Of a DNA stretch of 64,000 nt, positions 1-64,000 are shown one piece after another. The stretch spans positions 10,535-74,534 of the forward strand of contig JAJZVO010000014.1 in the NCBI GenBank assembly GCA_021845665.1, given 5' to 3'. The position numbers and the translations under genes are program-made. The first letter of the stretch is position 1. Every line of letters starts with the position of its first letter. The stretch is from Bacteroidota bacterium (GTDB lineage: Bacteria > Bacteroidota > Ignavibacteria > Kryptoniales > JAKASW01). The notes under the pieces are model-generated. The model worked only from the letters and a program-made list of their open reading frames with translations, had not been told where the DNA came from and did not search any database.

Positions 1-26
1 CTCCACCGGCGAATAAGACTTCGGAT

Positions 27-650
27 GTGAAGGGTGAATTGGCGTTTGAGGCGTTGAGGTCCGGCAAGCTTGAAGACGCACGTAATTACCTTAAAGGAGC
101 AAACCCGGAGAGTCCTTACGCGATGTTCGTTCGGGCCGCTTTCACACAGGATGGAGTAGCCGCGGCGAACATGTACAAGATGGTTGTTGCGGAAAATGAA
201 GGGACACCCATTGCGCGTGAAGCCCTTATTCAACTTTACAGGTATCACTATGCGACGGGCCAGTATGCGGCAGCTCACCGCGATTACGTGGAACTCAAGA
301 AGTTCGCGCTTCCTCCCCCCGTCAGCGATCCGCTTGGTCTTGTCGACTCGCTCGATATCATCCCGCATTATCAGATAAATGAACCGGCCCAGGCCGTGGC
401 GGCGGCCACTCAAGCCACGCCGAGCATCTATCTGGTTCAGGTTGGAGTTTTCACCACCCGCGACAATGCGCGCAGGTACGTCCAGGATTTGAAAGCCTAC
501 GGTGTGAACGGAAGAGTTTTTCCGAAGGATATCGGGGGAAGAACGTTATATGGTGTTAGCGCGGGGAGTTTCTCTGACCAGGATGCCGCGCAGGCAATGG
601 TCAACAACCTGAAGAGCCGGTCTATTAATGCCATCGTGGTGGAAAAGTGA
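27..650 (+). CDS. SPOR-domain protein with TPR-like N-terminal region (possibly 5'-truncated by window edge)
   Basis: The C-terminal ~75 aa (YLVQVGVFTTRDNARRYVQDLKAYG...GVSAGSFSDQDAAQAMVNNLK) looks like a SPOR peptidoglycan-binding repeat. The frame stays open upstream to the window edge, so the GTG at 27 is provisional. Confidence 0.6.
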   Translation: MKGELAFEALRSGKLEDARNYLKGANPESPYAMFVRAAFTQDGVAAANMYKMVVAENEGTPIAREALIQLYRYHYATGQYAAAHRDYVELKKFALPPPVSDPLGLVDSLDIIPHYQINEPAQAVAAATQATPSIYLVQVGVFTTRDNARRYVQDLKAYGVNGRVFPKDIGGRTLYGVSAGSFSDQDAAQAMVNNLKSRSINAIVVEK

Positions 651-1402
651 AGATAGTCGTACTCGGTTCGGGGTCGGCCTTCTCAAGCCGGAGCCGGCAC
701 AATAGCTGCTATTTCGTGGAGGCCGGAGGGGAGAAGTTCCTTCTCGACTGCGGCTCCGATGCCATGCGTGCGATGCAGGATGCGAAGGTCGACTTCTTCG
801 CTGTCGATCGGATATTCATTACACACATGCACGCCGATCATTCCGCCGGACTGCCTGCCGTACTCACCGCGATGCACGTGCTGGAGAGAAAGAAGTCTCT
901 CACGGTCTATATCCCGTTCTCTCAAATTGAGTTTGCCAGATGGTGGCTGGCGAATATGTTCATATATAATGGGAGAATGTCTTTCGATGTTGCACTGGTT
1001 TCTCTTCGCCCGGGAGTCCTTAAATACGGAGGTGTCGAGCTGGAGTTCATCAAGACCCGGCATCTCGAGAAATACGCGGAGTATGCCGAAGGCTTTGGAA
1101 TAGTCCCTCTGAGTTTTTCGGTTATAGTCAGGGAAGGTGCGAAGAAGTTTTTCTTCAGCAGCGATCTCGCATCGCTTGATGAAGTGAAGAGTCTGTTGGA
1201 TGGTGGCGTATCCCTTGTCGAAGCAACCCATCCGACGCTCGAAGAAGTTGCCGCGCTTTCAAGAGGCAGGGACATAGACATTTACCTCACACACATTCCG
1301 ATGGAACTTGAGGACGGAGGAGAATGGAGAGCTGAGTTGAAGGCGAGATTCGGCATCGCAAAAATGAATTCCGTCAGCGACGGGCAAGTGATAGTCTTAT
1401 AA
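647..1402 (+). CDS. MBL-fold metallo-hydrolase (RNase Z / beta-lactamase superfamily)
   Basis: HxHxDH motif (ITHMHADHSAG) after an N-terminal beta-strand/Gly-rich start (KIVVLGSGSAF). The start overlaps the upstream stop (GTGA). Confidence 0.75.
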   Translation: MKIVVLGSGSAFSSRSRHNSCYFVEAGGEKFLLDCGSDAMRAMQDAKVDFFAVDRIFITHMHADHSAGLPAVLTAMHVLERKKSLTVYIPFSQIEFARWWLANMFIYNGRMSFDVALVSLRPGVLKYGGVELEFIKTRHLEKYAEYAEGFGIVPLSFSVIVREGAKKFFFSSDLASLDEVKSLLDGGVSLVEATHPTLEEVAALSRGRDIDIYLTHIPMELEDGGEWRAELKARFGIAKMNSVSDGQVIVL

Positions 1403-1410
1403 GAAGAAAA

Positions 1411-2574
1411 ATGACTCCGGAAGAATTTCAGGAAAAGTTCGGGATAATTGGCGAATCATCCGCGATGAAGGATGTCGTCACAAAGGTGATGCAGGTCGCT
1501 CCCACCGACGTTACGGTTCTGATAAGCGGAGAGAGCGGATCCGGGAAGGAAGTGATAGCGCGCGCGATACACGGTGCGAGCAACCACTCCGATAGGCCTA
1601 TCGTTGCGGTCAACTGTGGAGCGATACCGGAAGGGATACTCGAGTCGGAACTTTTCGGCCACCAGCGTGGCGCATTCACCGGAGCGATTGAGTCGAGAAA
1701 GGGCTATTTCGAAATAGCGGATGGCGGAACGCTTTTCCTCGATGAGATCGGCGACATGCCTTTGCCGACTCAGGTGAAACTTCTCCGCGTGATCGAGACG
1801 GGCGAGTTCATGCGGGTCGGTTCTTCAAGTACGCAGACTTCGGATGTGAGAGTTATTGCCGCTTCGAACAAGCTGCTCGAAGAAGAGGTAGCAAAGGGAT
1901 ACTTCAGGCAGGATTTGTATTTCCGGCTCCGCTCGGTTAGCGTTTACATACCGCCGCTCAGGGAAAGGCGGGAAGATATCCCGATCTTTGTCGAGAAGTT
2001 TGCCAGGGAAATTTCCGATCGCAACAAGATTCAGTTTGGCGGTTTCACAAGGGATGCCGTTGAAACGTTGTCAGGTCTCGAATGGCCCGGCAACGTCCGT
2101 GAACTCAAGAATCTGGTTGAAAGCATAATCATATTGGAGCGCGGGAAGAAGGTGGACTCGGATTCAATTGTGAAATATCTTCCGAAAAACGAGATGCTGT
2201 ATGTCGGGGAATCGACAAACAGACTTTTGCCTGTGCATGTGGACAAGACGCCGGAAGAATCGGAACGAGAATTAATTCTTCGTGCGCTGTGGGAGATCAA
2301 GAACGATCTTGTCGACATCAAGAGCGTCATAGGTCCCAGGGTGGTTGGAGGGAAGCTTTCCTTGCCAATTCCACAACCCTATCAATCGGCTGAACCGGAT
2401 GCCGGAAGAATTCGCGACGGTGCCGAGTTGAATCTCAAAGAAGTGGAAAAGGACCTTATCAAAACAGCCATAGAAAAGTTCCACGGGAATAAGAGGATGG
2501 CTGCCGACGCCCTGGGGATAAGTATGCGGTCTTTGTATCGCAAACTCCAGGAGTATAAATTGAAGGACGTTTGA
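1411..2574 (+). CDS. Sigma-54-dependent transcriptional activator (bEBP) lacking an N-terminal sensor/receiver domain
   Basis: Walker A GESGSGKE, ESELFGH, intact GAFTGA loop (GHQRGAFTGA), Walker B LFLDEIGDM, and a C-terminal Fis-type HTH (AADALGISMRSLYRKLQEY). The AAA+ core starts about 10 aa from the N-terminus. Confidence 0.9.
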   Translation: MTPEEFQEKFGIIGESSAMKDVVTKVMQVAPTDVTVLISGESGSGKEVIARAIHGASNHSDRPIVAVNCGAIPEGILESELFGHQRGAFTGAIESRKGYFEIADGGTLFLDEIGDMPLPTQVKLLRVIETGEFMRVGSSSTQTSDVRVIAASNKLLEEEVAKGYFRQDLYFRLRSVSVYIPPLRERREDIPIFVEKFAREISDRNKIQFGGFTRDAVETLSGLEWPGNVRELKNLVESIIILERGKKVDSDSIVKYLPKNEMLYVGESTNRLLPVHVDKTPEESERELILRALWEIKNDLVDIKSVIGPRVVGGKLSLPIPQPYQSAEPDAGRIRDGAELNLKEVEKDLIKTAIEKFHGNKRMAADALGISMRSLYRKLQEYKLKDV

Positions 2575-3065
2575 TGAAATACTGCGCATTTTTGGCGCTT
2601 TTGCTGGCTATTAGCGGCTGTACTTATTCTTTTCGTGGAGCCTCTCTTCCACCCGGAGTGCATTCGGTTGCGGTTGAAGTGTTCGACGACAAGAGTGGTT
2701 ACGGTGACCCAAGCTTAAGGACCAATCTGACGAACTTGCTCACGCAACAGCTTATATCGGACAACACTTACCAGGTGACGAGCATGTCAACGGCAGATGC
2801 GGCTATCATTGGGACGATCAACAGCGTGACCACTCAACCGGTTTCAATCAACGGGAGCGAGCAGGTCGGAAAGTGGCAGATTACCGTAAACGTGACGGTC
2901 AGGTTCGAGAACCTGAAGACTCAGAAGGACATTTGGACGAAGCAGTTCTCGGACTGGGGTGAATACAATCCCAGTGCGGGTCCTTCCAACAGAAATCAGG
3001 GACTGAGCTCGGCAGAAGATAAATTGAGCCAGGATATTTTATTGGCTTTGGTTACAAATTGGTAA
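2574..3065 (+). CDS. Outer-membrane lipoprotein, LptE-like
   Basis: Signal peptide with lipobox (LLLAISGC). The mature start CTYSFRGASLPP and alternating beta pattern resemble LptE-family lipoproteins. The ATG at 2574 overlaps the activator stop (TGATG); the ORF track starts at a TTG at 2571. Confidence 0.55.
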   Translation: MKYCAFLALLLAISGCTYSFRGASLPPGVHSVAVEVFDDKSGYGDPSLRTNLTNLLTQQLISDNTYQVTSMSTADAAIIGTINSVTTQPVSINGSEQVGKWQITVNVTVRFENLKTQKDIWTKQFSDWGEYNPSAGPSNRNQGLSSAEDKLSQDILLALVTNW

Positions 3066-3104
3066 ACATCATCCGGGCAGAAATCCGGGAAGGAGCAATT
3101 GGAA

Positions 3105-4625
3105 ATGTCACCGCGCCTTGAAGACGCAATATTAATCTCTTACATAATCGCTTTGAGCTTTCCTTTCGTATTCGGCTCAAACGGTTTCCTGATGATCTAC
3201 TATTACTTCCGGTACAGGAATAGGCAGGTCGCCCAGAAGGGGGAATTGAAAGAGCTTCCTTCTGTTACGGTCCAGCTTCCCGTCTACAACGAGCTTTATG
3301 TCGTCAATAGGGCGATAGATTCGATCTGCGCCCTGGATTATCCGAAAGATAAGCTGGAGATACAGATACTGGACGACTCGACGGACGAGACAACTTCCAT
3401 AATCGGCCAGAAAGTCATCGAGAAATCGGGACAGGGATTCGACATCAAACATATCCGCAGGGGAAACAGGCAGGGATTCAAGGCGGGCGCATTGAAGATT
3501 GGACTGGCACAGGCCCGTGGTGAGTATGTCGCAATATTCGATGCCGACTTCATCCCCCGTCACGATTTTCTGAAGAGGACGCTTCCGTATTTCGCAGACT
3601 CGAAAGTGGGACTTGTGCAGACGCGGTGGGAGCATATCAACAGCGACTATTCTCTCCTGACGCGTGCGCAGGCAATAGCGCTCGACGGCCACTTCGTAAT
3701 CGAGCAGCAGGTTCGCAATAAGGCTGGCTTCTTCATGAACTTCAACGGCACCGCAGGAATCTGGCGCCGGAGCTGCATAGAGGAGTCGGGGAACTGGGAA
3801 GCCGACACGCTCGCGGAAGATCTCGACTTGAGTTACCGCGCACAGCTTAAAGGTTGGCAGTTCGTTTTCATGAAAGAATACACCTCGCCTGCCGAGCTCC
3901 CGGCCGATGTGAACGGACTCAGGTCGCAGCAATTCCGCTGGACAAAGGGAGCGATAGAAGCATCGAAGAAGTTGCTTCCGAAGGTTTGGAAATCGAAGCT
4001 GCCACTCCGGGTTAAGATACACTCAACCATACATCTTACCGCTAGCCTCGTATATCCATTCGTCCTTCTCATAGCTATACTGCAGCTTCCGGCCGTTTTG
4101 ATTAAGCATACCGGCCAGTATGATGTTACATTCATGCTGATGGGAGGATTTATCTTCGCGTTCTTCGGAACATTCGTGTTCTATCTTTACAGCCAGAAGG
4201 ACATATATGCCGACTGGAGGCGGCGAATTTACCTCTTCCCGGTCTTCATGGCCGGAAGCATGGGACTTTCGGTAAACAATACTAAGGCTGTGCTCGAGGG
4301 CTTGTTCAACAAGAAGTCGGAGTTCGTCAGGACGCCGAAGTACGGCATGACGGCCAAAGGCGGCTCTTGGGCCGACAAGAAGTACACGCAGAGGAAGATC
4401 AACTGGGTGTCCATTGCGGAGTTTGTCCTAGCACTTTACTGCCTGGCGGGAATAGCACTGTCAGTTGCGGACCTTGAGTTTGCCGCAGTACCGTTCGAAC
4501 TGTTGTTCTTCGCAGGCTTCGGCTCGATTTCATACCTGTCAATCAAGCAGGCTTTCCTTGCAAAGAAGTCGGCAATCCGAACTGTGCCGAAAGCGCAGCC
4601 GGTTGCGGAACAAATCATAAAGTGA
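3105..4625 (+). CDS. Processive family-2 glycosyltransferase (cellulose-synthase-like membrane polysaccharide synthase)
   Basis: GT2 D,D,D,QxxRW motifs: ILDDSTDET, AIFDADF, TLAEDLDLS, RSQQFRWTKG. One N-terminal and several C-terminal hydrophobic helices. GGAG lies 9 nt before the ATG at 3105; the ORF track uses a TTG at 3099. Confidence 0.85.
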   Translation: MSPRLEDAILISYIIALSFPFVFGSNGFLMIYYYFRYRNRQVAQKGELKELPSVTVQLPVYNELYVVNRAIDSICALDYPKDKLEIQILDDSTDETTSIIGQKVIEKSGQGFDIKHIRRGNRQGFKAGALKIGLAQARGEYVAIFDADFIPRHDFLKRTLPYFADSKVGLVQTRWEHINSDYSLLTRAQAIALDGHFVIEQQVRNKAGFFMNFNGTAGIWRRSCIEESGNWEADTLAEDLDLSYRAQLKGWQFVFMKEYTSPAELPADVNGLRSQQFRWTKGAIEASKKLLPKVWKSKLPLRVKIHSTIHLTASLVYPFVLLIAILQLPAVLIKHTGQYDVTFMLMGGFIFAFFGTFVFYLYSQKDIYADWRRRIYLFPVFMAGSMGLSVNNTKAVLEGLFNKKSEFVRTPKYGMTAKGGSWADKKYTQRKINWVSIAEFVLALYCLAGIALSVADLEFAAVPFELLFFAGFGSISYLSIKQAFLAKKSAIRTVPKAQPVAEQIIK

Positions 4626-4699
4626 GATCAGAGGCTTCGGTTTCGACTTTTTATGTGTAAGTTCTCGAAGACCATCATCATCATTCTACTCGTCCGGTA

Positions 4700-5695
4700 G
4701 TGGAAATGAATTACCAATATGGCGGGAAAGACCTCGTCCTTCTTCAATACCTGGAGGACAAGGTGAAGAAGGATCCGGGCTCGACTTTTTTTGCCATGCT
4801 ATCATATTTCTATCTGCAAATCGACAGAGTTGCGGAAGCGCTTTCAGTCGCCCAGCGCGGAGTCATCGCACATCCGAATTATTCGACGGGCCATGCCGTT
4901 CTCGCGATGGCGATGATCAAAGCGAGATTCTATCGGGAAGCGAGGAAGGAGATCCTGAAGGCAGCAGATCTCCATCCAGGCTCACAGATGGTCGAGTCAC
5001 TGAAGGAAGATGTCGACAAACAGGAACAAGCGGATTCCATAGGAAGAAAGATCGCCGAGCAGTATCGCAATGGAGCGGGAAGCGACATAATGAAAACGGT
5101 GGAGCAGACGCTCAAGGCGAATCCGATAACCACTTCCGACGAAGACCTCCTGATACCGGGTCTTGAATCGATTATTGGCGAAGACTTGTCCGGTTTGCCG
5201 TCGAAGCTGTCCAAGCGGCCTGAACCTGTCCGGCCACAACCAAGTAAAGGCGATGTGGCAGAAGAAGATGCGCAGGATTCCGAATCCGGGACGGAATCCG
5301 TAAACGCGAGGGATATCATCGACAGGGTTACGCGTGAATTTGGGGACAAGATAATCACGGATTTGCCTGATCCGGGAACTCGTTCCGAGGGGCTCGAAAA
5401 AGAACCTACTGAAGAATCGGATGATTTTGATCTCGAAGCGCTCGCCCGCGAACTGGATGCTGCGGGTCCCATTCAACCTCAGGAGAGGGCCGGCCAAGAC
5501 CGTGACGAAGACGCCGGGATTGAACTTACGCCGGAGATAGTCACCGACACGCTCGCCGCGATACTTGAACAGCAGGGCCAGCTGAAGGCTGCTATTGAGG
5601 CATATAACATACTTTTGAAGAAGAAACCGGAACAGGCGGGTTATTATCGCAGGAAGATCGCGGAGCTGGAAGCCAGGGCAAATGATCAGCGCTGA
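4700..5695 (+). CDS. TPR-like repeat protein with acidic low-complexity centre
   Basis: TPR-like helical pairs at both ends (AEALSVAQRGVIAHPNYSTGHAVLAMAMI; QLKAAIEAYNILLKKKPEQAGYYRRKIAELE). The middle is D/E/P-rich. No specific family recognised. Confidence 0.5.
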   Translation: MEMNYQYGGKDLVLLQYLEDKVKKDPGSTFFAMLSYFYLQIDRVAEALSVAQRGVIAHPNYSTGHAVLAMAMIKARFYREARKEILKAADLHPGSQMVESLKEDVDKQEQADSIGRKIAEQYRNGAGSDIMKTVEQTLKANPITTSDEDLLIPGLESIIGEDLSGLPSKLSKRPEPVRPQPSKGDVAEEDAQDSESGTESVNARDIIDRVTREFGDKIITDLPDPGTRSEGLEKEPTEESDDFDLEALARELDAAGPIQPQERAGQDRDEDAGIELTPEIVTDTLAAILEQQGQLKAAIEAYNILLKKKPEQAGYYRRKIAELEARANDQR

Positions 5696-6422
5696 CAACT
5701 TCGATCCTGTGGAGGATAGACGGGATGCTGCGTCGAAGAACCAGTATGTCAGGCGAATGTTTAACGACATCTCTCGCCACTACGATTTTCTAAACCATTT
5801 TCTGAGCGCCGGTGTTGACCGCCTCTGGCGCAGGAAGGCTGTGAAACTTTCCGGGCTCGCCGAGGGAGACATGTTCCTGGATGTTGCTTGCGGGACAGGC
5901 GATTTATCCATCGAAGCGGCGAAATCGAACCCGAGAAAGATCGTGGGAGTCGACTTCGCTGAAAACATGCTCAGCGGTTTTCGCATTAAGAAAATGAGCT
6001 TCGGTCTCGACGGGAAGATTGAGATGTTGCAGGCGAGCGCGGAGGAGTTGCCGTTTCCGGGGGGAGCGTTCGACGTAGCCGCAGTCGCCTTCGGTGCGAG
6101 GAATTTTGGTGACCTTAGAAAAGGTCTGGCTGAGATGCACCGCGTACTGAAGAGCGGCGGTAGAATAGTGGTCCTCGAATTTTCAAAGCCGAGAGTGTTC
6201 CCCGTTAAGCAAATCTACTTTCTGTATTTCAGGCATATCCTCCCGGCCGTAGGAAAGATAGTTTCAGGAGACGGGAGTGCGTATACGTACCTGCCGGAAT
6301 CGGTCTCGGCTTTCCCGGATGGTGACGATTTCGCGGAGCTTATGAGAAGCGTGAACTTCAGAGAGATCCGCTCGGTGCCGATGACATTCGGCATAGCAAC
6401 GGCATATTGTGGAATTAAATGA
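5682..6422 (+). CDS. ubiE: Demethylmenaquinone/ubiquinone C-methyltransferase UbiE/MenG
   Basis: N-terminal UbiE signature (VRRMFNDISRHYDFLNHFLSAGVDRLWRRKAV), SAM motif I (LDVACGTGD), and a post-I/II pattern (GGRIVVLEFSKP). Confidence 0.85.
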   Translation: MISADNFDPVEDRRDAASKNQYVRRMFNDISRHYDFLNHFLSAGVDRLWRRKAVKLSGLAEGDMFLDVACGTGDLSIEAAKSNPRKIVGVDFAENMLSGFRIKKMSFGLDGKIEMLQASAEELPFPGGAFDVAAVAFGARNFGDLRKGLAEMHRVLKSGGRIVVLEFSKPRVFPVKQIYFLYFRHILPAVGKIVSGDGSAYTYLPESVSAFPDGDDFAELMRSVNFREIRSVPMTFGIATAYCGIK

Positions 6423-8438
6423 TTGTTTATGGATGAGATAGTAGAAATAGTAACCGGCAATTTTGAAGAGATCACGAATCGATGGGCGGGAACGATCGGG
6501 TCATTCCCGAAATACTTCGGGAGTTCGCAAATTCCTTTTTTCAAGAGCCAGATTACCGAGCTGCTTCAGTGTATACTCGATCTATTGGAAGACCACGGCC
6601 CCTCGCGACTCGTGAAATTCACCGACCGAATCGTCAAACCGCCGTACAACGGATTGCTTACCCTGACGACGGTCCACGAGACATTTTTACTGGGAGAGGA
6701 TGCGATCCTCTCCGTCGTTCGTGAGAAGATGGTCGACAAGAACAAGCTTTTCGAGTATTCCCGAAGGATCGACGGCTGTTTCCACGAGATAATATACCAA
6801 TACGCCGCCGCTTACCAGACCTACCAGAGCGAAGTAGGCGCGACGCGGCGAAAAGTTATCGAGCGCCAGCGCGAGACGCTGCTGCGGTTCACCAGGGCGA
6901 TGGGTTCGGCAAATGCATACGATGATGCGCTAGGCGCGGCGGCTTTAATCATAAAGGAAGAGTCGAAAGCGAATGCCGTCGAGTTCTTCGCCTTCGATCA
7001 GAGTTCTCAGCAGCTTACATTCAGGTTCTCAATGCCCGAGAAAGGGCCAACAGCAAGCGGTGGATTCCTGAACGCACTCGCTGCGCAGTTTGCGGGCGAG
7101 GCCAGTGCGCGCCGGAGCTATGCCGTCATGCAGGAAATATTCGGCAACAGGCGATTGGTTGTCATGCTTCCCGTATCGGCCGGTGATTTTCTTCTCGGGC
7201 TCTTGCTTCTCGCTTATCCTTCCGTACCCCTCCGGGAGAGCAGCGTCGTTGATCTCCAGGAGGAGAGCATGAGCATCCTCCTCGCCATGGTGGACCAGCT
7301 CGGATATGGGCTGATGAAATTCCTTCTCGAAGGGGAAGTCACCTCCAGAGAGCACCACATTTCCATGTTGACGGATAATTCTGCAGATGCAATAATCGGC
7401 CTCGACGTAAGCGGAAAGATCGTCTCCTGGAATAAGGGAGCCGCTCTCCTTTTCGGCATCGAGCCCGACCAGGCTACGGGCCGACCGTTTTCAATTCTCC
7501 TTCCGCAGGAAAAGAGGCTGATCGGCGACGATGAAGTGATACTCAGACGGATTCACGATGAAGGCTCCGTAAAGAACTTCGAGCTCGACTGCGAGACGAT
7601 CTCCGGCCAGAGGATTATCGTCAGTCTCACCGGGACAGTTCTCAAAGACGAACACGGGACATTCATTGGAACTGCGCTCATCATGCGAGACGTGACGCAG
7701 CTGAAGCAGTACGAGATGGAATTGCGCCAGACCGAGAAACTTTCATTCATCGGCCAGATCTCGACCGGCATCGCACACGAGATAGGAACTCCGTTAAACA
7801 TAATACTGGGGAATGCCGAATACCTGATGATGGATGTGAAGGCCGGCGACAGGGACTACGATGAACTCAAGATGATCATCGGAGAAACAAACAGGATTGC
7901 GAAACTTATCCAGCAGCTTCTCGATTTCGCGCGGCCGAAGCGAATGAGATCGAAACCGGTTCTGTTGAACATTGAGATCGAGGGTGTCCTTCAGCTTCTG
8001 AAGAACCAACTTGATAAATCATCCATCAAACTCATGCTGAAACTTTCCGATGGGCTCCCTTATGTGTTCGGAGATGCGGCGCAACTCCAGGAAGTGTTCG
8101 TGAATTTGATAGTAAATGCCATCCATTCGATGGAAAAAGGTGGGGAACTCACCATCACGACCTCCGTGAACGGTGCCGCCGATAGTGGCACACTGGAGGT
8201 GGCGATAGCAGATACCGGCTGCGGTATACCCGAAGAAAATCTCCAGAAGATTTTTAACCCGTTTTTCACGACTAAGGAAGTGGGGAAAGGAACAGGTCTC
8301 GGTCTGGCGATTACTCAGAGGATCGTACAGGACCACAAAGGTACGATTGCAGTCGATAGCGCAGTCGGCACCGGAACGGTTTTCAGGCTGTCGTTCCCGA
8401 TATATACCGCCGAAACTCCACCAACAGGAAAGACTTAG
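6423..8438 (+). CDS. Cytoplasmic PAS sensor histidine kinase (NtrB/FlgS-like)
   Basis: PAS segment ([25 protein letters not shown]), H-box ([11 protein letters not shown]), N box (LIVNAIHSM), G boxes (DTGCGIP; [10 protein letters not shown]). No obvious transmembrane helix. An ATG at 6429 is an alternative start. Confidence 0.85.
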
Positions 8439-8501
8439 GTTTCAATAAATTAGACTCGACCGGACGCACCATTTACGGTAGAGATAAAACCGGAAATATA
8501 T

Positions 8502-9866
8502 ATGAGAGCAGACATTTCAATACTTGCAGTTGACGATGATGTAAACATGCTCGCGATGCTCGAGAAGTTTCTGAAGCGCGCGGGCTACACCGTGGAGACC
8601 GTCTCCGACAGCATGAAGGCCATGACACTGGTTGATGATAAGAACTACGATATCGTGATTACAGATATCCAGATGCCGCGGGCATCGGGCATGGATCTTC
8701 TGAAAAGGGTAAAGGATCTTGAAAAAGATTCGATGGTCATCATGATAACCGCTTTCGGGTCGGTGGATTCCGCAGTCAATGCGATGAAAGCCGGCGCGTA
8801 TGACTATGTGAGCAAGCCATTCAATATCGACGAGATACTCGCCCTCCTCGAGCGCGCCACGCAGCAGCGCAGGCTCCAAAGGGAAGTCGAATTACTCCGC
8901 CAGGAAGTCGAACACAAGTACTCCTTCTCCAATATCATCGGGAAAAGCAAGCCGATGCAGGATATCTTCTCGCTTATACAGCGGATCTCTCACGCGAGGA
9001 GCAACATTCTCATAACCGGGCGGAGCGGGACGGGAAAAGAGCTTATCGCGAAGGCCATTCATTATAACAGCGACCGTAAGACAATGCCCCTCGTCACCGT
9101 GAACTGCAGCGCGATCCCCGAGTCGCTGCTGGAGAGCGAGCTGTTCGGACACGAGAAGGGTGCCTACACGGGAGCGATCACATCCAGACGCGGCCTCTTT
9201 GAGACGGCGAACGGCGGTACGCTTTTCCTCGATGAGATCGGAGACATGCCGCTCGGTTCCCAGGCCAAACTCCTGAGGGTCGTTGAGACGGGTGAAGTCA
9301 GGCCGGTCGGCAGCGACGACATCAAGAAGATCGATGTGCGCGTGATTGCCGCGACGCACCGAGATTTGAAGGAGATGGTAAAACACGATCAGTTCAGGGA
9401 AGACCTGTTTTACAGGCTCAACGTGATTTCGATACACGTGCCGGATCTCAAAGACAGAACTGAAGACATCCAAATTGTTACCGACCATTTCCTGAAGAAA
9501 TACGGGGAGCAATTCGGGAAACAAAATGTCCAGGTGACACACGAAGCGATGGCATGCCTGATGAGATATTCGTGGCCCGGAAACGTGCGCGAGCTTGAGA
9601 ACGTAATCGAGCGAAGCATAGCTTTGGCGGGGGGCGACGTAATTGACTGCAAGGACCTCCCCGAGCATCTTTTCCAGATGAAGTCGACGGACCTCATAGA
9701 CGATCTTGCCTCGGACAATATGCCGCTGTCGGAGGTCGAGAAGCGATACATCGTGAAGGTGCTTCAGCGGACCAACTGGCACCAGTCGAAGGCCGCACAG
9801 ATCCTCGGCATAGACAGGAAGACTCTTTACAGGAAGATCAAAGAGTATAACCTCATGCAAGGGTAG
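8502..9866 (+). CDS. NtrC-family sigma-54-dependent response regulator (REC-AAA+-Fis HTH)
   Basis: REC domain (VDDD..., ITDIQMP, SKPF). AAA+ domain with GRSGTGKE, ESELFGH, a GAYTGA loop and LFLDEIGDM. C-terminal HTH (AAQILGIDRKTLYRKIKEY). Confidence 0.9.
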   Translation: MRADISILAVDDDVNMLAMLEKFLKRAGYTVETVSDSMKAMTLVDDKNYDIVITDIQMPRASGMDLLKRVKDLEKDSMVIMITAFGSVDSAVNAMKAGAYDYVSKPFNIDEILALLERATQQRRLQREVELLRQEVEHKYSFSNIIGKSKPMQDIFSLIQRISHARSNILITGRSGTGKELIAKAIHYNSDRKTMPLVTVNCSAIPESLLESELFGHEKGAYTGAITSRRGLFETANGGTLFLDEIGDMPLGSQAKLLRVVETGEVRPVGSDDIKKIDVRVIAATHRDLKEMVKHDQFREDLFYRLNVISIHVPDLKDRTEDIQIVTDHFLKKYGEQFGKQNVQVTHEAMACLMRYSWPGNVRELENVIERSIALAGGDVIDCKDLPEHLFQMKSTDLIDDLASDNMPLSEVEKRYIVKVLQRTNWHQSKAAQILGIDRKTLYRKIKEYNLMQG

Positions 9867-10014
9867 GATGAGTCGCCATCCGGCGGTCAAGTTGCGGCCG
9901 GTTGTTGGAATCCAATAATGCGAGGGCTCACGCGGGGGTCTCCGGGGGATCCATCCGGACATTCAATCGAGAATTTGAATCAAGTTGACAACCGATCCGG
10001 GAAATTGAGAGAAA

Positions 10015-11091
10015 CTACCTCTCGGTACCCGACTTATTGACGTCGACTTTTATCTCATCATACCGCTGCACTCTGTAAATGATGGTGGATGCTATCCAGC
10101 TCATCACGAAGATTCCGATGACAAAATATCCCATAATTCCGAAGTCGCCGCTCAGCCGGCCGACGGCGCCCCAGAACCAACCCCTTAATTGAAGTTTGTC
10201 GCCTATGATGTTCAACACCTCAATCCCTCCGACGAGGAGAGCGATGAGAACAGATACGAAAGTGATCGTAAGGTTGTAGTACAGCTTTCTTAACGGCTTG
10301 ACGTATGCCCACCCGTACGCGGCAAGCATCAGGACCCCGTCGGTGGTATCGACAATTGACATCCCGGCAGTGAAGAGTGCCGGGAAGATGAGTATCGTCC
10401 ATATGGGCAACCCCTTCGTCGCTTCGGTTGCAGTGATTCCGAGAAGCCCGATTTCCGTTGCAGTGTCAAAACCGAGACCGAAAAGGAATCCAAGCGGGTA
10501 CATATGCCAGCTCTCATTGATCATTCTATGGAACGGTCTGAAGATTCTCGACATCAGTCCGCGCCGCCCGAGAAGGTCATCGAGTGTTTGTTCGTCGTAG
10601 GCCCCTCCTTTCTTCACCCTTCTGAATGCTTTGAATACATCGCGCAGAATGAACATGTTAAGGAGCGCGATCAGGAAGAGGAATCCCGCCGAGACGAGCG
10701 TTCCTATCACTCCTCCGATGTGCTGAAATTGCGGAAAGCGCTTCTGTACCACGGTTGTGGCCAGAGCTATTGCCACAGATGCGAACACGACAACGGTTGA
10801 ATGCCCCAGCGAGAAGAAGAAACCGACCCCGGCAGGCCGCTTTCCATCCTGCATGAGCTTACGCGTTACGTTATCTATTGCGGCGATGTGATCCGCATCC
10901 ACCGCGTGCCTCAGTCCGAAACTGTAAGCAATTACCGATGTGCCGATGAGAAGCGGAAAACCAATGAACGTCGATACTGCAATCGCCCATACTCCGAAGT
11001 TGACGCAAATGAGGAAAAGGTAGAGCCCAAGAACTTTCCGGCGCGTTCCCGTGAACCTGTCCCCCAATGCTTCTGAGAAACGTGAAATCAT
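10015..11091 (-). CDS. HoxN/HupN/NixA-family nickel/cobalt permease (NiCoT)
   Basis: NiCoT signature motifs HAVDADHIAAIDN and FLFGLGFDTATE, plus about 8 hydrophobic segments. Confidence 0.85.
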   Translation of the reverse strand: MISRFSEALGDRFTGTRRKVLGLYLFLICVNFGVWAIAVSTFIGFPLLIGTSVIAYSFGLRHAVDADHIAAIDNVTRKLMQDGKRPAGVGFFFSLGHSTVVVFASVAIALATTVVQKRFPQFQHIGGVIGTLVSAGFLFLIALLNMFILRDVFKAFRRVKKGGAYDEQTLDDLLGRRGLMSRIFRPFHRMINESWHMYPLGFLFGLGFDTATEIGLLGITATEATKGLPIWTILIFPALFTAGMSIVDTTDGVLMLAAYGWAYVKPLRKLYYNLTITFVSVLIALLVGGIEVLNIIGDKLQLRGWFWGAVGRLSGDFGIMGYFVIGIFVMSWIASTIIYRVQRYDEIKVDVNKSGTER

Positions 11092-11669
11092 TTTTCTTTG
11101 AATTCTTCGATGATCATCTTTGCCCTGAAAGTCTTTTTGTCATCCATTATCGATATTGGGTGAGGAAAATTCAAGATAATGGATCGATTCATGTTGAGAG
11201 TCCTCGTTTGAGACCGAACAAAAAGACAAATCTCTACCTGTCCCTCTTGACCTTTGTCGTGCACCGTTGACTTCTTTCCAGAATGTACCGAGGGGATGGT
11301 GGACTTCCTGAAGCAGCAAGCAACGAGATGCGAGATGCCGGGACGGGTCTGGATAAGCCGATTTTGGTTTCTCAACTGAGTCTGGTTTTCGGTGGCATCG
11401 ATATTGCTACCCGTCAAAAAAAACCGGGACAGTTCGGTTCGCTGTTGACATTCATTATGTAATTGCCGAGATTTTTTATGTAGTAAAAGTTGTACCGACA
11501 AAATCCGGGATACTCCGGACCAAAGAGTGTTGCAGTGTTCCGTGCAATGCTCTACTCACATACCCGTCTGATACCAGCGTTGCTTCGGGCAGCGGCAGGA
11601 GTGGTACTGATATCGATGTCGATGTATGACGACTTGACTATCGTGGTATCAAAGAAGGGAGGGTACGAA

Positions 11670-12032
11670 ATGGAAGCCAAGAACCTGGCTGTACTTAGGA
11701 ACGAAATGTTCAACCGGGTCAGGTCAATTCTATACGAACGATATGGGGAGTTCGTGCCTGATCCGCTGGTTGAAAACGAATCTCAGGGGGAGATCGTCGT
11801 GAGGAGCATCAAGCGCGTCGAATCATTCAAGGCAGATGAGGATCTACTCGATTTGTTCGACGCACTTGAGAAAGTGTTTTCGGGACGATACGGATATTGC
11901 CTGTTTTGCAGGAAAGAGATAGAATTTTCGAAACTGATGAAAAATCCACTGGCGAAGTTTTGCGACACGTGCGAACGCATGCTGAGTCCAACTTATGTCT
12001 CGGGAGATGTACAACCAGAGGAAAAGAGATAG
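11670..12032 (+). CDS. DksA/TraR-family C4 zinc-finger protein
   Basis: CxxC-N17-CxxC (CLFCRKEIEFSKLMKNPLAKFCDTCE) at the C-terminus after a helical region. GGAGGG lies 6-7 nt before the ATG at 11670. The 60-aa extension in the ORF track (start 11490) has no support. Confidence 0.6.
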   Translation: MEAKNLAVLRNEMFNRVRSILYERYGEFVPDPLVENESQGEIVVRSIKRVESFKADEDLLDLFDALEKVFSGRYGYCLFCRKEIEFSKLMKNPLAKFCDTCERMLSPTYVSGDVQPEEKR

Positions 12033-12099
12033 GCCTGCTCGCTCGCTGAAGTTTTTTGGGGGACTTGCTTGTTCCAATTCCGGTGGGAAGCGGGGTGTG

Positions 12100-13158
12100 C
12101 TAGTGGACGGGCACAGTTGCCGTCAGTGCCGTGGTCAGTGCGGATGCGATTGCATCGAGTGGTAAGACTGCGTCGGCAAGCTCGGCATCCACTATGGATT
12201 TCGGCATGCCGTATACGACCGATGTTTCCTCGTCTTGCGCAATAAGTTTTCCGCCAGACTCTTTTATCAATCTCGCTCCGTCAAGTCCATCATGGCCCAT
12301 ACCGGTCATCACCGCTGCGAGCACGCGCCCCTCGAATACTTCGTTCGCCGATGAGAACATCACGTCGACTGAAGGGCGATGGAGCGTGTCGCCGGGATCT
12401 TTGGAGACGACAACTTTCGGAATCCCACCGGTCCTTCTGAACTTCATATGAAGTCCTCCCGGTGCGATATAGACCTTTCCTCTTGTCAAATCCATTCCGT
12501 CTTCCGCTTCGCACACCTCCAATCTGCTTATGGAGTCGAGTCGATCCGCAAGCGACTTAGTGAACTGAGGAGGCATGTGCTGGACGATAGCGACCGGGAC
12601 GGGGAAATCGACGGGAAGCGAAGGCACGACTTTCTGTAGCGAGAAGGGCCCGCCAGTCGAGATGCCGATGGTGACGATCTGCGCGGCGCTCATCTTCAAC
12701 TGTGACAGCCTGTTCAGGGCAGAAACCCTGTTAGTGAGCGGCCTTGAAAATGTTCTCAGCCTGTTTGTGGTGATCGCCTTTACTTTCGCTACGAGCTCGC
12801 CTTTGATCTTAGTTATATCGAGAGAGACATACGAGAGTTGTTTTGGGATAAAATCCACCGCTCCTGCGGAAAGGGCGTCGATAGTCGCACGTGCGCCTTC
12901 GACCGTCAGCGAGCTGACCATGAGCACGGGAAGAGGATTCTCTTTCATTATCTTCTTCAAGGCAGTGATTCCGTCCATCCGTGGCATCTCCACATCGAGA
13001 GTCATTAGATCCGGGTGGAACAATTTCACTTTCTCGATCGCGTCGATCCCATCCCTCGCGGTGCCGACAACTTCTATTTCGGGATCGTCTCCAAGCATCA
13101 TGGATATCGCTTTGCGCATAAATGCGGAGTCGTCGACAACCAGTACTCTAATGGCCAT
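12100..13158 (-). CDS. cheB: Chemotaxis protein-glutamate methylesterase CheB (REC + methylesterase)
   Basis: N-terminal REC (RVLVVDDSAFMR, TLDVEMPRMDG) and C-terminal CheB esterase domain (IGISTGGP..., TGMGHDG). Confidence 0.9.
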   Translation of the reverse strand: MAIRVLVVDDSAFMRKAISMMLGDDPEIEVVGTARDGIDAIEKVKLFHPDLMTLDVEMPRMDGITALKKIMKENPLPVLMVSSLTVEGARATIDALSAGAVDFIPKQLSYVSLDITKIKGELVAKVKAITTNRLRTFSRPLTNRVSALNRLSQLKMSAAQIVTIGISTGGPFSLQKVVPSLPVDFPVPVAIVQHMPPQFTKSLADRLDSISRLEVCEAEDGMDLTRGKVYIAPGGLHMKFRRTGGIPKVVVSKDPGDTLHRPSVDVMFSSANEVFEGRVLAAVMTGMGHDGLDGARLIKESGGKLIAQDEETSVVYGMPKSIVDAELADAVLPLDAIASALTTALTATVPVH

Positions 13159-13159
13159 G

Positions 13160-14986
13160 TCAGGCTCTCGCTTCGCTTGTTGCGGCAGCTCTTGCTGACT
13201 TCTCGACGAGGCGGAGCAGTTCGCCTGCGTCGATTATCATTATCACTCTGCCGTCGCCGAGTATCGTGGAACCTGCTATACCCGGTATATTCTTCAGGTA
13301 AGCGCCGAGAGGTTTTATCACGATTTCTTTCTGGCCGATCAGACGGTCGACTACGATTCCGAATTTCCTGTTCGCAACACCGACGACAACGGTATAGAAC
13401 GCTTTGACTTCGGTGTCTCTTCCCGGCACATCGAGAATTTCTGAAATGTCGACAAGCGGCAGGACCGTCTCCCGAAGTCTGGTCACTTCACGTCCGTTTA
13501 CGGTCGAGACTTCGGATCGTTGGGTATGGACGACTTCGAGAACCGAGCTTAATGGGATGGCAAAGGTTTCGTTCCCGACTCCGACGAGGAGGCCCTGGAT
13601 GATGGCGAGGGTAAGCGGGAGTTTCAAAGTGAATTTTGTCCCTTTTCCCACTTCGGATTCTACTGCGATTATCCCGTTCAATTTTGTGATGTTTGTCTTC
13701 ACCACATCCATCCCAACTCCGCGACCGGAGACACTGCTTACCTTCTGGGCAGTGCTGAACCCCGGGAGGAATATGAGGCTGTAAGTATCTTCCGTTTTCA
13801 TCTCGTGCGCCTCTTCTGGGGTGATGATCCCTTTCTCCAGCGCCTTCTGCTTCAGTTTCTCCGGGTCGATCCCGGCTCCGTCGTCCTGCACTTCAATTAT
13901 GACATGGTTCCCTTCGTGCCCCGCGGTGAGGCGTATGGTACCTTGCCGCGGTTTGCCCGCCGTCTCCCTGACATCGGCAGACTCGACTCCATGATCGGCG
14001 GCATTCCTGATCAAATGAACGAGCGGATCGCTTATTTCCTCTATTATAGACTTATCGAGTTCGGTTTCCTCGCCGCTGATGACGAGCCGGATGTCCTTCG
14101 AAAACTCGCGGGCGATATCGCGCACGAGCCTCGGAAACCTGTTGAATACCCTTCCAATCTGAACCATCCTGGTTTTCATCACGGCAGTCTGGAGTTCCGT
14201 GGTAATGAAATCTATCTGTGCCGCCGTATCGTTTAGTTGATGAGAGAAGTCTTCGCGACTGTCTTCGTCCTTGTCGATGGAAACAATCTGGGAAAGGCGG
14301 TTCCTGCCGAGCACGAGCTCTCCGACGAGATTCATGAGATGGTCGAGCCGCTGAACATCGACCCGTATCGTGGTGTCGGTGATGTTCTTTTCACCCTTCT
14401 GAGGCTGCTGGTGCTGCGGCTGGGATTCGGCCTGGTCTACCTGATGGGACTCGGTCTGATTATCATGGACTTTCTCTTCTGATCTCTCCTTCGGCTGTTC
14501 CTGTATTGCGGTCTGGGACGGGGATAGCTCAGCTTTGGGTTCGTTTGACGCTGCCTTCGCATCCGGCTGCCCGGAAGGAAGAACTCCCTTCGAAAGTGCT
14601 TCCAGCTTCTTAATCGTCGGGCCGAGGTCAACGTCACTGATGTTTTGGTCGAGGACTTGCTTCAACAAGACTTTCATCAGGTCGAAGGCTTCCAGCATGA
14701 CGTCGAGCATGGCTGGCTGAAAGGAAATTTCGCCACGCCTCATCTTGTTGAGGACATCCTCAAATCTGTGTGCGAGGACACTCATCTGTTCGAAGCTCAG
14801 GAAGCCCGCTGTTCCCTTGACGGTGTGCACGGCGCGGAAGATTGAGTTTATCAGCTCTTTGTCATCGGGTCTTTTCTCAATCTCGAGGAGTTCGTTGTCG
14901 AGCTTTTCGAAAATCTCGTTTGTCTCAACGATGAAGCTCTCTACGATTTCCTTCATGTCGTCCGAGAACATCGCGTGCTGCGTCAT
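13160..14986 (-). CDS. cheA: Chemotaxis histidine kinase CheA (P1-linker-P3-P4-P5; no obvious P2)
   Basis: Hpt P1 with HTVKGTAG. Dimerisation segment IRVDVQRLDHLMNLVGELV. HATPase boxes (HLIRNAADHG, DDGAGID, GRGVGMDVV). C-terminal CheW-like domain. Confidence 0.92.
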   Translation of the reverse strand: MTQHAMFSDDMKEIVESFIVETNEIFEKLDNELLEIEKRPDDKELINSIFRAVHTVKGTAGFLSFEQMSVLAHRFEDVLNKMRRGEISFQPAMLDVMLEAFDLMKVLLKQVLDQNISDVDLGPTIKKLEALSKGVLPSGQPDAKAASNEPKAELSPSQTAIQEQPKERSEEKVHDNQTESHQVDQAESQPQHQQPQKGEKNITDTTIRVDVQRLDHLMNLVGELVLGRNRLSQIVSIDKDEDSREDFSHQLNDTAAQIDFITTELQTAVMKTRMVQIGRVFNRFPRLVRDIAREFSKDIRLVISGEETELDKSIIEEISDPLVHLIRNAADHGVESADVRETAGKPRQGTIRLTAGHEGNHVIIEVQDDGAGIDPEKLKQKALEKGIITPEEAHEMKTEDTYSLIFLPGFSTAQKVSSVSGRGVGMDVVKTNITKLNGIIAVESEVGKGTKFTLKLPLTLAIIQGLLVGVGNETFAIPLSSVLEVVHTQRSEVSTVNGREVTRLRETVLPLVDISEILDVPGRDTEVKAFYTVVVGVANRKFGIVVDRLIGQKEIVIKPLGAYLKNIPGIAGSTILGDGRVIMIIDAGELLRLVEKSARAAATSEARA

Positions 14987-14992
14987 CTCTAT

Positions 14993-15823
14993 TCAGGCTC
15001 CCTTTCTGAACAGTTTGTCGATTTCATCCTGGGATGTGTGACCGGAAGCGGTCATACCGGAGGTGGGCTGAGCGGGCGTAGTGTTCTCAATTGAACTTAT
15101 GACTTTGTCCGCGTCTCGCTGGGCGTCCCCGGATCTGTCGTACGTTGCCTGCGGATCAAATGTGTGTCCGTCGACCTTCTGGATTTCAGAGACAAGCTCG
15201 GCTCCGGAGATCTTGAAACGGTCGATGAGGTTGGCCAGCCTGTCCTGGACGGACTGAATCAGGTGATTGACCGACGCAATTTGTTGTGTCGTGATATCCT
15301 GTACCTGCAGGGATATCATTATGTCGTTCGATTTATTCCGGATATCCTGGAGACTGTCCTGGAGTCCGCCCGCGTTGGACTTGAGGGCTCTAAGGTGAGC
15401 GTCTTTCTGTTCATGAATTTCTGCCAGCTTATCGAGGAGTTCCTTGTGGCTGCCGTTGAGTGACGCTTTGAGCATTTTAAGCTCCTGCTCGTCGAGGCTC
15501 CCAATCGCCGCCATGTCGTTTGTCGCAGTCTGGAAATGGGAACCGATAGCGTTGAGCTTGGACAGAACTCCGTCGAGGTTGTCCAATATCTCTGTCGTAG
15601 CCAATTCGGTTGCCTGAGTGACTTTGTTGAGCTGCGAAGACGCGCGCGGCATTTTGTTGGCGCTTTCATAGATGGACTCGTTAATGTCCTCGAGTACCGG
15701 GACGATATCGTTGACGAAGTAAAACAACTCCTCAAGAAACGGTATTACTCTCTGACCGAATATGAAGAGAGCACGGAGTTCATTTATCTTATCGAGGATT
15801 CCGCCGAGATTTTTGGTGTTCAT
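14993..15823 (-). CDS. cheZ: CheZ-like CheY-P phosphatase
   Basis: The segment QVQDITTQQI aligns to the CheZ active-site D-x3-Q (E. coli QDLTGQ). An upstream helix KVTQATELATTEILDNLD resembles the CheZ ATEQAA helix. The C-terminal SQDEIDKLF resembles the CheZ CheY-binding peptide. It lies between cheY and cheA. Confidence 0.7.
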   Translation of the reverse strand: MNTKNLGGILDKINELRALFIFGQRVIPFLEELFYFVNDIVPVLEDINESIYESANKMPRASSQLNKVTQATELATTEILDNLDGVLSKLNAIGSHFQTATNDMAAIGSLDEQELKMLKASLNGSHKELLDKLAEIHEQKDAHLRALKSNAGGLQDSLQDIRNKSNDIMISLQVQDITTQQIASVNHLIQSVQDRLANLIDRFKISGAELVSEIQKVDGHTFDPQATYDRSGDAQRDADKVISSIENTTPAQPTSGMTASGHTSQDEIDKLFRKGA

Positions 15824-15835
15824 GATTCCCCTCTG

Positions 15836-16204
15836 TTAAGTCGTTTTCAAAATTTGGTCGATTTTTTCTTTCAGCACCTGGGGAGTAAACGGTTTCACGA
15901 CATAGTTGTTTACTCTGGCCTGCAGGGCTTCCATAACGTCTTCTTTCATCCCCCTTGTGGTAACCATAAGGATCGGCAGGTTGAGGAACTGGTCGTCCGC
16001 GCGTACCGCTTTCGTGAATTCCAACCCGCTCATGTTCGGCATGTTCCAGTCGGTGATCACAAAATCTATCTTTTCCACATAGAGCTTCGTTAGCGCATCC
16101 TTGCCATCTTCAGCTTCGACTATGTCGTCATAGCCAATCCCCTTGAGGGCATTGTTGACGATTCGACGCATGGTCTGTGAATCGTCAACTACAAGGAATT
16201 TCAT
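15836..16204 (-). CDS. cheY: Chemotaxis response regulator CheY
   Basis: Single REC domain with CheY hallmarks (FLVVDDSQTMRR, ITDWNMPNMSG, VVKPFT). Confidence 0.9.
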   Translation of the reverse strand: MKFLVVDDSQTMRRIVNNALKGIGYDDIVEAEDGKDALTKLYVEKIDFVITDWNMPNMSGLEFTKAVRADDQFLNLPILMVTTRGMKEDVMEALQARVNNYVVKPFTPQVLKEKIDQILKTT

Positions 16205-16215
16205 GGGCGTTCTCC

Positions 16216-16581
16216 TTAGTTAATGTATTTTGCAACTTCGTATTGAATTCTTTTTTGATCGAATGGTTTTACAAGGTAAGAGTTCGCTCCCAGTTGCATG
16301 CCGGTTTCGATATCGTTCTCGTTGCTTAGCGAAGACAAGATGATGACGGGGACGTCGGAATACTCGCTGTCCTCCCGTAAGGCTTTCAGAAATTCGAACC
16401 CATCCATATTGGGCATATTGAGGTCGGTGATGACCAGGTCCACTTTGTTCTGCGACAGTTTCTCGAGCGCATCCATGCCGTCTCTTGCTGCCACAACGAG
16501 GAGGCCGAGAGACCGGAGCGCAAAGACCAGGAATTTCCTGACTGATTCGGAATCATCGACTACCATTACAGCTTTCATCAA
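16216..16581 (-). CDS. Second single-domain CheY-like response regulator
   Basis: REC domain (VMVVDDSESVRK, ITDLNMPNMDG, LVKPF). Adjacent paralogue of cheY. Confidence 0.85.
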   Translation of the reverse strand: MMKAVMVVDDSESVRKFLVFALRSLGLLVVAARDGMDALEKLSQNKVDLVITDLNMPNMDGFEFLKALREDSEYSDVPVIILSSLSNENDIETGMQLGANSYLVKPFDQKRIQYEVAKYIN

Positions 16582-16587
16582 TTTACC

Positions 16588-17460
16588 TCACTCCTTTCGG
16601 TACGCAATTGCTTTCTCGAAATGCACAGGCTTCAACGCCTGGGATACACCATACAATGTCTCCGAGTATCCGACGAAGAAGTATCCTCCCTTGTTCAAGC
16701 TGTTGTATACTGATGAGACGACGCTTTCTTTTGAATTGTAGTCGAAGTAGATCAATACGTTCGCAGCTATTACTACGTCGAAGTCTCTCATCAATCTCAT
16801 CGAGGCTTTGTCGAACAGGTTTAGTTGTCTGTACTCTACCAGCTTCTTAACCTCTTCGCTCAGGGAGTACTTGTCGCCCTCGTGCTTAAAATACTTCTGC
16901 ATATACTCGGCAGGTATGTTACGTACCGAGTATTCTTTGTAGATCCCCCTTTTTGCCACATCGAGGACCTGTGTATTTATGTCGGTGCCGACTATTTCAA
17001 ATTTAAAGGCCGGAAAACGCGCCTGGAATTTTTCCTTTATGATCAGGGCCAGGGTATAAGGCTCTTCTCCCGATGAGGCGGCGGCGCTCCAGAGCCTGAT
17101 CCTGTTGATGCCTTCCTGCCTTCGCCGCATGATAAGCTGGGGGAGGATGTGGTTTTCAATGGTCGCAAACTGCGGCTCGTTCCGGAAGAAGAATGTCTCG
17201 TTTATCGTGATGCTGTTAATAAGAAGGGCGAGCTCCGTCGAACCGAAGCCGTTCATCAATGCCCGGTAGTATTCTTCGAAAGAACCGATCCCTAATGCGG
17301 ACAATCTTCGATTCACCCTGCTTTCGAGTAAGTACTTCTTGTTGTCCGCGAAGAAAATGCCCGTGCGTTCGTAGATGTATGTTCGCATCAGTCTGAACAA
17401 ATCTTCAGTCAGGGAAACGGTTTGAGAAGGAATAGTATTAGAAAAGGAGAGGTAACTCAT
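16588..17460 (-). CDS. cheR: Chemotaxis protein methyltransferase CheR
   Basis: N-terminal CheR helical domain (YLLESRVNRRL..., TINETFFFRN) and SAM-binding domain (IRLWSAAASSGEEPYTLA). Confidence 0.9.
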   Translation of the reverse strand: MSYLSFSNTIPSQTVSLTEDLFRLMRTYIYERTGIFFADNKKYLLESRVNRRLSALGIGSFEEYYRALMNGFGSTELALLINSITINETFFFRNEPQFATIENHILPQLIMRRRQEGINRIRLWSAAASSGEEPYTLALIIKEKFQARFPAFKFEIVGTDINTQVLDVAKRGIYKEYSVRNIPAEYMQKYFKHEGDKYSLSEEVKKLVEYRQLNLFDKASMRLMRDFDVVIAANVLIYFDYNSKESVVSSVYNSLNKGGYFFVGYSETLYGVSQALKPVHFEKAIAYRKE

Positions 17461-17469
17461 CAGCCTGTC

Positions 17470-18840
17470 CTAATTCCGTCGGTTCGATGTCGATTGGGTC
17501 ACCAAAATTATGGCAGTCGATCTTATTTCTACGTCGTCGTCGCTGGTGAGCGTATCGAGCTCCTTCTCAAAAAGACGCGGTCCGAGTTTCGCAGCCAGAT
17601 CGAGCGCGAGTATCTTGACGGCGGTCTCGGGGTCGTTGAGACTTGCCCTGACAAGCTGCTGCGCCCAGACGTTTCCAAGCGAGATGCACTTGCTGAGGGC
17701 TATGATTCTTGTTTCGACGTCCAGGCTGCTGAGGTGCTTACCTATGAATTCGGCCATCGCCCTGGTCTCTTCACCCTCGGAAAACCTGAAGCTCGTATCG
17801 CTCAAGTTTTGAATCAGCAGCACGATCATCTTTATTGTCGATACGGGATTGTCAATTGCCTGTGCGCGCGCCAGTGCGATGGGGATGGATTTCTTAGCCT
17901 GCCCGGTAAGAACCGCTAATATCGCCGCGTCTATGGAGTCCGCTTTCCCGATGTGGTTAATTAGGGAGTGAAGGACTTCATCGTCCACAAGATGAGCGAG
18001 GCCGCGGACGGCTGTCCTAACGTAAGTTGGATCGGGATCATCCAGCATTTCGAGCAGATCCGGCTTCAGCGCTTCAGGCATCGCTTCTTTTCTATCCGCC
18101 GATTCCAACAGGACAACGAGCGAATGAAGGATCACGGGTTTTGCAAGGCCCGACACCTGGTTCAGTTTTTCCAGAAGGATGTCCATTGTCTCGCGGTCCT
18201 TCCGTGTTGACAAAGCATCGGCGGCCGCGAGCTGGACGATCGGGTCCTGGTCGGACAGCGCCTTGACGAAAAACTGAAGGTCGGCGTTACCCTGGATCTT
18301 TGCTGCAGCGTTCACGACGTTAGGTCTTGCGTACCCCGCTTCATCATACAATTCGAGCAGTTCTCCCACATGCTGGTTGGCATGGAGGGCGCCGAGTGCG
18401 TCGACGGAAGCGCAAACCACATTTTGGTCGGTGTCTCGCAGGTGGGTTGCAATCTTCTCCACGCTTTCCGTCGTAGCGGGAAGTTGAGCGAGGATGTCGA
18501 TTGCAAATTTTCTCACGTCTTTATCGGGAGATTCCACGTAGGGAAGGAGCGCGTTGACCGCCACGCTCTGCATTCTGACGAGGGCGTCCCCGGCAAGGTT
18601 CCTCACTGCTATATTCATGCTCTGTATGTGAGTAGCGGTCAGCGAGGCCGCCTTCTCATTCAGACAAAGCACGAGGACATGCGAGGCCGCTTCCCTGACT
18701 CCCCGGTCCGGGTCAGTTAGAAGATATGCGGCCGCTTCAATCACGCGATCGTCCTCCGAGTAGTCGTACAATGCTTCCAACGCGTTCCTTTTGCCCGAAG
18801 GATCCTGCGTGTGTAGCTGTTCGATCAGTTCGTCAATCAT
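17470..18840 (-). CDS. HEAT-repeat (PBS-lyase-type) protein
   Basis: At least 7 repeats of the D-x-D/E-x-x-V-R-x-x-A-x-x-x-L type (DPDRGVREAASHVL, SPDKDVRKFAIDIL, DTDQNVVCASVDAL, DQDPIVQLAAADAL, DPDPTYVRTAVRGL, DPETAVKILALDL, DDDVEIRSTAIIL). Confidence 0.75.
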   Translation of the reverse strand: MIDELIEQLHTQDPSGKRNALEALYDYSEDDRVIEAAAYLLTDPDRGVREAASHVLVLCLNEKAASLTATHIQSMNIAVRNLAGDALVRMQSVAVNALLPYVESPDKDVRKFAIDILAQLPATTESVEKIATHLRDTDQNVVCASVDALGALHANQHVGELLELYDEAGYARPNVVNAAAKIQGNADLQFFVKALSDQDPIVQLAAADALSTRKDRETMDILLEKLNQVSGLAKPVILHSLVVLLESADRKEAMPEALKPDLLEMLDDPDPTYVRTAVRGLAHLVDDEVLHSLINHIGKADSIDAAILAVLTGQAKKSIPIALARAQAIDNPVSTIKMIVLLIQNLSDTSFRFSEGEETRAMAEFIGKHLSSLDVETRIIALSKCISLGNVWAQQLVRASLNDPETAVKILALDLAAKLGPRLFEKELDTLTSDDDVEIRSTAIILVTQSTSNRRN

Positions 18841-18846
18841 AATCGC

Positions 18847-20232
18847 TCACAAGTTCTTAGTTCGAATGATTTCGTTTCTCAACTCTTCGAAAGTAGTGTT
18901 GCTGTAGCTCCGTTTGAGAGGAACCCTGACGCCATTTATTTCGGCGACTACACTTTGATGGATGGTCCCAAGCACGGTAAGTTTCGGACATTTCTTGCGG
19001 CTCATTTCCAGCACTTTATCCTGCTTCTTTACGGAAAGCTCCTTCACAAGATCGTTTTGACGGCGGAGTTTGTCCTGGAGAAGCTTGAGCTGCTCGGCCT
19101 TCTCGCCGGTGAAATTGTTGCTGTCGATTCGCTCCCTGACCAATAGATAGATGTCGTTCTTGAGCTGTTCGATCGTTTTGGCTTGCAGCTGAATCTCTCG
19201 ATCTATAGCAATCGCGTTTTCCCTCAGGAGCTCGGCCATGCCGACTTTTACCCTCGTGGTAGAATAAAGCTCCCCGCCGATCGTACGAGCTTCGATTGCT
19301 TCTCCCGCAGCTATTATACCCCCCATGATCGTGGCGTTCGTCCCAATTACCTTTTCCGAGGCGATCAGGTGAGCATTTACACATTCCCTCCCGATTTTTA
19401 TGGAACCTTCTGCCTCTATCAACTGGTTCAAGACAACGTTGACGTCAACATTCCCGCCGGCCCTGATCAACCCGTCACCTCGACCGACAAAGCTCTTTTC
19501 CACAACAACATTCCCGCCGACGATTATCTTGGCGTCCTCTACCGATCCTTCGACGCGAAGGTCATGCCGGATCTTGAGGCTTCCGCTCCCTTTGATGTCA
19601 CCGGTGACCAACAGTGACCCGGCGAACTCCAACTCACCTGCCGAATAGTCGACGTCATCGTGGATCGTATGCTGCGGGACGATCTCTACACTGGCCGCCC
19701 CAACATGGAGGTACCCGTCTGCGGCAGCTTCAAGGATAATCTTATCTTCCATGTCGGTCCGTTTGATCTCGGGACCTGTGAAAACGTTAAGGGGTTTACC
19801 TTCCTTCGGCTGCACTTTTCTGCCGAATATGTCTATGCCGACACTTCCTGCAGTGGGCTTATAGATCTCACCTATCACATCTTCAGCGAATACGTTGGTG
19901 ATGTTGAATTTCTTTTCGCCATCGGACCGCGGACGGGATTCCACCCGTTTGAAAAAACCCTCCCCACCGTCGGAATGTCTCGAGCCGCGTGCAACCAATG
20001 TTCGTACTCCGGGGTCTTTGATGGCCGCGCGTGCCGCATTCAAGTCGACACCATACACGATTCCGTCAGCCTCAAGTATAGCCCGAATGTCGGACAGTTC
20101 CAGACCTTCCTTTTCCACGATTGCGTATGCTTCGTAGCCGTCGCTCGAAATATCGAGCTGGACTTGTCTGTTCGCGACCTCCACTTTTATTCGATCTCCA
20201 CGTTCGCTTTCTGACTGACTCATGTTTGTCAT
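18847..20232 (-). CDS. FapA/DUF342-family protein (flagellar-assembly protein A-like)
   Basis: N-terminal domain ([12 protein letters not shown]...[15 protein letters not shown]), a central beta-helix-like repeat region ([11 protein letters not shown]..., GNVVVEKSF..., GNVDVNV...), then [17 protein letters not shown] and a C-terminal coiled coil. This is the typical DUF342 layout. Confidence 0.7.
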
Positions 20233-21989
20233 AGCCCTCTCATCGTAAGTACCGGTGACGATTTGCCGGCAGGTTGAGCTTCTTTGCGTTCTTCCTGGCG
20301 TATCGAATCTGTGCCGATCGACATGCTGCGGTGATGTTGTCCGCTGCCGCCGAATTTGAAATTCGTTGTGAACTTTTGCAGTTCGCCGGTAAGCCTGGAT
20401 AGGTCTTCTGTGGCCCGTGCTATCTGGGCAATACCTTTTGCCGATTCAATCGAGACCGTCGAGATTGACTCCACGTTCTGTGATATTTGCTCGCTCGTAG
20501 ATGATTGTTCTTCGCTCGCGGCGGCGATCTGCATCATCATATCGACGACATTGTCGGTGTTGCTCACGATGTTCTTCAGTGACTTGCCTGCCAAGTCTGC
20601 AAGTTCAATCCCTTTAGCCACTTCGATGTTGCCGCGTTTCATTGATGCGACCGCTACGCTAGCTTCGGCCTGAACGTTTTTTATCATCGCAGCGATTTGC
20701 TTGGTTGCGGCCGTTGTCCTTTCGGCGAGCTTCTTCACCTCATCGGCAACTACCGCAAAACCGCGTCCCTCTTCTCCCGCTCTGGCAGCCTCGATGGCGG
20801 CGTTCAGGGCAAGGAGGTTGGTCTGGTCTGCAATATCGTCTATGACCAGTACTATTTCGCCGATTGCTTGCGATGCCGACCCGAGTCGTTCCACGGTAGC
20901 GGCAGAGTTTTGAACTACCTCCGCGATCTCCCCTATTTTAAGCACAGTCTGGTCGACGATTTTGCTCCCCTCGTTGGCGACGATTCCGTTTTTCTTCGCG
21001 ATGTCGGCAGTCAAAGTCGCATTCCTGGAATTTTCGACGACTGTCCTGGTCATCTCTTCGACGGCAGCGGCAACTTCGCCGGTCTGGGTGGATTGTTCCT
21101 GAGCGCCAGCAGAGAGTTCTTCCGTCGAACTGCTAATCTGTGCCGAAGCGGTGGCTGCAGCGGTTGAAGTTTCGGAGACCTGCCGAAGCGTGTTCCTGAG
21201 GCTGACAATCGTCTTATTGACCTCCGTACCAAGCCCAAACAGCTGGCTGTCCTCTTCGATAACGACACCAGTAGTCAGGTCTCCAGAGGCAAGAGCTTTG
21301 ATCGCGTCCTCGATCGGCCGGGTCTGCTGTTTGAGATACTCCTTCTGTCTCTCGATGCTGTTTCTGAGATCGATGAATGTCAGGAAAGCTCCGACGATTT
21401 CGCCGTTTGCTTTCTTGATCGGGCCCGCGCTTGCAATTACCGGTATTGACTCATCTGCTTTATTGCGGATGTTCACCTCGAAAGCGGGGACGGGCGTACC
21501 AGCAAGCGCGGTTCTGGTCGCATGATCTGTCCCGAACAACTCCAGTGTCTTCATCTTCCCGATGGCATTTCCGGCGTTCACCTGCATGAGCTCACATGCA
21601 GCTCTGTTTATAAATGTCAATGTCGTGTCTTTGTCGGCCATGAAAAACGGACTTTCGATGCTTAGCTGGATGCTCTTTGAAATCGCCGCTTCGTCCTTAA
21701 CATGATAGGCGATTTTGTGCAGCGACGCGGCGAGACTTTTAAGTTCGGCGCCCTTCACTAAGCGTGTTTCAACGTCGTAATTGCCTGCGGCGATCTTCTC
21801 GGCATCTTCGTCAAGTGTTCTAATCGGATTGGATATCCCTGCCGCAAGCATGAATCCCAATCCCGATAAACATATGACTGAGATAGCTATTATCAGGATG
21901 CTGTGAGTGTATCCGGCCGTGAGTGAAAATCCTAAGACGAGTAGCACAGCTGCGGTTATTTTTGTGGTGACTCTTAGTTCTGCAATCAT
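20229..21989 (-). CDS. Methyl-accepting chemotaxis protein (TM hairpin, HAMP, PAS-like, signalling domain)
   Basis: Two closely spaced N-terminal TM helices with no periplasmic domain. Highly conserved MCP hairpin tip ([43 protein letters not shown]). Confidence 0.9.
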
Positions 21990-22035
21990 TCAAGAAATGG
22001 TCCTTCTGCATTCATGCTGTGGTTCGTTTCCATTA

Positions 22036-22386
22036 CTACACCCGTTGTAGCGATTCTTCAGGCTCGTACCTTCCGAACCTCGTTGTTTGGTTCTGGAAAC
22101 AATCGGTTAATTCGACAAAATCGGCGGCGACTTCCGATTGCGCTGCCATTTTCTCGCCCGGTCCCGCGGAGACGGTCAATATTAGGGCTGTGCTTCGCGA
22201 AATGAGATTGAGGTGATTGAGGCCGCGGCGGTTGTCGGCTGAATATCCGGGGCCGGTCGATGCTGAGGGGGCGCATACGTTAGCATTGTTCCCGATGACA
22301 ACCGCTGAAATGATAAGCAGCGGGCCGGCCGTCACCAAAGTGAGGATTATGCGCGTCGATAAATGTGTGTTATATAGCCACTTCAC
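22036..22386 (-). CDS. Hypothetical small membrane-anchored protein (uncertain gene)
   Basis: This is the only same-strand ORF filling the 459-bp gap between cheW and the MCP gene. It has a GTG start and an N-terminal hydrophobic helix (IILTLVTAGPLLIISAVVIG). No recognisable family, and there are competing ORFs on the other strand. Confidence 0.3.
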   Translation of the reverse strand: MKWLYNTHLSTRIILTLVTAGPLLIISAVVIGNNANVCAPSASTGPGYSADNRRGLNHLNLISRSTALILTVSAGPGEKMAAQSEVAADFVELTDCFQNQTTRFGRYEPEESLQRV

Positions 22387-22448
22387 TTTCTGCCCGCCTC
22401 GCTGAGATGATTAAACTGATTTTTTCTTTGATTGTGTGTCAATGGTAA

Positions 22449-22946
22449 TCATGCGTTCACTTCGGCGTCGACTTCCGCGAGTTTCTCTTGTTCGTCGGAA
22501 GAGAGTACCCTGTCGAGATCGAGAAGGATAAGAAGTCGGTCCTGGAGCTTCGCTACGCCGGTGATGTAACTCGAGTTGATGGATGTAGTCAATTCGGGAG
22601 GAGGTTCGATGACGGTCTTCTCAACCCTTATCACTTCTTTCACCTTGTCCACAAGGAAGCCGACGACTTTGTCGACGAGCTCGACGACAATTATCCTGGT
22701 GTCGTTGTCACGGTCTTTCCGCGCCATTCCGAACCTCTTGCGGAGATCGATAACCGGGACTATTTTGCCGCGAAGGTTGATAACCCCTTCTACAAAATCG
22801 GGCGACTTGGGAACCCGTGTGATGTCCACTGTGCGGATAATTTCCTGGACCTTCAGGATATCGACGCCGAATTCTTCGTTTTCGATTACGAAGCTTACCA
22901 GTTGGTAAATGGTTTCTTTGGACTGGTTGCTGCTAACGGCAGTCAT
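22449..22946 (-). CDS. cheW: Chemotaxis coupling protein CheW
   Basis: Single CheW domain (YQLVSFVIENEEFGVDILKVQEI..., INLRGKIVPVIDLRKRFG). Confidence 0.9.
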   Translation of the reverse strand: MTAVSSNQSKETIYQLVSFVIENEEFGVDILKVQEIIRTVDITRVPKSPDFVEGVINLRGKIVPVIDLRKRFGMARKDRDNDTRIIVVELVDKVVGFLVDKVKEVIRVEKTVIEPPPELTTSINSSYITGVAKLQDRLLILLDLDRVLSSDEQEKLAEVDAEVNA

Positions 22947-22949
22947 TTT

Positions 22950-24881
22950 TCATTTCCTCCTGGAACCGTTTGAGTTGGAACCGTTTGAATGAGAGTCGGT
23001 CCTGTATGCGCTCTTCGTGATAGGGACAATCTTGCCGTTTTCCCTGACTCCATACGAGCTTCTTTCTTCCAGGTTTGAATCGAGATGGAACCGTTCGATA
23101 AGTTCACGCAGGTGTTCCGTCAGGCGATTCAGATTCTCGGCAGTTCTGGCCAAGTCCACCGTAGCCGCCGAGACATGCCCGGACACTGATGAGATGCTCT
23201 CGACGTTATGTGAAATCTGTTCGCTTGCAGACGACTGTTCTTCGCCGGCGGCGGCAATTTGATTGATCATGCCGACGACACCGTTCACCGAGGAGATTAT
23301 TTCGGAGAGGGATTCGGCAGCCTTGTCGGCGAGCTTCATTCCGTTTTCTGCTTCGGTGTTCCCCTCAGTCATGGCTAATACCACTTGCGTGGTCTCCTGC
23401 TGGATTCTCTTGATCATGCCTGCAATTTCTTTCGTTGCCGACGTGGTACGCTCCGCGAGTTTTCTGACTTCATCGGCGACGACTGCAAATCCGCGGCCTT
23501 GCTCGCCCGCTCTTGCCGCTTCAATAGCGGCGTTCAACGCCAGCAGGTTCGTCTGGTCTGCGATATCGTCAATCACCTGTATTATCTCACCTATCTGTGC
23601 ACTCGACTTACCGAGGGTATCGACTATCTCGGCAGACTTCTTCACAAGCTTGGCGATCTTTGTCATTCCTTCGATGGTTTCCTGGAAGACTTTTTCTCCC
23701 GCATTGGCAAGGTCGGATGCTTTTTTCGCCATACCGGCGGCTTCGTTCGCATTTTTTGAGGATTCTATGACGGTCTTGGACATTTGCTCGACTGCTGTGG
23801 CGACTTCACGGGTCTGGTTCGCCTGTTCGGCTGCGCCCGTCGACATTTCCTCGGCGGCAGATGAGATCTGCCCGGATGCTTCGGCCAGGGAATTCCCGGC
23901 GTGGTGTACCTCTCCGATCAGACCGTTCAGGTCGCGTATCATCTGGTTGACTTTTCCCATCAGAGCAGCCACTTCGTCGTTGTTTTCGATTGTGAGCTCT
24001 TTGGTGAGATCGCCTTTGGTTACTGCCTCCACGACATCGGATATTTTCTCGAATTGCTTTTTGAGATAGGTCTGTCTCTCTTCAGACTCTTGCTGCATTG
24101 ACTCCGCCAGTTTTCTCGCTTCCTCAGCCTGCTGGGTCTTCAAGTTTACTTCGTCGAGCGCTTTCTTACTGTTTTCAATCATTATGTTGAACGATGCCGC
24201 CAACTGACCTATTTCATCTCCCTGATTAAGATCGACCCGTACATCGAAATCGCCCGCGGCAACCTTTTGAACGGACTGTTTGAGCAAATCCACGGGCAGA
24301 ATTACCGTTTTTCGTACCAGGTACATCGCCACCATTCCGAAGAAGCCAAACAACAGAAATATGAAAACGGAAATCAGAATGCTGGTCGTGTTTTCAGATG
24401 ACAGAGACTGAGAAGAGATCGCGACCGAAACATAGCCGAGGAGCTGATGAGTGTTTTTGTTTTCGACCTTGACAGTCGAAATGGCGACGGGGGTCCCGTC
24501 GTTCATACTTGCGCTTTTGACGGTTCCTGCCATTGCGAGGGGATTCAGGTTCGACAGTTTGATAGAACTGTAATCGAGTTGAGCGAGCGTTTGGCCGGAA
24601 GGTGTGAAGAACGCACCGGCCACAGCATCGCCGGCACCGACGAGGTTGCGCAGCGCGTCCGAGAGGCCGGACGAATCGCTCATCATGAGACCAAATTGTG
24701 ATTGTGCGCCGACCGCCTGAGCAAGGAGGCTGGCTTTGTCGTTCAGCTGCCGCTCCGAAACGCCGACAGAGTATCTCGAGTAGACAAAAACGAGCGTCCA
24801 AGCAAATAGGATAAACGATATGAGAAGGATGGAAAATTTCCGTCGCAGCCGAATGTTCGCGATTCGTTGGTTAGTGTTCAT
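22950..24881 (-). CDS. Methyl-accepting chemotaxis protein with ~150-aa periplasmic domain and HAMP
   Basis: TM1 ([19 protein letters not shown]), a periplasmic segment, TM2, HAMP ([21 protein letters not shown]), and the MCP tip ([43 protein letters not shown]). Confidence 0.9.
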
Positions 24882-24890
24882 CTTGAATCC

Positions 24891-25460
24891 TCAGTTTGAT
24901 GCCAAAACTTGTGTGACCGAAGCATACTTTTCCGGGACCTTGAGTCCAAGTGCATTAAGAGTCTTTTGATTCACGTAGAGCTTTGTATTTCCGCCGTCGG
25001 TGACTACAGCCGCGCATGCTCCCTCTGAGACCCAGGAGGTATTCGGTGCAAAGAGAGGAATCCCCTGTAAGGCGGCGTTTTTTATGAGGTAATCCCGGGC
25101 GATAGAACTCCCGATCAAGCTGCTGTTCTGGATGACCCAAAGGGCCTGAACATGGTAACTCCCGGTGAGATCCCGAAACTGCGCCGCTACATCAGGGAGC
25201 GCCTCAACATCCGCAAGAACGATCTTCACTCCGAAGGATGCGGAAGCTCTCTTTACCTGGTTAAGCAGATTCCCGTTGTTGTCTGCGGACTGTTTGTAGA
25301 TCAGCCCAACTGTCTTTACCTGTGGCAGCATTTGTTTTATCATGAATAATGATTGCAGCGGTGTTGCGTTCGACTCCAGTGCCTCAGGTGTGCCGAAAAA
25401 AGCGGCTGATATTAGCAACACTAAGGAAAGCTGGACGGCTATCTTTTTGAGCAAGTGCAT
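24891..25460 (-). CDS. Secreted single-lobe periplasmic-binding-protein-like protein (ABC_sub_bind-like, half length)
   Basis: Signal peptide (LLKKIAVQLSLVLLISAAFF). The rest resembles one lobe of ABC-type substrate-binding proteins (KTVGLIYKQS..., ALWVIQNSSLIG..., GIPLFAPNTSWVSEGA). It is the first gene of the che operon, 9 nt upstream of the MCP gene. Confidence 0.5.
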   Translation of the reverse strand: MHLLKKIAVQLSLVLLISAAFFGTPEALESNATPLQSLFMIKQMLPQVKTVGLIYKQSADNNGNLLNQVKRASASFGVKIVLADVEALPDVAAQFRDLTGSYHVQALWVIQNSSLIGSSIARDYLIKNAALQGIPLFAPNTSWVSEGACAAVVTDGGNTKLYVNQKTLNALGLKVPEKYASVTQVLASN

Positions 25461-25830
25461 CTGGACGCTTCCTTTGTTTTCTTGTTAAGGCCATTTCCAT
25501 TGTTTTCATTTCGTACTGAAGAGAGCAAGCTATTCAAGCCCCCTCGCTCTCTTATAAGAGAATGACATTGCAATCGGGAGTATGTGCGCGATTGCCACGG
25601 ACTTCACGCATTGATATTTCACTTTGCGTTCCTCTTTGAAAGAGCGTTCACCGAAGATGGTTCTTCCATCGGTACCATCGATTTCATCTCTCCCGGAATA
25701 AATGCGCTTATAGCTTCGGCAATATTTGCAGACGCAGAGTCTTGCGACCTCCCCCGGTGACGCAAAGCCATCGGTCCAGCGCTGCGATGAATTATAAACA
25801 TCGTGTCCATACTCCTTCGTGCTTTCAATC

Positions 25831-25846
25831 ACAATCGGCGTGCCAC
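25831..25846 (-). promoter_or_regulatory. Candidate sigma-54 (-24/-12) promoter for the chemotaxis operon
   Basis: The minus strand reads GTGGCACGCCGATTGT, i.e. TGGCACG-N4-TTGT against the consensus TGGCACG-N4-TTGCW. It lies ~370 nt upstream of the first che-operon start codon (25460). Confidence 0.5.
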
Positions 25847-25993
25847 TTTTATTCTTCGGATTTTGGAACGCAATCGATAGTGAGGGCTTAATTTTCCCGG
25901 AAATGGAGGAATATTAGCCAGTAGGTTGAATAATAATCGCCATATATAGGAAGGGCCGGGGAAGGTTCAAGGCCAGGGCATCGGACGGATAAG

Positions 25994-26008
25994 GTTGACG
26001 ATGTCAAC
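25994..26008. promoter_or_regulatory. Perfect 15-bp palindrome GTTGAC-GAT-GTCAAC, a candidate activator (UAS) site between divergent promoters
   Basis: Read directly from the sequence. Its centre (26001) is ~156 bp from the minus-strand -24 element and ~141 bp from the plus-strand -24 element. A second imperfect inverted repeat, TGACG-N8-CGTCA, lies at 26024-26041. Confidence 0.4.
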
Positions 26009-26141
26009 TCTAACTAATGATCGTGACGGCAGCGGTCGTCAGATGAAGTCCGCGGCTGGCGAATAGTGAACAACGATGGAGAATATTGAGCAAGCGACGG
26101 AGGGATGCATCAATTTCCCGCCCGGATTCAACCATCGGAGT

Positions 26142-26156
26142 TGGCACAGACGTTGA
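26142..26156 (+). promoter_or_regulatory. Candidate sigma-54 (-24/-12) promoter for the flagellar super-operon
   Basis: TGGCACAGACGTTGA, i.e. TGGCAC-N5-TTGA against the consensus TGGCAC-N5-TTGC. The predicted TSS (~26167) lies just upstream of AGGAG (26175-26179) and the ATG at 26187. Confidence 0.55.
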
Positions 26157-26186
26157 TTTAGTTGCGGAGAGCATAGGAGCGTTGGT

Positions 26187-26321
26187 ATGAATAGATATCT
26201 GGTAATGGTTTCGTTGATTGCTTTCGCTTACACGCTGGCGATATTCATAACCGGTACTCAGGATGCCGAAGATATATCAGCGGAGACGGACGAAGAGATG
26301 GAAAACCACTTAGGAGTCTGA
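26187..26321 (+). CDS. 44-aa small membrane protein, putative first cistron of the flagellar operon (below the ORF-track cutoff)
   Basis: My own translation is MNRYLVMVSLIAFAYTLAIFITGTQDAEDISAETDEEMENHLGV. AGGAG lies 7 nt upstream. It has one TM helix plus an acidic tail. Its stop is 2 nt before the flgB ATG, and its last codons (TTAGGAGTC) supply the flgB SD. Confidence 0.45.
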   Translation: MNRYLVMVSLIAFAYTLAIFITGTQDAEDISAETDEEMENHLGV

Positions 26322-26323
26322 AG

Positions 26324-26707
26324 ATGAAAATAGGATTGTTTGACAGAAGCAGAATTCCTCTTCTTGAAAAAGAGATGGACTTGTTTGTAGCCAGGAACAA
26401 GGCTATAGCCAACAACGTCGCGAACATCGCAACTCCCGGATACAAGACGGTCAATGTAGGTTTTCAGCATGAGCTGTCGAATGCGATCGCCAATTCAACG
26501 AACGACGTTCAGCTCAGCGAAGAGATCAAGAACATTCAACCGGCAATTCAAGTTGACAACAGTGGTACTCTGGACAGCGGTGCAAACAATATCAATATCG
26601 ATCAGCAGATGGCTGATCTGGCTAAGAACCAGCTCCAGTTCAAGATGGCGGCAAGGTTGACTTCCATCACGCTGCAAATGATAGACAAGAGCATAAACGG
26701 GGTGTGA
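26324..26707 (+). CDS. flgB: Flagellar basal-body rod protein FlgB
   Basis: Rod-protein N-terminal motif (ANNVANIATPGYK) and a C-terminal helical segment. First of the flgB-flgC-fliE order. Confidence 0.9.
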   Translation: MKIGLFDRSRIPLLEKEMDLFVARNKAIANNVANIATPGYKTVNVGFQHELSNAIANSTNDVQLSEEIKNIQPAIQVDNSGTLDSGANNINIDQQMADLAKNQLQFKMAARLTSITLQMIDKSINGV

Positions 26708-27204
26708 TCGTGAAGATAGGAGACATGTTTTCTGCGATAGACATAAGCGCTTCCGGTCTTGCGTTGCAGCGCAAGAAGATGAATGCAATAGCGAGCAACC
26801 TGGCAAACGCTGATTCTGTTGGGACAAACGGGCAGCCATACAAGATGGAAGAAGTCTTGTCGACACCCGGTCAGCCTATCACATTCAGGCAGACACTTGC
26901 CAGCCAGTTCCCGTCAATGGAGCTTTCCGGACCGGAACAAATGCAGATGCCTGCTTTTGGTGCCACAATTCCGGATTTCACGGTGAGGGAGGTCGCAAGC
27001 AAAGTGGTCCAGGTCCCGACTGCGGTCAAGACGGTCTACGATCCGACCAACCCGTATGCAAATTCCCAGGGATACGTGACGGAACCCAAGATTAACGTGG
27101 TAACGGAGATGGTGGATATGATCACGACGACCCGGGAATATCAGGCTAACGTTACAGCCATACAGGCTTCAAAGAGCATTATAAAAGACTCAATCGATAT
27201 CTGA
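26704..27204 (+). CDS. flgC: Flagellar basal-body rod protein FlgC
   Basis: FSAIDISASGLALQRKKMNAIASNLANADS N-terminus and C-terminal VVTEMVDMITTTREYQANV motif. The start could be the GTG at 26704 or the ATG at 26725. Confidence 0.9.
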   Translation: MIVKIGDMFSAIDISASGLALQRKKMNAIASNLANADSVGTNGQPYKMEEVLSTPGQPITFRQTLASQFPSMELSGPEQMQMPAFGATIPDFTVREVASKVVQVPTAVKTVYDPTNPYANSQGYVTEPKINVVTEMVDMITTTREYQANVTAIQASKSIIKDSIDI

Positions 27205-27212
27205 GGAGACTT

Positions 27213-27482
27213 ATGAAGGTTGGTTCAATTTCAAGTATGGGTTATTCGCCGGTATCACAGAAAGAGCCTGCAAGGAGTCCCAAGCTGGCGGCTCCGGAAC
27301 AGAAATCTCAGGCAACAGCAGGAACATCTGTCAATCATGGCGGCCTCACTAACGCCGAGCGTGCCTTCTTTGCGAAGCTCTTTCCTGAATCGTCTTCGCA
27401 GATACATGCTCATTCAACTTATTCACCCAGCGGCATTCATGCTTCCGTGGAGCCGGGACAAATTATAAATAGGAAGGTTTAA
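27213..27482 (+). CDS. Hypothetical 89-aa protein inserted between flgC and fliE
   Basis: GAGGAG SD lies 4-5 nt before the ATG. The stop is 1 nt before the fliE ATG and its 3' end carries the fliE SD (AGGAAGG). The protein is S/P/A-rich with no recognised family. Confidence 0.55.
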   Translation: MKVGSISSMGYSPVSQKEPARSPKLAAPEQKSQATAGTSVNHGGLTNAERAFFAKLFPESSSQIHAHSTYSPSGIHASVEPGQIINRKV

Positions 27483-27483
27483 G

Positions 27484-27783
27484 ATGCAGGTAAGTGAACT
27501 ACAGGCAGCGATAGGGAGGTTGGCGCCGGACATTTCTGCCAACAAAAGCGCTGAAGATGTCACGTCGAATTTCGCCGACATGCTCGACGGATTTGTCAAT
27601 CATGTCAACGAGCTGCAGACAAAGGCAAACACTGCCATAGATGATATGGCCTCGGGTCAGCCGGCGAATGTCAATGAGGTCATGGTCGCAATGGAAAAAG
27701 CCAAGATCAGCTTCGATATGCTTCTGCAGATCAGGAACAAGATGCTGGATGCATATAAGCAAATAATGCAGATGCAGATGTGA
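27484..27783 (+). CDS. fliE: Flagellar hook-basal body complex protein FliE
   Basis: FADMLDGFVNHVNELQ..., MVAMEKAKISFDMLLQIRNKMLDAYKQIMQMQM is the typical FliE C-terminus. Confidence 0.9.
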   Translation: MQVSELQAAIGRLAPDISANKSAEDVTSNFADMLDGFVNHVNELQTKANTAIDDMASGQPANVNEVMVAMEKAKISFDMLLQIRNKMLDAYKQIMQMQM

Positions 27784-27794
27784 ACCGCTGAAAA

Positions 27795-29366
27795 ATGGCA
27801 AACTCACCCCCATCTTTTTCGGATCAGTTTACTTCGGTCTTCAAGAAACTGAATTTTCAGCAGAAGATTGGTATAGGTGTGGCGGCTATAGCGTCGATCA
27901 TTGCCGTGGTCATGCTTATTAACTGGGCTAACAAGCCGACGTACGGCGTGCTCTTTTCCAATCTTGAGCCTCAAGACGCATCGCAGATCGTCAACAAACT
28001 GAAATCAGCCGCTGTGCCTTACGAGTTGGGAGACCAGGGTAAGTCGATCCTGGTTCCAAAGAACAAAGTGTACGCACTCAGGCTTCAGTTGGCTGGAGAA
28101 GGTCTGCCGAAATCGAGCATCGTCGGCTATGGAATATTCGACAAGCCGACCTTCGGAATGACGGATTTCACAGAACGCGTGGACTATAAGAGGGCCCTTG
28201 AAGGAGAGTTGGAGAAAACCATTCTACAGCTCGACGAAGTCCAGGGAGCGAGCGTCCATATCGTCATTCCGGAGAAAGCTCTCTTCCGAAGCCAACAACA
28301 GAAGACTACCGCCTCCGTTTTTCTCAAATTGAAGGAAGGGGCTCATCTTAATGGGGAAGAGATAAACGGAATTCAGAATCTCGTTGCGGCGAGCATCGAG
28401 GGACTCAGCCCGGATAATGTGACTATAGTTGATTCGAAGGGAGATATGCTATCCAGAAAGACTTCCGGCCTCGATGCCCTTACATCATCGGAGTACGATC
28501 TGCAGACAAAAGTCGAGAGCTACCTCTCCAACAAAGCGCAGTCGATGCTCGACGCCGTCCTCGGTCCCGGCAACGCCATAGTCCGCGTCAACGCCGATTT
28601 GGACTTCAACCAGGTTGAAAAGACGACTGAGCGGTACGATCCGAATAGTGTCGTGTCGAGCGAGCAGACCATGCAGCAGCATTCCGCGATACCCGGCGAC
28701 TCGCTGTCGAATAATTCTGGACAAACCAACAAGGTAACAAACTACGATGTCGGTAAAACAATTGAGAAAATTGTCGGCAGTGTCGGGAGCATAAAGAAAC
28801 TGTCAGTGGCAGTCATGGTCAACGGGAAATACACTGCTATCGACAAAGGCGGGGTGCGGACGGTAGAATACACACCTCGCAGTCAGCAGGAGCTGGCACA
28901 GCTTACGAACATCGTGGAGTCTGCTGTGGGGTATGACGCGAGCCGGGGAGATCAGGTTTCCCTTGTCAGCATTCCATTTGAAAACGGCGATAGGCAATAC
29001 ATGATGAAGCCGAAGTCGGGATTCCGCGTACAGGATTATGCCGACAAGCTGGTGATACTTGCCGCCATGATCGGTGCGATAATCGTGTTTCTTTCGATAT
29101 TCCGGAAAATGCGGAAGAGAGAAGGAGAACTCACCAGGCCGGTCACTGTATCGACTCAGCAGAGGCAGGCCATATCGGAGGGGGCTAAGGCCTCGATTAG
29201 CCCGCATCAGGATGCCGATTTGCGCGAAAACCTGCAGGCGGCCGAATACTCGGAAGAACTTCTGAGGGTTCAGAAGATCAGGGAGACCGTTGGCGAATAC
29301 ATACAAACGAAGCCGGTCGACGCCGCAAAACTTTTGAAGGTCTGGCTAACGGAAGACAGTGAATAA
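27795..29366 (+). CDS. fliF: Flagellar MS-ring protein FliF
   Basis: N-terminal TM, the YGVLFSNLEPQDASQIVNKL motif, a second TM near aa 430, and a C-terminal FliG-binding helix. Expected position after fliE. Confidence 0.92.
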   Translation: MANSPPSFSDQFTSVFKKLNFQQKIGIGVAAIASIIAVVMLINWANKPTYGVLFSNLEPQDASQIVNKLKSAAVPYELGDQGKSILVPKNKVYALRLQLAGEGLPKSSIVGYGIFDKPTFGMTDFTERVDYKRALEGELEKTILQLDEVQGASVHIVIPEKALFRSQQQKTTASVFLKLKEGAHLNGEEINGIQNLVAASIEGLSPDNVTIVDSKGDMLSRKTSGLDALTSSEYDLQTKVESYLSNKAQSMLDAVLGPGNAIVRVNADLDFNQVEKTTERYDPNSVVSSEQTMQQHSAIPGDSLSNNSGQTNKVTNYDVGKTIEKIVGSVGSIKKLSVAVMVNGKYTAIDKGGVRTVEYTPRSQQELAQLTNIVESAVGYDASRGDQVSLVSIPFENGDRQYMMKPKSGFRVQDYADKLVILAAMIGAIIVFLSIFRKMRKREGELTRPVTVSTQQRQAISEGAKASISPHQDADLRENLQAAEYSEELLRVQKIRETVGEYIQTKPVDAAKLLKVWLTEDSE

Positions 29367-30400
29367 TGGTTAAAGAGATTGCTCGTCAGATTACGTTCGA
29401 ACAGTTGACCGGAAGGCAAAAGGCCGCCGTTCTCATGATAGCCCTCGATGTGGAAAGCGCCGCCCATATTTTCAAGCACCTGGACCAGGGAGAGATCGAG
29501 AGACTTACAGTTGAGATCACCAATATGCAGGGAGTCCATTCCAACGTCATAAACAAAGTAATGGAGGAATTCCAGCAACTTAGCCTGGCCCAGGAGTATA
29601 TAGTGAAAGGCGGACTCGATTATGCCCAGTCCGTCCTCGAGAAGGCTCTCGGCTCGATGAGGGCAGGCGAGATCATAGAAAAAGTCAAAGAGCTTACGAC
29701 GGTCAAAGGATTCTCCGTTCTGAAGAAGGCAGAGCCGCGGCAGCTGGCAAATTTTCTTCAGAAGGAACATCCGCAGACTATCGCTCTTATTCTCAGTCAT
29801 CTTGCTTCGGATCTGGCAGCCGATGTGCTTGAAGCATTCCCGGAGGAACTGCGTGCGGATGTCGCTTTCAGGGTCACCACGCTTGGGAGGGTTGCGCCGA
29901 TGCTTGTGGGAGAAATTGAAAGTGTAGTCGATGAAGTAGCGGATGAGGTGATAAACGAGAACAGTACTTTGACCGGCGGCGCGAAGGCGATGGCAGCCAT
30001 ACTGAACAAAGTCGGCGTCGTCCAGGCAAAATTTTTGATGACATCCATCGAGCAGCGCGACCCGCAGGTTGCTGCGGAAGTCAAGCGCCTCATGTTCATG
30101 TTTGAAGACATCCTTTACATCGACGACCGCAGCGTACAGCGAATACTGCGCGAGGTCGACAAGAAAGATCTTACACTCGCCCTGAAAATTGCGGACGACA
30201 AACTGAAACAGAAGATATACTCGAATATGTCCGAACGCGCGACCGAGATGATCAAGGAAGAGCTCCAGTTCATGGGTCCAGTGAGACTGCGGGACGTGGA
30301 GGCTGCTCAGACAAGGATAGTCGATGTTATCCGGCAGCTGGAAGAAAACGAAGAAATTGTAATAGGTGGAAGGGGAAGTACGGAAGATGTCTTTGTCTAG
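29366..30400 (+). CDS. fliG: Flagellar motor switch protein FliG
   Basis: LTGRQKAAVLMIALD..., EHPQTIALILSHL, and a C-terminal torque-helix region (MSERATEMIKEELQFMGPVRLRDVEAAQ). Confidence 0.93.
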   Translation: MVKEIARQITFEQLTGRQKAAVLMIALDVESAAHIFKHLDQGEIERLTVEITNMQGVHSNVINKVMEEFQQLSLAQEYIVKGGLDYAQSVLEKALGSMRAGEIIEKVKELTTVKGFSVLKKAEPRQLANFLQKEHPQTIALILSHLASDLAADVLEAFPEELRADVAFRVTTLGRVAPMLVGEIESVVDEVADEVINENSTLTGGAKAMAAILNKVGVVQAKFLMTSIEQRDPQVAAEVKRLMFMFEDILYIDDRSVQRILREVDKKDLTLALKIADDKLKQKIYSNMSERATEMIKEELQFMGPVRLRDVEAAQTRIVDVIRQLEENEEIVIGGRGSTEDVFV

Positions 30401-31130
30401 AGAGTTCGTTCATGACAGCAAACCGAACGTTATCAAGATTCATTCACGATCGCACAACTTAAAGATCGTGGATTACAGAAGCGTGATAGAGGAAATAGTT
30501 GCCGACAAAAAGAACGTTGTGAAAGTGGACGTGGACGATATCGTCGGCGGCGCTCAGCCGTTGACTGGTGAGCTTTTCACTACGGGCGCCAACGCAGACC
30601 TTGAGGAGGCGGCAAAGAGAGCGGTTTCCGAGGCGTACGAGAAGGGGTTTGAGGCGGGAAAGCTCGATGCTTCCAGGGCGCTGCAGTCGGAATACGACCG
30701 GAAGGTAGAGCTAGTAACCGAGAATTTCCCATCAGTGCTCAGGGAGTTTGCAGCAGAAGTGGCAAGATTCAATCAGGATTTCGATAAGGCAGTTGTAACT
30801 CTGTCTCTGGCAATCGCTAGAAGGATCGTCGCCAGAGAAATTGCGGAAGACGAAAGCGCAGTCCTTGCAAGATCTCGCGAAGCCATAAGAAAGATAATCG
30901 GTGTCGACAAAATAAAGATTCATATTAATCCTTCCGATGAAGAATATATGAGGGAGCATAGGAACGAGTTGAGCGCCTATGCCGACTCGGTGAAGGAAAT
31001 TGTGATAGAAGCAGACGGTAAAGTCGAGCGTGGAGGATGTATCATCGAGAGTGAACTCGGCAACATAGACGCACGGATTTCCACCCAATTTGCGTTGATA
31101 GAAGAAGCGTTGTTGGGTTTAGCCGAATAA
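30387..31130 (+). CDS. fliH: Flagellar export apparatus protein FliH
   Basis: Central AYEKGFEAGKLDA helix and FliH C-terminal domain (IKIHINPSDEEYM..., ERGGCIIESELGNIDARISTQF). The ATG at 30387 is preferred over the GTG at 30366. Confidence 0.85.
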   Translation: MSLSREFVHDSKPNVIKIHSRSHNLKIVDYRSVIEEIVADKKNVVKVDVDDIVGGAQPLTGELFTTGANADLEEAAKRAVSEAYEKGFEAGKLDASRALQSEYDRKVELVTENFPSVLREFAAEVARFNQDFDKAVVTLSLAIARRIVAREIAEDESAVLARSREAIRKIIGVDKIKIHINPSDEEYMREHRNELSAYADSVKEIVIEADGKVERGGCIIESELGNIDARISTQFALIEEALLGLAE

Positions 31131-32473
31131 TGAACGCAGCTTTGTCCCGAATGGACACTTACGTGGAACACATCGATAAATATATTGATCAGTTGGAGAG
31201 ACTCGATCTCGTAAAAGTGAACGGTCGGGTTTCTGAAGTGATCGGTCTTGTGATAGAGTCTGTCGGACCCACAAGCTCGCTCGGTGATGTGTGCAGCATA
31301 AAATCGCGCGACGGTGAAGAGCTCTGCTTATCGGAAGTTGTCGGGTTCAGGAGCAACAGAGTCCTATCGATGGTTCTGGGAAGCGCGTCGAGCATTAGTC
31401 CGGGAAGTGAAATAGTCGCGAGTGGTAAGACCTTTTCCGTCGGTGTCGGCATGGATTTGCTCGGGAGAGTACTGGACGGTCTCGGCAGGCCGATGGACGG
31501 ACTCGGGCCGGTTGATTTCGAGGAAATGCGCTCGATCTATGCGGCACCTCCGAATCCGCTCGAAAGAAAGAGAATCACGACGCCTATTTCCAGTGGAATT
31601 CGATCTATCGATTCTCTCCTAACGATCGGAAAAGGCCAAAGGATGGGTATCTTCGCGGGGAGCGGCGTGGGCAAAAGCGTTACCCTGGGAATGATTGCCA
31701 GAAATTCCAGTGCCGATGTTAATGTGATCGCCCTTGTCGGCGAACGCGGCAGGGAAGTTAGAGATTTCATAGAAAAAGAGCTTGGCGCAGAAGGTCTTAA
31801 GAAAAGCGTTCTGGTTGTGGCCACAAGCGACCAGGCCTCGCTGATACGCGTCAAGTCTTCGCTGATAGCGACGACGATAGCCGAATATTTCAGGGACAAG
31901 GGCCTGGACGTTCTTCTCATGATGGACTCCGTCACTCGTGTCGCAATGGCACAGAGAGAAGTCGGGCTTACAATCGGTGAACCTCCCACCACGAAGGGAT
32001 ACACTCCGAGTGTGTTTGCGCTTCTACCGAGGCTTCTTGAACGTGCCGGCAATGCCCGAAAGGGGAGCATTACAGGCTTATACACAGTCCTCGTCGAAGG
32101 CGACGACATGAACGATCCGATTGCCGATGCCGCGAGGTCGATACTCGACGGGCATATCGTGTTATCGAGGAAGCTCGCCTCTTCGGGCCATTATCCGGCA
32201 GTCGATGTCCTGGAGAGTGTCTCCCGCGTTATGCCTGATGTGACTACTGCCGAGCACAGGAAAGCCTCAGGGTTTCTTCTCGATTTACTCGCCACATATC
32301 GTGAAGCCGAGGATCTTATCAACATAGGCGCGTATGTGAAGGGAAGCAATCAGAAGATAGACAAAGCGATTTCGATGATCGAACTCATAAGGAAATTTCT
32401 GAGGCAGGGAATGGATGAAGCATCGACTCTCGATGATGCGGCGAGCAGGCTAATGGAGTTGACTAAAGACTAG
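31130..32473 (+). CDS. fliI: Flagellum-specific ATPase FliI
   Basis: Walker A GSGVGKS, Walker B DVLLMMDSVTR, and the F1/T3SS ATPase fold pattern. Confidence 0.95.
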   Translation: MNAALSRMDTYVEHIDKYIDQLERLDLVKVNGRVSEVIGLVIESVGPTSSLGDVCSIKSRDGEELCLSEVVGFRSNRVLSMVLGSASSISPGSEIVASGKTFSVGVGMDLLGRVLDGLGRPMDGLGPVDFEEMRSIYAAPPNPLERKRITTPISSGIRSIDSLLTIGKGQRMGIFAGSGVGKSVTLGMIARNSSADVNVIALVGERGREVRDFIEKELGAEGLKKSVLVVATSDQASLIRVKSSLIATTIAEYFRDKGLDVLLMMDSVTRVAMAQREVGLTIGEPPTTKGYTPSVFALLPRLLERAGNARKGSITGLYTVLVEGDDMNDPIADAARSILDGHIVLSRKLASSGHYPAVDVLESVSRVMPDVTTAEHRKASGFLLDLLATYREAEDLINIGAYVKGSNQKIDKAISMIELIRKFLRQGMDEASTLDDAASRLMELTKD

Positions 32474-32484
32474 GAAATGTAGAA

Positions 32485-32913
32485 ATGGCAAAATTCAAGT
32501 TCAGGTTGCAGTCATTGATCAAAGTAAAGGAGATTCAGGAAAAGAAGGTGGAGCGAGAGCTTGCGACGATTAAGAACAAGATATTGCAGGAGCAGGCTCG
32601 CCTTGAGGATCTTAAGCATGAACACGAAAAACTCATCACCACGTCTCCTCTTGAAGGAAAGGTGAGGGTTGCTGAGATCGCCCTTCACCAGGACTACATC
32701 CAGAAGATTTCCAGCCAAATTCATTTTGAAAACGCGAGAATCGTTCTCTTGACCCAATCGGAGAACAAGAAGATAGACGAAGTGATGGAAGCCAAAAAGG
32801 ATAAAGAAGCCATAGAGCATCTGAAAGAGAAACAGTTTGAAGAATACAAAAAAGACATCGAAAAAAAGGAGCAGGTGTTGATCGATGCGCTTGCTCAGAG
32901 GATTAGCGGCTGA
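32485..32913 (+). CDS. fliJ: Flagellar export chaperone/stalk protein FliJ
   Basis: FKFRLQSLIKVKE start, an all-helical charged 142-aa protein, immediately after fliI. Confidence 0.8.
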   Translation: MAKFKFRLQSLIKVKEIQEKKVERELATIKNKILQEQARLEDLKHEHEKLITTSPLEGKVRVAEIALHQDYIQKISSQIHFENARIVLLTQSENKKIDEVMEAKKDKEAIEHLKEKQFEEYKKDIEKKEQVLIDALAQRISG

Positions 32914-32915
32914 CG

Positions 32916-33503
32916 ATGAAAACCATAGTTGCATATATCCTTGGATTCTCAGTGACTTTCACTGTCATCGCCGGAGGAATGTACTTCTTGTCTGAGAAAT
33001 ATCCGTGGATGTTCGGGCAATCAGATGCGCAAACAGTTAAGAATGCAGCGGATTCGGCGGCGGTCCCGAGTTCGGGCGGACTTATTGGGCTCAGCGGCGC
33101 TGGAGCTGGGACCGGTTCTCCGGGCGGTGAAAACCAGACGATACTCACACTCAGAAAAATTCTTGCCGCAAAAAACGATACGATCTCAGTCAGGGATGAT
33201 TCGATCAGGGCATTGAACCAATCTATCTCTCAACTTCAGACGAAAACTTCCGATGCTAATGGTATGATCGCTCAGCTTCAAAGTGAAGTCCATTCCTGGA
33301 AAAGCAAGAAGAAGGCAGACCTTGCGTCGGCTTACAACGATATGGATCCCGCGGCCGCTGCGAAAATTATGGCGAATCTCGACGACAGCGATATCATTTT
33401 CATCTTATCGACAATACAAAAGAAGCAAGCTGGAAAAATCCTCGGAGATCTCGACCCTACCCGGGCCGCGAGACTGATGATGAGTCTAAATTCGACCCAA
33501 TGA
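32916..33503 (+). CDS. YlxF/MotE-like flagellar protein with MgtE-N-like C-terminal domain
   Basis: N-terminal TM, a coiled coil, then PAAAAKIMANLDDSDIIFILSTIQKKQAGKILGDLDPTRAARLMMSL. It occupies the fliJ-ylxF-fliK position seen in Bacillus-type operons. Confidence 0.6.
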   Translation: MKTIVAYILGFSVTFTVIAGGMYFLSEKYPWMFGQSDAQTVKNAADSAAVPSSGGLIGLSGAGAGTGSPGGENQTILTLRKILAAKNDTISVRDDSIRALNQSISQLQTKTSDANGMIAQLQSEVHSWKSKKKADLASAYNDMDPAAAAKIMANLDDSDIIFILSTIQKKQAGKILGDLDPTRAARLMMSLNSTQ

Positions 33504-35167
33504 CGCCGACAACTCAAATATTGGGCATCAACGCCGCCGGTGCACCGCCAACAATCGGGACACCACCGGTGGTTTCGGACTCTCCTGCGAACACTCAGGG
33601 ATTCAACGAGTTGCTGGAGGTCTTAGCATCACTGATGACCGGCAATGGGGTCGTTCAACCGCCTGCGGCACAGAGCGGCCAGGTCGCTACTCAGTCCTCG
33701 TGCCAACCTTCTCAGGAATCAGCATCCTCGGGGATCCCCTCCGGTAATTCGACCATCGCAGTCCTGGATCAGCAATTGGCAGCGATGTTGTCCGGGAGTC
33801 TTCCTTCGAAACAGGCGAATGGTCCTGCCGCTGACGTACAAACTGCATCTGAGTATTCGCCGGCGGGTTTGCCGCTGACAATGCCGTATCTGACTGCTTT
33901 GAACAATCAAAATCAACCGGGCCTTTCGAGTAGTGTACTGCCTTCACTGCCCGGCCTTACCCCCGCGGTATTATTGCAGGCCGAGAGCGAACTCGCGTCA
34001 CTTGTCGAGCAGTACCAACTTTCCTCGACTCAGGGAGGTGCGCCGGCGAGTGCTCCCAATATTTCGCAACAGAGTTCGAATTCCGGGAACATTACAACCA
34101 ATCCTGTCGACGCGGCCCAGCAGGCGGCAAATTCACCGGCGACCAGAGAAGACTTAATAAACCTATTGTCGTTGGCTTCTGGAAGTGCCCCTGATCCTAA
34201 GGCAATTAAAGAACTGAGTACCATATTGGCTGACATGACCGGCAGTGACTCCGTTTCTCAGCAGAATATTTCCAAGAGATTAGAAACTTTAGATCCGGCA
34301 GCCGTGTCGGCGCAACTTTCACAGCAGGGTTCACAGGTTAATTCCGTCAACTCATCAGCCGGAATTCCATGCGTCCAGGGACGGACTTTCTCCCAGCAAA
34401 CACCCCTTGCCACGGGCAAGATAATTCCGCAAAGCAATGGAACAACGGTGTCTGCTTCCCAGGGCAACGGCGCAACAGTCTTAACCCCCCAAGATAATGG
34501 GACAACGGCATCACCCGCTCAATCGCTTTCCCCCGCAACGCCGGCTCAGGCCGGGCAATCACAGGTGACTGCCACGGGCCAGGGAAGTCAGAGCGCTGCC
34601 AACTCAGGTAAAGGATCTGCCGATCTTCTGAAGGCGGATGTATCCCAGACTTACGTAGCGATTGCAGGCCAGCAGAAAGCAAGTACGACTTTCCAGCAAA
34701 CGCTATCGGCGGTCTCTGAGAATCAGCTGGCCACGTTAGCTAAGCCCGATACGCTTCAGCTTGCGCAGAACATAGTGAAGGAAGTCAGCATGATGTCGCA
34801 GCAGGGGAAGACGATCGTAAATATGAAACTTGAGCCTGAATCGCTCGGGTCGGTTACGCTACAGGTATCAAGCGAGGGCGGGAAGATCAGTGCGCAATTT
34901 GATGTGAAGACAGCGGATGCCAGAGCTTACCTTGAGGCTTCCGTTCCTGAAATAAGGCAGGCGCTGGAAACCAACGGAGTGTCTGTGTCTCATCTCGGAG
35001 TGAGTCTTTCCGGCGGTGAACTGCCTGCGGGAAATCAAAAGTTCGGGTATCAACCTAAGAGACAACCAGCCAGGTACTTCAGCGGCCAGCAGGAAGTCTC
35101 GATGCCGGTTTCCGGGCCGGGGACTTCTAGGAGCTTCGGCTACAATACAATGGAAATGCAATTATAG
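33500..35167 (+). CDS. fliK: Flagellar hook-length control protein FliK
   Basis: Long S/T/Q/P-rich ruler region and a C-terminal Flg_hook domain (MKLEPESLGSVTLQVSSEGGKISAQFDVKTADARAYLEASVPEIRQALETNGV). Confidence 0.85.
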   Translation: MTPTTQILGINAAGAPPTIGTPPVVSDSPANTQGFNELLEVLASLMTGNGVVQPPAAQSGQVATQSSCQPSQESASSGIPSGNSTIAVLDQQLAAMLSGSLPSKQANGPAADVQTASEYSPAGLPLTMPYLTALNNQNQPGLSSSVLPSLPGLTPAVLLQAESELASLVEQYQLSSTQGGAPASAPNISQQSSNSGNITTNPVDAAQQAANSPATREDLINLLSLASGSAPDPKAIKELSTILADMTGSDSVSQQNISKRLETLDPAAVSAQLSQQGSQVNSVNSSAGIPCVQGRTFSQQTPLATGKIIPQSNGTTVSASQGNGATVLTPQDNGTTASPAQSLSPATPAQAGQSQVTATGQGSQSAANSGKGSADLLKADVSQTYVAIAGQQKASTTFQQTLSAVSENQLATLAKPDTLQLAQNIVKEVSMMSQQGKTIVNMKLEPESLGSVTLQVSSEGGKISAQFDVKTADARAYLEASVPEIRQALETNGVSVSHLGVSLSGGELPAGNQKFGYQPKRQPARYFSGQQEVSMPVSGPGTSRSFGYNTMEMQL

Positions 35168-35174
35168 GTGAACT

Positions 35175-35894
35175 ATGCAACTAAATGACATTACGTCCGC
35201 TCTGCCAACCTCAAGCACGCCAACGTCCGGGGCATCATCTGCTTCGTCGTCGTCTTCCAGCCAGTCGCCTTCGGGCGCCAACTCTTCGCAGACGCTTAAC
35301 GAGCAGGATTTTCTCCAGATGTTGGTGACTGAGCTTCAAAACCAGGATCCGACAAACCCGTTACAGAGTACTGCTCTGGCGGCACAGTTGGCACAGTTCA
35401 GCTCCGTAAGCGAGCTCCAGACCCTGAACACCAACGTCCAGAATTCGACAAACGCAAATCTCGTCATGACACAGTCGATCAGCAACACGATGGCTGCAAC
35501 ATTGATTGGGAAAAAGGTTCAGGTAAACACATCGCAGATCAACTATGACGGAACCACCAATCCGACGCTCGGATTTACGCTGCCGAGCAGCGCGGCCGAT
35601 GTCAAGGTCAACATTCTGAACTCCGATGGTACTGTAATCAGGACGATAGATGAAGGGCCAATGGCGAGCGGTGACCAGATGCTGACGTGGGACGGCAAAG
35701 ACAGTTCCGGGAATCAGGTCCCCTCAGGCAGCTATTCTTTCTCAGTCAGTGCCGCCGACTCGCAGGGGAATCAGATTACGCCTTCGCTTTATGTGTTGGG
35801 TACCGTACAGGGAGTCAAGTTCGGCTCCAACGGCGCTTCTCTCCTCGTTGACGGGTCGCAAGTCGATCTCTCAAGCGTTCAGGAGATCTACTGA
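35175..35894 (+). CDS. flgD: Flagellar hook capping/assembly protein FlgD
   Basis: LNEQDFLQMLVTELQNQDPTNPL motif and a C-terminal FlgD Ig-like domain (VNILNSDGTVIRTI...GNQVPSGSYSFSV). Confidence 0.92.
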   Translation: MQLNDITSALPTSSTPTSGASSASSSSSSQSPSGANSSQTLNEQDFLQMLVTELQNQDPTNPLQSTALAAQLAQFSSVSELQTLNTNVQNSTNANLVMTQSISNTMAATLIGKKVQVNTSQINYDGTTNPTLGFTLPSSAADVKVNILNSDGTVIRTIDEGPMASGDQMLTWDGKDSSGNQVPSGSYSFSVSAADSQGNQITPSLYVLGTVQGVKFGSNGASLLVDGSQVDLSSVQEIY

Positions 35895-35896
35895 GA

Positions 35897-36289
35897 GTGA
35901 AGATGCAGGAAGTAAACGGAGTCAAAGTCCCCTTTGTCCCCATCGGAGGTGTAGACGGATTAAGTTCTACTCCCCAGATTACTACGCCGGAAGGAAAAAC
36001 GTTTGATGAGGTTCTCAGAGGTGAGTTGGAGGGAATTAAATTTTCCCATCATGCACAGTCAAGGCTGGAATCGAGAAACATCCAGCTTTCAAGTGAGGAC
36101 ATAAGACAGCTTTCCGATGCAGTAAGCCAGGCAGGACAGAAAGGTGCACAGGACTCTCTTGTCGTAATGAAGAATGTAGCATTCATCGTCAATGTCAAGA
36201 ATCGCACTGTCGTAACGGCAGTTGACGGTGAAAACTTGAACAACAATTTGTTCACGAACATCGACAGTGCGGTCTTAATTAACAAATAA
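35897..36289 (+). CDS. Flagellar operon protein (TIGR02530-like, found between flgD and flgE in Firmicutes-type clusters)
   Basis: IKFSHHAQSRLESRNIQLSSEDIRQLSDAV...DSLVVMKNVAFIVNVKNRTVVTAV matches my recollection of that family. Positional conservation supports it. Confidence 0.65.
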   Translation: MKMQEVNGVKVPFVPIGGVDGLSSTPQITTPEGKTFDEVLRGELEGIKFSHHAQSRLESRNIQLSSEDIRQLSDAVSQAGQKGAQDSLVVMKNVAFIVNVKNRTVVTAVDGENLNNNLFTNIDSAVLINK

Positions 36290-36424
36290 CAATGGGCTGG
36301 CCTCCCGGTTCCGAAACTTCGGGATACGGAGAAGCCCCTCCGAAGCGCCGACTGACTGACGCGCTTCGACAAATCCGGTGGAGACCAGGCACGTGTCTTC
36401 GCCGTTAAAATGGAGGGTTACAAG

Positions 36425-38545
36425 ATGCCATTCAGTGCTTCTCTAACTTCTGCCATCTCGGGTCTGGACAGTCATCAGACCATGATGGATACAATCGCAA
36501 ACAATATCGCAAACGTCGACACGATCGGCTACAAGTCGAGTGATGTCATCCTCGGCGAATCGTTCGATCAGGTCCTGAGAAACGCTACGGGTCCGAACGG
36601 TCTCAGCGGCGGAACAAATCCGATTCAACTCGGTCTCGGCGTCTCCGTCCAGTCTACCGACACGAATATGACGCAGGGTAATCTCCAGACGACCGGCCAA
36701 AACACCGACCTCGCTTTACAGGGACAGGGGTATTTCATAGTCGATCTAAACGGCAACCAGTATTACACTCGTGCCGGAGCATTCCAGTTCAATGCAAACG
36801 GTCAGTTGGTGGACCCTGGGACCGGCGCCATAGTACAGGGAAAGACGGCCGATACGCAGGGCAACCTCCCAGTCGGCTCTGCCGTTTCGGATATCACGAT
36901 TCCGTATGGACAAAAGTCGCCCGCCAAAGCTTCAAGTTACATTCAGATGAGCGGTAATCTCGATTCGTCGAAGACTCCGCTGGGCACAATTATGCAGTCC
37001 AATTCCGTCTATGCCGTCGACAACGGACAGAGCGACGTCGAAGGGCTCCTCGCTGCCGACGCCGGCGGAGGGAACAACCACGTGATCACTGGAATGGTGC
37101 CAGATTCGACCACGATGACGATGACCGTGGACGGTAAGGCCTATACTTACACATACGTCACCACGGACTCTGGAACCGGCAAAGGTGATTTCCACACAAT
37201 GCAGGATCTTGTCAATGAAATAAACTACAGCTTGAACCAGCAGTTCAGTGGCTCTTCGCCGGTAACGGCTTCTGTAAATACAACCAACGGTTCCATCAGC
37301 TTTGTGAACAGCGGAACCGCATCACATTCAGTCCAGATCACCAGCACAAACCCCGTCCTTCAAGCTGCTATGGAGGCCTCAAGCCCCGTGACACTCGCGG
37401 CAGGAGGCGCAACTTTCTCGACACAGGAATTTTCCCACGTCGCCACAACGTCCGACTTGCTCTCCAACCTGCGTAACAACACTGGTGGGAGCCTCGGCAT
37501 CGCGAACGGGGATCAGATAAACATAAACGGGCAGCTGGACGGTTCTGCCATAACACCCGGGGTCCTGCAAGTAAATGGATCGTCTACAACTTATGGCGAT
37601 CTGGCTAAGAGTGTGACGTCTGCATTTGGCATTACAAATCAGACCGGAACGACGATCGATCCTCAGACTGGCGCATTGACTATCAATGCTGACGGCGGGA
37701 CTGCTCATTCGGTCTCCAATATCGACATAGCCGATGGAACGAACGCCGCGGCCGGTTTCAACAATGTTTTCAGCGCGAAGGCAGGTGACTGGACGCAGAC
37801 TCAGGCCGCAACCGATGTGACGCAAAACATTTCAACAACGATTTACGACTCGCTCGGAAACCAGTATAACGTCACTCTCTCGTTCACGCGGGACATAACC
37901 AGGCCGAACACCTGGACATGGCAGGCCTCTGTAGACAAACCTGCCGTTATCACCGGCGGCGGCTCCGGTACGGTCGTCTTCAACAATGACGGCTCTTTGA
38001 ATACCTTCACGTACGCGGATGGCTCTTCAAGCCTTCAGATCAACCCCGCCCCGGTCGGCAATGCTTCAAATCTCAGCGCGAATTTGATGAGCCTGAAATT
38101 GAATCCGGGGACTTCCGGCAATTTCTCCGGCCTCACTCAGATGAGCGGTGCCTCCACGACGGTGTCCGGTCAGCAGGACGGGTATGGCTTGGGGGTGCTC
38201 AACAGCGAATCGATTGATCAGAACGGCAACATCATCGGTCAGTTCTCAAACGGAACCACGCGCACTTTAGGGCAGGTGATGCTTGCCACATTCAACAACC
38301 CGAGCGGCCTCGTCAATGTTGGCGGTAATCTCTTTGCCGCATCGCCCAGCACCGGCAATGCCATCGTCGGAGAAGCAGGTACTGCGATACCTACCCAGGT
38401 TGTAAGCGGATCACTCGAACAGTCGAATGTGAACCTCGCAAGTCAACTCTCTAACATGATCGTTGCGGAGCGTGGCTTCCAGGCAAATGCCCAGGTCATC
38501 AACGCGAGCGACACTCTTCTCAATACACTGGTAAACCTCCAGTAA
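36425..38545 (+). CDS. flgE: Flagellar hook protein FlgE (long form, ~706 aa)
   Basis: N-terminal MPFSASLTSAISGLDSHQTMMDTIANNIANVDTIGYK and a C-terminal SGSLEQSNVNLASQLSNMIVAERGFQANAQVI. A large T/S/G/N-rich central insertion. GGAGGG lies 7 nt before the ATG at 36425. Confidence 0.92.
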   Translation: MPFSASLTSAISGLDSHQTMMDTIANNIANVDTIGYKSSDVILGESFDQVLRNATGPNGLSGGTNPIQLGLGVSVQSTDTNMTQGNLQTTGQNTDLALQGQGYFIVDLNGNQYYTRAGAFQFNANGQLVDPGTGAIVQGKTADTQGNLPVGSAVSDITIPYGQKSPAKASSYIQMSGNLDSSKTPLGTIMQSNSVYAVDNGQSDVEGLLAADAGGGNNHVITGMVPDSTTMTMTVDGKAYTYTYVTTDSGTGKGDFHTMQDLVNEINYSLNQQFSGSSPVTASVNTTNGSISFVNSGTASHSVQITSTNPVLQAAMEASSPVTLAAGGATFSTQEFSHVATTSDLLSNLRNNTGGSLGIANGDQININGQLDGSAITPGVLQVNGSSTTYGDLAKSVTSAFGITNQTGTTIDPQTGALTINADGGTAHSVSNIDIADGTNAAAGFNNVFSAKAGDWTQTQAATDVTQNISTTIYDSLGNQYNVTLSFTRDITRPNTWTWQASVDKPAVITGGGSGTVVFNNDGSLNTFTYADGSSSLQINPAPVGNASNLSANLMSLKLNPGTSGNFSGLTQMSGASTTVSGQQDGYGLGVLNSESIDQNGNIIGQFSNGTTRTLGQVMLATFNNPSGLVNVGGNLFAASPSTGNAIVGEAGTAIPTQVVSGSLEQSNVNLASQLSNMIVAERGFQANAQVINASDTLLNTLVNLQ

Positions 38546-38565
38546 TAGTAGGATGATTTCCGGTT

Positions 38566-38597
38566 AGGGTGCAACGTCTGTTGCGCCCTATTTTTAT
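38566..38597 (+). terminator. Rho-independent terminator/attenuator after flgE
   Basis: AGGGTGCAAC-GTCT-GTTGCGCCCT (10-bp stem with one G-U pair) followed by ATTTTTAT, 20 nt after the flgE stop. Confidence 0.65.
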
Positions 38598-38622
38598 CTG
38601 GCTAAAAAGAAGCGAGGCCTGG

Positions 38623-38871
38623 ATGATCAAGTTGACGCAAATAAACGGCGACGAGATTACAGTTAACGCTGATCTGATAGAGACTATCGAAAAAGCTCAC
38701 GACACCATCATCACGCTAACGACCTCCCGGAGGATACGGGTGAGGGAAGATATCGAAGAGATTGTGAAGAGAGTCGTCGACTATAAGAGGCGCATAAATT
38801 CGCCAGGAGCCTCTTCAGGGAGTTCTGAAACGCGAGGTCTTCCAAATCAGGCCCATCAGAAGGACGAATGA
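38623..38871 (+). CDS. flbD: Flagellar protein FlbD
   Basis: MIKLTQINGDEITVNADLIETIEKAHDTIITLTTSRRIRVREDIEEIV is the canonical FlbD sequence. The upstream ORF-track extension overlaps the terminator. Confidence 0.85.
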   Translation: MIKLTQINGDEITVNADLIETIEKAHDTIITLTTSRRIRVREDIEEIVKRVVDYKRRINSPGASSGSSETRGLPNQAHQKDE

Positions 38872-38957
38872 TCTAGTCCGAACGGAATTCCGGCCTGAAT
38901 CTCGATGAATCCGCCCGGACCGGCAGTGCACTCCCCCGCCTTTTCGAGATGTCTGAT

Positions 38958-38986
38958 AATATTGTTCACTTGCTCAATATTGTTCA
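38958..38986 (+). repeat. Direct repeat AATATTGTTCA x2 (18-bp register) in the flbD-fliL gap
   Basis: The 11-mer occurs at 38958-38968 and 38976-38986, read directly from the sequence. Confidence 0.6.
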
Positions 38987-39039
38987 TCATTCCTCCATTC
39001 TTACTCAAAGACTCTAATATTCGGCCTGAAATGAGGGCT

Positions 39040-39054
39040 TGGTACCGGCATAGC
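39040..39054 (+). promoter_or_regulatory. Weak candidate sigma-54-type promoter upstream of fliL
   Basis: TGGTACCGGCATAGC keeps the exact GG-N10-GC spacing (TGGtAC-N5-TaGC against TGGCAC-N5-TTGC). It is 57 nt upstream of the fliL ATG. Confidence 0.3.
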
Positions 39055-39110
39055 TCTTGACTAAGTAAGGTTGTGAAAACCAAAAAGAATGAAGCAGAGG
39101 CTAAATAGAG

Positions 39111-39620
39111 ATGGCAGAAACAGTCGAAGAAACGCGTACCGCCAAGCCGGCAAGGAAAACAAATAAGCTACTATTGATCGTCACAATCGTCTTAGTACAA
39201 TTGGTAGCAGCTTATTTTCTGGTGGGCTTTTTCCTTCAGCACGGCGGTCCCAATTCGTCCGGTGCTGCCGCAAATGAAAAGGTCAATGAAAAGAAGGCCT
39301 CTTCAAGCGGTGCAAATTTCGATAATGTTTTCATTGTGAAAGATTTGATAGTGAATCCCGCAGGTACGAACGGACTGCGGTTTCTCCTCACCACGATAGG
39401 ACTCGAAGTGTCATCTGCCCAGGTCGAAAAAGAGTGTGAAAAGAGGAATGTCGAAATCCACGATGCCATCATCAGCATTCTGACGAGCAAAACGCTTCCG
39501 CAGCTTGATGAGGTTGATTCGCGCGACAGCCTGAAGACTGAGATCAGGGAGGCGCTTAACAGGGACCTTAGGACGGGAAGTGTGCTCCACGTCTATTTCA
39601 GCAAGTTCATAATCCAGTGA
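39111..39620 (+). CDS. fliL: Flagellar basal body-associated protein FliL
   Basis: N-terminal TM (LLLIVTIVLVQLVAAYFLVGFF) and a FliL C-terminal pattern (FIVKDLIVNPAG..., RFLLTTIGLEV..., VLHVYFSKFIIQ). Confidence 0.88.
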   Translation: MAETVEETRTAKPARKTNKLLLIVTIVLVQLVAAYFLVGFFLQHGGPNSSGAAANEKVNEKKASSSGANFDNVFIVKDLIVNPAGTNGLRFLLTTIGLEVSSAQVEKECEKRNVEIHDAIISILTSKTLPQLDEVDSRDSLKTEIREALNRDLRTGSVLHVYFSKFIIQ

Positions 39621-39629
39621 GCCAAGCGA

Positions 39630-40646
39630 ATGCCTGAAGTACTCTCGCAATCCGAAATAGATAGTCTTCTTGCCGGGATAGGAAAATCGCCGGCGCCTGA
39701 GGTCGTTGAAGGACAACCCGAGGTCAAGGAAGAGACTCGAGACATACAGGGATTTGATTTTCGGAGACCGAACCGCGTGTCGAAGAACCAGCTTAGAATT
39801 TTCCAGGCGGTTCACGAAACATTTGCGGAAATGTTCGGCTTCTACCTCGCGTCAAAACTGCAGACTCAGGTTTCCATTGCGGTGAGCTCCGTCGACCAGC
39901 TTTTCTATTCGGAATACCAGCTTTCAATCGGAAGTCCCACTTGTCTTTATGTGTTCGACATGCAGCCGTCCGAAGGCCGTGGAGTCCTTGAACTTTCGCC
40001 CATGCTTGTGTTTGCCATAGTAGAGAGACTTCTCGGCGGCGGGGCTGCGGAACCTCAGCGAAAGATTCGCGCGGTCACGGAGATAGAGAAGGCTCTCATC
40101 AAAGGGACGATTGAGAAGTCGCTTCAAGATCTGCAAGGCGCATGGAAGTCGATCAGTACTCTGAAGTTCGTGCCGAACCGTTTCGAAAGCGAAGCGGATT
40201 TTCTGCAGATTGCTCCTGCCAGCGAGATAGTGCTTGTTGTTTCGTTCGACGTCCAGATAGCGGGAACGAGTTATTTAATGAACCTCTGCTTCCCGACATT
40301 TTCGCTTGAAGAGATTATTCAACGTCTTACCGTACAGCACGTCGCGCCGATGGGAAGCGGCGACGGCAACCAGAGGGCGAAATCGGCGAGCGCCGCCGTG
40401 AAAAATATATCTGTGACTGAGCTCCCTGTGAGTGTGGAGCTTGGCAAGTCGGCCATCTCCATCCACGATCTTGTTGAGCTTCAGTTGGGAGATGTGATCG
40501 TCCTCGACAGCAAGAAGGATGGGTTGCACCCGGTGAGGATAGCATCCAGGACCAAGTTCTTTGCAAAGGCCGGCGTACACGAGGGGCACAAAGCGGTGAA
40601 GATAGTTAGAAATGCTTCAGAAGAGGAACAAAACGGAGATTTATGA
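39630..40646 (+). CDS. fliM: Flagellar motor switch protein FliM
   Basis: N-terminal CheY-P binding motif (VLSQSEIDSLL) and the FliM middle and SpoA C-terminal domains. Confidence 0.93.
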   Translation: MPEVLSQSEIDSLLAGIGKSPAPEVVEGQPEVKEETRDIQGFDFRRPNRVSKNQLRIFQAVHETFAEMFGFYLASKLQTQVSIAVSSVDQLFYSEYQLSIGSPTCLYVFDMQPSEGRGVLELSPMLVFAIVERLLGGGAAEPQRKIRAVTEIEKALIKGTIEKSLQDLQGAWKSISTLKFVPNRFESEADFLQIAPASEIVLVVSFDVQIAGTSYLMNLCFPTFSLEEIIQRLTVQHVAPMGSGDGNQRAKSASAAVKNISVTELPVSVELGKSAISIHDLVELQLGDVIVLDSKKDGLHPVRIASRTKFFAKAGVHEGHKAVKIVRNASEEEQNGDL

Positions 40647-41020
40647 TGGCAGATGATGCGATCAAGAATGCCGAAGTCGAAAAGCCTGTACGGAAAGAAG
40701 TCCAGAGCGCGGCATTCGAAAACCTTACCGATACGGAAACAAAATCCGCCGGCGGCGAGAACAAACTCGACCTGCTTCTTGACCTCGACCTTATGGTCAG
40801 CGTGGAGTTGGGGAAGACTGCGATGATGATAAAGGATATTCTCGAACTCGGTCGTGGATCGATTATAGAATTCGACAAACTTGTAAGCGAACCGGTCGAT
40901 ATCCTGGTCAACGGAAGGAAGATGGCCGAGGGTGAAGTCGTCGTTGTTGACAAGCACTTCGGCATCCGGATAACAAGTCTCATCGATCCTTCGGAACGCG
41001 TAAAGGGATTGAGAAAGTAA
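40643..41020 (+). CDS. fliN: Flagellar motor switch protein FliN
   Basis: SpoA domain (LDLLLDLDLMVSVELGKTAMMIKDILELGRGSIIEFDKLVSEPVDILVNGRKMAEGEVVVVDKHFGIRI). Confidence 0.92.
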   Translation: MMADDAIKNAEVEKPVRKEVQSAAFENLTDTETKSAGGENKLDLLLDLDLMVSVELGKTAMMIKDILELGRGSIIEFDKLVSEPVDILVNGRKMAEGEVVVVDKHFGIRITSLIDPSERVKGLRK

Positions 41021-41355
41021 TGGACTGGATGGTCGTCAAAGCCTTTTTAACCATGATGATGATTGTCGGACTTATGTTCGCCATTCTGGTTGTGGTACGG
41101 AAGTATTTATTCAACAGGCCGAATATTCCCAACGATAATATGAAGGTGCTTTCGAGCTTAAGTCTTCAACCGAAGAAATCGATCTTCTTGGTGAAGGTGT
41201 TCAACAAAGTCATGCTGGTCGGAATCAGCGACAATTCTATAGCCGCTCTCGGTGAAATCACCGACGACGAGACGCTCGAAATCATCGAGGCGTCTACTCG
41301 GAGGAAACAGATGAAAGGCTTCACTGAGATTCTGAAGGGGCTTTCACTGAAATGA
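41020..41355 (+). CDS. fliO: Flagellar biosynthesis protein FliO/FliZ
   Basis: Single N-terminal TM, then LQPKKSIFLVKVFNKVMLVGISDNSIAALGEI. Located directly before fliP. Confidence 0.8.
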   Translation: MDWMVVKAFLTMMMIVGLMFAILVVVRKYLFNRPNIPNDNMKVLSSLSLQPKKSIFLVKVFNKVMLVGISDNSIAALGEITDDETLEIIEASTRRKQMKGFTEILKGLSLK

Positions 41356-42110
41356 AGAAGATTTTGTTCATAGGCCTGGTTGCCGCGTGCCTTATATCGA
41401 CCGCACCGGCAGCTGTACATGCCCAGACCACAATCCCGATACCGCAGATCACTTTCGGGATAACGAAATCTTCCAGTCCGAAAAACGTTGCTCTGACGCT
41501 TCAGATTCTCTTCTTCATGACGATCCTCAGCCTTGCTCCGGCGATCTTAATTATGACGACTGCCTTTCCGCGCATCATCATCGCCTTTTACTTCATCAGG
41601 CAGGCGCTGGGCACTCCCACTATGCCTCCCACCCAGCTTCTCGTAGGGCTCGCACTTTTCTTGACATTCTTCGTCATGGCTCCGACATGGAGCAAGGTTA
41701 ACGAGAACGCGTTCCAGCCCTATCTCAAGAATCAAATCTCGCTGGACTCGGCGTTCACCGTCGGTGTAAAGCCGATCAGAGATTTCATGCTTCGTCAGAC
41801 GCGGGAAAAAGATCTGGCTATGATGGTGCACCTTGCCCATCTCCACCGCCCGAATACTCCGGCTGACGTTCCGACGTATGTCATCGTACCCGCGTTTGCC
41901 ATCAGTGAGATGCGAATAGGCTTTGAGATCGGTTTTCTCGTCTTCATTCCCTTCATGATGATAGATATGATAGTCGCCAGCATATTGATGTCGATGGGTA
42001 TGATGATGGTCCCGCCGATGATGATATCGTTACCGATGAAAATTTTGCTTTTCGTTTTGGTAGACGGTTGGTACCTCCTTGTCGGTTCACTCGTGCGAGG
42101 ATTTCATTGA
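41352..42110 (+). CDS. fliP: Flagellar export gate protein FliP
   Basis: Signal peptide plus conserved FliP segments (LTLQILFFMTILSLAPAILIMTT-F-RIIIAFYFIRQALG, GFEIGFLVFIPFMMIDMIVASILMSMGMMM). Confidence 0.95.
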   Translation: MKKILFIGLVAACLISTAPAAVHAQTTIPIPQITFGITKSSSPKNVALTLQILFFMTILSLAPAILIMTTAFPRIIIAFYFIRQALGTPTMPPTQLLVGLALFLTFFVMAPTWSKVNENAFQPYLKNQISLDSAFTVGVKPIRDFMLRQTREKDLAMMVHLAHLHRPNTPADVPTYVIVPAFAISEMRIGFEIGFLVFIPFMMIDMIVASILMSMGMMMVPPMMISLPMKILLFVLVDGWYLLVGSLVRGFH

Positions 42111-42117
42111 GGGAAAT

Positions 42118-42384
42118 ATGACGGAAGCATTTGTAATTGGAATTACCAGGGACGCTTTCTACACGATCTTCATTGTGTCGGCGCCTGCATTGGTCGTTTC
42201 CATTGTTGTCGGCCTCCTGATCTCGGTCTTCCAGGCTGCCACATCGATAACCGAAATGACACTTACCTTTGTGCCCAAGATTCTTGCGATAGGAGTCGTC
42301 TGCATACTCCTTCTTCCGTTCATCATGAATAAGATGCTCCAATTTACGCAACACGTTTTTAATCTTATACCCAATCTGAAGTGA
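42118..42384 (+). CDS. fliQ: Flagellar export gate protein FliQ
   Basis: 88-aa two-TM protein (PALVVSIVVGLLISVFQAATSITEMTLTFVPKILAIG). The ATG at 42118 has GAGGG 4 nt upstream. The ORF-track start at 42079 lies inside fliP. Confidence 0.92.
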   Translation: MTEAFVIGITRDAFYTIFIVSAPALVVSIVVGLLISVFQAATSITEMTLTFVPKILAIGVVCILLLPFIMNKMLQFTQHVFNLIPNLK

Positions 42385-42385
42385 A

Positions 42386-43153
42386 ATGACTTTCTACGCT
42401 GAGAAATTCATCGTCTTCCTTCTCGTCTTCATACGAACGCTTTCAATGTTTGCGACGGCGCCGCTATACGGGAACCAGGCGATCCCCGCGCAAGTGAAGG
42501 TCTGGGCGGGGGCCGCCGTAGCATTTGCACTTTTTCCGCTTGTCGCGGCCAACACCGGGACTCTCTCTCTTGATCTCGGCTCCTTGATCGTCCTCGCCAT
42601 TCAGGAAGTGATTGTCGGTTCTGCAATCGGGTTCACGATGGGGCTGATCTTTATGGGCATCGATTATGCCGGCGAATTACTCGGCATAGAGATGGGGCTT
42701 TCAATATCGAGCCTGATCGATCAGCAGAGCGGCATCAATGTGCCGGTAATTGGTCAGTTCGAAGCGATCATGGCGACGTTTCTTTTCCTGGTAATGAACG
42801 GGCATCTCTTTTTGCTGCAGGCGCTTCAGATGAGTTACAGTGCCGTACCTATATCGGGCCTGAGACTTACGGGATCCGCAGTGAACCTTTTCGTCGGCCT
42901 TACGAGTATGGTTTTCGTAACCGCGATTAAGATCAGCGCTCCTGTGATGGTTTCCCTTTTCCTCGCGGACGTCGTACTGGGCATCATGGCCAGGATGGTT
43001 CCGCAAGTGAATGTCTTTTTCGTGGGGATGCCGATCACCATCGGCATCGGCGTGGTTCTTCTGATCGCCTCTCTTCCTTTTTTCGTGCTTGTGTTCGGAA
43101 AGCTCCTGGAAGTTTTTGAAGGGCAGACCGTTCAACTCCTGAGGTTAATGTAA
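42386..43153 (+). CDS. fliR: Flagellar export gate protein FliR
   Basis: Polytopic membrane protein with FliR-type segments (FLLVFIRTLSMFATAP, GFTMGLIFMGIDYAGELLG). In fliPQR order. Confidence 0.92.
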   Translation: MTFYAEKFIVFLLVFIRTLSMFATAPLYGNQAIPAQVKVWAGAAVAFALFPLVAANTGTLSLDLGSLIVLAIQEVIVGSAIGFTMGLIFMGIDYAGELLGIEMGLSISSLIDQQSGINVPVIGQFEAIMATFLFLVMNGHLFLLQALQMSYSAVPISGLRLTGSAVNLFVGLTSMVFVTAIKISAPVMVSLFLADVVLGIMARMVPQVNVFFVGMPITIGIGVVLLIASLPFFVLVFGKLLEVFEGQTVQLLRLM

Positions 43154-43154
43154 G

Positions 43155-44240
43155 ATGGCAGACGACAACTTCGCGGAAAAAACGGAACCTGCTACTCCCA
43201 AGCGCCGTGCGGAGCTGAGGAGGGACGGGAAAGTCGTTAAGAGCATGGAGGTAAACTCCGCCCTGGGACTCCTCGGGGGAAGTATCATTCTCTATATGCT
43301 CGGCCGCGGTCTGATCGGTGAAATTTCGGATGTCATGAAGCAGTACCTGTCCCTCTCTTACGGAATGGACCTAAGCCCAACGAACGCCATCACCATTGCC
43401 GGTAGCATGGCATCACGATTTCTCCTGATCGTCTTTCCGGTGCTCCTTGTGATCATGGGGATTGGAATACTTTCGAATGTCGCCCAGGTCGGTTTTCTTT
43501 TTACGACCAAGCCGCTCGCAAAGGGATTCTCTGGCATGAACCCGTTGAACGGGATAAAGAAGCTCGGTCTTTCGCAGAGCTCTCTCATAGAGCTGACTAA
43601 AAGCATTTTTAAAATCTTAATCGTAAGCGTGATCGGATACTTCGCGCTCAACGATCTAATAGAAGGATCCATTCACCTGGTCGAAAGTTCGCCTGTTCAA
43701 ATCCTTTCATCCATGGGTACAGGCGCTTTCGCGGTTACCATGAAGATAGCGGCGGTATTCCTCGTCATGGCGTTAACCGACTTCATTGTGCAGCGAAGGA
43801 AATTCGAACGCGACACAAGAATGTCCAAACAGGAAATCAAGGAGGAGAACAAACGCGACGAAGGCGATCCCCAGATAAAGGGGAGGATCAGACGCGAAAT
43901 GGTGAAACGCCATAAAATTCGAATGATGGCCAACGTCCCGAAGGCGGATGTCGTCGTGACGAATCCTACTCATTATGCTATCGCGATAAAGTATGATGCG
44001 GCTAAAATGTCTGCTCCATTGGTTGTCGCGAAGGGGAAGGACCTGATTGCGCAGAGGATCAAGGAGATTGCGGTGGAGCACAATATCCCGATCGTGGAAG
44101 ACAGGCCACTCGCGCAACTGCTGTATAAGACGGTCGAAGTCGACGAGCAAATTCCGCCCGACCTGTTCAAGGCGGTTGCCCAGATACTCGCCTACATCTA
44201 CAAGATGAAAAAGCTAAAACGCGGCTACGGAAAGAACTAA
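43155..44240 (+). CDS. flhB: Flagellar export switch protein FlhB
   Basis: EKTEPATPKRRAELRRDGKV N-terminus, 4 TM helices, and the NPTH autocleavage site (VVVTNPTHYAIAIKY). Confidence 0.95.
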   Translation: MADDNFAEKTEPATPKRRAELRRDGKVVKSMEVNSALGLLGGSIILYMLGRGLIGEISDVMKQYLSLSYGMDLSPTNAITIAGSMASRFLLIVFPVLLVIMGIGILSNVAQVGFLFTTKPLAKGFSGMNPLNGIKKLGLSQSSLIELTKSIFKILIVSVIGYFALNDLIEGSIHLVESSPVQILSSMGTGAFAVTMKIAAVFLVMALTDFIVQRRKFERDTRMSKQEIKEENKRDEGDPQIKGRIRREMVKRHKIRMMANVPKADVVVTNPTHYAIAIKYDAAKMSAPLVVAKGKDLIAQRIKEIAVEHNIPIVEDRPLAQLLYKTVEVDEQIPPDLFKAVAQILAYIYKMKKLKRGYGKN

Positions 44241-46322
44241 ATGGCAGCGACAGTAGAGAGAATATCGACCAGCAAAGCATACAGATTATTCGGGAAGAAT
44301 ACTGACCTGCTTCTCGCGGGGGTGGTACTCCTGATTCTCTCCCTGATGATCGTACCGCTTCCGCCGTTCATGCTCGATATTCTGATTTCGGCAAACATCA
44401 CGTTCTCGATCGTTCTCCTGATGGTCGCTATGTACATCACGAGCCCGCTCGAGCTCTCCGCATTTCCCGGCTTGCTTTTGATACTCACACTCTTCCGTCT
44501 CTCTTTGAACGTCGCCTCTTCAAGGTTGATCCTTAGTAAGGGATATGCCGGTGAAGTCATTCACGCGTTCGGCTCGTTCGTTGTTCAAGGCAACTATGTC
44601 GTCGGCGTAATCATATTCATAATCCTGGCGACCATCCAGTTCGTCGTGATTATCAAAGGCTCCGGAAGAATCGCGGAAGTTACGGCCAGGTTCACCCTGG
44701 ATGCGATGCCCGGGAAACAGATGAGCATCGATGCCGATATGAACTCCGGTTTGATCACGGAAGAGCAGGCAAGGCAGCGGCGCAGCAACCTGCAGAGGGA
44801 GGCGGACTTCTTCGGCGCGATGGACGGCGCAAGCAAGTTTGTCAAAGGTGACGCGATCGCCGGCGTCATCATAATCGTCGTCAATATTGTCGGCGGCTTC
44901 ATAATCGGCATGGCGCAGCTCGGGATGAGTTTTACCGGGTCCCTATCACATTACACGCTCCTGACGATTGGCGACGGTCTGGTCACGCAAATACCTGCCC
45001 TCGTCATTTCTACCGCGGCCGGTATGATAGTAACCAGGAGCGCGTCCGGCGGTCAGCTCGACCAGGAATTGAAGAAGCAGCTCCTGTCGAGGCCGAAAGC
45101 GCTTTATATAGCCGGCGGAACACTCGGTTTCTTTGCGATCATACCCGGTCTTCCTACCGTGCCTTTCCTCGCCCTCGCCTCCATCGTGGCAGGTTTCGGG
45201 TACATCAGGTCGAAGACTATGTCAAACCAGCCCGCAGGGGAGCAGGCGAAGGCGGCAACCGAAGATGAGAAGAAGGATGAGAAGATCGAATCCTACTTGC
45301 AGGTCGATCCGATCGAACTTGAGATCGGCTACGGACTGATTTCGATGGTAGACGAAGCCGCGGGCGGCGATCTTTTCCAGCGCATCACGAACCTCAGGAA
45401 GCAAATCGCTCTCGAGTTTGGGATGATCGTTCCTCCGATCAGAGTTCGCGACAACCTTCAACTTCCACCAAGCCGGTACGTGATCAAGATAAGAGGTGTT
45501 CAGGTTGCCCTCGGTGAGCTCTACATGGATCGTTACCTTGCGATGAGTCCATCTATGAAGGAAGGCGATATCCCGGGTATTTATGTCACCGATCCGACAT
45601 TCGGTTTGCCGGCAGTCTGGGTGGAGCGAACGCAGCGCGACAATGCCGAGGTTCTCGGCTTCACTGTCGTCGAGGCGCCCGCCGTCCTTTCGACGCATCT
45701 CGGCGAGACGTTGAAAAGGAATGCGGATAAGATTCTCAGCAGGCAGGAAGTGAAGATGCTCATAGACAACCTGAAGAAGGATTATGGTGCATTAGTCGAC
45801 GAGATCAACCCTGATCTTCTTCCGCTGGGGACGCTTCAGAAAGTTCTGCAGAATCTGCTTAAGGAAAGGATTCCTATACGGGACCTCGTAACTATCATCG
45901 AGTCACTCCTTGATTATTCCAAGGTCACGAAGAATACGGAAGTATTGACCGAGTACGTCAGACACGCACTCTCTGAGACGATCGCGGCGCTTTATGCGGA
46001 TCCGTCCGGCGTAATACACGCTATCACGCTCGATCCGTCGGTGGAGCAGATCCTGTCGAATTCTCTGCAATCCCAGAAAGAGATCACGAACACGCTCGGC
46101 CTTTCCCCGGAGGTAACCAGGAAAATAAACGACAGCGTCTCAAAAAATGTCGAGCATACCCAGTCGTTCGGTTACGATCCAGTCGTTATATGTTCGGCAA
46201 CGGTCAGGCTCTATTTCTACAGGCTTATACATACGAACTTCCAGCAGGTGGCCGTCACTTCATACACAGAGCTGCCGGCGCGCACCGAGATTGACATCAT
46301 CGGAAGGATAGTAGCAGGATGA
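44241..46322 (+). CDS. flhA: Flagellar export gate protein FlhA
   Basis: FHIPEP motifs (RFTLDAMPGKQMSIDADLN..., FVKGDAIAG) and a large cytoplasmic C-terminal domain. Confidence 0.96.
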   Translation: MAATVERISTSKAYRLFGKNTDLLLAGVVLLILSLMIVPLPPFMLDILISANITFSIVLLMVAMYITSPLELSAFPGLLLILTLFRLSLNVASSRLILSKGYAGEVIHAFGSFVVQGNYVVGVIIFIILATIQFVVIIKGSGRIAEVTARFTLDAMPGKQMSIDADMNSGLITEEQARQRRSNLQREADFFGAMDGASKFVKGDAIAGVIIIVVNIVGGFIIGMAQLGMSFTGSLSHYTLLTIGDGLVTQIPALVISTAAGMIVTRSASGGQLDQELKKQLLSRPKALYIAGGTLGFFAIIPGLPTVPFLALASIVAGFGYIRSKTMSNQPAGEQAKAATEDEKKDEKIESYLQVDPIELEIGYGLISMVDEAAGGDLFQRITNLRKQIALEFGMIVPPIRVRDNLQLPPSRYVIKIRGVQVALGELYMDRYLAMSPSMKEGDIPGIYVTDPTFGLPAVWVERTQRDNAEVLGFTVVEAPAVLSTHLGETLKRNADKILSRQEVKMLIDNLKKDYGALVDEINPDLLPLGTLQKVLQNLLKERIPIRDLVTIIESLLDYSKVTKNTEVLTEYVRHALSETIAALYADPSGVIHAITLDPSVEQILSNSLQSQKEITNTLGLSPEVTRKINDSVSKNVEHTQSFGYDPVVICSATVRLYFYRLIHTNFQQVAVTSYTELPARTEIDIIGRIVAG

Positions 46323-47575
46323 GAATTAAGAAATTCACCGGAGCGACGGCAAAGGAAGCCGTCGAAAAAATGCGTCAGGAATTCGGCGAGGAAGCCGTTG
46401 TTCTGAACACACGACGCGTTTCGAAAGGCGGGATTCTCGGAATAGGAAACGAGGAGTATGTCGAAGTGACGGCCGCCTACGACGAATCGCCAATGAGAGT
46501 TCAGCCTCGCATCCAACAGCCGCGCCCCCAGCAGTCACCGGCCTCCGGCGAAGATGTCCTCGGCAACCTAAGGCAGCTCGCTTCCAAATTTGAAGAGAAG
46601 CGGAAAGCGGATGCGTCGGCGAAGCGGCCTCCGGCAACGTTCTCGCAGGCTGCGTCAAGTGTCGAGAGCGATGCGCTCAAACAGGAACTCTCTGAGGTCA
46701 AGAACGCCCTTGGCGAAATAGCCCAGCATATCAAGCACTCCAAGATGCCTGTACTCTCAGAAGCATTGAAGAATGTGTATACGACGCTGGTCGACAACGA
46801 GGTCGAGGAGGATATCGCGCTCGAAATCGTTCAGACATGCAACAGTAAGCTGGGCGGAAGCGCGAGCCAAAACCAGTTTGCTGTAGACAATATCATATAT
46901 CGCTCGATTGCCAGGCGCTTCACGGAATCTCCTGTCAGGCGGCTCGGAAGGAAAGGCTACGTCGTAGCGCTTGTCGGACCGACCGGTGTCGGCAAAACCA
47001 CTACGGTGGCAAAGCTGGCTTCAATAAGTAAACTTGTCAAAGGGGAGAACGTTGCGCTCATCACTGCCGACACGTACAGGATCGGCGCCATCGATCAGCT
47101 CAAGGCTTTCGCGGATATAGCTTCCATACCGTTGTCTGTCGTCTACACCCCGGACGAGATGATCGCTGCAATCAGAAAATATTCAAACTGCGACACGATT
47201 TACATAGATACTGTAGGCAGAAGTCAGCGGAAGCCCGACAAAATAATTGAGCTCGGCAGGTTTATCGACGCTGCGGATCCGAACGAAGTTCATCTGGTGT
47301 TGAGCGCAAACTTCTCGGTAAGCACCGTGCTGGATGTCTACGGGAAATTCAGAGGTCTGAAGCCGAACAGGCTCTTGATAACGAAAACCGATGAGGCCGT
47401 CTCTCTCGGCATGCTTCTTAGTCTCGCCCGGGACTCGAGCATACCATTCTCGTTTATCACGAACGGCCAGAGTGTTCCCGACGACATAGAGCCGGCATCG
47501 GGAGAAATCTTTTCGAAAATGATTTATCCGGTCGGTTCATCTCGTGACATAGTTGGAGTCGAAGCCAATGCTTGA
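46319..47575 (+). CDS. flhF: Flagellar SRP-type GTPase FlhF
   Basis: G1 LVGPTGVGKTTT, G3 DTVGRS, and TKTDE in the NG domain. Follows flhA. Confidence 0.92.
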   Translation: MRIKKFTGATAKEAVEKMRQEFGEEAVVLNTRRVSKGGILGIGNEEYVEVTAAYDESPMRVQPRIQQPRPQQSPASGEDVLGNLRQLASKFEEKRKADASAKRPPATFSQAASSVESDALKQELSEVKNALGEIAQHIKHSKMPVLSEALKNVYTTLVDNEVEEDIALEIVQTCNSKLGGSASQNQFAVDNIIYRSIARRFTESPVRRLGRKGYVVALVGPTGVGKTTTVAKLASISKLVKGENVALITADTYRIGAIDQLKAFADIASIPLSVVYTPDEMIAAIRKYSNCDTIYIDTVGRSQRKPDKIIELGRFIDAADPNEVHLVLSANFSVSTVLDVYGKFRGLKPNRLLITKTDEAVSLGMLLSLARDSSIPFSFITNGQSVPDDIEPASGEIFSKMIYPVGSSRDIVGVEANA

Positions 47576-48392
47576 TCAGGCAGTAAGATTGAGAGAAGTG
47601 GTGAACGCCCAGACAGCTGTGACACAAATCGGAAATCAGCCTCACAAGATCAGCGTGGTAAGCGGAAAAGGAGGAGTCGGGAAAAGCAATATAGCTCTCA
47701 ATCTCGGGATAGCTTTGGCCCGGCACGGCGCGCGCGTTCTGCTGGTCGACGGCAACGTCAACCTTTCGAATCTCGATATCCTGTCAGGTGTCTCTCCGAA
47801 TTTCAGACTCTTCGATGTGATTGAAGGGAAGGTCGGGCTCCGGGAGGCGGTTGCGGAAATTTCTCCGAACGTGTTCCTTTTGGCAGGCATGTCCGACGGG
47901 ACGCTTAAGAAGCTCGGTTCCGGAGATGCGGCGGCTTTCTTCAGGGAAGTGAAGCTCGCTGAGCCGGCATTTCATTACGCAGTAATCGACACTGCCGGCG
48001 GCATAGTGCAGGAGTCCATATCCCTCGCCCTTCTCTCAGACGAAGTCCTTGTGGTCTCTACACCTGAACCTACGGCGGTCATGGATGCTTATGTGCTGGT
48101 CAAGGCGATCAAGAGGATCAATTCGAGTGCCGACCTCAGGCTCCTGATAAACAGGGCGAAGAGCGCAGAAGAGGCGGACGAAGTGAGATCGAAATTCGAC
48201 ATGGTCAGCGAGCATTTTCTCAATCTCAAGATCGATTACGCCGGTTTCATACCTTCTGATGAATCGGTCGAGAAAGCGGTAAGCTTCCAGGTTCCGTTCT
48301 TGAAAGAATTTCCCGATTCGGCGTCATCAAAGGCGCTCGGCTCGATCGCGGAACGCATCCTGGCAAAAGGGTCATTCAGGAAAAAGCCGTGA
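47553..48392 (+). CDS. flhG: MinD/ParA-type ATPase FlhG (FleN/YlxH)
   Basis: Deviant Walker A (VVSGKGGVGKSNIALNLG) and Walker B (AVIDTAGG). Follows flhF. An alternative ATG start lies at 47568. Confidence 0.88.
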   Translation: MESKPMLDQAVRLREVVNAQTAVTQIGNQPHKISVVSGKGGVGKSNIALNLGIALARHGARVLLVDGNVNLSNLDILSGVSPNFRLFDVIEGKVGLREAVAEISPNVFLLAGMSDGTLKKLGSGDAAAFFREVKLAEPAFHYAVIDTAGGIVQESISLALLSDEVLVVSTPEPTAVMDAYVLVKAIKRINSSADLRLLINRAKSAEEADEVRSKFDMVSEHFLNLKIDYAGFIPSDESVEKAVSFQVPFLKEFPDSASSKALGSIAERILAKGSFRKKP

Positions 48393-48661
48393 TGGACAAG
48401 CTTGGAACAAAAATACCGACGCTTGTTTTCTTCCTTGGGGTGGTCTATTTCGCCTCGGACGGGTACGGCGTGGTCGATGCGATAGTAAGGGCTTTCATGG
48501 TTGCGTTCGGTGTCGCCCTGATTATCCTGTTATTCACAATGCTACTGATGTTCTTCCTGACTCTTCAGAAGAACAGATCGGAAACCGTGAAAATACCTGC
48601 GGCAGATCAGCACGTCCAAACTGCACAGCTGCAGAGCAAGAAAGTTGAGATGCAATCATGA
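48389..48661 (+). CDS. Hypothetical 90-aa two-TM membrane protein between flhG and fliA
   Basis: ATGA/ATGA overlaps with both neighbours. Two hydrophobic helices (IPTLVFFLGVVYF; FMVAFGVALIILLFTMLLMFFL) and a polar tail. Confidence 0.55.
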   Translation: MMDKLGTKIPTLVFFLGVVYFASDGYGVVDAIVRAFMVAFGVALIILLFTMLLMFFLTLQKNRSETVKIPAADQHVQTAQLQSKKVEMQS

Positions 48662-49386
48662 CAACTCAAGAACTCTGGGAAAAGTACTCCAGGCGCAAGA
48701 CGGCGGCAGTGAAGAAAGACCTCGTGCTTTCTTACATGAATCTCGTCAAATATGCAGCCCGTGCAATCAACCTTCCGTCGAAGTGTGTGTTCGATACTGA
48801 TGACCTGATGAGCATAGGTATAATCGGGCTCGTCGAGGCGATAGAGAGGTTCGATCCGAAGCGTGGAGTCAAGTTCGAAACGTTTGCGTCCCAGAGAATT
48901 CGGGGTGTCATGCTGGACGAGATCAGGAAAGTTGACTGGCTTCCGAGGTCCGTCCGCGACAAATACAAGAAAGCATTCAAATCGCTTAGCGAGCTCGATA
49001 TGGACAGCGTCAACGGCGAGAAATACGCCCGGGCGATAAACATGAGCATTAGCGAATTTGAGCAGATCAAGGGCTACCTGGCCAATGCAGAAGCGGTTTC
49101 ACTTACCAGGGTGATCGGCGAAGACATGACGCTGGAAGACGTGATAGGAAGCGACAGCGAGGTCATCGAGCAGTTCGAAGATGAGGAATTGAAGGAACAT
49201 CTGGTGAAAAGTCTGAAACAGCTGGCCGATAGGGAACGCATGGTGGTTACTCTTTACTATTACGAGGAACTCACTTTCAAAGAAATCGGAAAAGTCCTTG
49301 GGATCAGCGAATCGCGCGTGTCCCAAATACACTCGGAAGTGATATCGAAATTGAAAGAGCAGTTTAGAAAGGTTGTTGAACTATGA
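48658..49386 (+). CDS. fliA: Flagellar sigma factor FliA (sigma-28)
   Basis: Region 2 (LMSIGIIGLVEAIERFDP..GVKFETFASQRIRGVMLDEIRK), region 3, and region 4.2 (RERMVVTLYYYEELTFKEIGKVLGISESRVSQIHSEVISKLK). Confidence 0.92.
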   Translation: MTTQELWEKYSRRKTAAVKKDLVLSYMNLVKYAARAINLPSKCVFDTDDLMSIGIIGLVEAIERFDPKRGVKFETFASQRIRGVMLDEIRKVDWLPRSVRDKYKKAFKSLSELDMDSVNGEKYARAINMSISEFEQIKGYLANAEAVSLTRVIGEDMTLEDVIGSDSEVIEQFEDEELKEHLVKSLKQLADRERMVVTLYYYEELTFKEIGKVLGISESRVSQIHSEVISKLKEQFRKVVEL

Positions 49387-50549
49387 TAGGGGTTGGACAA
49401 TTGACTGACAAGTTATCGACGATAAAAGATTTGCCGACATTTCCGACGACCGCGTTGGAAGTCATGCGGCTTGCCAGTGACTCCGACAGCAGTGCCGCCG
49501 AGCTGGCGAGGATAATATCGAGAGACCCTTCGCTCGCGACCAAGATACTCCGGGTCGCCAATTCACCCTATTACGGCTTCGTCAGAAAGATTTCGACGAT
49601 CGAATGGGCAATCGTGGCGCTCGGGTTCGAGACTCTCAGGGAGACCATCCTTTCTCTCACGGTCATCGACTTGTTTAAGGGCGGTCCGACGAAGGATTTT
49701 GACCCGCGTAAATTCTGGAAGCATGCTGTCGATACCGCCTCTGCCGCGAGGACTCTCGCACGTGAGGCGAAATACAGGATCCCGGGCGAAGCGTACGCAT
49801 CGGGTTTGCTCCACGACGTAGGAACGCTCGTGCTTTACAGATATTTCCAGGAAGATTTCGCTGAAATCTTAAAACTTGTGAATGAAGAAAGCGTGCAACT
49901 TTCCCAGGCAGAAGTCGTGGTCACGGGGACGACGCACGGTGAAATCGGCGCGTGGCTCGCCGCCAAATGGGGTTTTCCACCCTACCTGGTCGAGGCAATC
50001 AAATTCCATCACTCACCTGCGTTTTCGGAAGTGAATCCTGAGCTGACTTCGATCGTCCACGCAGCAAGTCTCATAGCCTCTTCGGTGGGTTACTCCTGCG
50101 CGGATCAACCGGTGAGGTTCGATACCATGGCGATAAAGTATCTGGGGATAGAACGACTTGCCCCTCCGATGAGAGTTCTCGCCTCAAAATATATCAATGA
50201 CGATAACACGAGTCTCATAAAGATCCGCGTTCCGGTGACGGATTACGCTCCGGGAAACGAACCCGATATTCCCACGGCTGAGCCGGATGATGAACCTGGA
50301 GACGAAGTGGATGATGGCACTCTGAAGAGATTCTTCAAAGATGCAATAAAGCTGCTTCCCTCCACTGAAAGACTCGTTTTGACTCTCAAGCTATACGAGG
50401 GGCTTGAACTAAGGCAGGTAGCGACCGTGCTCGGCTACGAGGAAGCAAAGGTCGCGGAGTATTACAAAAACGCAATATCCGCACTCCAGCAGATGGCTGA
50501 GCGCGCGATACTAACGAATAGGTTGAACCAATGGAAAATGAGATTCTAA
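49383..50549 (+). CDS. HDOD-domain protein fused to a C-terminal sigma-70 region-4-like HTH domain
   Basis: HDOD covers aa ~15-235 (LPTFPTTALEVMRLASD..., ILRVANSPYYGF, GLLHDVGTLVL, THGEIGAWLAAKWGFP, AIKFHH). An acidic linker follows (PDIPTAEPDDEPGDEVDD). Then LPSTERLVLTLKLYEGLELRQVATVLGYEEAKVAEYYKNAISALQQ, which parallels FliA region 4.2 in the preceding gene. Confidence 0.8.
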   Translation: MIGVGQLTDKLSTIKDLPTFPTTALEVMRLASDSDSSAAELARIISRDPSLATKILRVANSPYYGFVRKISTIEWAIVALGFETLRETILSLTVIDLFKGGPTKDFDPRKFWKHAVDTASAARTLAREAKYRIPGEAYASGLLHDVGTLVLYRYFQEDFAEILKLVNEESVQLSQAEVVVTGTTHGEIGAWLAAKWGFPPYLVEAIKFHHSPAFSEVNPELTSIVHAASLIASSVGYSCADQPVRFDTMAIKYLGIERLAPPMRVLASKYINDDNTSLIKIRVPVTDYAPGNEPDIPTAEPDDEPGDEVDDGTLKRFFKDAIKLLPSTERLVLTLKLYEGLELRQVATVLGYEEAKVAEYYKNAISALQQMAERAILTNRLNQWKMRF

Positions 50550-51391
50550 AGGAAAAAGTACAAAACATTATTCAGCTTCCCGCACTTCCCACAATTGCGG
50601 TAGAGGTTGCTTCTCTCATTGACAATCCGAACACGAGTGTCTCCAAGCTCACAAGTGTCATTTCTGCCGACCAGGTTCTGACTGCCAAGGTCCTTAAGAT
50701 AGCAAACTCGCCGTTTTACGGATTTCAAAGGAAAATATCGACGCTCGATTTCGCTATCATGGTTCTCGGCTTCGATTCACTGAAGGAAATCCTCATCAGC
50801 ATTTCGCTGATAAGCGCCTTCAAGAAGAAGCAGGATAAGTATTTTAATTCGAAAGAATTCTGGGAGCATTCGCTGGCAACAGGCATTGCCGCTCGTACTC
50901 TTGCCAGGCAACTCGGCTACCGGATAAGCGGTGAGTCGTTCGTGGCAGGGCTTATCCACGACATCGGTATCCTGGTGACACATCAGTATTTCCACGAGGA
51001 TTATAAACATATCGTGGATGCAGTCACCGGCGGGAGGGCTTCCTTCCAGGATATGGAAGAGACGGTACTATTTGCCACACATGGTGACATCGGGGCGTGG
51101 CTCGCCGAACGATGGAACCTGCCCGAGCAACTGATCGAAGCCATCAAATACCATCACAAGCCGGGACTTGCCGAAAGGAATCCTCAGCTGACCGCATTGA
51201 TTCATTTTGTCGATTATCTCTGCCATAAACTCGGCATTGGAGCGCTCTCGTACGAGAAGGTCCAGGCATACGATCCCGAATCGTTGAGGATTCTCAATAT
51301 TTCCGAAGCCGAAATAACCGAGGCGTTTTACGAGTCCTTCGGTTCGAAACTTCGCGAAGATCTTGAGCGGACTTTCGTGAATATCATCTGA
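50531..51391 (+). CDS. HDOD-domain protein (stand-alone paralogue)
   Basis: LPALPTIAVEVASLIDN..., VLKIANSPFYGF, GLIHDIGILVT, THGDIGAWLAERWNLP, AIKYHH. Confidence 0.85.
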   Translation: MENEILKEKVQNIIQLPALPTIAVEVASLIDNPNTSVSKLTSVISADQVLTAKVLKIANSPFYGFQRKISTLDFAIMVLGFDSLKEILISISLISAFKKKQDKYFNSKEFWEHSLATGIAARTLARQLGYRISGESFVAGLIHDIGILVTHQYFHEDYKHIVDAVTGGRASFQDMEETVLFATHGDIGAWLAERWNLPEQLIEAIKYHHKPGLAERNPQLTALIHFVDYLCHKLGIGALSYEKVQAYDPESLRILNISEAEITEAFYESFGSKLREDLERTFVNII

Positions 51392-51412
51392 TCTGTTTAC
51401 CCGGAGATAAAA

Positions 51413-52822
51413 ATGAAAAATGAAGAGATAGAAGAGAACAATATTAAGATGGGGAGCACAAAACCGCAGTCCCATGCCGTGGCTGAAAGTATTGAACGAT
51501 TCATGGAGACCCGCGAATCGTACATACATGCGCTCGAAAGCACCGTCCAATTGTTCAAGATGAAACTGGAGTTCCATGAGAAAACCGAAACAGACATCAA
51601 GCAATCGCTGGACGAGGTGTTTGCGATGCAAAGACTTGCAAACACAATAAGTACTGCCACCGATCCGGTCTCCGTCTTAGATTCTCTCCTTGAACTTACA
51701 CGGCAAGTGGTCCCGGTTGAAGAGAGCATGATATTCGAAATGGGAGCCTCAAGGTCCCAGACTAAACCTTTTCTTTCCACATGCTCGGACTATATGCTCA
51801 AAGCTTCACAGCACCTCCTTGAAGAAGGCATTCTCGATTGGGTCATAGAGCAGAAGAAGACAACGGTGGTCCCGGATCTGAATGCCTCGATGGCGGAGGC
51901 CGGGCAGAGAAACTTCGTGGTCGTTCCTCTCACGCTCCGCAACGAAGCCATCGGAGTATATATCATACGCACCGGCAGCGTTCGGAAGGCTTTCACCGAC
52001 CACGAGCTGATGTTGCTTGGAATTCTCTCGAACCAGGCGGCCGTCGCAATCGAGAATCTTCACAACATAAGGAAACTTCTGGACGCGACCGAGGAGCTGA
52101 AAAAATCGCAGTCCCAGATGCTTCAGGCCGCTAAACTTGCATCACTCGGAGAACTGGCAGGTGGCATCGCTCACGAAATCAACAACCCTCTGCAAATACT
52201 CCTCGGCCATATCGCTCTCCTTCAGCAGGGAAAAGATGTCGAACACAGGATCGAGATAATCAGGAACCAGGTGCAGAGAATCTCCCAGATTACCCGCCAG
52301 CTTGTCTCATTCTCCAGAAGCGTGCCCGACGAACTGAATCACGAATTGGTAAACATCAATTGGGCCTTAAATGAAATCATCGCTCTCGTGGACTACCAGT
52401 TCAAGAACCGCGGCATCGAGTTCGATCTGCGTCTTTCGGAAGGAATTCCTCCTCTCGACTCGAATAAGAACTACATGCAGCAGGCTTTCCTAAATCTTCT
52501 GATAAATGCGAAAGACGCGATGCCTAACGGAGGAAAGTTGATCATTTCGACGGAGTTTGTAAATGGTAAGCTAAACATACGCTTCACCGATTCAGGATCC
52601 GGCATAAAAAAAGAAAATCTCGTCAAGATATTCGAACCGTTCTTCACCACGAAGGAACCTGGAAAAGGCACGGGGCTCGGCCTTCCCATCACTAGAGGGA
52701 TCGTAAGGAAATTCGGCGGCGACATCAAAGTTGACAGCACCGAAGGCCAGGGCACCACTCTTTCAATCATAATCCCGGTCAACAGAACCGGCGGCCCGAT
52801 CAGCGGAGGTAATATTCAATGA
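51413..52822 (+). CDS. Cytoplasmic GAF-domain sensor histidine kinase (orphan)
   Basis: GAF-like region (VLDSLLELTRQVVPVEESMIFEM..., NFVVVPLTLRNEAIGVYII), H-box (GIAHEINNPLQ), N box (LLINAKDAM), G boxes (DSGSGI; [10 protein letters not shown]). No TM helix. Confidence 0.85.
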   Translation: MKNEEIEENNIKMGSTKPQSHAVAESIERFMETRESYIHALESTVQLFKMKLEFHEKTETDIKQSLDEVFAMQRLANTISTATDPVSVLDSLLELTRQVVPVEESMIFEMGASRSQTKPFLSTCSDYMLKASQHLLEEGILDWVIEQKKTTVVPDLNASMAEAGQRNFVVVPLTLRNEAIGVYIIRTGSVRKAFTDHELMLLGILSNQAAVAIENLHNIRKLLDATEELKKSQSQMLQAAKLASLGELAGGIAHEINNPLQILLGHIALLQQGKDVEHRIEIIRNQVQRISQITRQLVSFSRSVPDELNHELVNINWALNEIIALVDYQFKNRGIEFDLRLSEGIPPLDSNKNYMQQAFLNLLINAKDAMPNGGKLIISTEFVNGKLNIRFTDSGSGIKKENLVKIFEPFFTTKEPGKGTGLGLPITRGIVRKFGGDIKVDSTEGQGTTLSIIIPVNRTGGPISGGNIQ

Positions 52823-53493
52823 CAGAAATCTTATTGATGCTTCTAACGCCCGACACTGCAGCGGTAAATATCAGTGCCCTTGTCACGCGGGATATGGACC
52901 GGGCGGCAATCAAAGCGGCGGAGGCCGCTTATAGAAGGCCCCCCCAGGGATTTTTCGGGATATCCGATTTCGTGCTTCTTCTCGAGCTCGCAATGATTCT
53001 CGCCATGGCCGCTCTTCTGGTAGCTCTGGTTGTACGCTCCAGGCGAATCGCGCGTGAACAGAGCGAGAGGGCGATCCGTGCGCAGCGGATGGGCGTCAAA
53101 CGTCCGCCGGCCATCACTAAAGCGGAAATCGAGAGGATACTTGAGCAGATTGCCGTCGATAAGGCGAAGAACGTCGACTCGTTGGTCGGCGGCTACTACA
53201 TCGATAACAACGGCCGGCTCGATTCCAGGGCTGCCGTCCACGAAATGGCAAGGGAGCATGGAATGGAATCGGAACGGCTGAACTTCGCCATCTCCTATGC
53301 TTCTCAATCAGCAAGGCAGACAGGCGCCAAGTTCAAAGAAGCATTTTCGCTCGTCAGCGAAGAATCAGACCTGAATGTCTTGGCGCGCCAACTCAACATG
53401 GGAAAGGGAGAACTCGAACTTATCCTCGCGCTGAAGAGGAGTAAGATTGCCAATTCAAGAAATGTTGCGGATAAAGGCAAAGGGAGAAAATAA
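52819..53493 (+). CDS. Hypothetical single-pass membrane protein
   Basis: One TM helix (FVLLLELAMILAMAALLVALVV) followed by a basic/helical ~140-aa C-terminal part. Translationally coupled to the kinase gene (ATGA) and to flgF (TAATG). Confidence 0.5.
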   Translation: MTEILLMLLTPDTAAVNISALVTRDMDRAAIKAAEAAYRRPPQGFFGISDFVLLLELAMILAMAALLVALVVRSRRIAREQSERAIRAQRMGVKRPPAITKAEIERILEQIAVDKAKNVDSLVGGYYIDNNGRLDSRAAVHEMAREHGMESERLNFAISYASQSARQTGAKFKEAFSLVSEESDLNVLARQLNMGKGELELILALKRSKIANSRNVADKGKGRK

Positions 53494-54248
53494 TGATCAA
53501 AGGAATCTATACAAGCGCACTCGGTCTAATACCGCTGCAGAAGAAACTCGAGGTCATCGCAAACAATCTCGCCAATGTCGATACGACTGCATTCAAGCGG
53601 GACGACTCTTTTGCGAACGAACTGATATCAGCCAATACTCTTGTAAATAGCGGGAGCGTGGATCCGACTCAGAATGATGTGAGCGAACAGACGTTTACGG
53701 ATTTCTCGCAGGGTCCACTGCAGCAAACCAGTAATCCTCTCGACGTCGCCTTAGACGGAAAAGGTTTTTTTGTCGTTCAAAACAAGAACGGCAGCACCAA
53801 CCTCACTCGCGACGGATCGTTCACTCTTTCGAGCGACGGGACCCTGGTAACCCGTAGCGGTGCAGCCGTTCTGGGAGCAGATGGACCGATACGCGTAGGA
53901 GATATACAGCACATACAATCCAGCAACCTTGTGATCGACAGGTACGGCGTCGTAAAGGCTGGCAAAGAAATCTACGGTCAGTTGAGAGTGGTGATGCCAT
54001 CTTCTTATGACGAGATTGCGAAGGCGGGCGGGAATCTCTATTCGCTCAAACAGGGTGCCCAGCTCCAGGATGTCAATCCGTCCGCTGTGACGATCAGGCA
54101 GGGTTATCTTGAAGGCTCCAACGTCAATCCAATCGAGGAGATGGTGGCCATGATTCAGATCCAGCAGGATTTCGAAGCCGGCCAAAAAGCCATACAGAGC
54201 CAGAACAGCACACTCTCGGAAGCGAATCAGGTCGGACAGGTGGCTTGA
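53493..54248 (+). CDS. flgF: Flagellar proximal rod protein FlgF
   Basis: MIKGIYTSALGL...IANNLANVDTTAFKR N-terminus and a rod-protein C-terminus (GYLEGSNVNPIEEMVAMIQIQQDFEAGQKAI). Confidence 0.85.
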   Translation: MIKGIYTSALGLIPLQKKLEVIANNLANVDTTAFKRDDSFANELISANTLVNSGSVDPTQNDVSEQTFTDFSQGPLQQTSNPLDVALDGKGFFVVQNKNGSTNLTRDGSFTLSSDGTLVTRSGAAVLGADGPIRVGDIQHIQSSNLVIDRYGVVKAGKEIYGQLRVVMPSSYDEIAKAGGNLYSLKQGAQLQDVNPSAVTIRQGYLEGSNVNPIEEMVAMIQIQQDFEAGQKAIQSQNSTLSEANQVGQVA

Positions 54249-54297
54249 TCCGATGACAACGATTTCTAAAACAAGCAATCTATAATCGGAGGAAAAC

Positions 54298-55086
54298 ATG
54301 GACAGAGCGTTGAAGACAGCTGCAACCGGAATGTATGCGCAGCAACTCAATGTGGATGCGATAGCGAACAATCTGGCAAACGTGAACACAACGTCGTTTA
54401 AATCGACAAGGGTTGAGTTTCAGGACCTGATGTATCAGACGATCCGCGCTACGGGAGTGCCCGATCAATTGGGCACATATGGCACGCAGGAATTGCAGGT
54501 CGGCGATGGTACAGTACCGTCCTCCACTACACGAAACTTCAGCCAGGGAGATCTGACGCCGACCCAGAACCAACTCGATTTCGGAATCCAGGGAGACGGC
54601 TTCTTCGAGATCCGCATGCCCGACGGTACCGAAGCATATACGCGCGATGGCTCTTTCAAAATATCGGCCAATGGAAACCTGGTCACATCGAACGGAAATC
54701 TTGTCGAGCCCGGCATCACTATACCGGAAAACACGACCAGCCTGTCGGTGGGCCCTGACGGAACCATGCAGGCTACTGTCTCGGGTCAAACGAATCCTGT
54801 GACACTCGGCCAGCTTCAACTCGCAAAATTCATCAATCCAGACGGACTCCAGGCTCTTGGGAACAACCTTTATCAGGAGACCGTCACATCCGGCACTCCA
54901 ATTCTCGGGAATGCAAACACGACCGGCTTCGGTACCGTTCAGCAGGGCTACCTGGAAGCCTCCAACGTTTCGATCGTTAACCAGATGGTGAAAATGATCG
55001 AGGCGGAGAGGGCCTATGAGCTTAACTCGAAGGCGGTCCAGACTGCCGATTCGATGATGCAGGTTGCGAATAACCTTGTACAGTAG
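54298..55086 (+). CDS. flgG: Flagellar distal rod protein FlgG
   Basis: RALKTAATGMYAQQLNVDAIANNLANVNTTSFK and the C-terminal GYLEASNVSIVNQMVKMIEAERAYELNSKAVQTAD. Confidence 0.92.
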   Translation: MDRALKTAATGMYAQQLNVDAIANNLANVNTTSFKSTRVEFQDLMYQTIRATGVPDQLGTYGTQELQVGDGTVPSSTTRNFSQGDLTPTQNQLDFGIQGDGFFEIRMPDGTEAYTRDGSFKISANGNLVTSNGNLVEPGITIPENTTSLSVGPDGTMQATVSGQTNPVTLGQLQLAKFINPDGLQALGNNLYQETVTSGTPILGNANTTGFGTVQQGYLEASNVSIVNQMVKMIEAERAYELNSKAVQTADSMMQVANNLVQ

Positions 55087-55097
55087 GAGATAACAGA

Positions 55098-55808
55098 ATG
55101 AAACGCGTTGCCTCTTCGGGAAAAATTCTATTCTTATCGTTGACAATCGCTGCGAGCGGGGCTTTTGCGCAGACCGTGAGCGGGTCGGCGGTGCGCGATG
55201 TCATCGCCTCATACATAAAGAATACGCTCCCGCATTCACTGGAGACTTCTATCGAGTTCGAAGACCTCAGACCGAGCTATAACGTCGGCTACAAGAAATG
55301 CAGGCTGGTCGTATCATCTGTGAACTCCGTGAGGATGAAGGGACTCGTGACTTTCCTCGTGAGGGCTCACGCGATCGGCCTGGAAAAAGGCTTTACCCAG
55401 GTAATCCCTGTAACAGTGAAGATCAGAACATTCCAGAAGGTACTCGTCTCGACTCAGACCATAGACCCGCGCAGCGTAATAAGCCGGGACGAAGTAACCA
55501 CTGTGAGAACCGAAACGACTGATATCAATAATCCCGTCTCCAGCCTTGGCCAGCTCGAAGGGAAGTGGACGACACAATGGATACAGAGCGGGAAGCCTTT
55601 GACCTTCAGTATGTTCGCGCGTAAGCCGCTGATCAAGCAAGGAGAGGCAGTCACGATAATTTACAAGACGAAGAACATCACCGTAAGCGATGAGGGAAGT
55701 GCGCTGGAGGACGGGAGATTGGGCGATGTTATAAACGTCGCCAACGAATACAGGCAAAGCCTTCGTGCCAAAGTCATCGGCAAAGGCGAGGTCCTTTTGG
55801 TGAATTAG
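55098..55808 (+). CDS. flgA: Flagellar P-ring assembly chaperone FlgA
   Basis: Signal peptide, and a SAF-like C-terminal part (KPLIKQGEAVTIIYKTKNITVSDEGSALEDGRLGDVINVAN...RAKVIGKGEVLLV). Confidence 0.85.
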   Translation: MKRVASSGKILFLSLTIAASGAFAQTVSGSAVRDVIASYIKNTLPHSLETSIEFEDLRPSYNVGYKKCRLVVSSVNSVRMKGLVTFLVRAHAIGLEKGFTQVIPVTVKIRTFQKVLVSTQTIDPRSVISRDEVTTVRTETTDINNPVSSLGQLEGKWTTQWIQSGKPLTFSMFARKPLIKQGEAVTIIYKTKNITVSDEGSALEDGRLGDVINVANEYRQSLRAKVIGKGEVLLVN

Positions 55809-55827
55809 AAGTTTTGGAGGATGAAAT

Positions 55828-56436
55828 ATGAACAACGAATCGAATAAACATATGAATGGCAGGGTTGAGATAATCAGAATTGTAACGCTGGCGCTCCTGC
55901 TTGCCGGTACGTCGTATGGACAGGTCATGCGCAATCCGACGAGATCCTTGTTTTCAGATTATAAGGCAGCGAAAGTCGGCGACGCAGTCACCGTAATCAT
56001 AACAGAACAGAGCTCCGCATCGAAAGATCAATCTACGAACACAAGCAGGGCAAGCAACGTCGGCCTTACAGGTGCTCTCTCGGTCGGGAACGCGACCGGG
56101 CCGTCAGGCAGCGGTTCCCTAGGTACAACCAACGATTTTAAGGGAAGCGGCTCGACGAGCGAAGCCGGCAGCGTCCAGGCTACTGTCAGCGCGCAGGTCG
56201 TCAAAGTGGACCAGTACGGCAACCTCGTAATCAGGGGAAGCAGGGATATATCGATCAATGGACAGGACCAAATCATAAAGATCAGCGGCATCATTCGCCC
56301 GTCCGATATTCTTCCGGACAACACGATTTACTCGTCGCAGATATCGGATGCAAAGATCGTGTTTGAAGGATCCGGTTCCGTCAACTCGGCGCAAAATCCG
56401 AGCTGGCTTATGGCAATTTTCCACTGGCTCTTCTGA
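55828..56436 (+). CDS. flgH: Flagellar L-ring protein FlgH
   Basis: SLFSDYKAAKVGDAVTVIITEQSSASKD motif and GNLVIRGSRDISINGQDQIIKISGIIRPSDI. Confidence 0.9.
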   Translation: MNNESNKHMNGRVEIIRIVTLALLLAGTSYGQVMRNPTRSLFSDYKAAKVGDAVTVIITEQSSASKDQSTNTSRASNVGLTGALSVGNATGPSGSGSLGTTNDFKGSGSTSEAGSVQATVSAQVVKVDQYGNLVIRGSRDISINGQDQIIKISGIIRPSDILPDNTIYSSQISDAKIVFEGSGSVNSAQNPSWLMAIFHWLF

Positions 56437-56444
56437 GGTAAGCG

Positions 56445-57533
56445 ATGAAAAAGACATTTGCAATTATTTTAATGGCAGCTTCCGTCGCTTACGCGACGAG
56501 AATAAAAGATATTGCCTACATAAAGGGCGTGAATCATTACCAGGTTATCGGCTACGGCCTCGTCGTCGGGCTTAACGGGACAGGCGATTCCCAGATGTCG
56601 ATTCTTACTCAGCAGTCTGTTGTAAGTATGATGAAGAGGTTCGGCATCACACTCGATCAGAGCCAGGTCAGGATGAGAAACGTAGCCGCAGTCATGGTGG
56701 TGGCGTCCATACCGCCGTTTTCTGCCAAAGGCGCTTCGATCGACGTGACCGTCTCTTCCATGGGAGACGCGACAAGTCTTCAAGGCGGTGCGCTTCTTCT
56801 GACCGATCTGGTCGGACAGGATGGCAGGGTTTACGCGACAGCCCAGGGCCCAATCTCCGTCGGTGGCTACAACTTCCAGGCTGCGGGATCGATGATCCAG
56901 AACAACTTCACGACCACGGGTAGGATCCCTAACGGCGGTCTTGTCCAGAGAACTCCTCCGGTTCAATTCGACAACAACGGGAATATCTCCATAATCCTCT
57001 CGCAGGAAGATTTCACAACCGCCGACAGGGTTGCGAACGTAATAAACAAAAGCGTCGGGAGCCCCGTTGCTTATGCGATAGACGGAGGGAGAATAGATGT
57101 CAATGTGCCGAAGGCATTTCAACCGCAGAACAAAATTGTCCAGTTCATTTCACAGATAGAAATGCTTCAGGTCGTTCCCGATGTCGTCGCCAGGGTCGTA
57201 ATCAACGAGCGCACCGGCACGGTTGTAATCGGGCAGAATGTGACCATTCTCCCTGTGGCAATCTCGCATGGGAATCTGAACATAGAAATCCAGGCTTATC
57301 CTGTCATTTCCCAGCCGGCGCCATTCTCACAGGGGCAGACCTATGCGACTGAGGCGGCGATGCTGCAGGCGTACCAGGATACAAGTTCCGTGGTCGCCAT
57401 AAACGGCGCGGCAACCGTGCAGCAAATCGCGACAGCATTGAACTCGCTTAAAGTCAGACCGGAAGACATCATAGCGATATTCCAGGCATTGAAAGCCGCT
57501 GGAGCTTTGAAAGCACAACTCGTGATAATGTAA
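56445..57533 (+). CDS. flgI: Flagellar P-ring protein FlgI
   Basis: RIKDIAYIKGVNHYQVIGYGLVVGLNGTGD, LQGGALLLTDL, and a C-terminal IIAIFQALKAAGALKAQLVIM. Confidence 0.93.
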   Translation: MKKTFAIILMAASVAYATRIKDIAYIKGVNHYQVIGYGLVVGLNGTGDSQMSILTQQSVVSMMKRFGITLDQSQVRMRNVAAVMVVASIPPFSAKGASIDVTVSSMGDATSLQGGALLLTDLVGQDGRVYATAQGPISVGGYNFQAAGSMIQNNFTTTGRIPNGGLVQRTPPVQFDNNGNISIILSQEDFTTADRVANVINKSVGSPVAYAIDGGRIDVNVPKAFQPQNKIVQFISQIEMLQVVPDVVARVVINERTGTVVIGQNVTILPVAISHGNLNIEIQAYPVISQPAPFSQGQTYATEAAMLQAYQDTSSVVAINGAATVQQIATALNSLKVRPEDIIAIFQALKAAGALKAQLVIM

Positions 57534-57538
57534 CCGGC

Positions 57539-58357
57539 ATGGACAAGATTCAGCAAAACATATCGGCAGGACAGGTTCAATTAACCGCGCAGCAAAAAGC
57601 CAAACTCAAAGTCGCGGTGAAAGACTTCGAAGCGGTCTTCATGCAATATATGCTGAAAGCAATGCAGGAAACCGAGAACATCGATGGAAAGAGCGGCAAC
57701 CAGGGATACGGAAACGGTATCATGACGGGGCTGTTCAACATGAAGCTCTCGGAATACATGACGAAGAATTCGAACCTCGGCATCGGCAGCATGCTGTACA
57801 AGCAGCTTACCGGCGAGGAGATGGATTTGACCCCGAGCGGGGTCTCGGCATCGGATCTCAACAATCCGGCGCAGGGGTTTCCCGACAAGCAGCAAAACGT
57901 TCTTCAAAAGATAAAAGCCTACAGCTCGGGTTCCTTGCTGGAGAACGTCGGCAAATATTCCGATATAATAAGTGAGGCAGCAGGCACCTACAATTTGCAG
58001 CCTAACCTGATAAAAGCTGTCATCGCGGCAGAATCGTCCGGGAATGCCGACTCGCTTTCCGTCAAGGACGCGAAAGGGCTTATGCAGCTTACAGGTTCGA
58101 CTGCGAAGGAAATGGGCGTCTCGAATCCCTTCAATCCGCGCGAGAATATAATGGGCGGCGCAAAATATCTGAAAAGTCTGATGGAAAAATTCCCCGGAGA
58201 TCTTCCCAAGGCGCTGGCCTCTTACAATGCGGGGCCCGGGGCGGTTGAGCAATATGGCGGCGTGCCTCCCTACCCGGAGACACAAACTTACGTCAAGAGA
58301 GTAATGAACTATCTGAACATGTTCGACGCTAGTGAGGTTGGTGATGGAGGACAATAA
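57539..58357 (+). CDS. flgJ: FlgJ-like rod-assembly protein: rod-binding domain fused to an SLT-type lytic transglycosylase
   Basis: N-terminal rod-binding motif (VKDFEAVFMQYMLKAMQET...GIGSMLYKQL). C-terminal SLT motifs (AVIAAESSGN catalytic Glu, GLMQLTGSTA, ASYNAGPGAV). Confidence 0.8.
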   Translation: MDKIQQNISAGQVQLTAQQKAKLKVAVKDFEAVFMQYMLKAMQETENIDGKSGNQGYGNGIMTGLFNMKLSEYMTKNSNLGIGSMLYKQLTGEEMDLTPSGVSASDLNNPAQGFPDKQQNVLQKIKAYSSGSLLENVGKYSDIISEAAGTYNLQPNLIKAVIAAESSGNADSLSVKDAKGLMQLTGSTAKEMGVSNPFNPRENIMGGAKYLKSLMEKFPGDLPKALASYNAGPGAVEQYGGVPPYPETQTYVKRVMNYLNMFDASEVGDGGQ

Positions 58358-58787
58358 CAAGAAACGTCTGCTCGAAATTACGGGCATGGAAACTGCCAAG
58401 TTCGAAAAAATGACGGAGATACTTCTGAAGAAACAATCCGCCATTTCCAGGCTTGACACGGACACGATTCAAGCTCTGGTAAGCGAAGAGCTTGCCGGGA
58501 TGAATGAGATACGCGCTCTTGAAAAAGAAAGAGCAGGGATCTTGCAGACTTTTTCCCTGAAAGGGGAGGAACTTGCAGATCCCGCGTCCGTCGAGCGCAA
58601 ATTGGGAAAAGAATACTCGCGAAAGTTTCTGGAACTTCACTCGAAATTCCGGGCAGTATTCGCGAACGTCCGAAGGCTCAACGATATGTGCCAGGTATTG
58701 CTCCTCCATTCGCTGGCCTTCATTAAACAAAATATCCGGATTCTTACCGACGACGGTAAGAGAAGACTGATCGACAAAAGAGCCTGA
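58344..58787 (+). CDS. flgN: FlgN-family flagellar export chaperone
   Basis: All-helical ~147-aa protein with a FlgN-like pattern (LLEITGMETAKFEKMTEILLKKQSAI..., RRLNDMCQVLLLHSLAFIKQNI), directly upstream of flgK-flgL. Confidence 0.6.
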   Translation: MEDNNKKRLLEITGMETAKFEKMTEILLKKQSAISRLDTDTIQALVSEELAGMNEIRALEKERAGILQTFSLKGEELADPASVERKLGKEYSRKFLELHSKFRAVFANVRRLNDMCQVLLLHSLAFIKQNIRILTDDGKRRLIDKRA

Positions 58788-58793
58788 GTCGTT

Positions 58794-60176
58794 ATGAGCG
58801 GACTAACAAGCATACTTAACATCGGTAACGAAGCCCTTAACACCAGCCAAACTGAGCTCAATACAACTGCCCACAACATAGCCAATGCGAACACTCCGGG
58901 TTATACCAGGCAGACTGTCGACACGCAGGCTTCCCTTCCAGTCGAGACTCCGTACGGCTACCTGGGTACCGGCGTGGAGGTGACCGGTATACAGGGTGTC
59001 AGAAACGCTTATGTTAACGAACAGGTTACCAACCTGAATTCCGACTTGAGCCAGGCGAATATCAACCAACAAACTCTTACCTCTATCGGGGGCATCTTCA
59101 ATGAGACCGCGACGTCGACGGGCGGATTGACCGCGCAGCTCAATGCGTTCTTCAGCGCGATGCAGACTCTTTCGCAGTCTCCCGAAGACAGCGGGCTGAG
59201 GCAGAACGTCCTACAGGCCGGAATAAATGTCGCCACGACGTTCAATTCCCTCAACAGCCAGCTTCAGAATGTGAAGTACCAGGTAAGTCAGCAAATCGGA
59301 TCGGATGTAAATCAGATCAACACACTTGCGGGAACGATAGCGAACATCAATAAAGAACTGATGGCCAACGCGGGAACGTCGAGGAATTCTTCGGATCTTC
59401 AGGACCAGATGAATAACGCGATAAATCAGCTGAGCAATTTGGTGAACGTAAAGGTCGTGACGGACTCGAACGGTGTGATGAACGTTACTGCCGGCGGCGC
59501 CGTGCTGGTCGCGGCGGGGAACGCATACAAGTTTAGCATGACGCAGACCACTTCGGGAATAACCGTCGGGCGGTCCGACTCTTCCGTACCTGCCACGGTC
59601 TCTTCGGGAGAACTGGCCGGGCTCATAAATTCATTCGACACCCAAATACCCGCATACGCTTCCCAGCTCGACGGTATTGCTGCGACTTTCGCTAAAACCA
59701 TCAACACCTTCAACAACGCCGGGTACACTCTCTCTACCAACGCAAGCTCGCCGACTCAGGGAGGGGACTTTTTCCAGGGAACCACTGCCGGGACAATCCA
59801 GGTATCTCAAAACATAATCTCAAACCTGAACAACATAGCGGCTTCTTCATCGGGGGCACCCGGCGACGGTCAGAACGCAGCCGCGATGGGTAACGTGTTG
59901 AACGCACCGGTGATGGCTAACGGTCAGTCTATTATCAATGGCTACGAGGCGCTGGTGAACCAGATCGGTACGGACTCGCAGAATGCAAACAACAGCGTGC
60001 AGACCATTCAGCTTCAGCAGAACCAGATGCAGGCTTTTCAGTCTTCAATATCCGGCGTTTCCCTTAACCAGGAATTGACAAATATGATCCAGTACCAGCA
60101 TTCGTTCGAGGCGGCTGCCAAAGTCATCACAACTGCCGATGCGATGTACCAGACAATAATCGGGATGGTGCCGTAA
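58794..60176 (+). CDS. flgK: Flagellar hook-associated protein 1 FlgK
   Basis: MSGLTSILNIGNEALNTSQTELNTTAHNIANANTPGYTRQ and the C-terminal GVSLNQELTNMIQYQHSFEAAAKVITTADAMYQTII. Confidence 0.92.
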   Translation: MSGLTSILNIGNEALNTSQTELNTTAHNIANANTPGYTRQTVDTQASLPVETPYGYLGTGVEVTGIQGVRNAYVNEQVTNLNSDLSQANINQQTLTSIGGIFNETATSTGGLTAQLNAFFSAMQTLSQSPEDSGLRQNVLQAGINVATTFNSLNSQLQNVKYQVSQQIGSDVNQINTLAGTIANINKELMANAGTSRNSSDLQDQMNNAINQLSNLVNVKVVTDSNGVMNVTAGGAVLVAAGNAYKFSMTQTTSGITVGRSDSSVPATVSSGELAGLINSFDTQIPAYASQLDGIAATFAKTINTFNNAGYTLSTNASSPTQGGDFFQGTTAGTIQVSQNIISNLNNIAASSSGAPGDGQNAAAMGNVLNAPVMANGQSIINGYEALVNQIGTDSQNANNSVQTIQLQQNQMQAFQSSISGVSLNQELTNMIQYQHSFEAAAKVITTADAMYQTIIGMVP

Positions 60177-60177
60177 A

Positions 60178-61062
60178 ATGAGGATCAATGAACAGCAAAT
60201 CGTGAGCGATCTTCTATATTCGCTTGGACAGGACAACTCGTCCATTAACAAACTGCAGGAACAGATCTCGACGGGCCAGATTGTGAATTCACCTTCCGAC
60301 AACCCGGCTCTCAATCAGCAATTGATGCTTCTTCAGGGACAGGTCAATGACAATAACGTTTACTCCCAGAACACTCAGTACGCCAACAGTTTCCTGAACG
60401 AACAGAGTACGGTGTTGAACAGCGCCGTAAGCATCCTCACGAATGTTAAATCGATGATAGTTTCAGCGGCTAACGACAGCAATGCGCATGATCTGCAAAG
60501 CTACAGCACCGAGCTTGGCCAACAGATCAAGCAGCTCCTCGACCTCTCGAATACTCAATTCGGCGGCAAATACATCTTTGGCGGGACCGAGACCACCTCT
60601 CAGCCCTTTTTCATGAACGCGGCGCAGACTGCCGTCAACGCCAATCCGAACGGGGTCGGCGGTGCACTTCAACTCAACGTCGGTCAGCAGATGACCGAAC
60701 AATACAACATCACCGGTGCGGAAGCTTTCAACAACGGGAAGCTCTTCAACGACCTCATTGCAATCGAGAACTCGATGGCGAGTGGGAATACCCCGAGCCA
60801 GGCAGACATGGCGACGGTCAGCAATTACCTCAACTCGATGATAAATACCAACGCGAAAGCCGGCGCGATGATGGACCGGTTCAACCTCATTCAAAATCAG
60901 CTGACGTCGCAAAACCAGACGCTTCAAACTACGATATCGAATCTTGGAAATACTGATGTCGCAACGGCGGTCATCCAGCTTCAGCAGCAGCAGACGACTC
61001 TTAATGCGGCTCTGAAAACCGGCTCCGGAATCATCCAACTTTCTCTGGCGAACTATCTCTAA
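60178..61062 (+). CDS. flgL: Flagellar hook-associated protein 3 FlgL
   Basis: Flagellin-like N-terminus (STGQIVNSPSDNPA) and C-terminus (GNTDVATAVIQLQQQQTTLNAALKTGSGIIQLSLANYL). Follows flgK. Confidence 0.88.
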   Translation: MRINEQQIVSDLLYSLGQDNSSINKLQEQISTGQIVNSPSDNPALNQQLMLLQGQVNDNNVYSQNTQYANSFLNEQSTVLNSAVSILTNVKSMIVSAANDSNAHDLQSYSTELGQQIKQLLDLSNTQFGGKYIFGGTETTSQPFFMNAAQTAVNANPNGVGGALQLNVGQQMTEQYNITGAEAFNNGKLFNDLIAIENSMASGNTPSQADMATVSNYLNSMINTNAKAGAMMDRFNLIQNQLTSQNQTLQTTISNLGNTDVATAVIQLQQQQTTLNAALKTGSGIIQLSLANYL

Positions 61063-61065
61063 GGC

Positions 61066-61842
61066 ATGAAGAAGACCGTCGAAATAGGGACTGTTGCCGG
61101 ATTACTATTCGGGCTGGTTGCGATATTCGGATCTTTCCTGATGGAGGGAGGAAATTTTGGCGCGCTGATAATGATCCCGGCCATTACGATTGTCATTGGC
61201 GGCACATTCGCGACCGCGATGATCGGAACGTCGTTCAAACAATTCCGCAGCATATGGAAATTCGCCCTCGTGGCATTCATGCCACCTAAGCACGATGTGA
61301 AGAAATTGATCGACACCATCGTCCGTTATGCGACAATAGCACGCAAGGACGGTCTCCTCGTACTGGAGAAGGACCTTAACAGCATAGATCATACCTTCCT
61401 CAAGAAAATGTTGCGCTTCGCTATCGACGGAACTGACCCGCAAACGATGAGAGCGGTCGCGGAGGCTGAAATGGGGTTCCTGAATGAACGACACTCTTCG
61501 AACGCGCAGATATTTCAAAAGATGGGAGGATATGCTCCTACGATGGGAATCATAGGAACCGTCATGGGACTTATCGTTACGCTTGCCAACGCAGGAGGAA
61601 ACCCGAACGATCTCATCCACCATATCGCGAGCGCTTTCATCGCGACACTCTGGGGTATCTTCACAGCCAATATCATTTGGCTCCCTATTGCCGATAAGTT
61701 GAAAACGATCCATGCCGAAGAAAGCCTTCTCATGGAGATAACTCTGGAGGGAGTACTGGCATTGCAGGCCGGTGAGATCCCGGGGATCGTCGCGGCGAAA
61801 CTGAAATCAATGCTCCCGAGCAGCGAGCAGGGACCTCTGTAA
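61066..61842 (+). CDS. motA: Flagellar stator protein MotA
   Basis: 4-TM MotA/TolQ/ExbB pattern (MGGYAPTMGIIGTVMGLI..., IASAFIATLWGIFTANIIWLPIADKL). Confidence 0.92.
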   Translation: MKKTVEIGTVAGLLFGLVAIFGSFLMEGGNFGALIMIPAITIVIGGTFATAMIGTSFKQFRSIWKFALVAFMPPKHDVKKLIDTIVRYATIARKDGLLVLEKDLNSIDHTFLKKMLRFAIDGTDPQTMRAVAEAEMGFLNERHSSNAQIFQKMGGYAPTMGIIGTVMGLIVTLANAGGNPNDLIHHIASAFIATLWGIFTANIIWLPIADKLKTIHAEESLLMEITLEGVLALQAGEIPGIVAAKLKSMLPSSEQGPL

Positions 61843-62543
61843 TGCAGAAGAAGCATACCGCCGAACATGACAATCAGGAAAGATGGCTCCTTACATACTC
61901 CGATTTGATCACTCTTCTTCTGGGCTTGTTCGTAATTCTGTATGCCAGCTCCCAAGTCGATATGAAAAAATACAAGCTGGTCGTTTCGGCTTTCGAGAAC
62001 GTGTTTGGCGGCGGAACGACAGCCGGTCCGCTTCCCGGAAACCATGGAGTAATGACCGCTCCGTCGGTAACACCCCCGATGAGACAATCCATGGAAATGG
62101 AACGCAAAGTGAAATCCGTCCTGGGGAACAACCTGAAAAGCGGTAATATCATGATCACCGAAAATGAACGCGGAGTGACCGTCCATTTTCTCGAAAAACT
62201 GATGTTTGATCCGGGACAGGCCCAAATCAAGTCTGACGCTCTTCCCGCGCTCGATACCCTGGGCTTCCTCCTCTCATCTATTCCGAACGAGATTCGCATC
62301 GAGGGAAATACAGACAATACTCCCATTCACACCGCGCTTTACCCCTCCAACTGGCAGCTCTCGATTGCGCGTGCGATGAATGTAGGCTATTATTTAATGA
62401 AACATTATCCAATAGAGCCGGAGAAAGTGGCCATCGTGGGCTATGGACAATATCATCCTCTTGTCCCGAACGACACTCCGGTTGATAAAGCAGAGAACAG
62501 GAGAGTAGACATTGTCATACTCAACCGCATCACGTCAAAATGA
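61842..62543 (+). CDS. motB: Flagellar stator protein MotB (OmpA-like C-terminus)
   Basis: ERWLLTYSDLITLLLGLFVILYA contains the conserved Asp. C-terminal OmpA-like domain (IRIEGNTDNTPI..., NWQLSIARA, NRRVDIVIL). Confidence 0.92.
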   Translation: MQKKHTAEHDNQERWLLTYSDLITLLLGLFVILYASSQVDMKKYKLVVSAFENVFGGGTTAGPLPGNHGVMTAPSVTPPMRQSMEMERKVKSVLGNNLKSGNIMITENERGVTVHFLEKLMFDPGQAQIKSDALPALDTLGFLLSSIPNEIRIEGNTDNTPIHTALYPSNWQLSIARAMNVGYYLMKHYPIEPEKVAIVGYGQYHPLVPNDTPVDKAENRRVDIVILNRITSK

Positions 62544-62580
62544 TCCCGCATGGCGGGACAAGACCGGGGAGAATGTGGAA

Positions 62581-62979
62581 GTGAAAATCAAACTCGTGAC
62601 CAGGCAGTTTGGCGAGCTGGAGTTCGACGAGAGCATAATCTACCATTTCCCGAACGGCTTGCCCGGTTTTGAAGAGCTTCACAACTTCATTATTATAGAT
62701 GAGAAGGACACAGAGCCGTTGCGATGGTTGCTCTCAGTAGATGATCCAAACATCGGCTTTGCCCTCCTGGAAGCGTCGCTGGTTGCGCCTGATATCTATA
62801 GTGAGCTTCCGTCCGAAGAAAAGTCTTCGTTGGCTTTCGTGGTGGTGGTGCTGCGGAGAAGTCCGGATCCGACAACGGCAAATCTGAAGGCGCCGATCGT
62901 CCTCGACGACACGAAAAGGATGGGCAGGCAGGTCGTTCTCAATTCTGATAAGTTCTCTACGCAATACAAAATCAATTGA
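62581..62979 (+). CDS. fliW: Flagellar assembly factor FliW
   Basis: FGELEFDESIIYHFPNGLPGFEELHNFIIID...PLRWLLSVDDPNIGFALL and NLKAPIVLD. A GTG at 62581 lies 9 nt after GGGGAG. The ORF-track start at 62512 lies inside motB. Confidence 0.88.
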   Translation: MKIKLVTRQFGELEFDESIIYHFPNGLPGFEELHNFIIIDEKDTEPLRWLLSVDDPNIGFALLEASLVAPDIYSELPSEEKSSLAFVVVVLRRSPDPTTANLKAPIVLDDTKRMGRQVVLNSDKFSTQYKIN

Positions 62980-62994
62980 CCATGGAAGGGTATC

Positions 62995-63276
62995 ATGCTA
63001 GTCTTGACAAGGAAGTTGGGCGAAGTAATAAAGATCGGCGACAAGGTTAAGGTCGTCGTAGTCGCGGTAGACGGTGGGAGCGTGAAGCTGGGTATCGAAG
63101 CTCCCGGTGAAATTCCAGTACACAGGGAAGAGGTTTACGTTAAGATAGCCACAGAAAACAAGGAAGCTTCGACGCAGCTCGACAAGGATAGCGCCAAAGC
63201 TCTGAGGGATATGCTTTCGAAAGGTTCTCGGAGATCCGGCAAGGACTCCGAACGCTCGGGTAAGAAAAATGCCTGA
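62995..63276 (+). CDS. csrA: Carbon storage regulator CsrA (FliW-partnered type) with ~40-aa charged C-terminal tail
   Basis: MLVLTRKLGEVIKIGDKVKVVVVAVDGGSVKLGIEAPGEIPVHREEVY is the canonical CsrA fold sequence. Follows fliW. Confidence 0.93.
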   Translation: MLVLTRKLGEVIKIGDKVKVVVVAVDGGSVKLGIEAPGEIPVHREEVYVKIATENKEASTQLDKDSAKALRDMLSKGSRRSGKDSERSGKKNA

Positions 63277-63985
63277 GACGACTCGGAAGAGCGTCCTGGT
63301 TATCGACGATACAAAAATCGTCCGGAGGTTCGCCGAAGATTTCTTTAAGAGGCTGAATATGTCAGTGACTCTGGCCTCCGACGGGTATGAAGGTGTGCAG
63401 ATTGCGCTTTCCTCCAGACCCGATGTGATCTTCCTCGACCTGATGATGCCGAGGCTCGATGGCTTCAAGACTCTCCAGATCATAAAGTCTAATAACCTTA
63501 CGAAGGATGTTCCTGTAATCGTCATGACGGGATATTCCGACAGGATAAACGTCATATCGGCGGGTAAGTTGGGCGCCACTTCCGTTATTACAAAACCCCT
63601 TTCCGAAGAGATCCTCCTGAAAAAATTGCAGCAGGTTTTCGGCAAGGATTTTGTCAGATCAATAATCCCTCGGGATCCCAAAGAGAAAGAAAACCCGTTC
63701 GGAGTAAAAGAGGAAGAATACAGCGACGTCGTGCGAAGCATGGTCGAGGAATTCGTCAAGTACTTTGGGGAGCAGGTCGACGAACTGGAGCAGGCTGTCC
63801 ATGAGAAGGATGTTGGTACAATCAGAAGGATTACCCACGACATCCGCGGGACCGGGGGATCGTTCGGTTATGACGAAGCGACTACGCTGGCGACCCGGCT
63901 GAACGAGTCTGTCCACCTCTCTCCTGTCAACTGGGAGGGTGTGGAGGAATTGCTTGTACAGTTGAAGAATAGGTTGAAGAAATGA
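63269..63985 (+). CDS. Response-regulator receiver fused to an Hpt phosphotransfer domain
   Basis: REC domain (VLVIDDTKIVRR, IFLDLMMPRLDG, ITKPL). C-terminal four-helix Hpt with ITHDIRGTGGSFG (His ~190). Confidence 0.8.
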   Translation: MPETTRKSVLVIDDTKIVRRFAEDFFKRLNMSVTLASDGYEGVQIALSSRPDVIFLDLMMPRLDGFKTLQIIKSNNLTKDVPVIVMTGYSDRINVISAGKLGATSVITKPLSEEILLKKLQQVFGKDFVRSIIPRDPKEKENPFGVKEEEYSDVVRSMVEEFVKYFGEQVDELEQAVHEKDVGTIRRITHDIRGTGGSFGYDEATTLATRLNESVHLSPVNWEGVEELLVQLKNRLKK

Positions 63986-64000
63986 AAGCGTTGGTTGCGG
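63982..64000 (+). CDS. Start of a further coupled ORF (MKALVA...), truncated by the window end
   Basis: ATGA overlap with the preceding stop. Only 6 codons are visible, so no product call is possible. Confidence 0.25.

Follow-up and report, generated by a model that had tools for sequence, protein, structure and literature searches.

The divergent gap, its flanking operons and its relatives

The window, by which we mean the whole 64-kb stretch of DNA that was analysed, contains an 863-bp gap (25461-26323) with a chemotaxis operon on the minus strand on one side and a flagellar operon on the plus strand on the other. The che operon encodes an ABC_sub_bind-like protein of 189 aa, an MCP, CheW, a PAS-MCP, FapA, a HEAT protein, CheR, two CheY proteins, a CheZ-like protein, CheA and CheB. 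The flagellar operon starts with an ORF of 44 aa, continues with flgB, flgC, fliE and fliF, and runs onward via flhA, flhF, flhG and fliA to csrA.

We compared the gap with its counterparts in related genomes. The comparison set consisted of 12 independent homologous gaps, in which the gene order was identical on both sides and the FlgB identity ranged from 55% to 94%; locus L014 was left out as a duplicate of L005. The closest relative was L001 (94% FlgB identity), and the FlgB matches were labelled as 'Bacteroidetes bacterium' MAGs, Candidatus Kryptoniota and Candidatus Kryptobacter. These matches assign the DNA to an uncultured, Kryptoniota-like lineage within the FCB group. Assemblies with this cluster are GCA_021794075.1, GCA_027401045.1, GCA_046705025.1 and GCA_052915765.1, and it is also present on the 2.98-Mb contig ERZ25039481:contig_24171. 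As the genomes are phylogenetically related, the conservation counts reported for these 12 gaps represent non-independent events. The gap was mostly unalignable between distant members of the set, with discrete blocks that were nearly invariant.

The flagellar transcription unit opens with the 44-aa ORF (MNRYLVMVSLIAFAYTLAIFITGTQDAEDISAETDEEMENHLGV, 26187-26321, plus strand), and 2 nt separate its stop codon from the ATG of flgB. The encoded protein is hydrophobic at its N-terminus and acidic in its tail. The ORF belongs to no Pfam or NCBIfam family, and a gene of 42-46 aa was called in its place in every relative. The product may represent a hitherto undescribed small membrane protein associated with flagella.

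On the che side, the first ORF past the promoter described below is 63 aa long (25619-25810, minus strand), and only its start (M.T..I.H) was conserved. In more distant relatives, the first gene of the che operon encodes a protein of 126-127 aa (MKTILIHE.D.EL..AWA...; L007 1100-1480, L010 1112-1492, L011 1097-1477 and L013 897-1280) with weak, sub-threshold matches to Response_reg (E = 1e-4 to 0.06). Only the first codons of this receiver-like gene survive in the window, L001, L002 and L006. The remainder of the gene in the window sublineage, ~350 nt (window 25461-25810), showed no tblastn similarity and contained inconsistent ORFs. Judging from these comparisons, the 63-aa ORF is a decayed remnant of the receiver-like gene. 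An Rfam search of the 350-nt che leader and of the whole window yielded no hit above the gathering thresholds, and the matches at E <= 5 were noise. A 100-aa ORF that overlaps the che promoter (25530-25832) was rejected as not real: it matched no Pfam family, and stop codons disrupt its frame in the relative with 94% identity.

Further genes of the two operons had features of their own. The 189-aa protein of the che operon (24891-25460, minus strand) matched the middle part only of an ABC substrate-binding fold (PF04392, profile positions 121-233), and a gene for a HAMP-MCP (window 22950-24881, minus strand) lay directly after it in 12 of 12 genomes. This protein may have evolved from a binding protein and serve the chemoreceptor as a sensory partner. 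In the flagellar operon, an 89-aa ORF without a Pfam or NCBIfam family is located between flgC and fliE (27213-27482, plus strand), and a gene of 88-110 aa occupied its place in the flgC-fliE interval of all relatives. Past flhF and flhG, the region 48389-52822 (plus strand) encodes a family-less 90-aa ORF, FliA, two HDOD-domain proteins and a GAF histidine kinase. One of the HDOD proteins has a sigma-70 region-4-like tail. The HDOD proteins and the kinase are embedded in the flagellar cluster.

Sigma-54-type promoters at the gap and upstream of fliL

The gap carries a sigma-54-type promoter on each strand. The che-side element, TGGCACGCCGATTGT, reads from 25845 to 25831 on the minus strand (25831-25845) and has GG at -25/-24, TTG at -15 to -13 and T in place of C at -12. 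The flgB-side element, TGGCACAGACGTTGA, lies at 26142-26156 on the plus strand and has A in place of C at -12. The pattern TGGCACN5TTGW (TGGCACNNNNNTTGW) was matched at these two sites only (two matches versus 0.13 expected in 128 kb of scanned strand).

The promoters were conserved among the relatives. Each of the 12 genomes had exactly one GGCAY-N5-TTG element per strand of the gap, pointing outward. The che-side form, yGGCAC-N5-TTG(T/A), was kept in 12 of 12 genomes; the flgB-side form, yyGGCAyA..CsTTG followed by A (11 cases) or T (one case), was found in 12 of 12 genomes and, additionally, in the partial locus L004. On the che side, the internal spacer varied among genomes and the two blocks were constant, as is expected of a -24/-12 promoter. 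The relative L008 has a shorter gap (1326-2000, 675 bp), in which the flgB-side promoter is located 324 nt upstream of flgB, compared with ~183 nt elsewhere, and the sequence 3' of that promoter is unlike that in the other genomes.

The che-side promoter is located 21 nt upstream of the conserved ATG at 25810, a distance of ~20 nt across relatives. The 5' leader predicted from this placement is just ~8-10 nt long and, in most relatives, has no Shine-Dalgarno sequence. On the flgB side, the -12 base is followed after 31 nt by the start codon (ATG) of the 44-aa ORF, and the interval contains a conserved Shine-Dalgarno stretch (AAGGAGCGTTGG). An alignment of the minus side of 11 genomes revealed a conserved block, AAwTyCGAwGA (25852-25866, minus strand, ~-30 to -45), that directly adjoins the che promoter on its upstream side. 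Possibilities for this block include a bend or architectural-protein site and an extended promoter contact. A weaker, GGATT-like conservation was seen at a comparable position on the flgB side.

A third promoter of the same class was found upstream of fliL. This element, CGGCATAGCTCTTGA (39046-39060, plus strand), is an intergenic match to GGCAYN5TTG that lies in a 240-bp gap and points at fliL. In an alignment of four genomes, CGGCATAG..CTTGA was invariant. The register initially suggested by the position weight matrix (PWM) for this site (39040-39055) was wrong, as conservation places the element at 39046-39060. For all three sites (che, flgB and fliL), the distance to the start codon was 20-52 nt and the element was oriented toward its gene. 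Across the window, four of the six matches to GGCAYN5TTG were intergenic (intergenic sequence being 3.4% of the DNA) versus ~0.12 expected, and each of the four points at the next gene. The fourth intergenic match, TGGCATCGATATTGCT (11393-11408, plus strand), is canonical and represents the best canonical sigma-54 site of the window (PWM score 15.0); it is located in a 578-bp gap that precedes a zinc-finger gene with weak similarity to DksA/TraR and a likely start at ~11670.

Scored with an approximate PWM for canonical sigma-54 sites, the che-side and flgB-side sites reached 10.3 and 9.7 and ranked 5th and 8th in 128 kb, with intragenic matches that were equal or better. On the PWM alone, this result formally counts against the promoters by the standard of the earlier note, which had proposed a comparison with hits inside coding sequence. 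The background-level scores are explained by the absence of the -12 C from both sites, and the sites were rescued by conservation.

Scans for other promoter classes gave no competing candidate in the gap. The sigma-70 pattern TTGACA-16..18-TATAAT, a consensus that may not be that of the host phylum, was not matched in 25461-26186; three weak matches to it all fell in flanking coding sequence. A relaxed regular expression for sigma-28 promoters, TAAA-N14-16-(G)CCGATAA, matched neither the gap nor any intergenic position of the window in the correct orientation. GCCGAT in the spacer between the -24 and -12 blocks of the che promoter and GGCGAwTA in the dyads described below were considered as sigma-28 elements and discarded, as no TAAA was present at the right distance and the letters were not conserved.

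Two genes for sigma-54 activators were identified in the window, both with complete Sigma54_activat, AAA_lid and HTH_8 domains: one at 1411-2574 and one encoding a response regulator at 8502-9866 (plus strand). The latter adjoins a gene for a PAS histidine kinase (6423-8438), and its product has GAYTGA in place of the canonical GAFTGA sigma-54 contact loop. Assignment of this regulator to a flagellar subfamily was rejected: it fell below every NCBIfam equivalog cut-off, and AtoC, NtrC and ZraR models scored above FlgR and FlbD. Its FlbD score was 329 bits against a cut-off of 750. The rpoN gene was not found in the 64-kb window; the two activator genes are an indirect indication that the genome has one.

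Back-to-back sigma-54-type promoters had been proposed for the gap in the earlier note, and this part of its reading was supported. It is backed by the single outward element per strand in 12 of 12 genomes and the fixed short distances to the start codons, and also by the lack of a competing sigma-70- or sigma-28-like consensus in the gap and the presence of two sigma-54 activator genes in the window.

The base at -12 was consistently non-canonical. Among 28 instances of the motility promoters (three promoters in up to 12 genomes), the base at -12 was A in 19 and T in nine; C and G did not occur. The same 28 instances all contained GGCA(C/T), and T-15, T-14, G-13 and the spacing between the -24 and -12 elements were invariant across them. 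In contrast, the site at 11393-11408 of the same window reads TTGC. The -12 C is among the most conserved positions of sigma-54 promoters and constitutes a strong consensus, not an absolute requirement.

Sites of comparable form are known from Escherichia coli. Among the sites detected by sigma-54 ChIP-seq in that species, one with TTGT is the confirmed pspG promoter (TTGGCATGATTCTTGTA), and another reads ...TTGAT (Bonocora et al. 2015, PMC4591121, Table 1). The GGCAT-N5-TTGT/TTGA architecture is bound by sigma-54 in E. coli, and pspG is confirmed to be activator-dependent (PMC4591121). However, sites with a base other than C at -12 are rare exceptions there, whereas here all three promoters regularly have A or T at this position (28/28).

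Tandem dyads and the central palindrome

The conserved element upstream of the promoters was a 16-bp dyad, TGNNNAWTAKTNNNCA, usually present as a tandem pair and forming nearly invariant islands in the relatives. On the flgB side, the enhancer-like module spans 26057-26092 (plus strand) and consists of B1 (TGGCGAATAGTGAACA, 26057-26072) and B2 (TGGAGAATATTGAGCA, 26077-26092), both of which match the dyad pattern. This module was nearly invariant among the 12 genomes. The che-side module (25905-25942, minus strand), also conserved in the relatives, consists of A1 (TGGCGATTATTATTCA, 25942 to 25927) and A2 (TGGCTAATATTCCTCC, 25920 to 25905); A2 is off the pattern by one mismatch in the window genome. 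Upstream of fliL, the module at 38953-38986 (plus strand) comprises a half-dyad (AATATTGTTCA, 38958-38968) and a full dyad (TGCTCAATATTGTTCA, 38971-38986), and TAATATT..CCAC.TG..CAATATT was conserved in four genomes. An initial reading of the conserved letters as direct repeats, TGGnGAwTAkT with a spacing of 20-22 bp, was superseded after the fliL copies had been added, as the 16-bp dyad fitted better.

The dyads were confined to the three promoters. In the 64 kb, TGNNNAWTAKTNNNCA occurred at four sites (six strand matches) versus 0.41 expected, all of them upstream of the che, flgB and fliL promoters, and it matched the corresponding places in every relative. No AATATT dyad was found upstream of the canonical site at 11393-11408, and that site therefore probably answers to an activator other than that of the motility promoters.

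We measured the distance between the promoter-proximal AATATT core and the -24 GG. On the flgB side, it was 61 bp in nine genomes, 62 bp in one and 94 bp in two; on the che side, it was 69-72 bp in all 12 genomes; and at fliL, it was 71 bp. The distances 61, 71 and 94 bp differ by approximately one and three helical turns. The modules lie ~85-125 bp upstream of the predicted transcription start, and the face of the helix that they occupy is conserved. In symmetry, tandem arrangement, position and helical phasing, the dyads fit the layout of upstream activating sequences (UAS) of the NtrC/NifA type, which are commonly tandem sites ~80-150 bp upstream of the start. The che-side and flgB-side modules have the same orientation relative to their own promoters; therefore, the gap can be described as an inverted duplication of a unit made up of tandem dyads and a promoter, arranged around a variable spacer.

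The centre of the gap had been given a different role in the earlier note. All four motifs named there were found where it had placed them: the two promoters at 25845 to 25831 and 26142-26156, GTTGACGATGTCAAC at 25994-26008, and TGACG-N8-CGTCA at 26024-26041. The description of GTTGACGATGTCAAC as a perfect 15-bp palindrome was accurate in position only, as the element consists of 6-bp arms (GTTGAC/GTCAAC) around a non-symmetric 3-bp spacer (GAT). The note had proposed that a single activator bound at this central palindrome, possibly together with the second repeat, serves both promoters as a shared UAS. We consider this extremely improbable. The palindrome is indeed roughly equidistant from the two -24 elements, and the distances of 156 and 141 bp, which the note gave correctly, are compatible with an enhancer. 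However, such repeats were present in the gap at chance frequency: four inverted repeats had arm lengths of >= 6 bp and a spacer of <= 10 bp, versus 2.3 +/- 1.8 in shuffled sequences, and 12 with 5-bp arms, versus 8.8 +/- 3.6. In L001, the 94%-identical relative, the palindrome reads GTTGACGAGGTCACC and the second repeat ends in ...CGTCG, so that a single substitution breaks each of them. The palindrome was absent in L002 and L005, nothing comparable was present in the other relatives, and no recurrent inverted repeat was found in the central spacers of the relatives. The central spacer itself was unconserved and varied from 105 to 382 bp among genomes, and strongly conserved alternative sites are available on both of its flanks. 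On this comparative evidence, the central palindrome is a chance inverted repeat with no conserved role.

Regulatory model and comparison with known systems

The motifs, their conservation, their geometry and spacing, and the exclusivity of the dyads to three places were observed directly, and the three promoters were inferred to depend on sigma-54. The explanation that we favour, and regard as probable from the sequence comparisons, is a classical motility regulon controlled by sigma-54 and an enhancer-binding protein, with one enhancer module per promoter. The missing C at -12 in all 28 instances, the background-level PWM scores, the very short che leader and the lack of a match of the local activator to flagellar NCBIfam models weigh against it. 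Transcription is predicted to start near 25819 (minus strand), 26168 (plus strand) and 39072 (plus strand). The che-side promoter would drive the remnant ORF and the genes for the ABC_sub_bind-like protein, MCP, CheW and so on to CheA and CheB, and the flgB-side promoter would drive the 44-aa ORF, flgB, flgC, fliE, fliF and the genes onward. Sigma-54 RNA polymerase would sit on each promoter as a closed complex. The tandem dyads would be bound by a dimeric helix-turn-helix activator, which would then oligomerise; DNA looping would bring the activator to the polymerase, and ATP would be used for promoter opening. The activator would most likely be of the NtrC type, for example, the response regulator 8502-9866 acting with the PAS kinase 6423-8438. 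The identification of the dyad-binding protein as an NtrC-type activator is likewise a deduction, for which the HTH_8 proteins encoded at 8502-9866 and 1411-2574 are candidates.

In such a regulon, one regulator would co-activate the chemotaxis and flagellar genes via three separate sites. The suggestion of the earlier note that one activator works in both directions thus stays plausible, but it would do so from separate copies of the dyad and not from a shared site. The note had also suggested that about 51 kb of motility genes could be switched on from the gap. Because a third promoter-plus-dyad module is located upstream of fliL, the flagellar side has at least one internal promoter, and its 38 kb do not form one unit that relies on the gap alone.

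Two other explanations keep parts of the evidence but read them differently. The GGCAY-N5-TTGW elements could be sigma-54 promoters while the dyads bind a repressor, an anti-activator, a nucleoid or architectural protein, or an indirect master regulator. An AT-rich AATATT core is typical of the sites of many helix-turn-helix repressors and nucleoid proteins, the dyads did not match the known flagellar activator motifs considered (FleQ box, FlbD ftr, NtrC and NifA), and the local activator is of a generic NtrC/AtoC type. Nevertheless, a repressor site more usually overlaps the promoter, whereas symmetric sites in tandem, placed at -85 to -125 and phased relative to -24, constitute a classic enhancer layout, and we regard a non-enhancer role of the dyads as unlikely.

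The other explanation questions the promoters themselves. The two-block elements might be recognised by another sigma factor or by a transcription factor, with transcription starting from housekeeping promoters of the FCB type that our scans missed. The housekeeping sigma factor of Bacteroidota relatives uses an unusual consensus, and the consensus used in the scans may not be that of Kryptoniota; C is never present at -12, the canonical PWM scores are mediocre, and a conserved T-rich block adjoins the che element. Against this, GGCAY, exactly 5 nt and TTG are the letters and spacing of sigma-54 promoters and of nothing else known. Moreover, the che-side spacer varies while the blocks do not, a canonical TGGCAT-N5-TTGCT is present in another intergenic region of the window, activator genes are present in the window, and both the TTGT and TTGA variants are bound by sigma-54 in E. 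coli (PMC4591121). This makes recognition by a factor other than sigma-54 very improbable.

A bolder extension of the favoured regulon concerns the -12 base. The motility regulon of Kryptoniota could use a dedicated subclass of sigma-54 promoters, GGCAY-N5-TTG(A/T), in which C at -12 is selected against and which is coupled to the undescribed dyad TG-N3-AATATT-N3-CA. We consider this speculative and distinctly unlikely. If it were true, an altered fork-junction contact at -12 might result in a distinct mode of activation, with a lower barrier or partial independence of the activator; alternatively, the promoters might be recognised by a specialised sigma-54 or by a specialised pair of sigma-54 and activator. 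In either case, the regulon would provide a natural test of what the -12 element does. On its own, the consistent presence of A or T at -12 amounts to a modest curiosity.

The favoured regulon resembles several known systems. Control of flagellar genes by sigma-54 via upstream enhancers is textbook knowledge in Proteobacteria and Campylobacterota. In Caulobacter crescentus, FlbD bound to ftr enhancers controls the flagellar promoters of class III, among them the divergent pair flaN/flbG. Shared with that system are divergent sigma-54 flagellar promoters, enhancers ~100 bp upstream and, in the regulon proposed here, one activator of the NtrC family for several operons. The differences are that ftr is unrelated to TGNNNAWTAKTNNNCA, that the Caulobacter promoters have the canonical GC at -12, that each promoter here has its own tandem dyad pair with a variable spacer between the modules, and that the local activator falls far below the FlbD NCBIfam cut-off.

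Vibrio and Pseudomonas have a four-tier hierarchy consisting of FlrA/FleQ, FlrBC/FleSR with sigma-54, and then FliA. In Campylobacter and Helicobacter, FlgSR and sigma-54 control a rod and hook regulon, and the FlgR of Campylobacter needs no DNA binding. Operons for the rod and basal body that are led by flgB and controlled by sigma-54 and an NtrC-type two-component regulator are common to these systems and the locus as interpreted here, as is the presence of fliA in a cluster adjoining flhF and flhG. In those bacteria, however, che genes are usually sigma-28-dependent, whereas the che operon here has a sigma-54-type promoter, and the dyad motif differs from the FleQ box.

A parallel in layout is given by the tandem NtrC sites at glnAp2 and the NifA UAS, TGT-N10-ACA, which are bound by dimers that oligomerise. 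Like these, the dyads described here are symmetric sites of 16-17 bp that often occur in tandem, with a sigma-54-type promoter ~100 bp downstream. They differ in sequence, TG-N3-AWTAKT-N3-CA with an AT-rich core, and are candidate sites for an enhancer-binding protein.

A literature search on flagellar regulation and sigma-54 in Kryptonia/Kryptoniota or Ignavibacteria found nothing relevant; by the same search, control of flagella by sigma-54 and enhancers has not been described for Kryptoniota or their FCB-group neighbours, known only from metagenomes. The mechanism proposed here is of a well-known kind, and what is new is the lineage, the sequence of the dyad and the uniform A or T at -12. 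The locus also offers a caution, as the striking palindrome at its centre turned out to be noise and it took phylogenetic footprinting to reveal the real sites. The -12 variants constitute a natural set for studies of the sigma-54 mechanism. The testable yield is a cis-regulatory map of three promoters with a defined 16-bp enhancer-like dyad and a consistent non-canonical base at -12, and this map could seed the prediction of the regulon across the phylum.

Follow-up and report, generated by a model that had tools for sequence, protein, structure and literature searches.

In the solved sigma-28/FlgM complex, FlgM binds the region 4 surface of the sigma factor. The PhyR/NepR/EcfG system is an established case of sigma mimicry, and the soluble kinases of the FlgS/FlgR and FlrB/FlrC systems control rod and hook genes. 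HDOD has been described as a domain of unknown function (PMC11004494), the stand-alone HDOD protein PSPTO_4229 has a dosage-sensitive effect on swimming (PMC11813219), and the literature that we retrieved reports no catalytic activity of an HDOD domain. FipA, a DUF2802 protein of gamma-proteobacteria, is a polar flagellum determinant that recruits FlhF, and proteins of its family act on FlhF (PMC11620751). In the 64-kb stretch of DNA analyzed here (the window), which comes from a Kryptoniota bacterium, the segment at the fliA-flgF junction is an ancient, FCB-wide flagellar cassette. Three genes form its core. They encode an HDOD protein whose di-metal site is intact, a soluble histidine kinase with a GAF domain, and a membrane protein of the DUF6115/DUF2802 (FipA-like) type that spans the membrane once. 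The cassette is built from known parts in a new combination; the initial annotation had called the module uncharacterised, and a literature search found no prior description of a fliA-adjacent HDOD-kinase cassette.

A conserved cassette between fliA and flgF

The initial annotation placed four tightly coupled ORFs at 49383-53493, and its coordinates, domains and junctions all match the sequence. On the plus strand, as are all features described here, fliA (48658-49386; TIGR02479 FliA_WhiG, 224 bits, above cutoff) is followed by ORF1 (49383-50549, 388 aa), an HDOD protein with a pseudo-sigma4 tail; ORF2 (50531-51391, 286 aa), a stand-alone HDOD protein; ORF3 (51413-52822, 469 aa), a soluble GAF histidine kinase; ORF4 (52819-53493, 224 aa), a predicted single-pass membrane protein; and the proximal rod gene flgF (53493-54248; TIGR02490, 189 bits, above cutoff). 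Read from the sequence, the fliA stop overlaps the ORF1 start in ATGA at 49383, ORF1 and ORF2 overlap by 19 nt at 50531, ORF2 and ORF3 are separated by a 21-nt gap, ORF3 and ORF4 share ATGA at 52819, and the ORF4 stop overlaps the flgF start in TAATG at 53493. Flagellar genes flank the block on both sides, as previously noted, with flgB to flhG upstream and flgF to flgL, motAB, fliW and csrA downstream, and gene spacing is tight across the whole of 26324-63985. Between flhG and fliA lies a gene for a 90-aa membrane protein (48389-48661) with a strong hydrophobic segment; most FCB loci have a homologous small ORF at this place, and a search for family matches to this protein found none. No terminator-like site was seen on the plus strand at the block. 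Together with the conserved overlaps, including the one of 19 nt, this fits co-transcription, and we infer that the block is transcribed with its flagellar neighbors.

Conserved synteny in FCB relatives had been set beforehand as the check on this locus. The identical four-gene order is present at the fliA-flgF junction of five independent Kryptoniota genomes, among which ORF1 identity falls to 61%, and the translational-coupling overlaps, including that of ORF1 and ORF2, are conserved. In other FCB lineages (Ignavibacteria/Melioribacteraceae, Latescibacterota, Fibrobacteria and Calditrichia) a three-gene core of HDOD, GAF-kinase and small membrane protein lies between fliA and flgF. Across the 80 loci scanned, fliA stands directly upstream of one or more HDOD genes in 34. 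A kinase gene comes immediately after them in 29 of these 34, and three of the five exceptions are contig ends. Because it recurs in independent genomes, the arrangement is genuine and not a chance pattern. Rather than a four-gene unit, as first described, the cassette is the three-gene core with ORF1 added, a lineage-specific HDOD duplicate with a FliA-derived tail. Ignavibacteria have two HDOD proteins, neither with a sigma4 tail, so the core function does not need the tail.

The two HDOD proteins and the ORF1 tail

Both paralogues are strong Pfam HDOD matches (ORF1, PF08668, aa 17-212, 49431-50018, 216 bits, E 3.7e-64; ORF2, 216 bits, E 3.5e-64) and are 44% identical to each other over this domain. 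The best PDB match of the ORF1 domain, 3HC1, is identical at all ligand positions, and a fold search ranked 3HC1 first and SadB (9qzk) second; the model of the domain has a pLDDT of ∼90. The six di-metal ligands, five histidines and one aspartate that coordinate iron in 3HC1, are present in ORF1 (H114, H144, D145, H185, H209 and H210) and in ORF2 (H113, H143, D144, H184, H208 and H209), where they are invariant. In a neighbor-joining tree ORF2 clusters with the single-copy HDOD proteins of other lineages, and longer branches lead to the sigma4-bearing copies; ORF2 is, by its place in this tree, the ancestral, kinase-proximal copy.

In ORF1 the HDOD domain is followed by an acidic, variable linker predicted to be disordered (aa 285-312, 50235-50318; net charge -11, pLDDT < 50) and by the pseudo-sigma4 tail (aa 313-388, 50319-50546). 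The tail aligns by BLASTP with residues 165-240 of the FliA encoded next to it (30% identity, E 2e-10), its best NCBIfam model is FliA_WhiG (positions 151-222, E 2.8e-8), and its PDB sequence matches include FliA, WhiG, sigma-28 region 4 and 1rp3; sigma-70 region-4-like Pfam matches (E 7e-4 and 2e-3) lie below gathering. Full-length homologues of ORF1 occur only in Kryptoniota-type genomes. Conservation across 39 orthologues peaks in the tail, with a mean pairwise identity of 81%, compared with 75% for the HDOD domain and 22% for the linker. The motif '(S/T)xSR(V/I)SQ' is kept in all 37 distinct FCB FliA proteins compared. In the ORF1 tail the SRVSQ recognition motif of sigma-28 is replaced by AKVAE, and across the three tail types found this position reads AKVAE, EHVVI or EDVQH. 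In a second lineage (L011) two HDOD-sigma4 genes stand in a row ahead of one for a plain HDOD protein, and one of the L011 tails passes the Pfam Sigma70_r4 gathering score. The order fliA, HDOD-sigma4, HDOD is the product expected from tandem duplication of the 3' end of fliA together with an HDOD gene, and the tree and alignments identify ORF1 as a derived HDOD duplicate whose tail comes from FliA region 4.

A fusion that arose by tandem duplication is by itself no proof that the HDOD domain and the sigma4 tail interact. The AlphaFold model of ORF1 (pTM 0.64), with a disordered linker and a tail of moderate confidence, speaks neither for nor against a docking of this tail onto the HDOD domain. 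An HDOD copy that carries a degenerate sigma-28 promoter-binding domain offers a testable clue to the role of this poorly understood domain.

The kinase and the membrane protein

ORF3 contains GAF (aa 84-215, 51662-52057), HisKA (aa 245-302, with H254 encoded at 52172-52174) and HATPase_c (aa 354-457, 52472-52783) domains, all above Pfam gathering. Its H, N, G1, F and G2 boxes are intact, a search for hydrophobic or transmembrane segments in ORF3 saw none, and its catalytic core is closest to AtoS/ZraS-type (NtrB-like) kinases. The pairing with HDOD extends beyond flagellar loci: of 46 non-flagellar loci in other phyla, 11 have a kinase gene immediately downstream of the one for HDOD, and natural HDOD-HisKA and HDOD-GAF-GGDEF fusions exist. 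From these arrangements HDOD looks like an input partner of kinases, which suggests that it partners the ORF3 kinase here. The statement that no response regulator gene adjoins ORF3 was correct; elsewhere the window encodes a REC-Hpt protein (63269-63985), an NtrC-type regulator (8502-9866) and CheY-like proteins (15836-16581).

ORF4 has one strong hydrophobic segment (about aa 50-78, 52966-53052) and a conserved C-terminal motif, 'LARQLNMGKGELELILALK' (aa 164-207, 53308-53439). Searched alone it has no Pfam or NCBIfam match at E<=0.01, its positional equivalents in Ignavibacteria have no Pfam match, and a fold search with ORF4 returned nothing significant. Equivalents with the same N- and C-terminal motifs hold this position in Ignavibacteria and other lineages. 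Within the ORF4 family all 16 members give sub-threshold matches to DUF2802 and 15 of 16 to DUF6115, and a profile of the family picks up proteins that score above the DUF6115 gathering threshold. ORF4, first described as being of unknown family, is by these short sub-threshold motif matches a divergent DUF6115/DUF2802 (FipA-like) membrane protein. Like FipA (PMC11620751), it is small and single-pass with a cytoplasmic coiled region, its C-terminal motif matches DUF2802 positions 25-68, and its gene lies among flagellar genes, close to flhF, flhG and fliA; the genomes concerned encode both FlhF and FlhG. It differs in that the match reaches 16 bits against a Pfam gathering score of 33.5, in being nearer to DUF6115 than to DUF2802, and in having 50-100 residues, probably periplasmic, before the transmembrane segment, where FipA has only about 5. 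Its family membership makes a flagellar placement or assembly factor more likely than a signaling component, with the products of flhF (46319-47575; SRP54-type Pfam/NCBIfam matches) and flhG (47553-48392; MinD/ParA-type matches) as candidate partners.

Possible roles and comparison with known systems

The position of the cassette and its sigma4-derived tail make a role at the sigma-28 checkpoint plausible. We tentatively favor a mechanism that, taken in full, we would place short of probable, in which the HDOD proteins bind sigma-28 region 4 and the ORF1 tail is a built-in competitor. The HDOD proteins encoded directly after fliA would regulate by protein binding, contacting region 4 as an anti-sigma factor or an adaptor does. 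The tail would mimic region 4 and compete with FliA for a sigma4-binding surface, for example that of its own or the ORF2 HDOD domain, and this competition would subject free sigma-28 to a threshold or switch. The GAF kinase could form a sensor pair with the di-metal site, whose state would be one of metal, redox or a small ligand, ORF3 may signal to an unlinked response regulator, for which the three kinds in the window are candidates, and membrane-anchored ORF4 would most likely act like FipA on FlhF, whose gene lies about 5 kb upstream in the same array.

It is unlikely, although it has a precedent in PhyR/NepR/EcfG, that the tail is instead a decoy that releases FliA by titrating an FlgM-type anti-sigma-28 factor encoded elsewhere, with the HDOD domain gating exposure of the decoy through its metal or ligand state or through kinase input. 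The tail does derive from the region 4 surface that FlgM binds and has lost the DNA-recognition residues while retaining the scaffold, and PhyR models weakly match the second L011 tail (the Pfam PhyR sigma-like model) and ORF1 (the NCBIfam model). However, PhyR mimics sigma2 as well as sigma4, ORF1 has no receiver domain and hence no obvious kinase switching of a decoy, and FlgM was not detected in the window or the syntenic loci: no window ORF tested matches the FlgM family, and flgM is absent between flgJ and flgN, which abut both here and in the relatives examined. This search covered the 64-kb window and flanks of about 20 kb in relatives, in part with FlgM seed sequences; FlgM could be encoded elsewhere in the genome.

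We also doubt that ORF3 is chiefly a checkpoint kinase that phosphorylates an NtrC-type regulator for sigma-54 flagellar transcription, with the HDOD proteins as sensory accessories and the tail secondary, perhaps tethering ORF1 to RNA polymerase. The NtrB-like core of ORF3 and the FlgS/FlgR and FlrB/FlrC precedents fit such a role, and besides the NtrC-type regulator the window encodes a REC-less sigma-54 activator (1411-2574). Two of three one-mismatch sigma-54 promoter matches lie in the intergenic region upstream of flgB, but total sigma-54 pattern matches are not above chance. A PAS kinase of its own (6423-8438) is already encoded next to the NtrC-type regulator, and neither the strong selection on the tail nor the constant position of the cassette after fliA would be explained.

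That the HDOD proteins are active di-metal phosphohydrolases degrading a motility-controlling nucleotide second messenger, with the tail as an HTH through which ORF1 binds DNA as a ligand-responsive transcription factor, seems improbable. Every HD-type metal ligand is retained by the two paralogues and by all HDOD proteins of flagellar loci, and the tail keeps its HTH scaffold and a net charge of +5, so that it may bind DNA with a new specificity. The HDOD protein SadB of P. fluorescens is reported to be a c-di-GMP binder (PMC6543031), but SadB of P. aeruginosa does not bind c-di-GMP and does not need the pocket (PMC12075610). That the retrieved papers report no HDOD catalysis weighs against an enzyme, and the different recognition-helix residues of the three tail types argue against a shared DNA target. 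Simple tandem duplication would explain the fusion, but a tail that is a non-functional remnant within an unrelated, hitch-hiking signaling operon is disfavored, and indeed very improbable, by the conservation of the tail above the rest of ORF1, the occupation of the same junction in several phylum-level lineages and the conserved overlaps.

Returning to the favored mechanism, one of its closest known relatives is PhyR/NepR/sigma-EcfG, in which a degenerate sigma domain without promoter-recognition residues is likewise fused to a signaling domain and, presumably, competition for a sigma-binding partner is likewise at work. PhyR combines a receiver domain with a mimic of ECF sigma2 and sigma4, whereas ORF1 combines HDOD with region 4 only, taken from sigma-28 (FliA), and no NepR-like or FlgM-like partner of ORF1 was identified. 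As with FlgM/sigma-28 and RsiG/WhiG, a sigma factor of the FliA/WhiG family may be controlled after translation, to judge from the location immediately behind fliA and from the tail derived from region 4. The cassette HDODs have no sequence similarity to FlgM or RsiG, and HDOD is globular and metal-binding, whereas FlgM is disordered and secreted and RsiG is a coiled coil that binds c-di-GMP. With FlgS/FlgR and FlrB/FlrC the cassette shares a soluble, cytoplasmic, NtrB-like histidine kinase tied to flagellar genes. It differs in lacking an adjacent NtrC-type regulator, in sensing through GAF and not PAS or a coiled coil, and in always pairing the kinase with an HDOD protein; any link to sigma-54 is no more than a hint. 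SadB, GsmR, Cj0248, PSPTO_4229 and PFL_0554/5871 share the HDOD fold, and HDOD proteins repeatedly affect motility; SadB acts by binding the C-terminal domain of a transcription factor. SadB carries a YbaK-like N-domain, three of its metal-binding histidines are lost, and GsmR has a receiver domain, whereas the cassette HDODs keep all ligands, are stand-alone or sigma4-fused, and are encoded within a flagellar operon beside fliA and a kinase.

The block at the fliA-flgF junction

We found the four ORFs described in the initial annotation in place between fliA (48658-49386, +) and flgF (53493-54248, +), both of which score above the NCBIfam equivalog/subfamily cutoff. As called from the sequence, all four lie on the + strand: ORF1 (49383-50549), an HDOD protein with a FliA-derived, region 4-like tail; ORF2 (50531-51391), a stand-alone HDOD protein; ORF3 (51413-52822), a soluble GAF histidine kinase; and ORF4 (52819-53493), a single-pass membrane protein. 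The proposed junctions were all read in the sequence (ATGA at 49383, a 19-nt overlap at 50531, ATGA at 52819, and TAATG at 53493), and ORF2 is separated from ORF3 by a 21-nt gap. The block is embedded in a + strand flagellar gene array of ~38 kb (26324-63985) in which nearly all intergenic distances are below 25 nt. On the upstream side of the block, the array runs from flgB and flgC to the genes fliF to fliR, flhB, flhA, flhF, flhG, a gene for a 90-aa membrane protein, and fliA; the block is followed by flgF, flgG, flgA, flgH, flgI, flgJ, flgN, flgK, flgL, motA, motB, fliW, csrA, and a gene for a REC-Hpt fusion. Scanning the region from 46 to 56 kb, we found no terminator-like sites on the + strand, and the counts of sigma-70 promoter-like sites were at or below chance. 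Together with the tight spacing, this makes it reasonable to infer that the block is co-transcribed with the flagellar array. The sigma-28 promoter pattern TAAA-N14-16-CCGATA had no match within the window. A mobile insertion of the block was considered and rejected because the GC content is uniform across the window and the position of the block is conserved across phyla.

The 90-aa protein (48389-48661, +) contains a strong hydrophobic segment, and its gene is translationally coupled to flhG and fliA by ATGA-type overlaps on both sides. It could be assigned to no family, and most flagellar loci of the FCB group have a homologous small ORF at this position. Between flgC and fliE (27484-27783, with an antisense ORF opposite) is an 89-aa hydrophilic ORF ('...GLTNAERAFFAKLFPESS...'; 27213-27482, +) with no match in Pfam or NCBIfam, which could encode an uncharacterised flagellar component or export substrate. 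Between its MCP gene and cheR, the chemotaxis cluster has three - strand genes, for a CheZ-like protein (14993-15823; E 2e-8 to Pfam CheZ), a HEAT-repeat protein of 456 aa (17470-18840), and a FapA-family protein (18847-20232).

Distribution of the cassette

Full-length homologues of ORF1 (61-93% identity) were present only in Kryptoniota-type genomes. Five of five independent Kryptoniota genomes (loci L001, L003, L005, L008, and L009) have an identical gene order, including the 19-nt overlap: flhG, the small TM gene, fliA, HDOD-sigma4, HDOD, GAF kinase, ORF4, and flgF. The locus of a more distant genome (L006) consists of fliA, one HDOD gene, the GAF kinase gene, a gene for a 175-aa membrane protein, and flgF. 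For a wider scan we used an HDOD alignment and one genome per species, and classified the 80 returned loci with queries derived from the window. The fliA gene is directly upstream of the HDOD gene(s) in 34 of these loci, with one HDOD copy in 13, two in 20, and three in 1. A kinase gene directly follows HDOD in 29 of the 34 loci; of the remaining five, three lie at contig ends. According to the record labels, the lineages with this arrangement include Kryptoniota, other Bacteroidota MAGs, Ignavibacteria/Melioribacteraceae, Latescibacterota, Fibrobacteria, and Calditrichia. Hence, from the synteny in five genomes and the 34 scanned loci, the block is conserved at the fliA-flgF junction of relatives rather than absent or scattered, and the age and spread of the cassette exceed what the initial annotation supposed.

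In Latescibacterota, Fibrobacter, Calditrichia, and one 'Cytophagia' MAG, a hydrophilic, low-complexity ORF of 93-111 aa lies between fliA and HDOD (L014, 3577-3870; L015, 7626-7937; L019, 3819-4124; L033, 1049-1384; L036, 7614-7925; L037, 7675-7953). These ORFs all terminate in '...(I/V)D(I/V/L)x(A/V/I)', are absent where fliA and HDOD overlap, and could encode a FlgM-like or secreted regulator. Some Ignavibacteria loci (L017, 11699-13160; L027, 11627-13038) encode a ~390-aa FliK-like protein between the ORF4-like gene and flgF; the L017 protein gave a weak Flg_hook match, and the same insertion encodes a 96-aa stand-alone FlhB C-terminal-domain protein (Bac_export_2, E 8e-26). Loci L022, L023, and L025 have the architecture and sequences of the Ignavibacteria type in records labelled Acidobacteriota, Chlorobiaceae, and Bacillota, and these labels or the binning are probably wrong. 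Among the loci, L004 and L005 both have protein P0022; several flagellar genes are split or fused in L004 (for example, an ORF4-flgF fusion with a 481-aa product and flhF in two pieces) but intact in L005, and the L004 forms most likely reflect assembly frameshifts and not biology.

HDOD domains and the sigma-like tail of ORF1

The HDOD domain of ORF1 (aa 17-212) matched PF08668 with 216.3 bits and that of ORF2, a 286-aa stand-alone HDOD protein with 44% identity to the ORF1 domain, with 216.4 bits (gathering cutoff 22.9). A fold search with HDOD ranked 3HC1 and SadB at the top, and the Geobacter HDOD structure 3HC1 was the closest match of both domains. The di-iron site in 3HC1 is coordinated by five histidines and one aspartate (PMC12075610). 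Residues H114, H144, D145, H185, H209, and H210 of ORF1 are identical to the aligned ligands, and the six equivalent residues of ORF2 are invariant (alignment A3). Whereas SadB has lost three of the metal-site histidines (PMC12075610), ORF1 and ORF2 keep all of them. By alignment, both domains thus retain a predicted di-metal site and appear to belong to the metal-binding subgroup, as 3HC1 does. An NJ tree placed ORF2 with the single-copy HDOD proteins and ORF1 on a separate, longer branch, indicating that ORF2 is the ancestral, kinase-proximal copy.

The tail of ORF1 comprises 76 aa and is preceded by an acidic linker (aa 285-312, net charge -11) that is variable and predicted to be disordered (pLDDT <50). 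BLASTP paired the tail with residues 165-240 of the adjacent FliA at 30% identity (E 2e-10), its best NCBIfam model was FliA_WhiG (positions 151-222), and it matched region 4 of FliA, WhiG, and sigma-28 structures in the PDB with E 6e-7 to 4e-3; against PF04545 and PF08281 ORF1 scored 17.9 and 19.6 bits, below the gathering cutoffs of 24.1 and 25.7. ORF1 had no match to Sigma70_r2 (region 2), and only aa 300-376 align to sigma factors. The tail retains the region 4.1 helix 'ERxxxxLxxxEGL' and the HTH scaffold. The recognition-helix motif is '(S/T)xSR(V/I)SQ' in 37 of 37 distinct FliA proteins compared from the FCB group; the tail of ORF1 has AKVAE there. ORF1 thus lacks both region 2 and the 4.2 motif of a functional sigma-70-family sigma factor. 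An AlphaFold2 model of ORF1, made with 39 orthologues, has a confident HDOD core, a disordered linker, and a tail of moderate confidence (pTM 0.64), and is uninformative on docking of the tail to the HDOD domain.

Tailed HDOD proteins also occur at L011 in Bacteroidetes bacterium SJ300 (JADLEA010000201.1), where fliA is followed by a run of three HDOD genes (4432-7589), two consecutive ones with sigma4-like tails and then a plain one, and by the kinase gene. The first two are very divergent and the third is of the conserved kinase-proximal type. The first tail scored 26.8 bits, above the Pfam Sigma70_r4 gathering cutoff, and the other matched with E ~5e-5; at the recognition motif the tails read EHVVI and EDVQH. 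Judging from gene order, tandem duplication of a unit made of the 3' end of fliA and HDOD, once or repeatedly, would yield the arrangement fliA/HDOD-sigma4/(HDOD-sigma4)/HDOD. A homologue search with the tail only returned five candidates, all fragments of one family, and is uninformative on the spread of HDOD-sigma4 fusions.

Kinase, membrane protein, and possible mechanisms

ORF3 has a soluble GAF-HisKA-HATPase architecture, with HisKA and HATPase_c above gathering and an AtoS/ZraS-like catalytic core. The H box 'AHEINNPL' with the phospho-acceptor H254 and the N ('NLLINAKDA'), G1 ('DSGSGI'), F ('FEPFFTTK'), and G2 ('GTGLGL') boxes are intact. The kinase had been described as having no adjacent response regulator, and this holds for every flagellar locus: there is no REC gene within the block or beside the kinase gene. 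The gene for the REC-Hpt fusion (63269-63985, +) comes last in the flagellar array, after fliW-csrA and with an 8-nt overlap with csrA; the protein has an unusual architecture and is a candidate phosphorelay partner of this orphan kinase. In other phyla, a kinase gene is directly downstream of HDOD in 11 of 46 non-flagellar HDOD loci, and there are natural fusions of HDOD-HisKA (L085) and HDOD-GAF-GGDEF (L051). These pairings and fusions support the view that HDOD serves GAF-linked signalling enzymes as a partner or input module; the ORF2-ORF3 pair would then be a split version of such a fusion.

ORF4 had been placed in no known family. This remains true of the single protein, in which a single strong TM segment (~aa 50-78) leads into a basic stretch and then into a C-terminal region on the cytoplasmic side: its AlphaFold2 model has a confident TM helix and is overall extended and helical (pTM 0.26), Foldseek with this model gave no PDB match at E < 1, and it scored 16.1 bits (E 0.013) on DUF2802 (PF10975; gathering 33.5). 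The picture changes for the family as a whole. All 16 members matched DUF2802 below threshold (best E 1.2e-4) and 15 of 16 matched DUF6115 (PF19610; ORF4 itself 13.9 bits, gathering 27), and each match fell on the C-terminal motif 'LARQLNMGKGELELILALK'. When the cytoplasmic region of ORF4 was used for an exhaustive profile search of 1.84 billion representatives, only 10 proteins were retrieved. Two distant ones among them, P0184 and P0185, matched the ORF4-family profile with a library-wide E of ~4e-4; both carry the motif IAKQLxMGxGEVELIL and exceed the gathering score of DUF6115, at 34.5 and 41.4 bits, respectively. We file ORF4 as a putative divergent member of the DUF6115/DUF2802 group, a claim distinct from membership in FipA proper. 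When ORF4 and the DUF6115 proteins were compared with NCBIfam, neither SwrB nor FipA nor any other named family came up; B. subtilis SwrB is encoded right after sigD. Ignavibacteria genes at the same position (~200 aa) have in common with ORF4 the N-terminal motif, the TM segment, and the terminal 'KGExxLA'; their products had no DUF2802 or DUF6115 match in a Pfam scan, and they are putative homologues of ORF4 by position and by the N- and C-terminal motifs.

We propose that the HDOD proteins bind region 4 of sigma-28. This is suggested by the placement of HDOD next to fliA in 34 loci, which resembles that of sigma and anti-sigma genes, by Rosetta-stone logic from the two fusion lineages, and by precedents among HDOD proteins, namely SadB, which binds the C-terminal domain of a transcription factor, and PSPTO_4229, which has a dosage-sensitive effect (PMC11813219). 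The pseudo-sigma4 tail would compete for the region 4-binding surface of HDOD, the metal site and the GAF kinase may supply the input, and ORF4 would act on FlhF. We judge the chance that this whole reading is correct as somewhat below even. A broader claim is doubtful: that HDOD is a sigma-factor-binding domain and that, in flagellated FCB bacteria, an HDOD with a di-iron sensor site replaces or supplements FlgM as the post-translational regulator of sigma-28, with a GAF kinase as partner and, in Kryptoniota and one sister lineage, a fused pseudo-sigma4 as built-in competitor.

Sigma mimicry is a known principle from PhyR, and the ORF1 tail could be a decoy of this kind that titrates a FlgM encoded elsewhere. 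No scanned ORF of the window matched FlgM (PF04316) in Pfam, and a phmmer search of all window reading frames with FlgM seed sequences yielded no match with E under 2.6; this search for FlgM, confined to the window, is a weak test. In the window, and likewise in the relatives examined, flgJ and flgN are directly adjacent. No NepR homologue was found within the window. In PhyR a REC domain controls the sigma-like domain, whereas ORF1 has no Response_reg match, and tails of the ORF1 type matched PhyR models only weakly, at a generic sigma4 level. We consider such a decoy unlikely. Similarly improbable is a system like FlgS/FlrB, in which the ORF3 kinase feeds an NtrC-type regulator and sigma-54. 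Total matches to the sigma-54 promoter pattern TGGCAC-N5-TTGC in the window were not above chance. Three sites match it with one mismatch (25831-25845, -; 26142-26156, +; 39040-39054, +), the first two within the intergenic region from which the che cluster and flgB diverge, and this placement of the best matches suggests a sigma-54-dependent start of the flagellar super-operon. Approximately 16-25 kb upstream of the array start (flgB, 26324) are genes for a REC-less sigma-54 activator with AAA+ and Fis-type HTH domains (1411-2574, +) and for a PAS histidine kinase (6423-8438, +) next to an NtrC-type response regulator (8502-9866, +), whose products are possible master regulators of flagellar genes. 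Public annotations of ORF1 read 'HDOD domain-containing protein', 'putative nucleotidyltransferase with HDIG domain', and 'sigma-70 family sigma factor'. An enzymatic HDOD with a DNA-binding tail is quite improbable. A neutral relic is very improbable, since conservation across 39 ORF1 orthologues is highest in the tail (mean pairwise identity 81%, against 75% for HDOD and 22% for the linker), which is hence under purifying selection.

All parts of the cassette belong to known domain families. Our searches for HDOD with FliA, flagellar, anti-sigma, or histidine kinase retrieved no description of the cassette or of HDOD-sigma4 fusions, and literature searches found no paper describing flagellar regulation in Kryptonia/Ignavibacteria. 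The literature found still calls the widespread HDOD a domain of unknown function, and HDOD mutants are recurrent in motility screens (GsmR, Cj0248, SadB, PSPTO_4229, PFL_0554/5871). Three independent genomic clues point in the same direction, the invariant position immediately after the sigma-28 gene in several phylum-level lineages, the repeated fusions of HDOD to a degenerate sigma-28 region 4, and the repeated pairing or fusion of HDOD with GAF-linked kinases, and together they turn this "function unknown" into specific, directly testable binding hypotheses. If true, the broader claim on HDOD as a sigma-factor-binding domain would define a kind of anti-sigma or partner-switch system not recognised before and offer a first mechanistic handle on the motility effects of HDOD proteins in many phyla.

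The TM protein FipA (DUF2802) is a partner of FlhF, which it binds and brings to the pole, and its gene adjoins the flhF-flhG-fliA operon in gamma-proteobacteria (PMC11620751). Like FipA, ORF4 has a single TM segment near the N-terminus and a cytoplasmic C-terminal domain, although its N-terminal segment is longer. Binding of FlhF by VpFipA requires the G...E..L motif formed by G110, E126, and L129. In ORF4, E198 and L201 are invariant with the E-x-x-L spacing, and the residue 16 positions upstream is glycine in some members only. FipA is present only together with FlhF/FlhG and near flhF-flhG-fliA; correspondingly, flhF, flhG, and fliA are upstream of ORF4 in the same array in the window and in every relative with a long enough contig. 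ORF4 probably works like FipA, and the range of FipA-like FlhF partners may reach beyond gamma-proteobacteria. For flagellar regulation, the FCB superphylum may have a conserved checkpoint module of its own that differs from the paradigms of proteobacteria and firmicutes.
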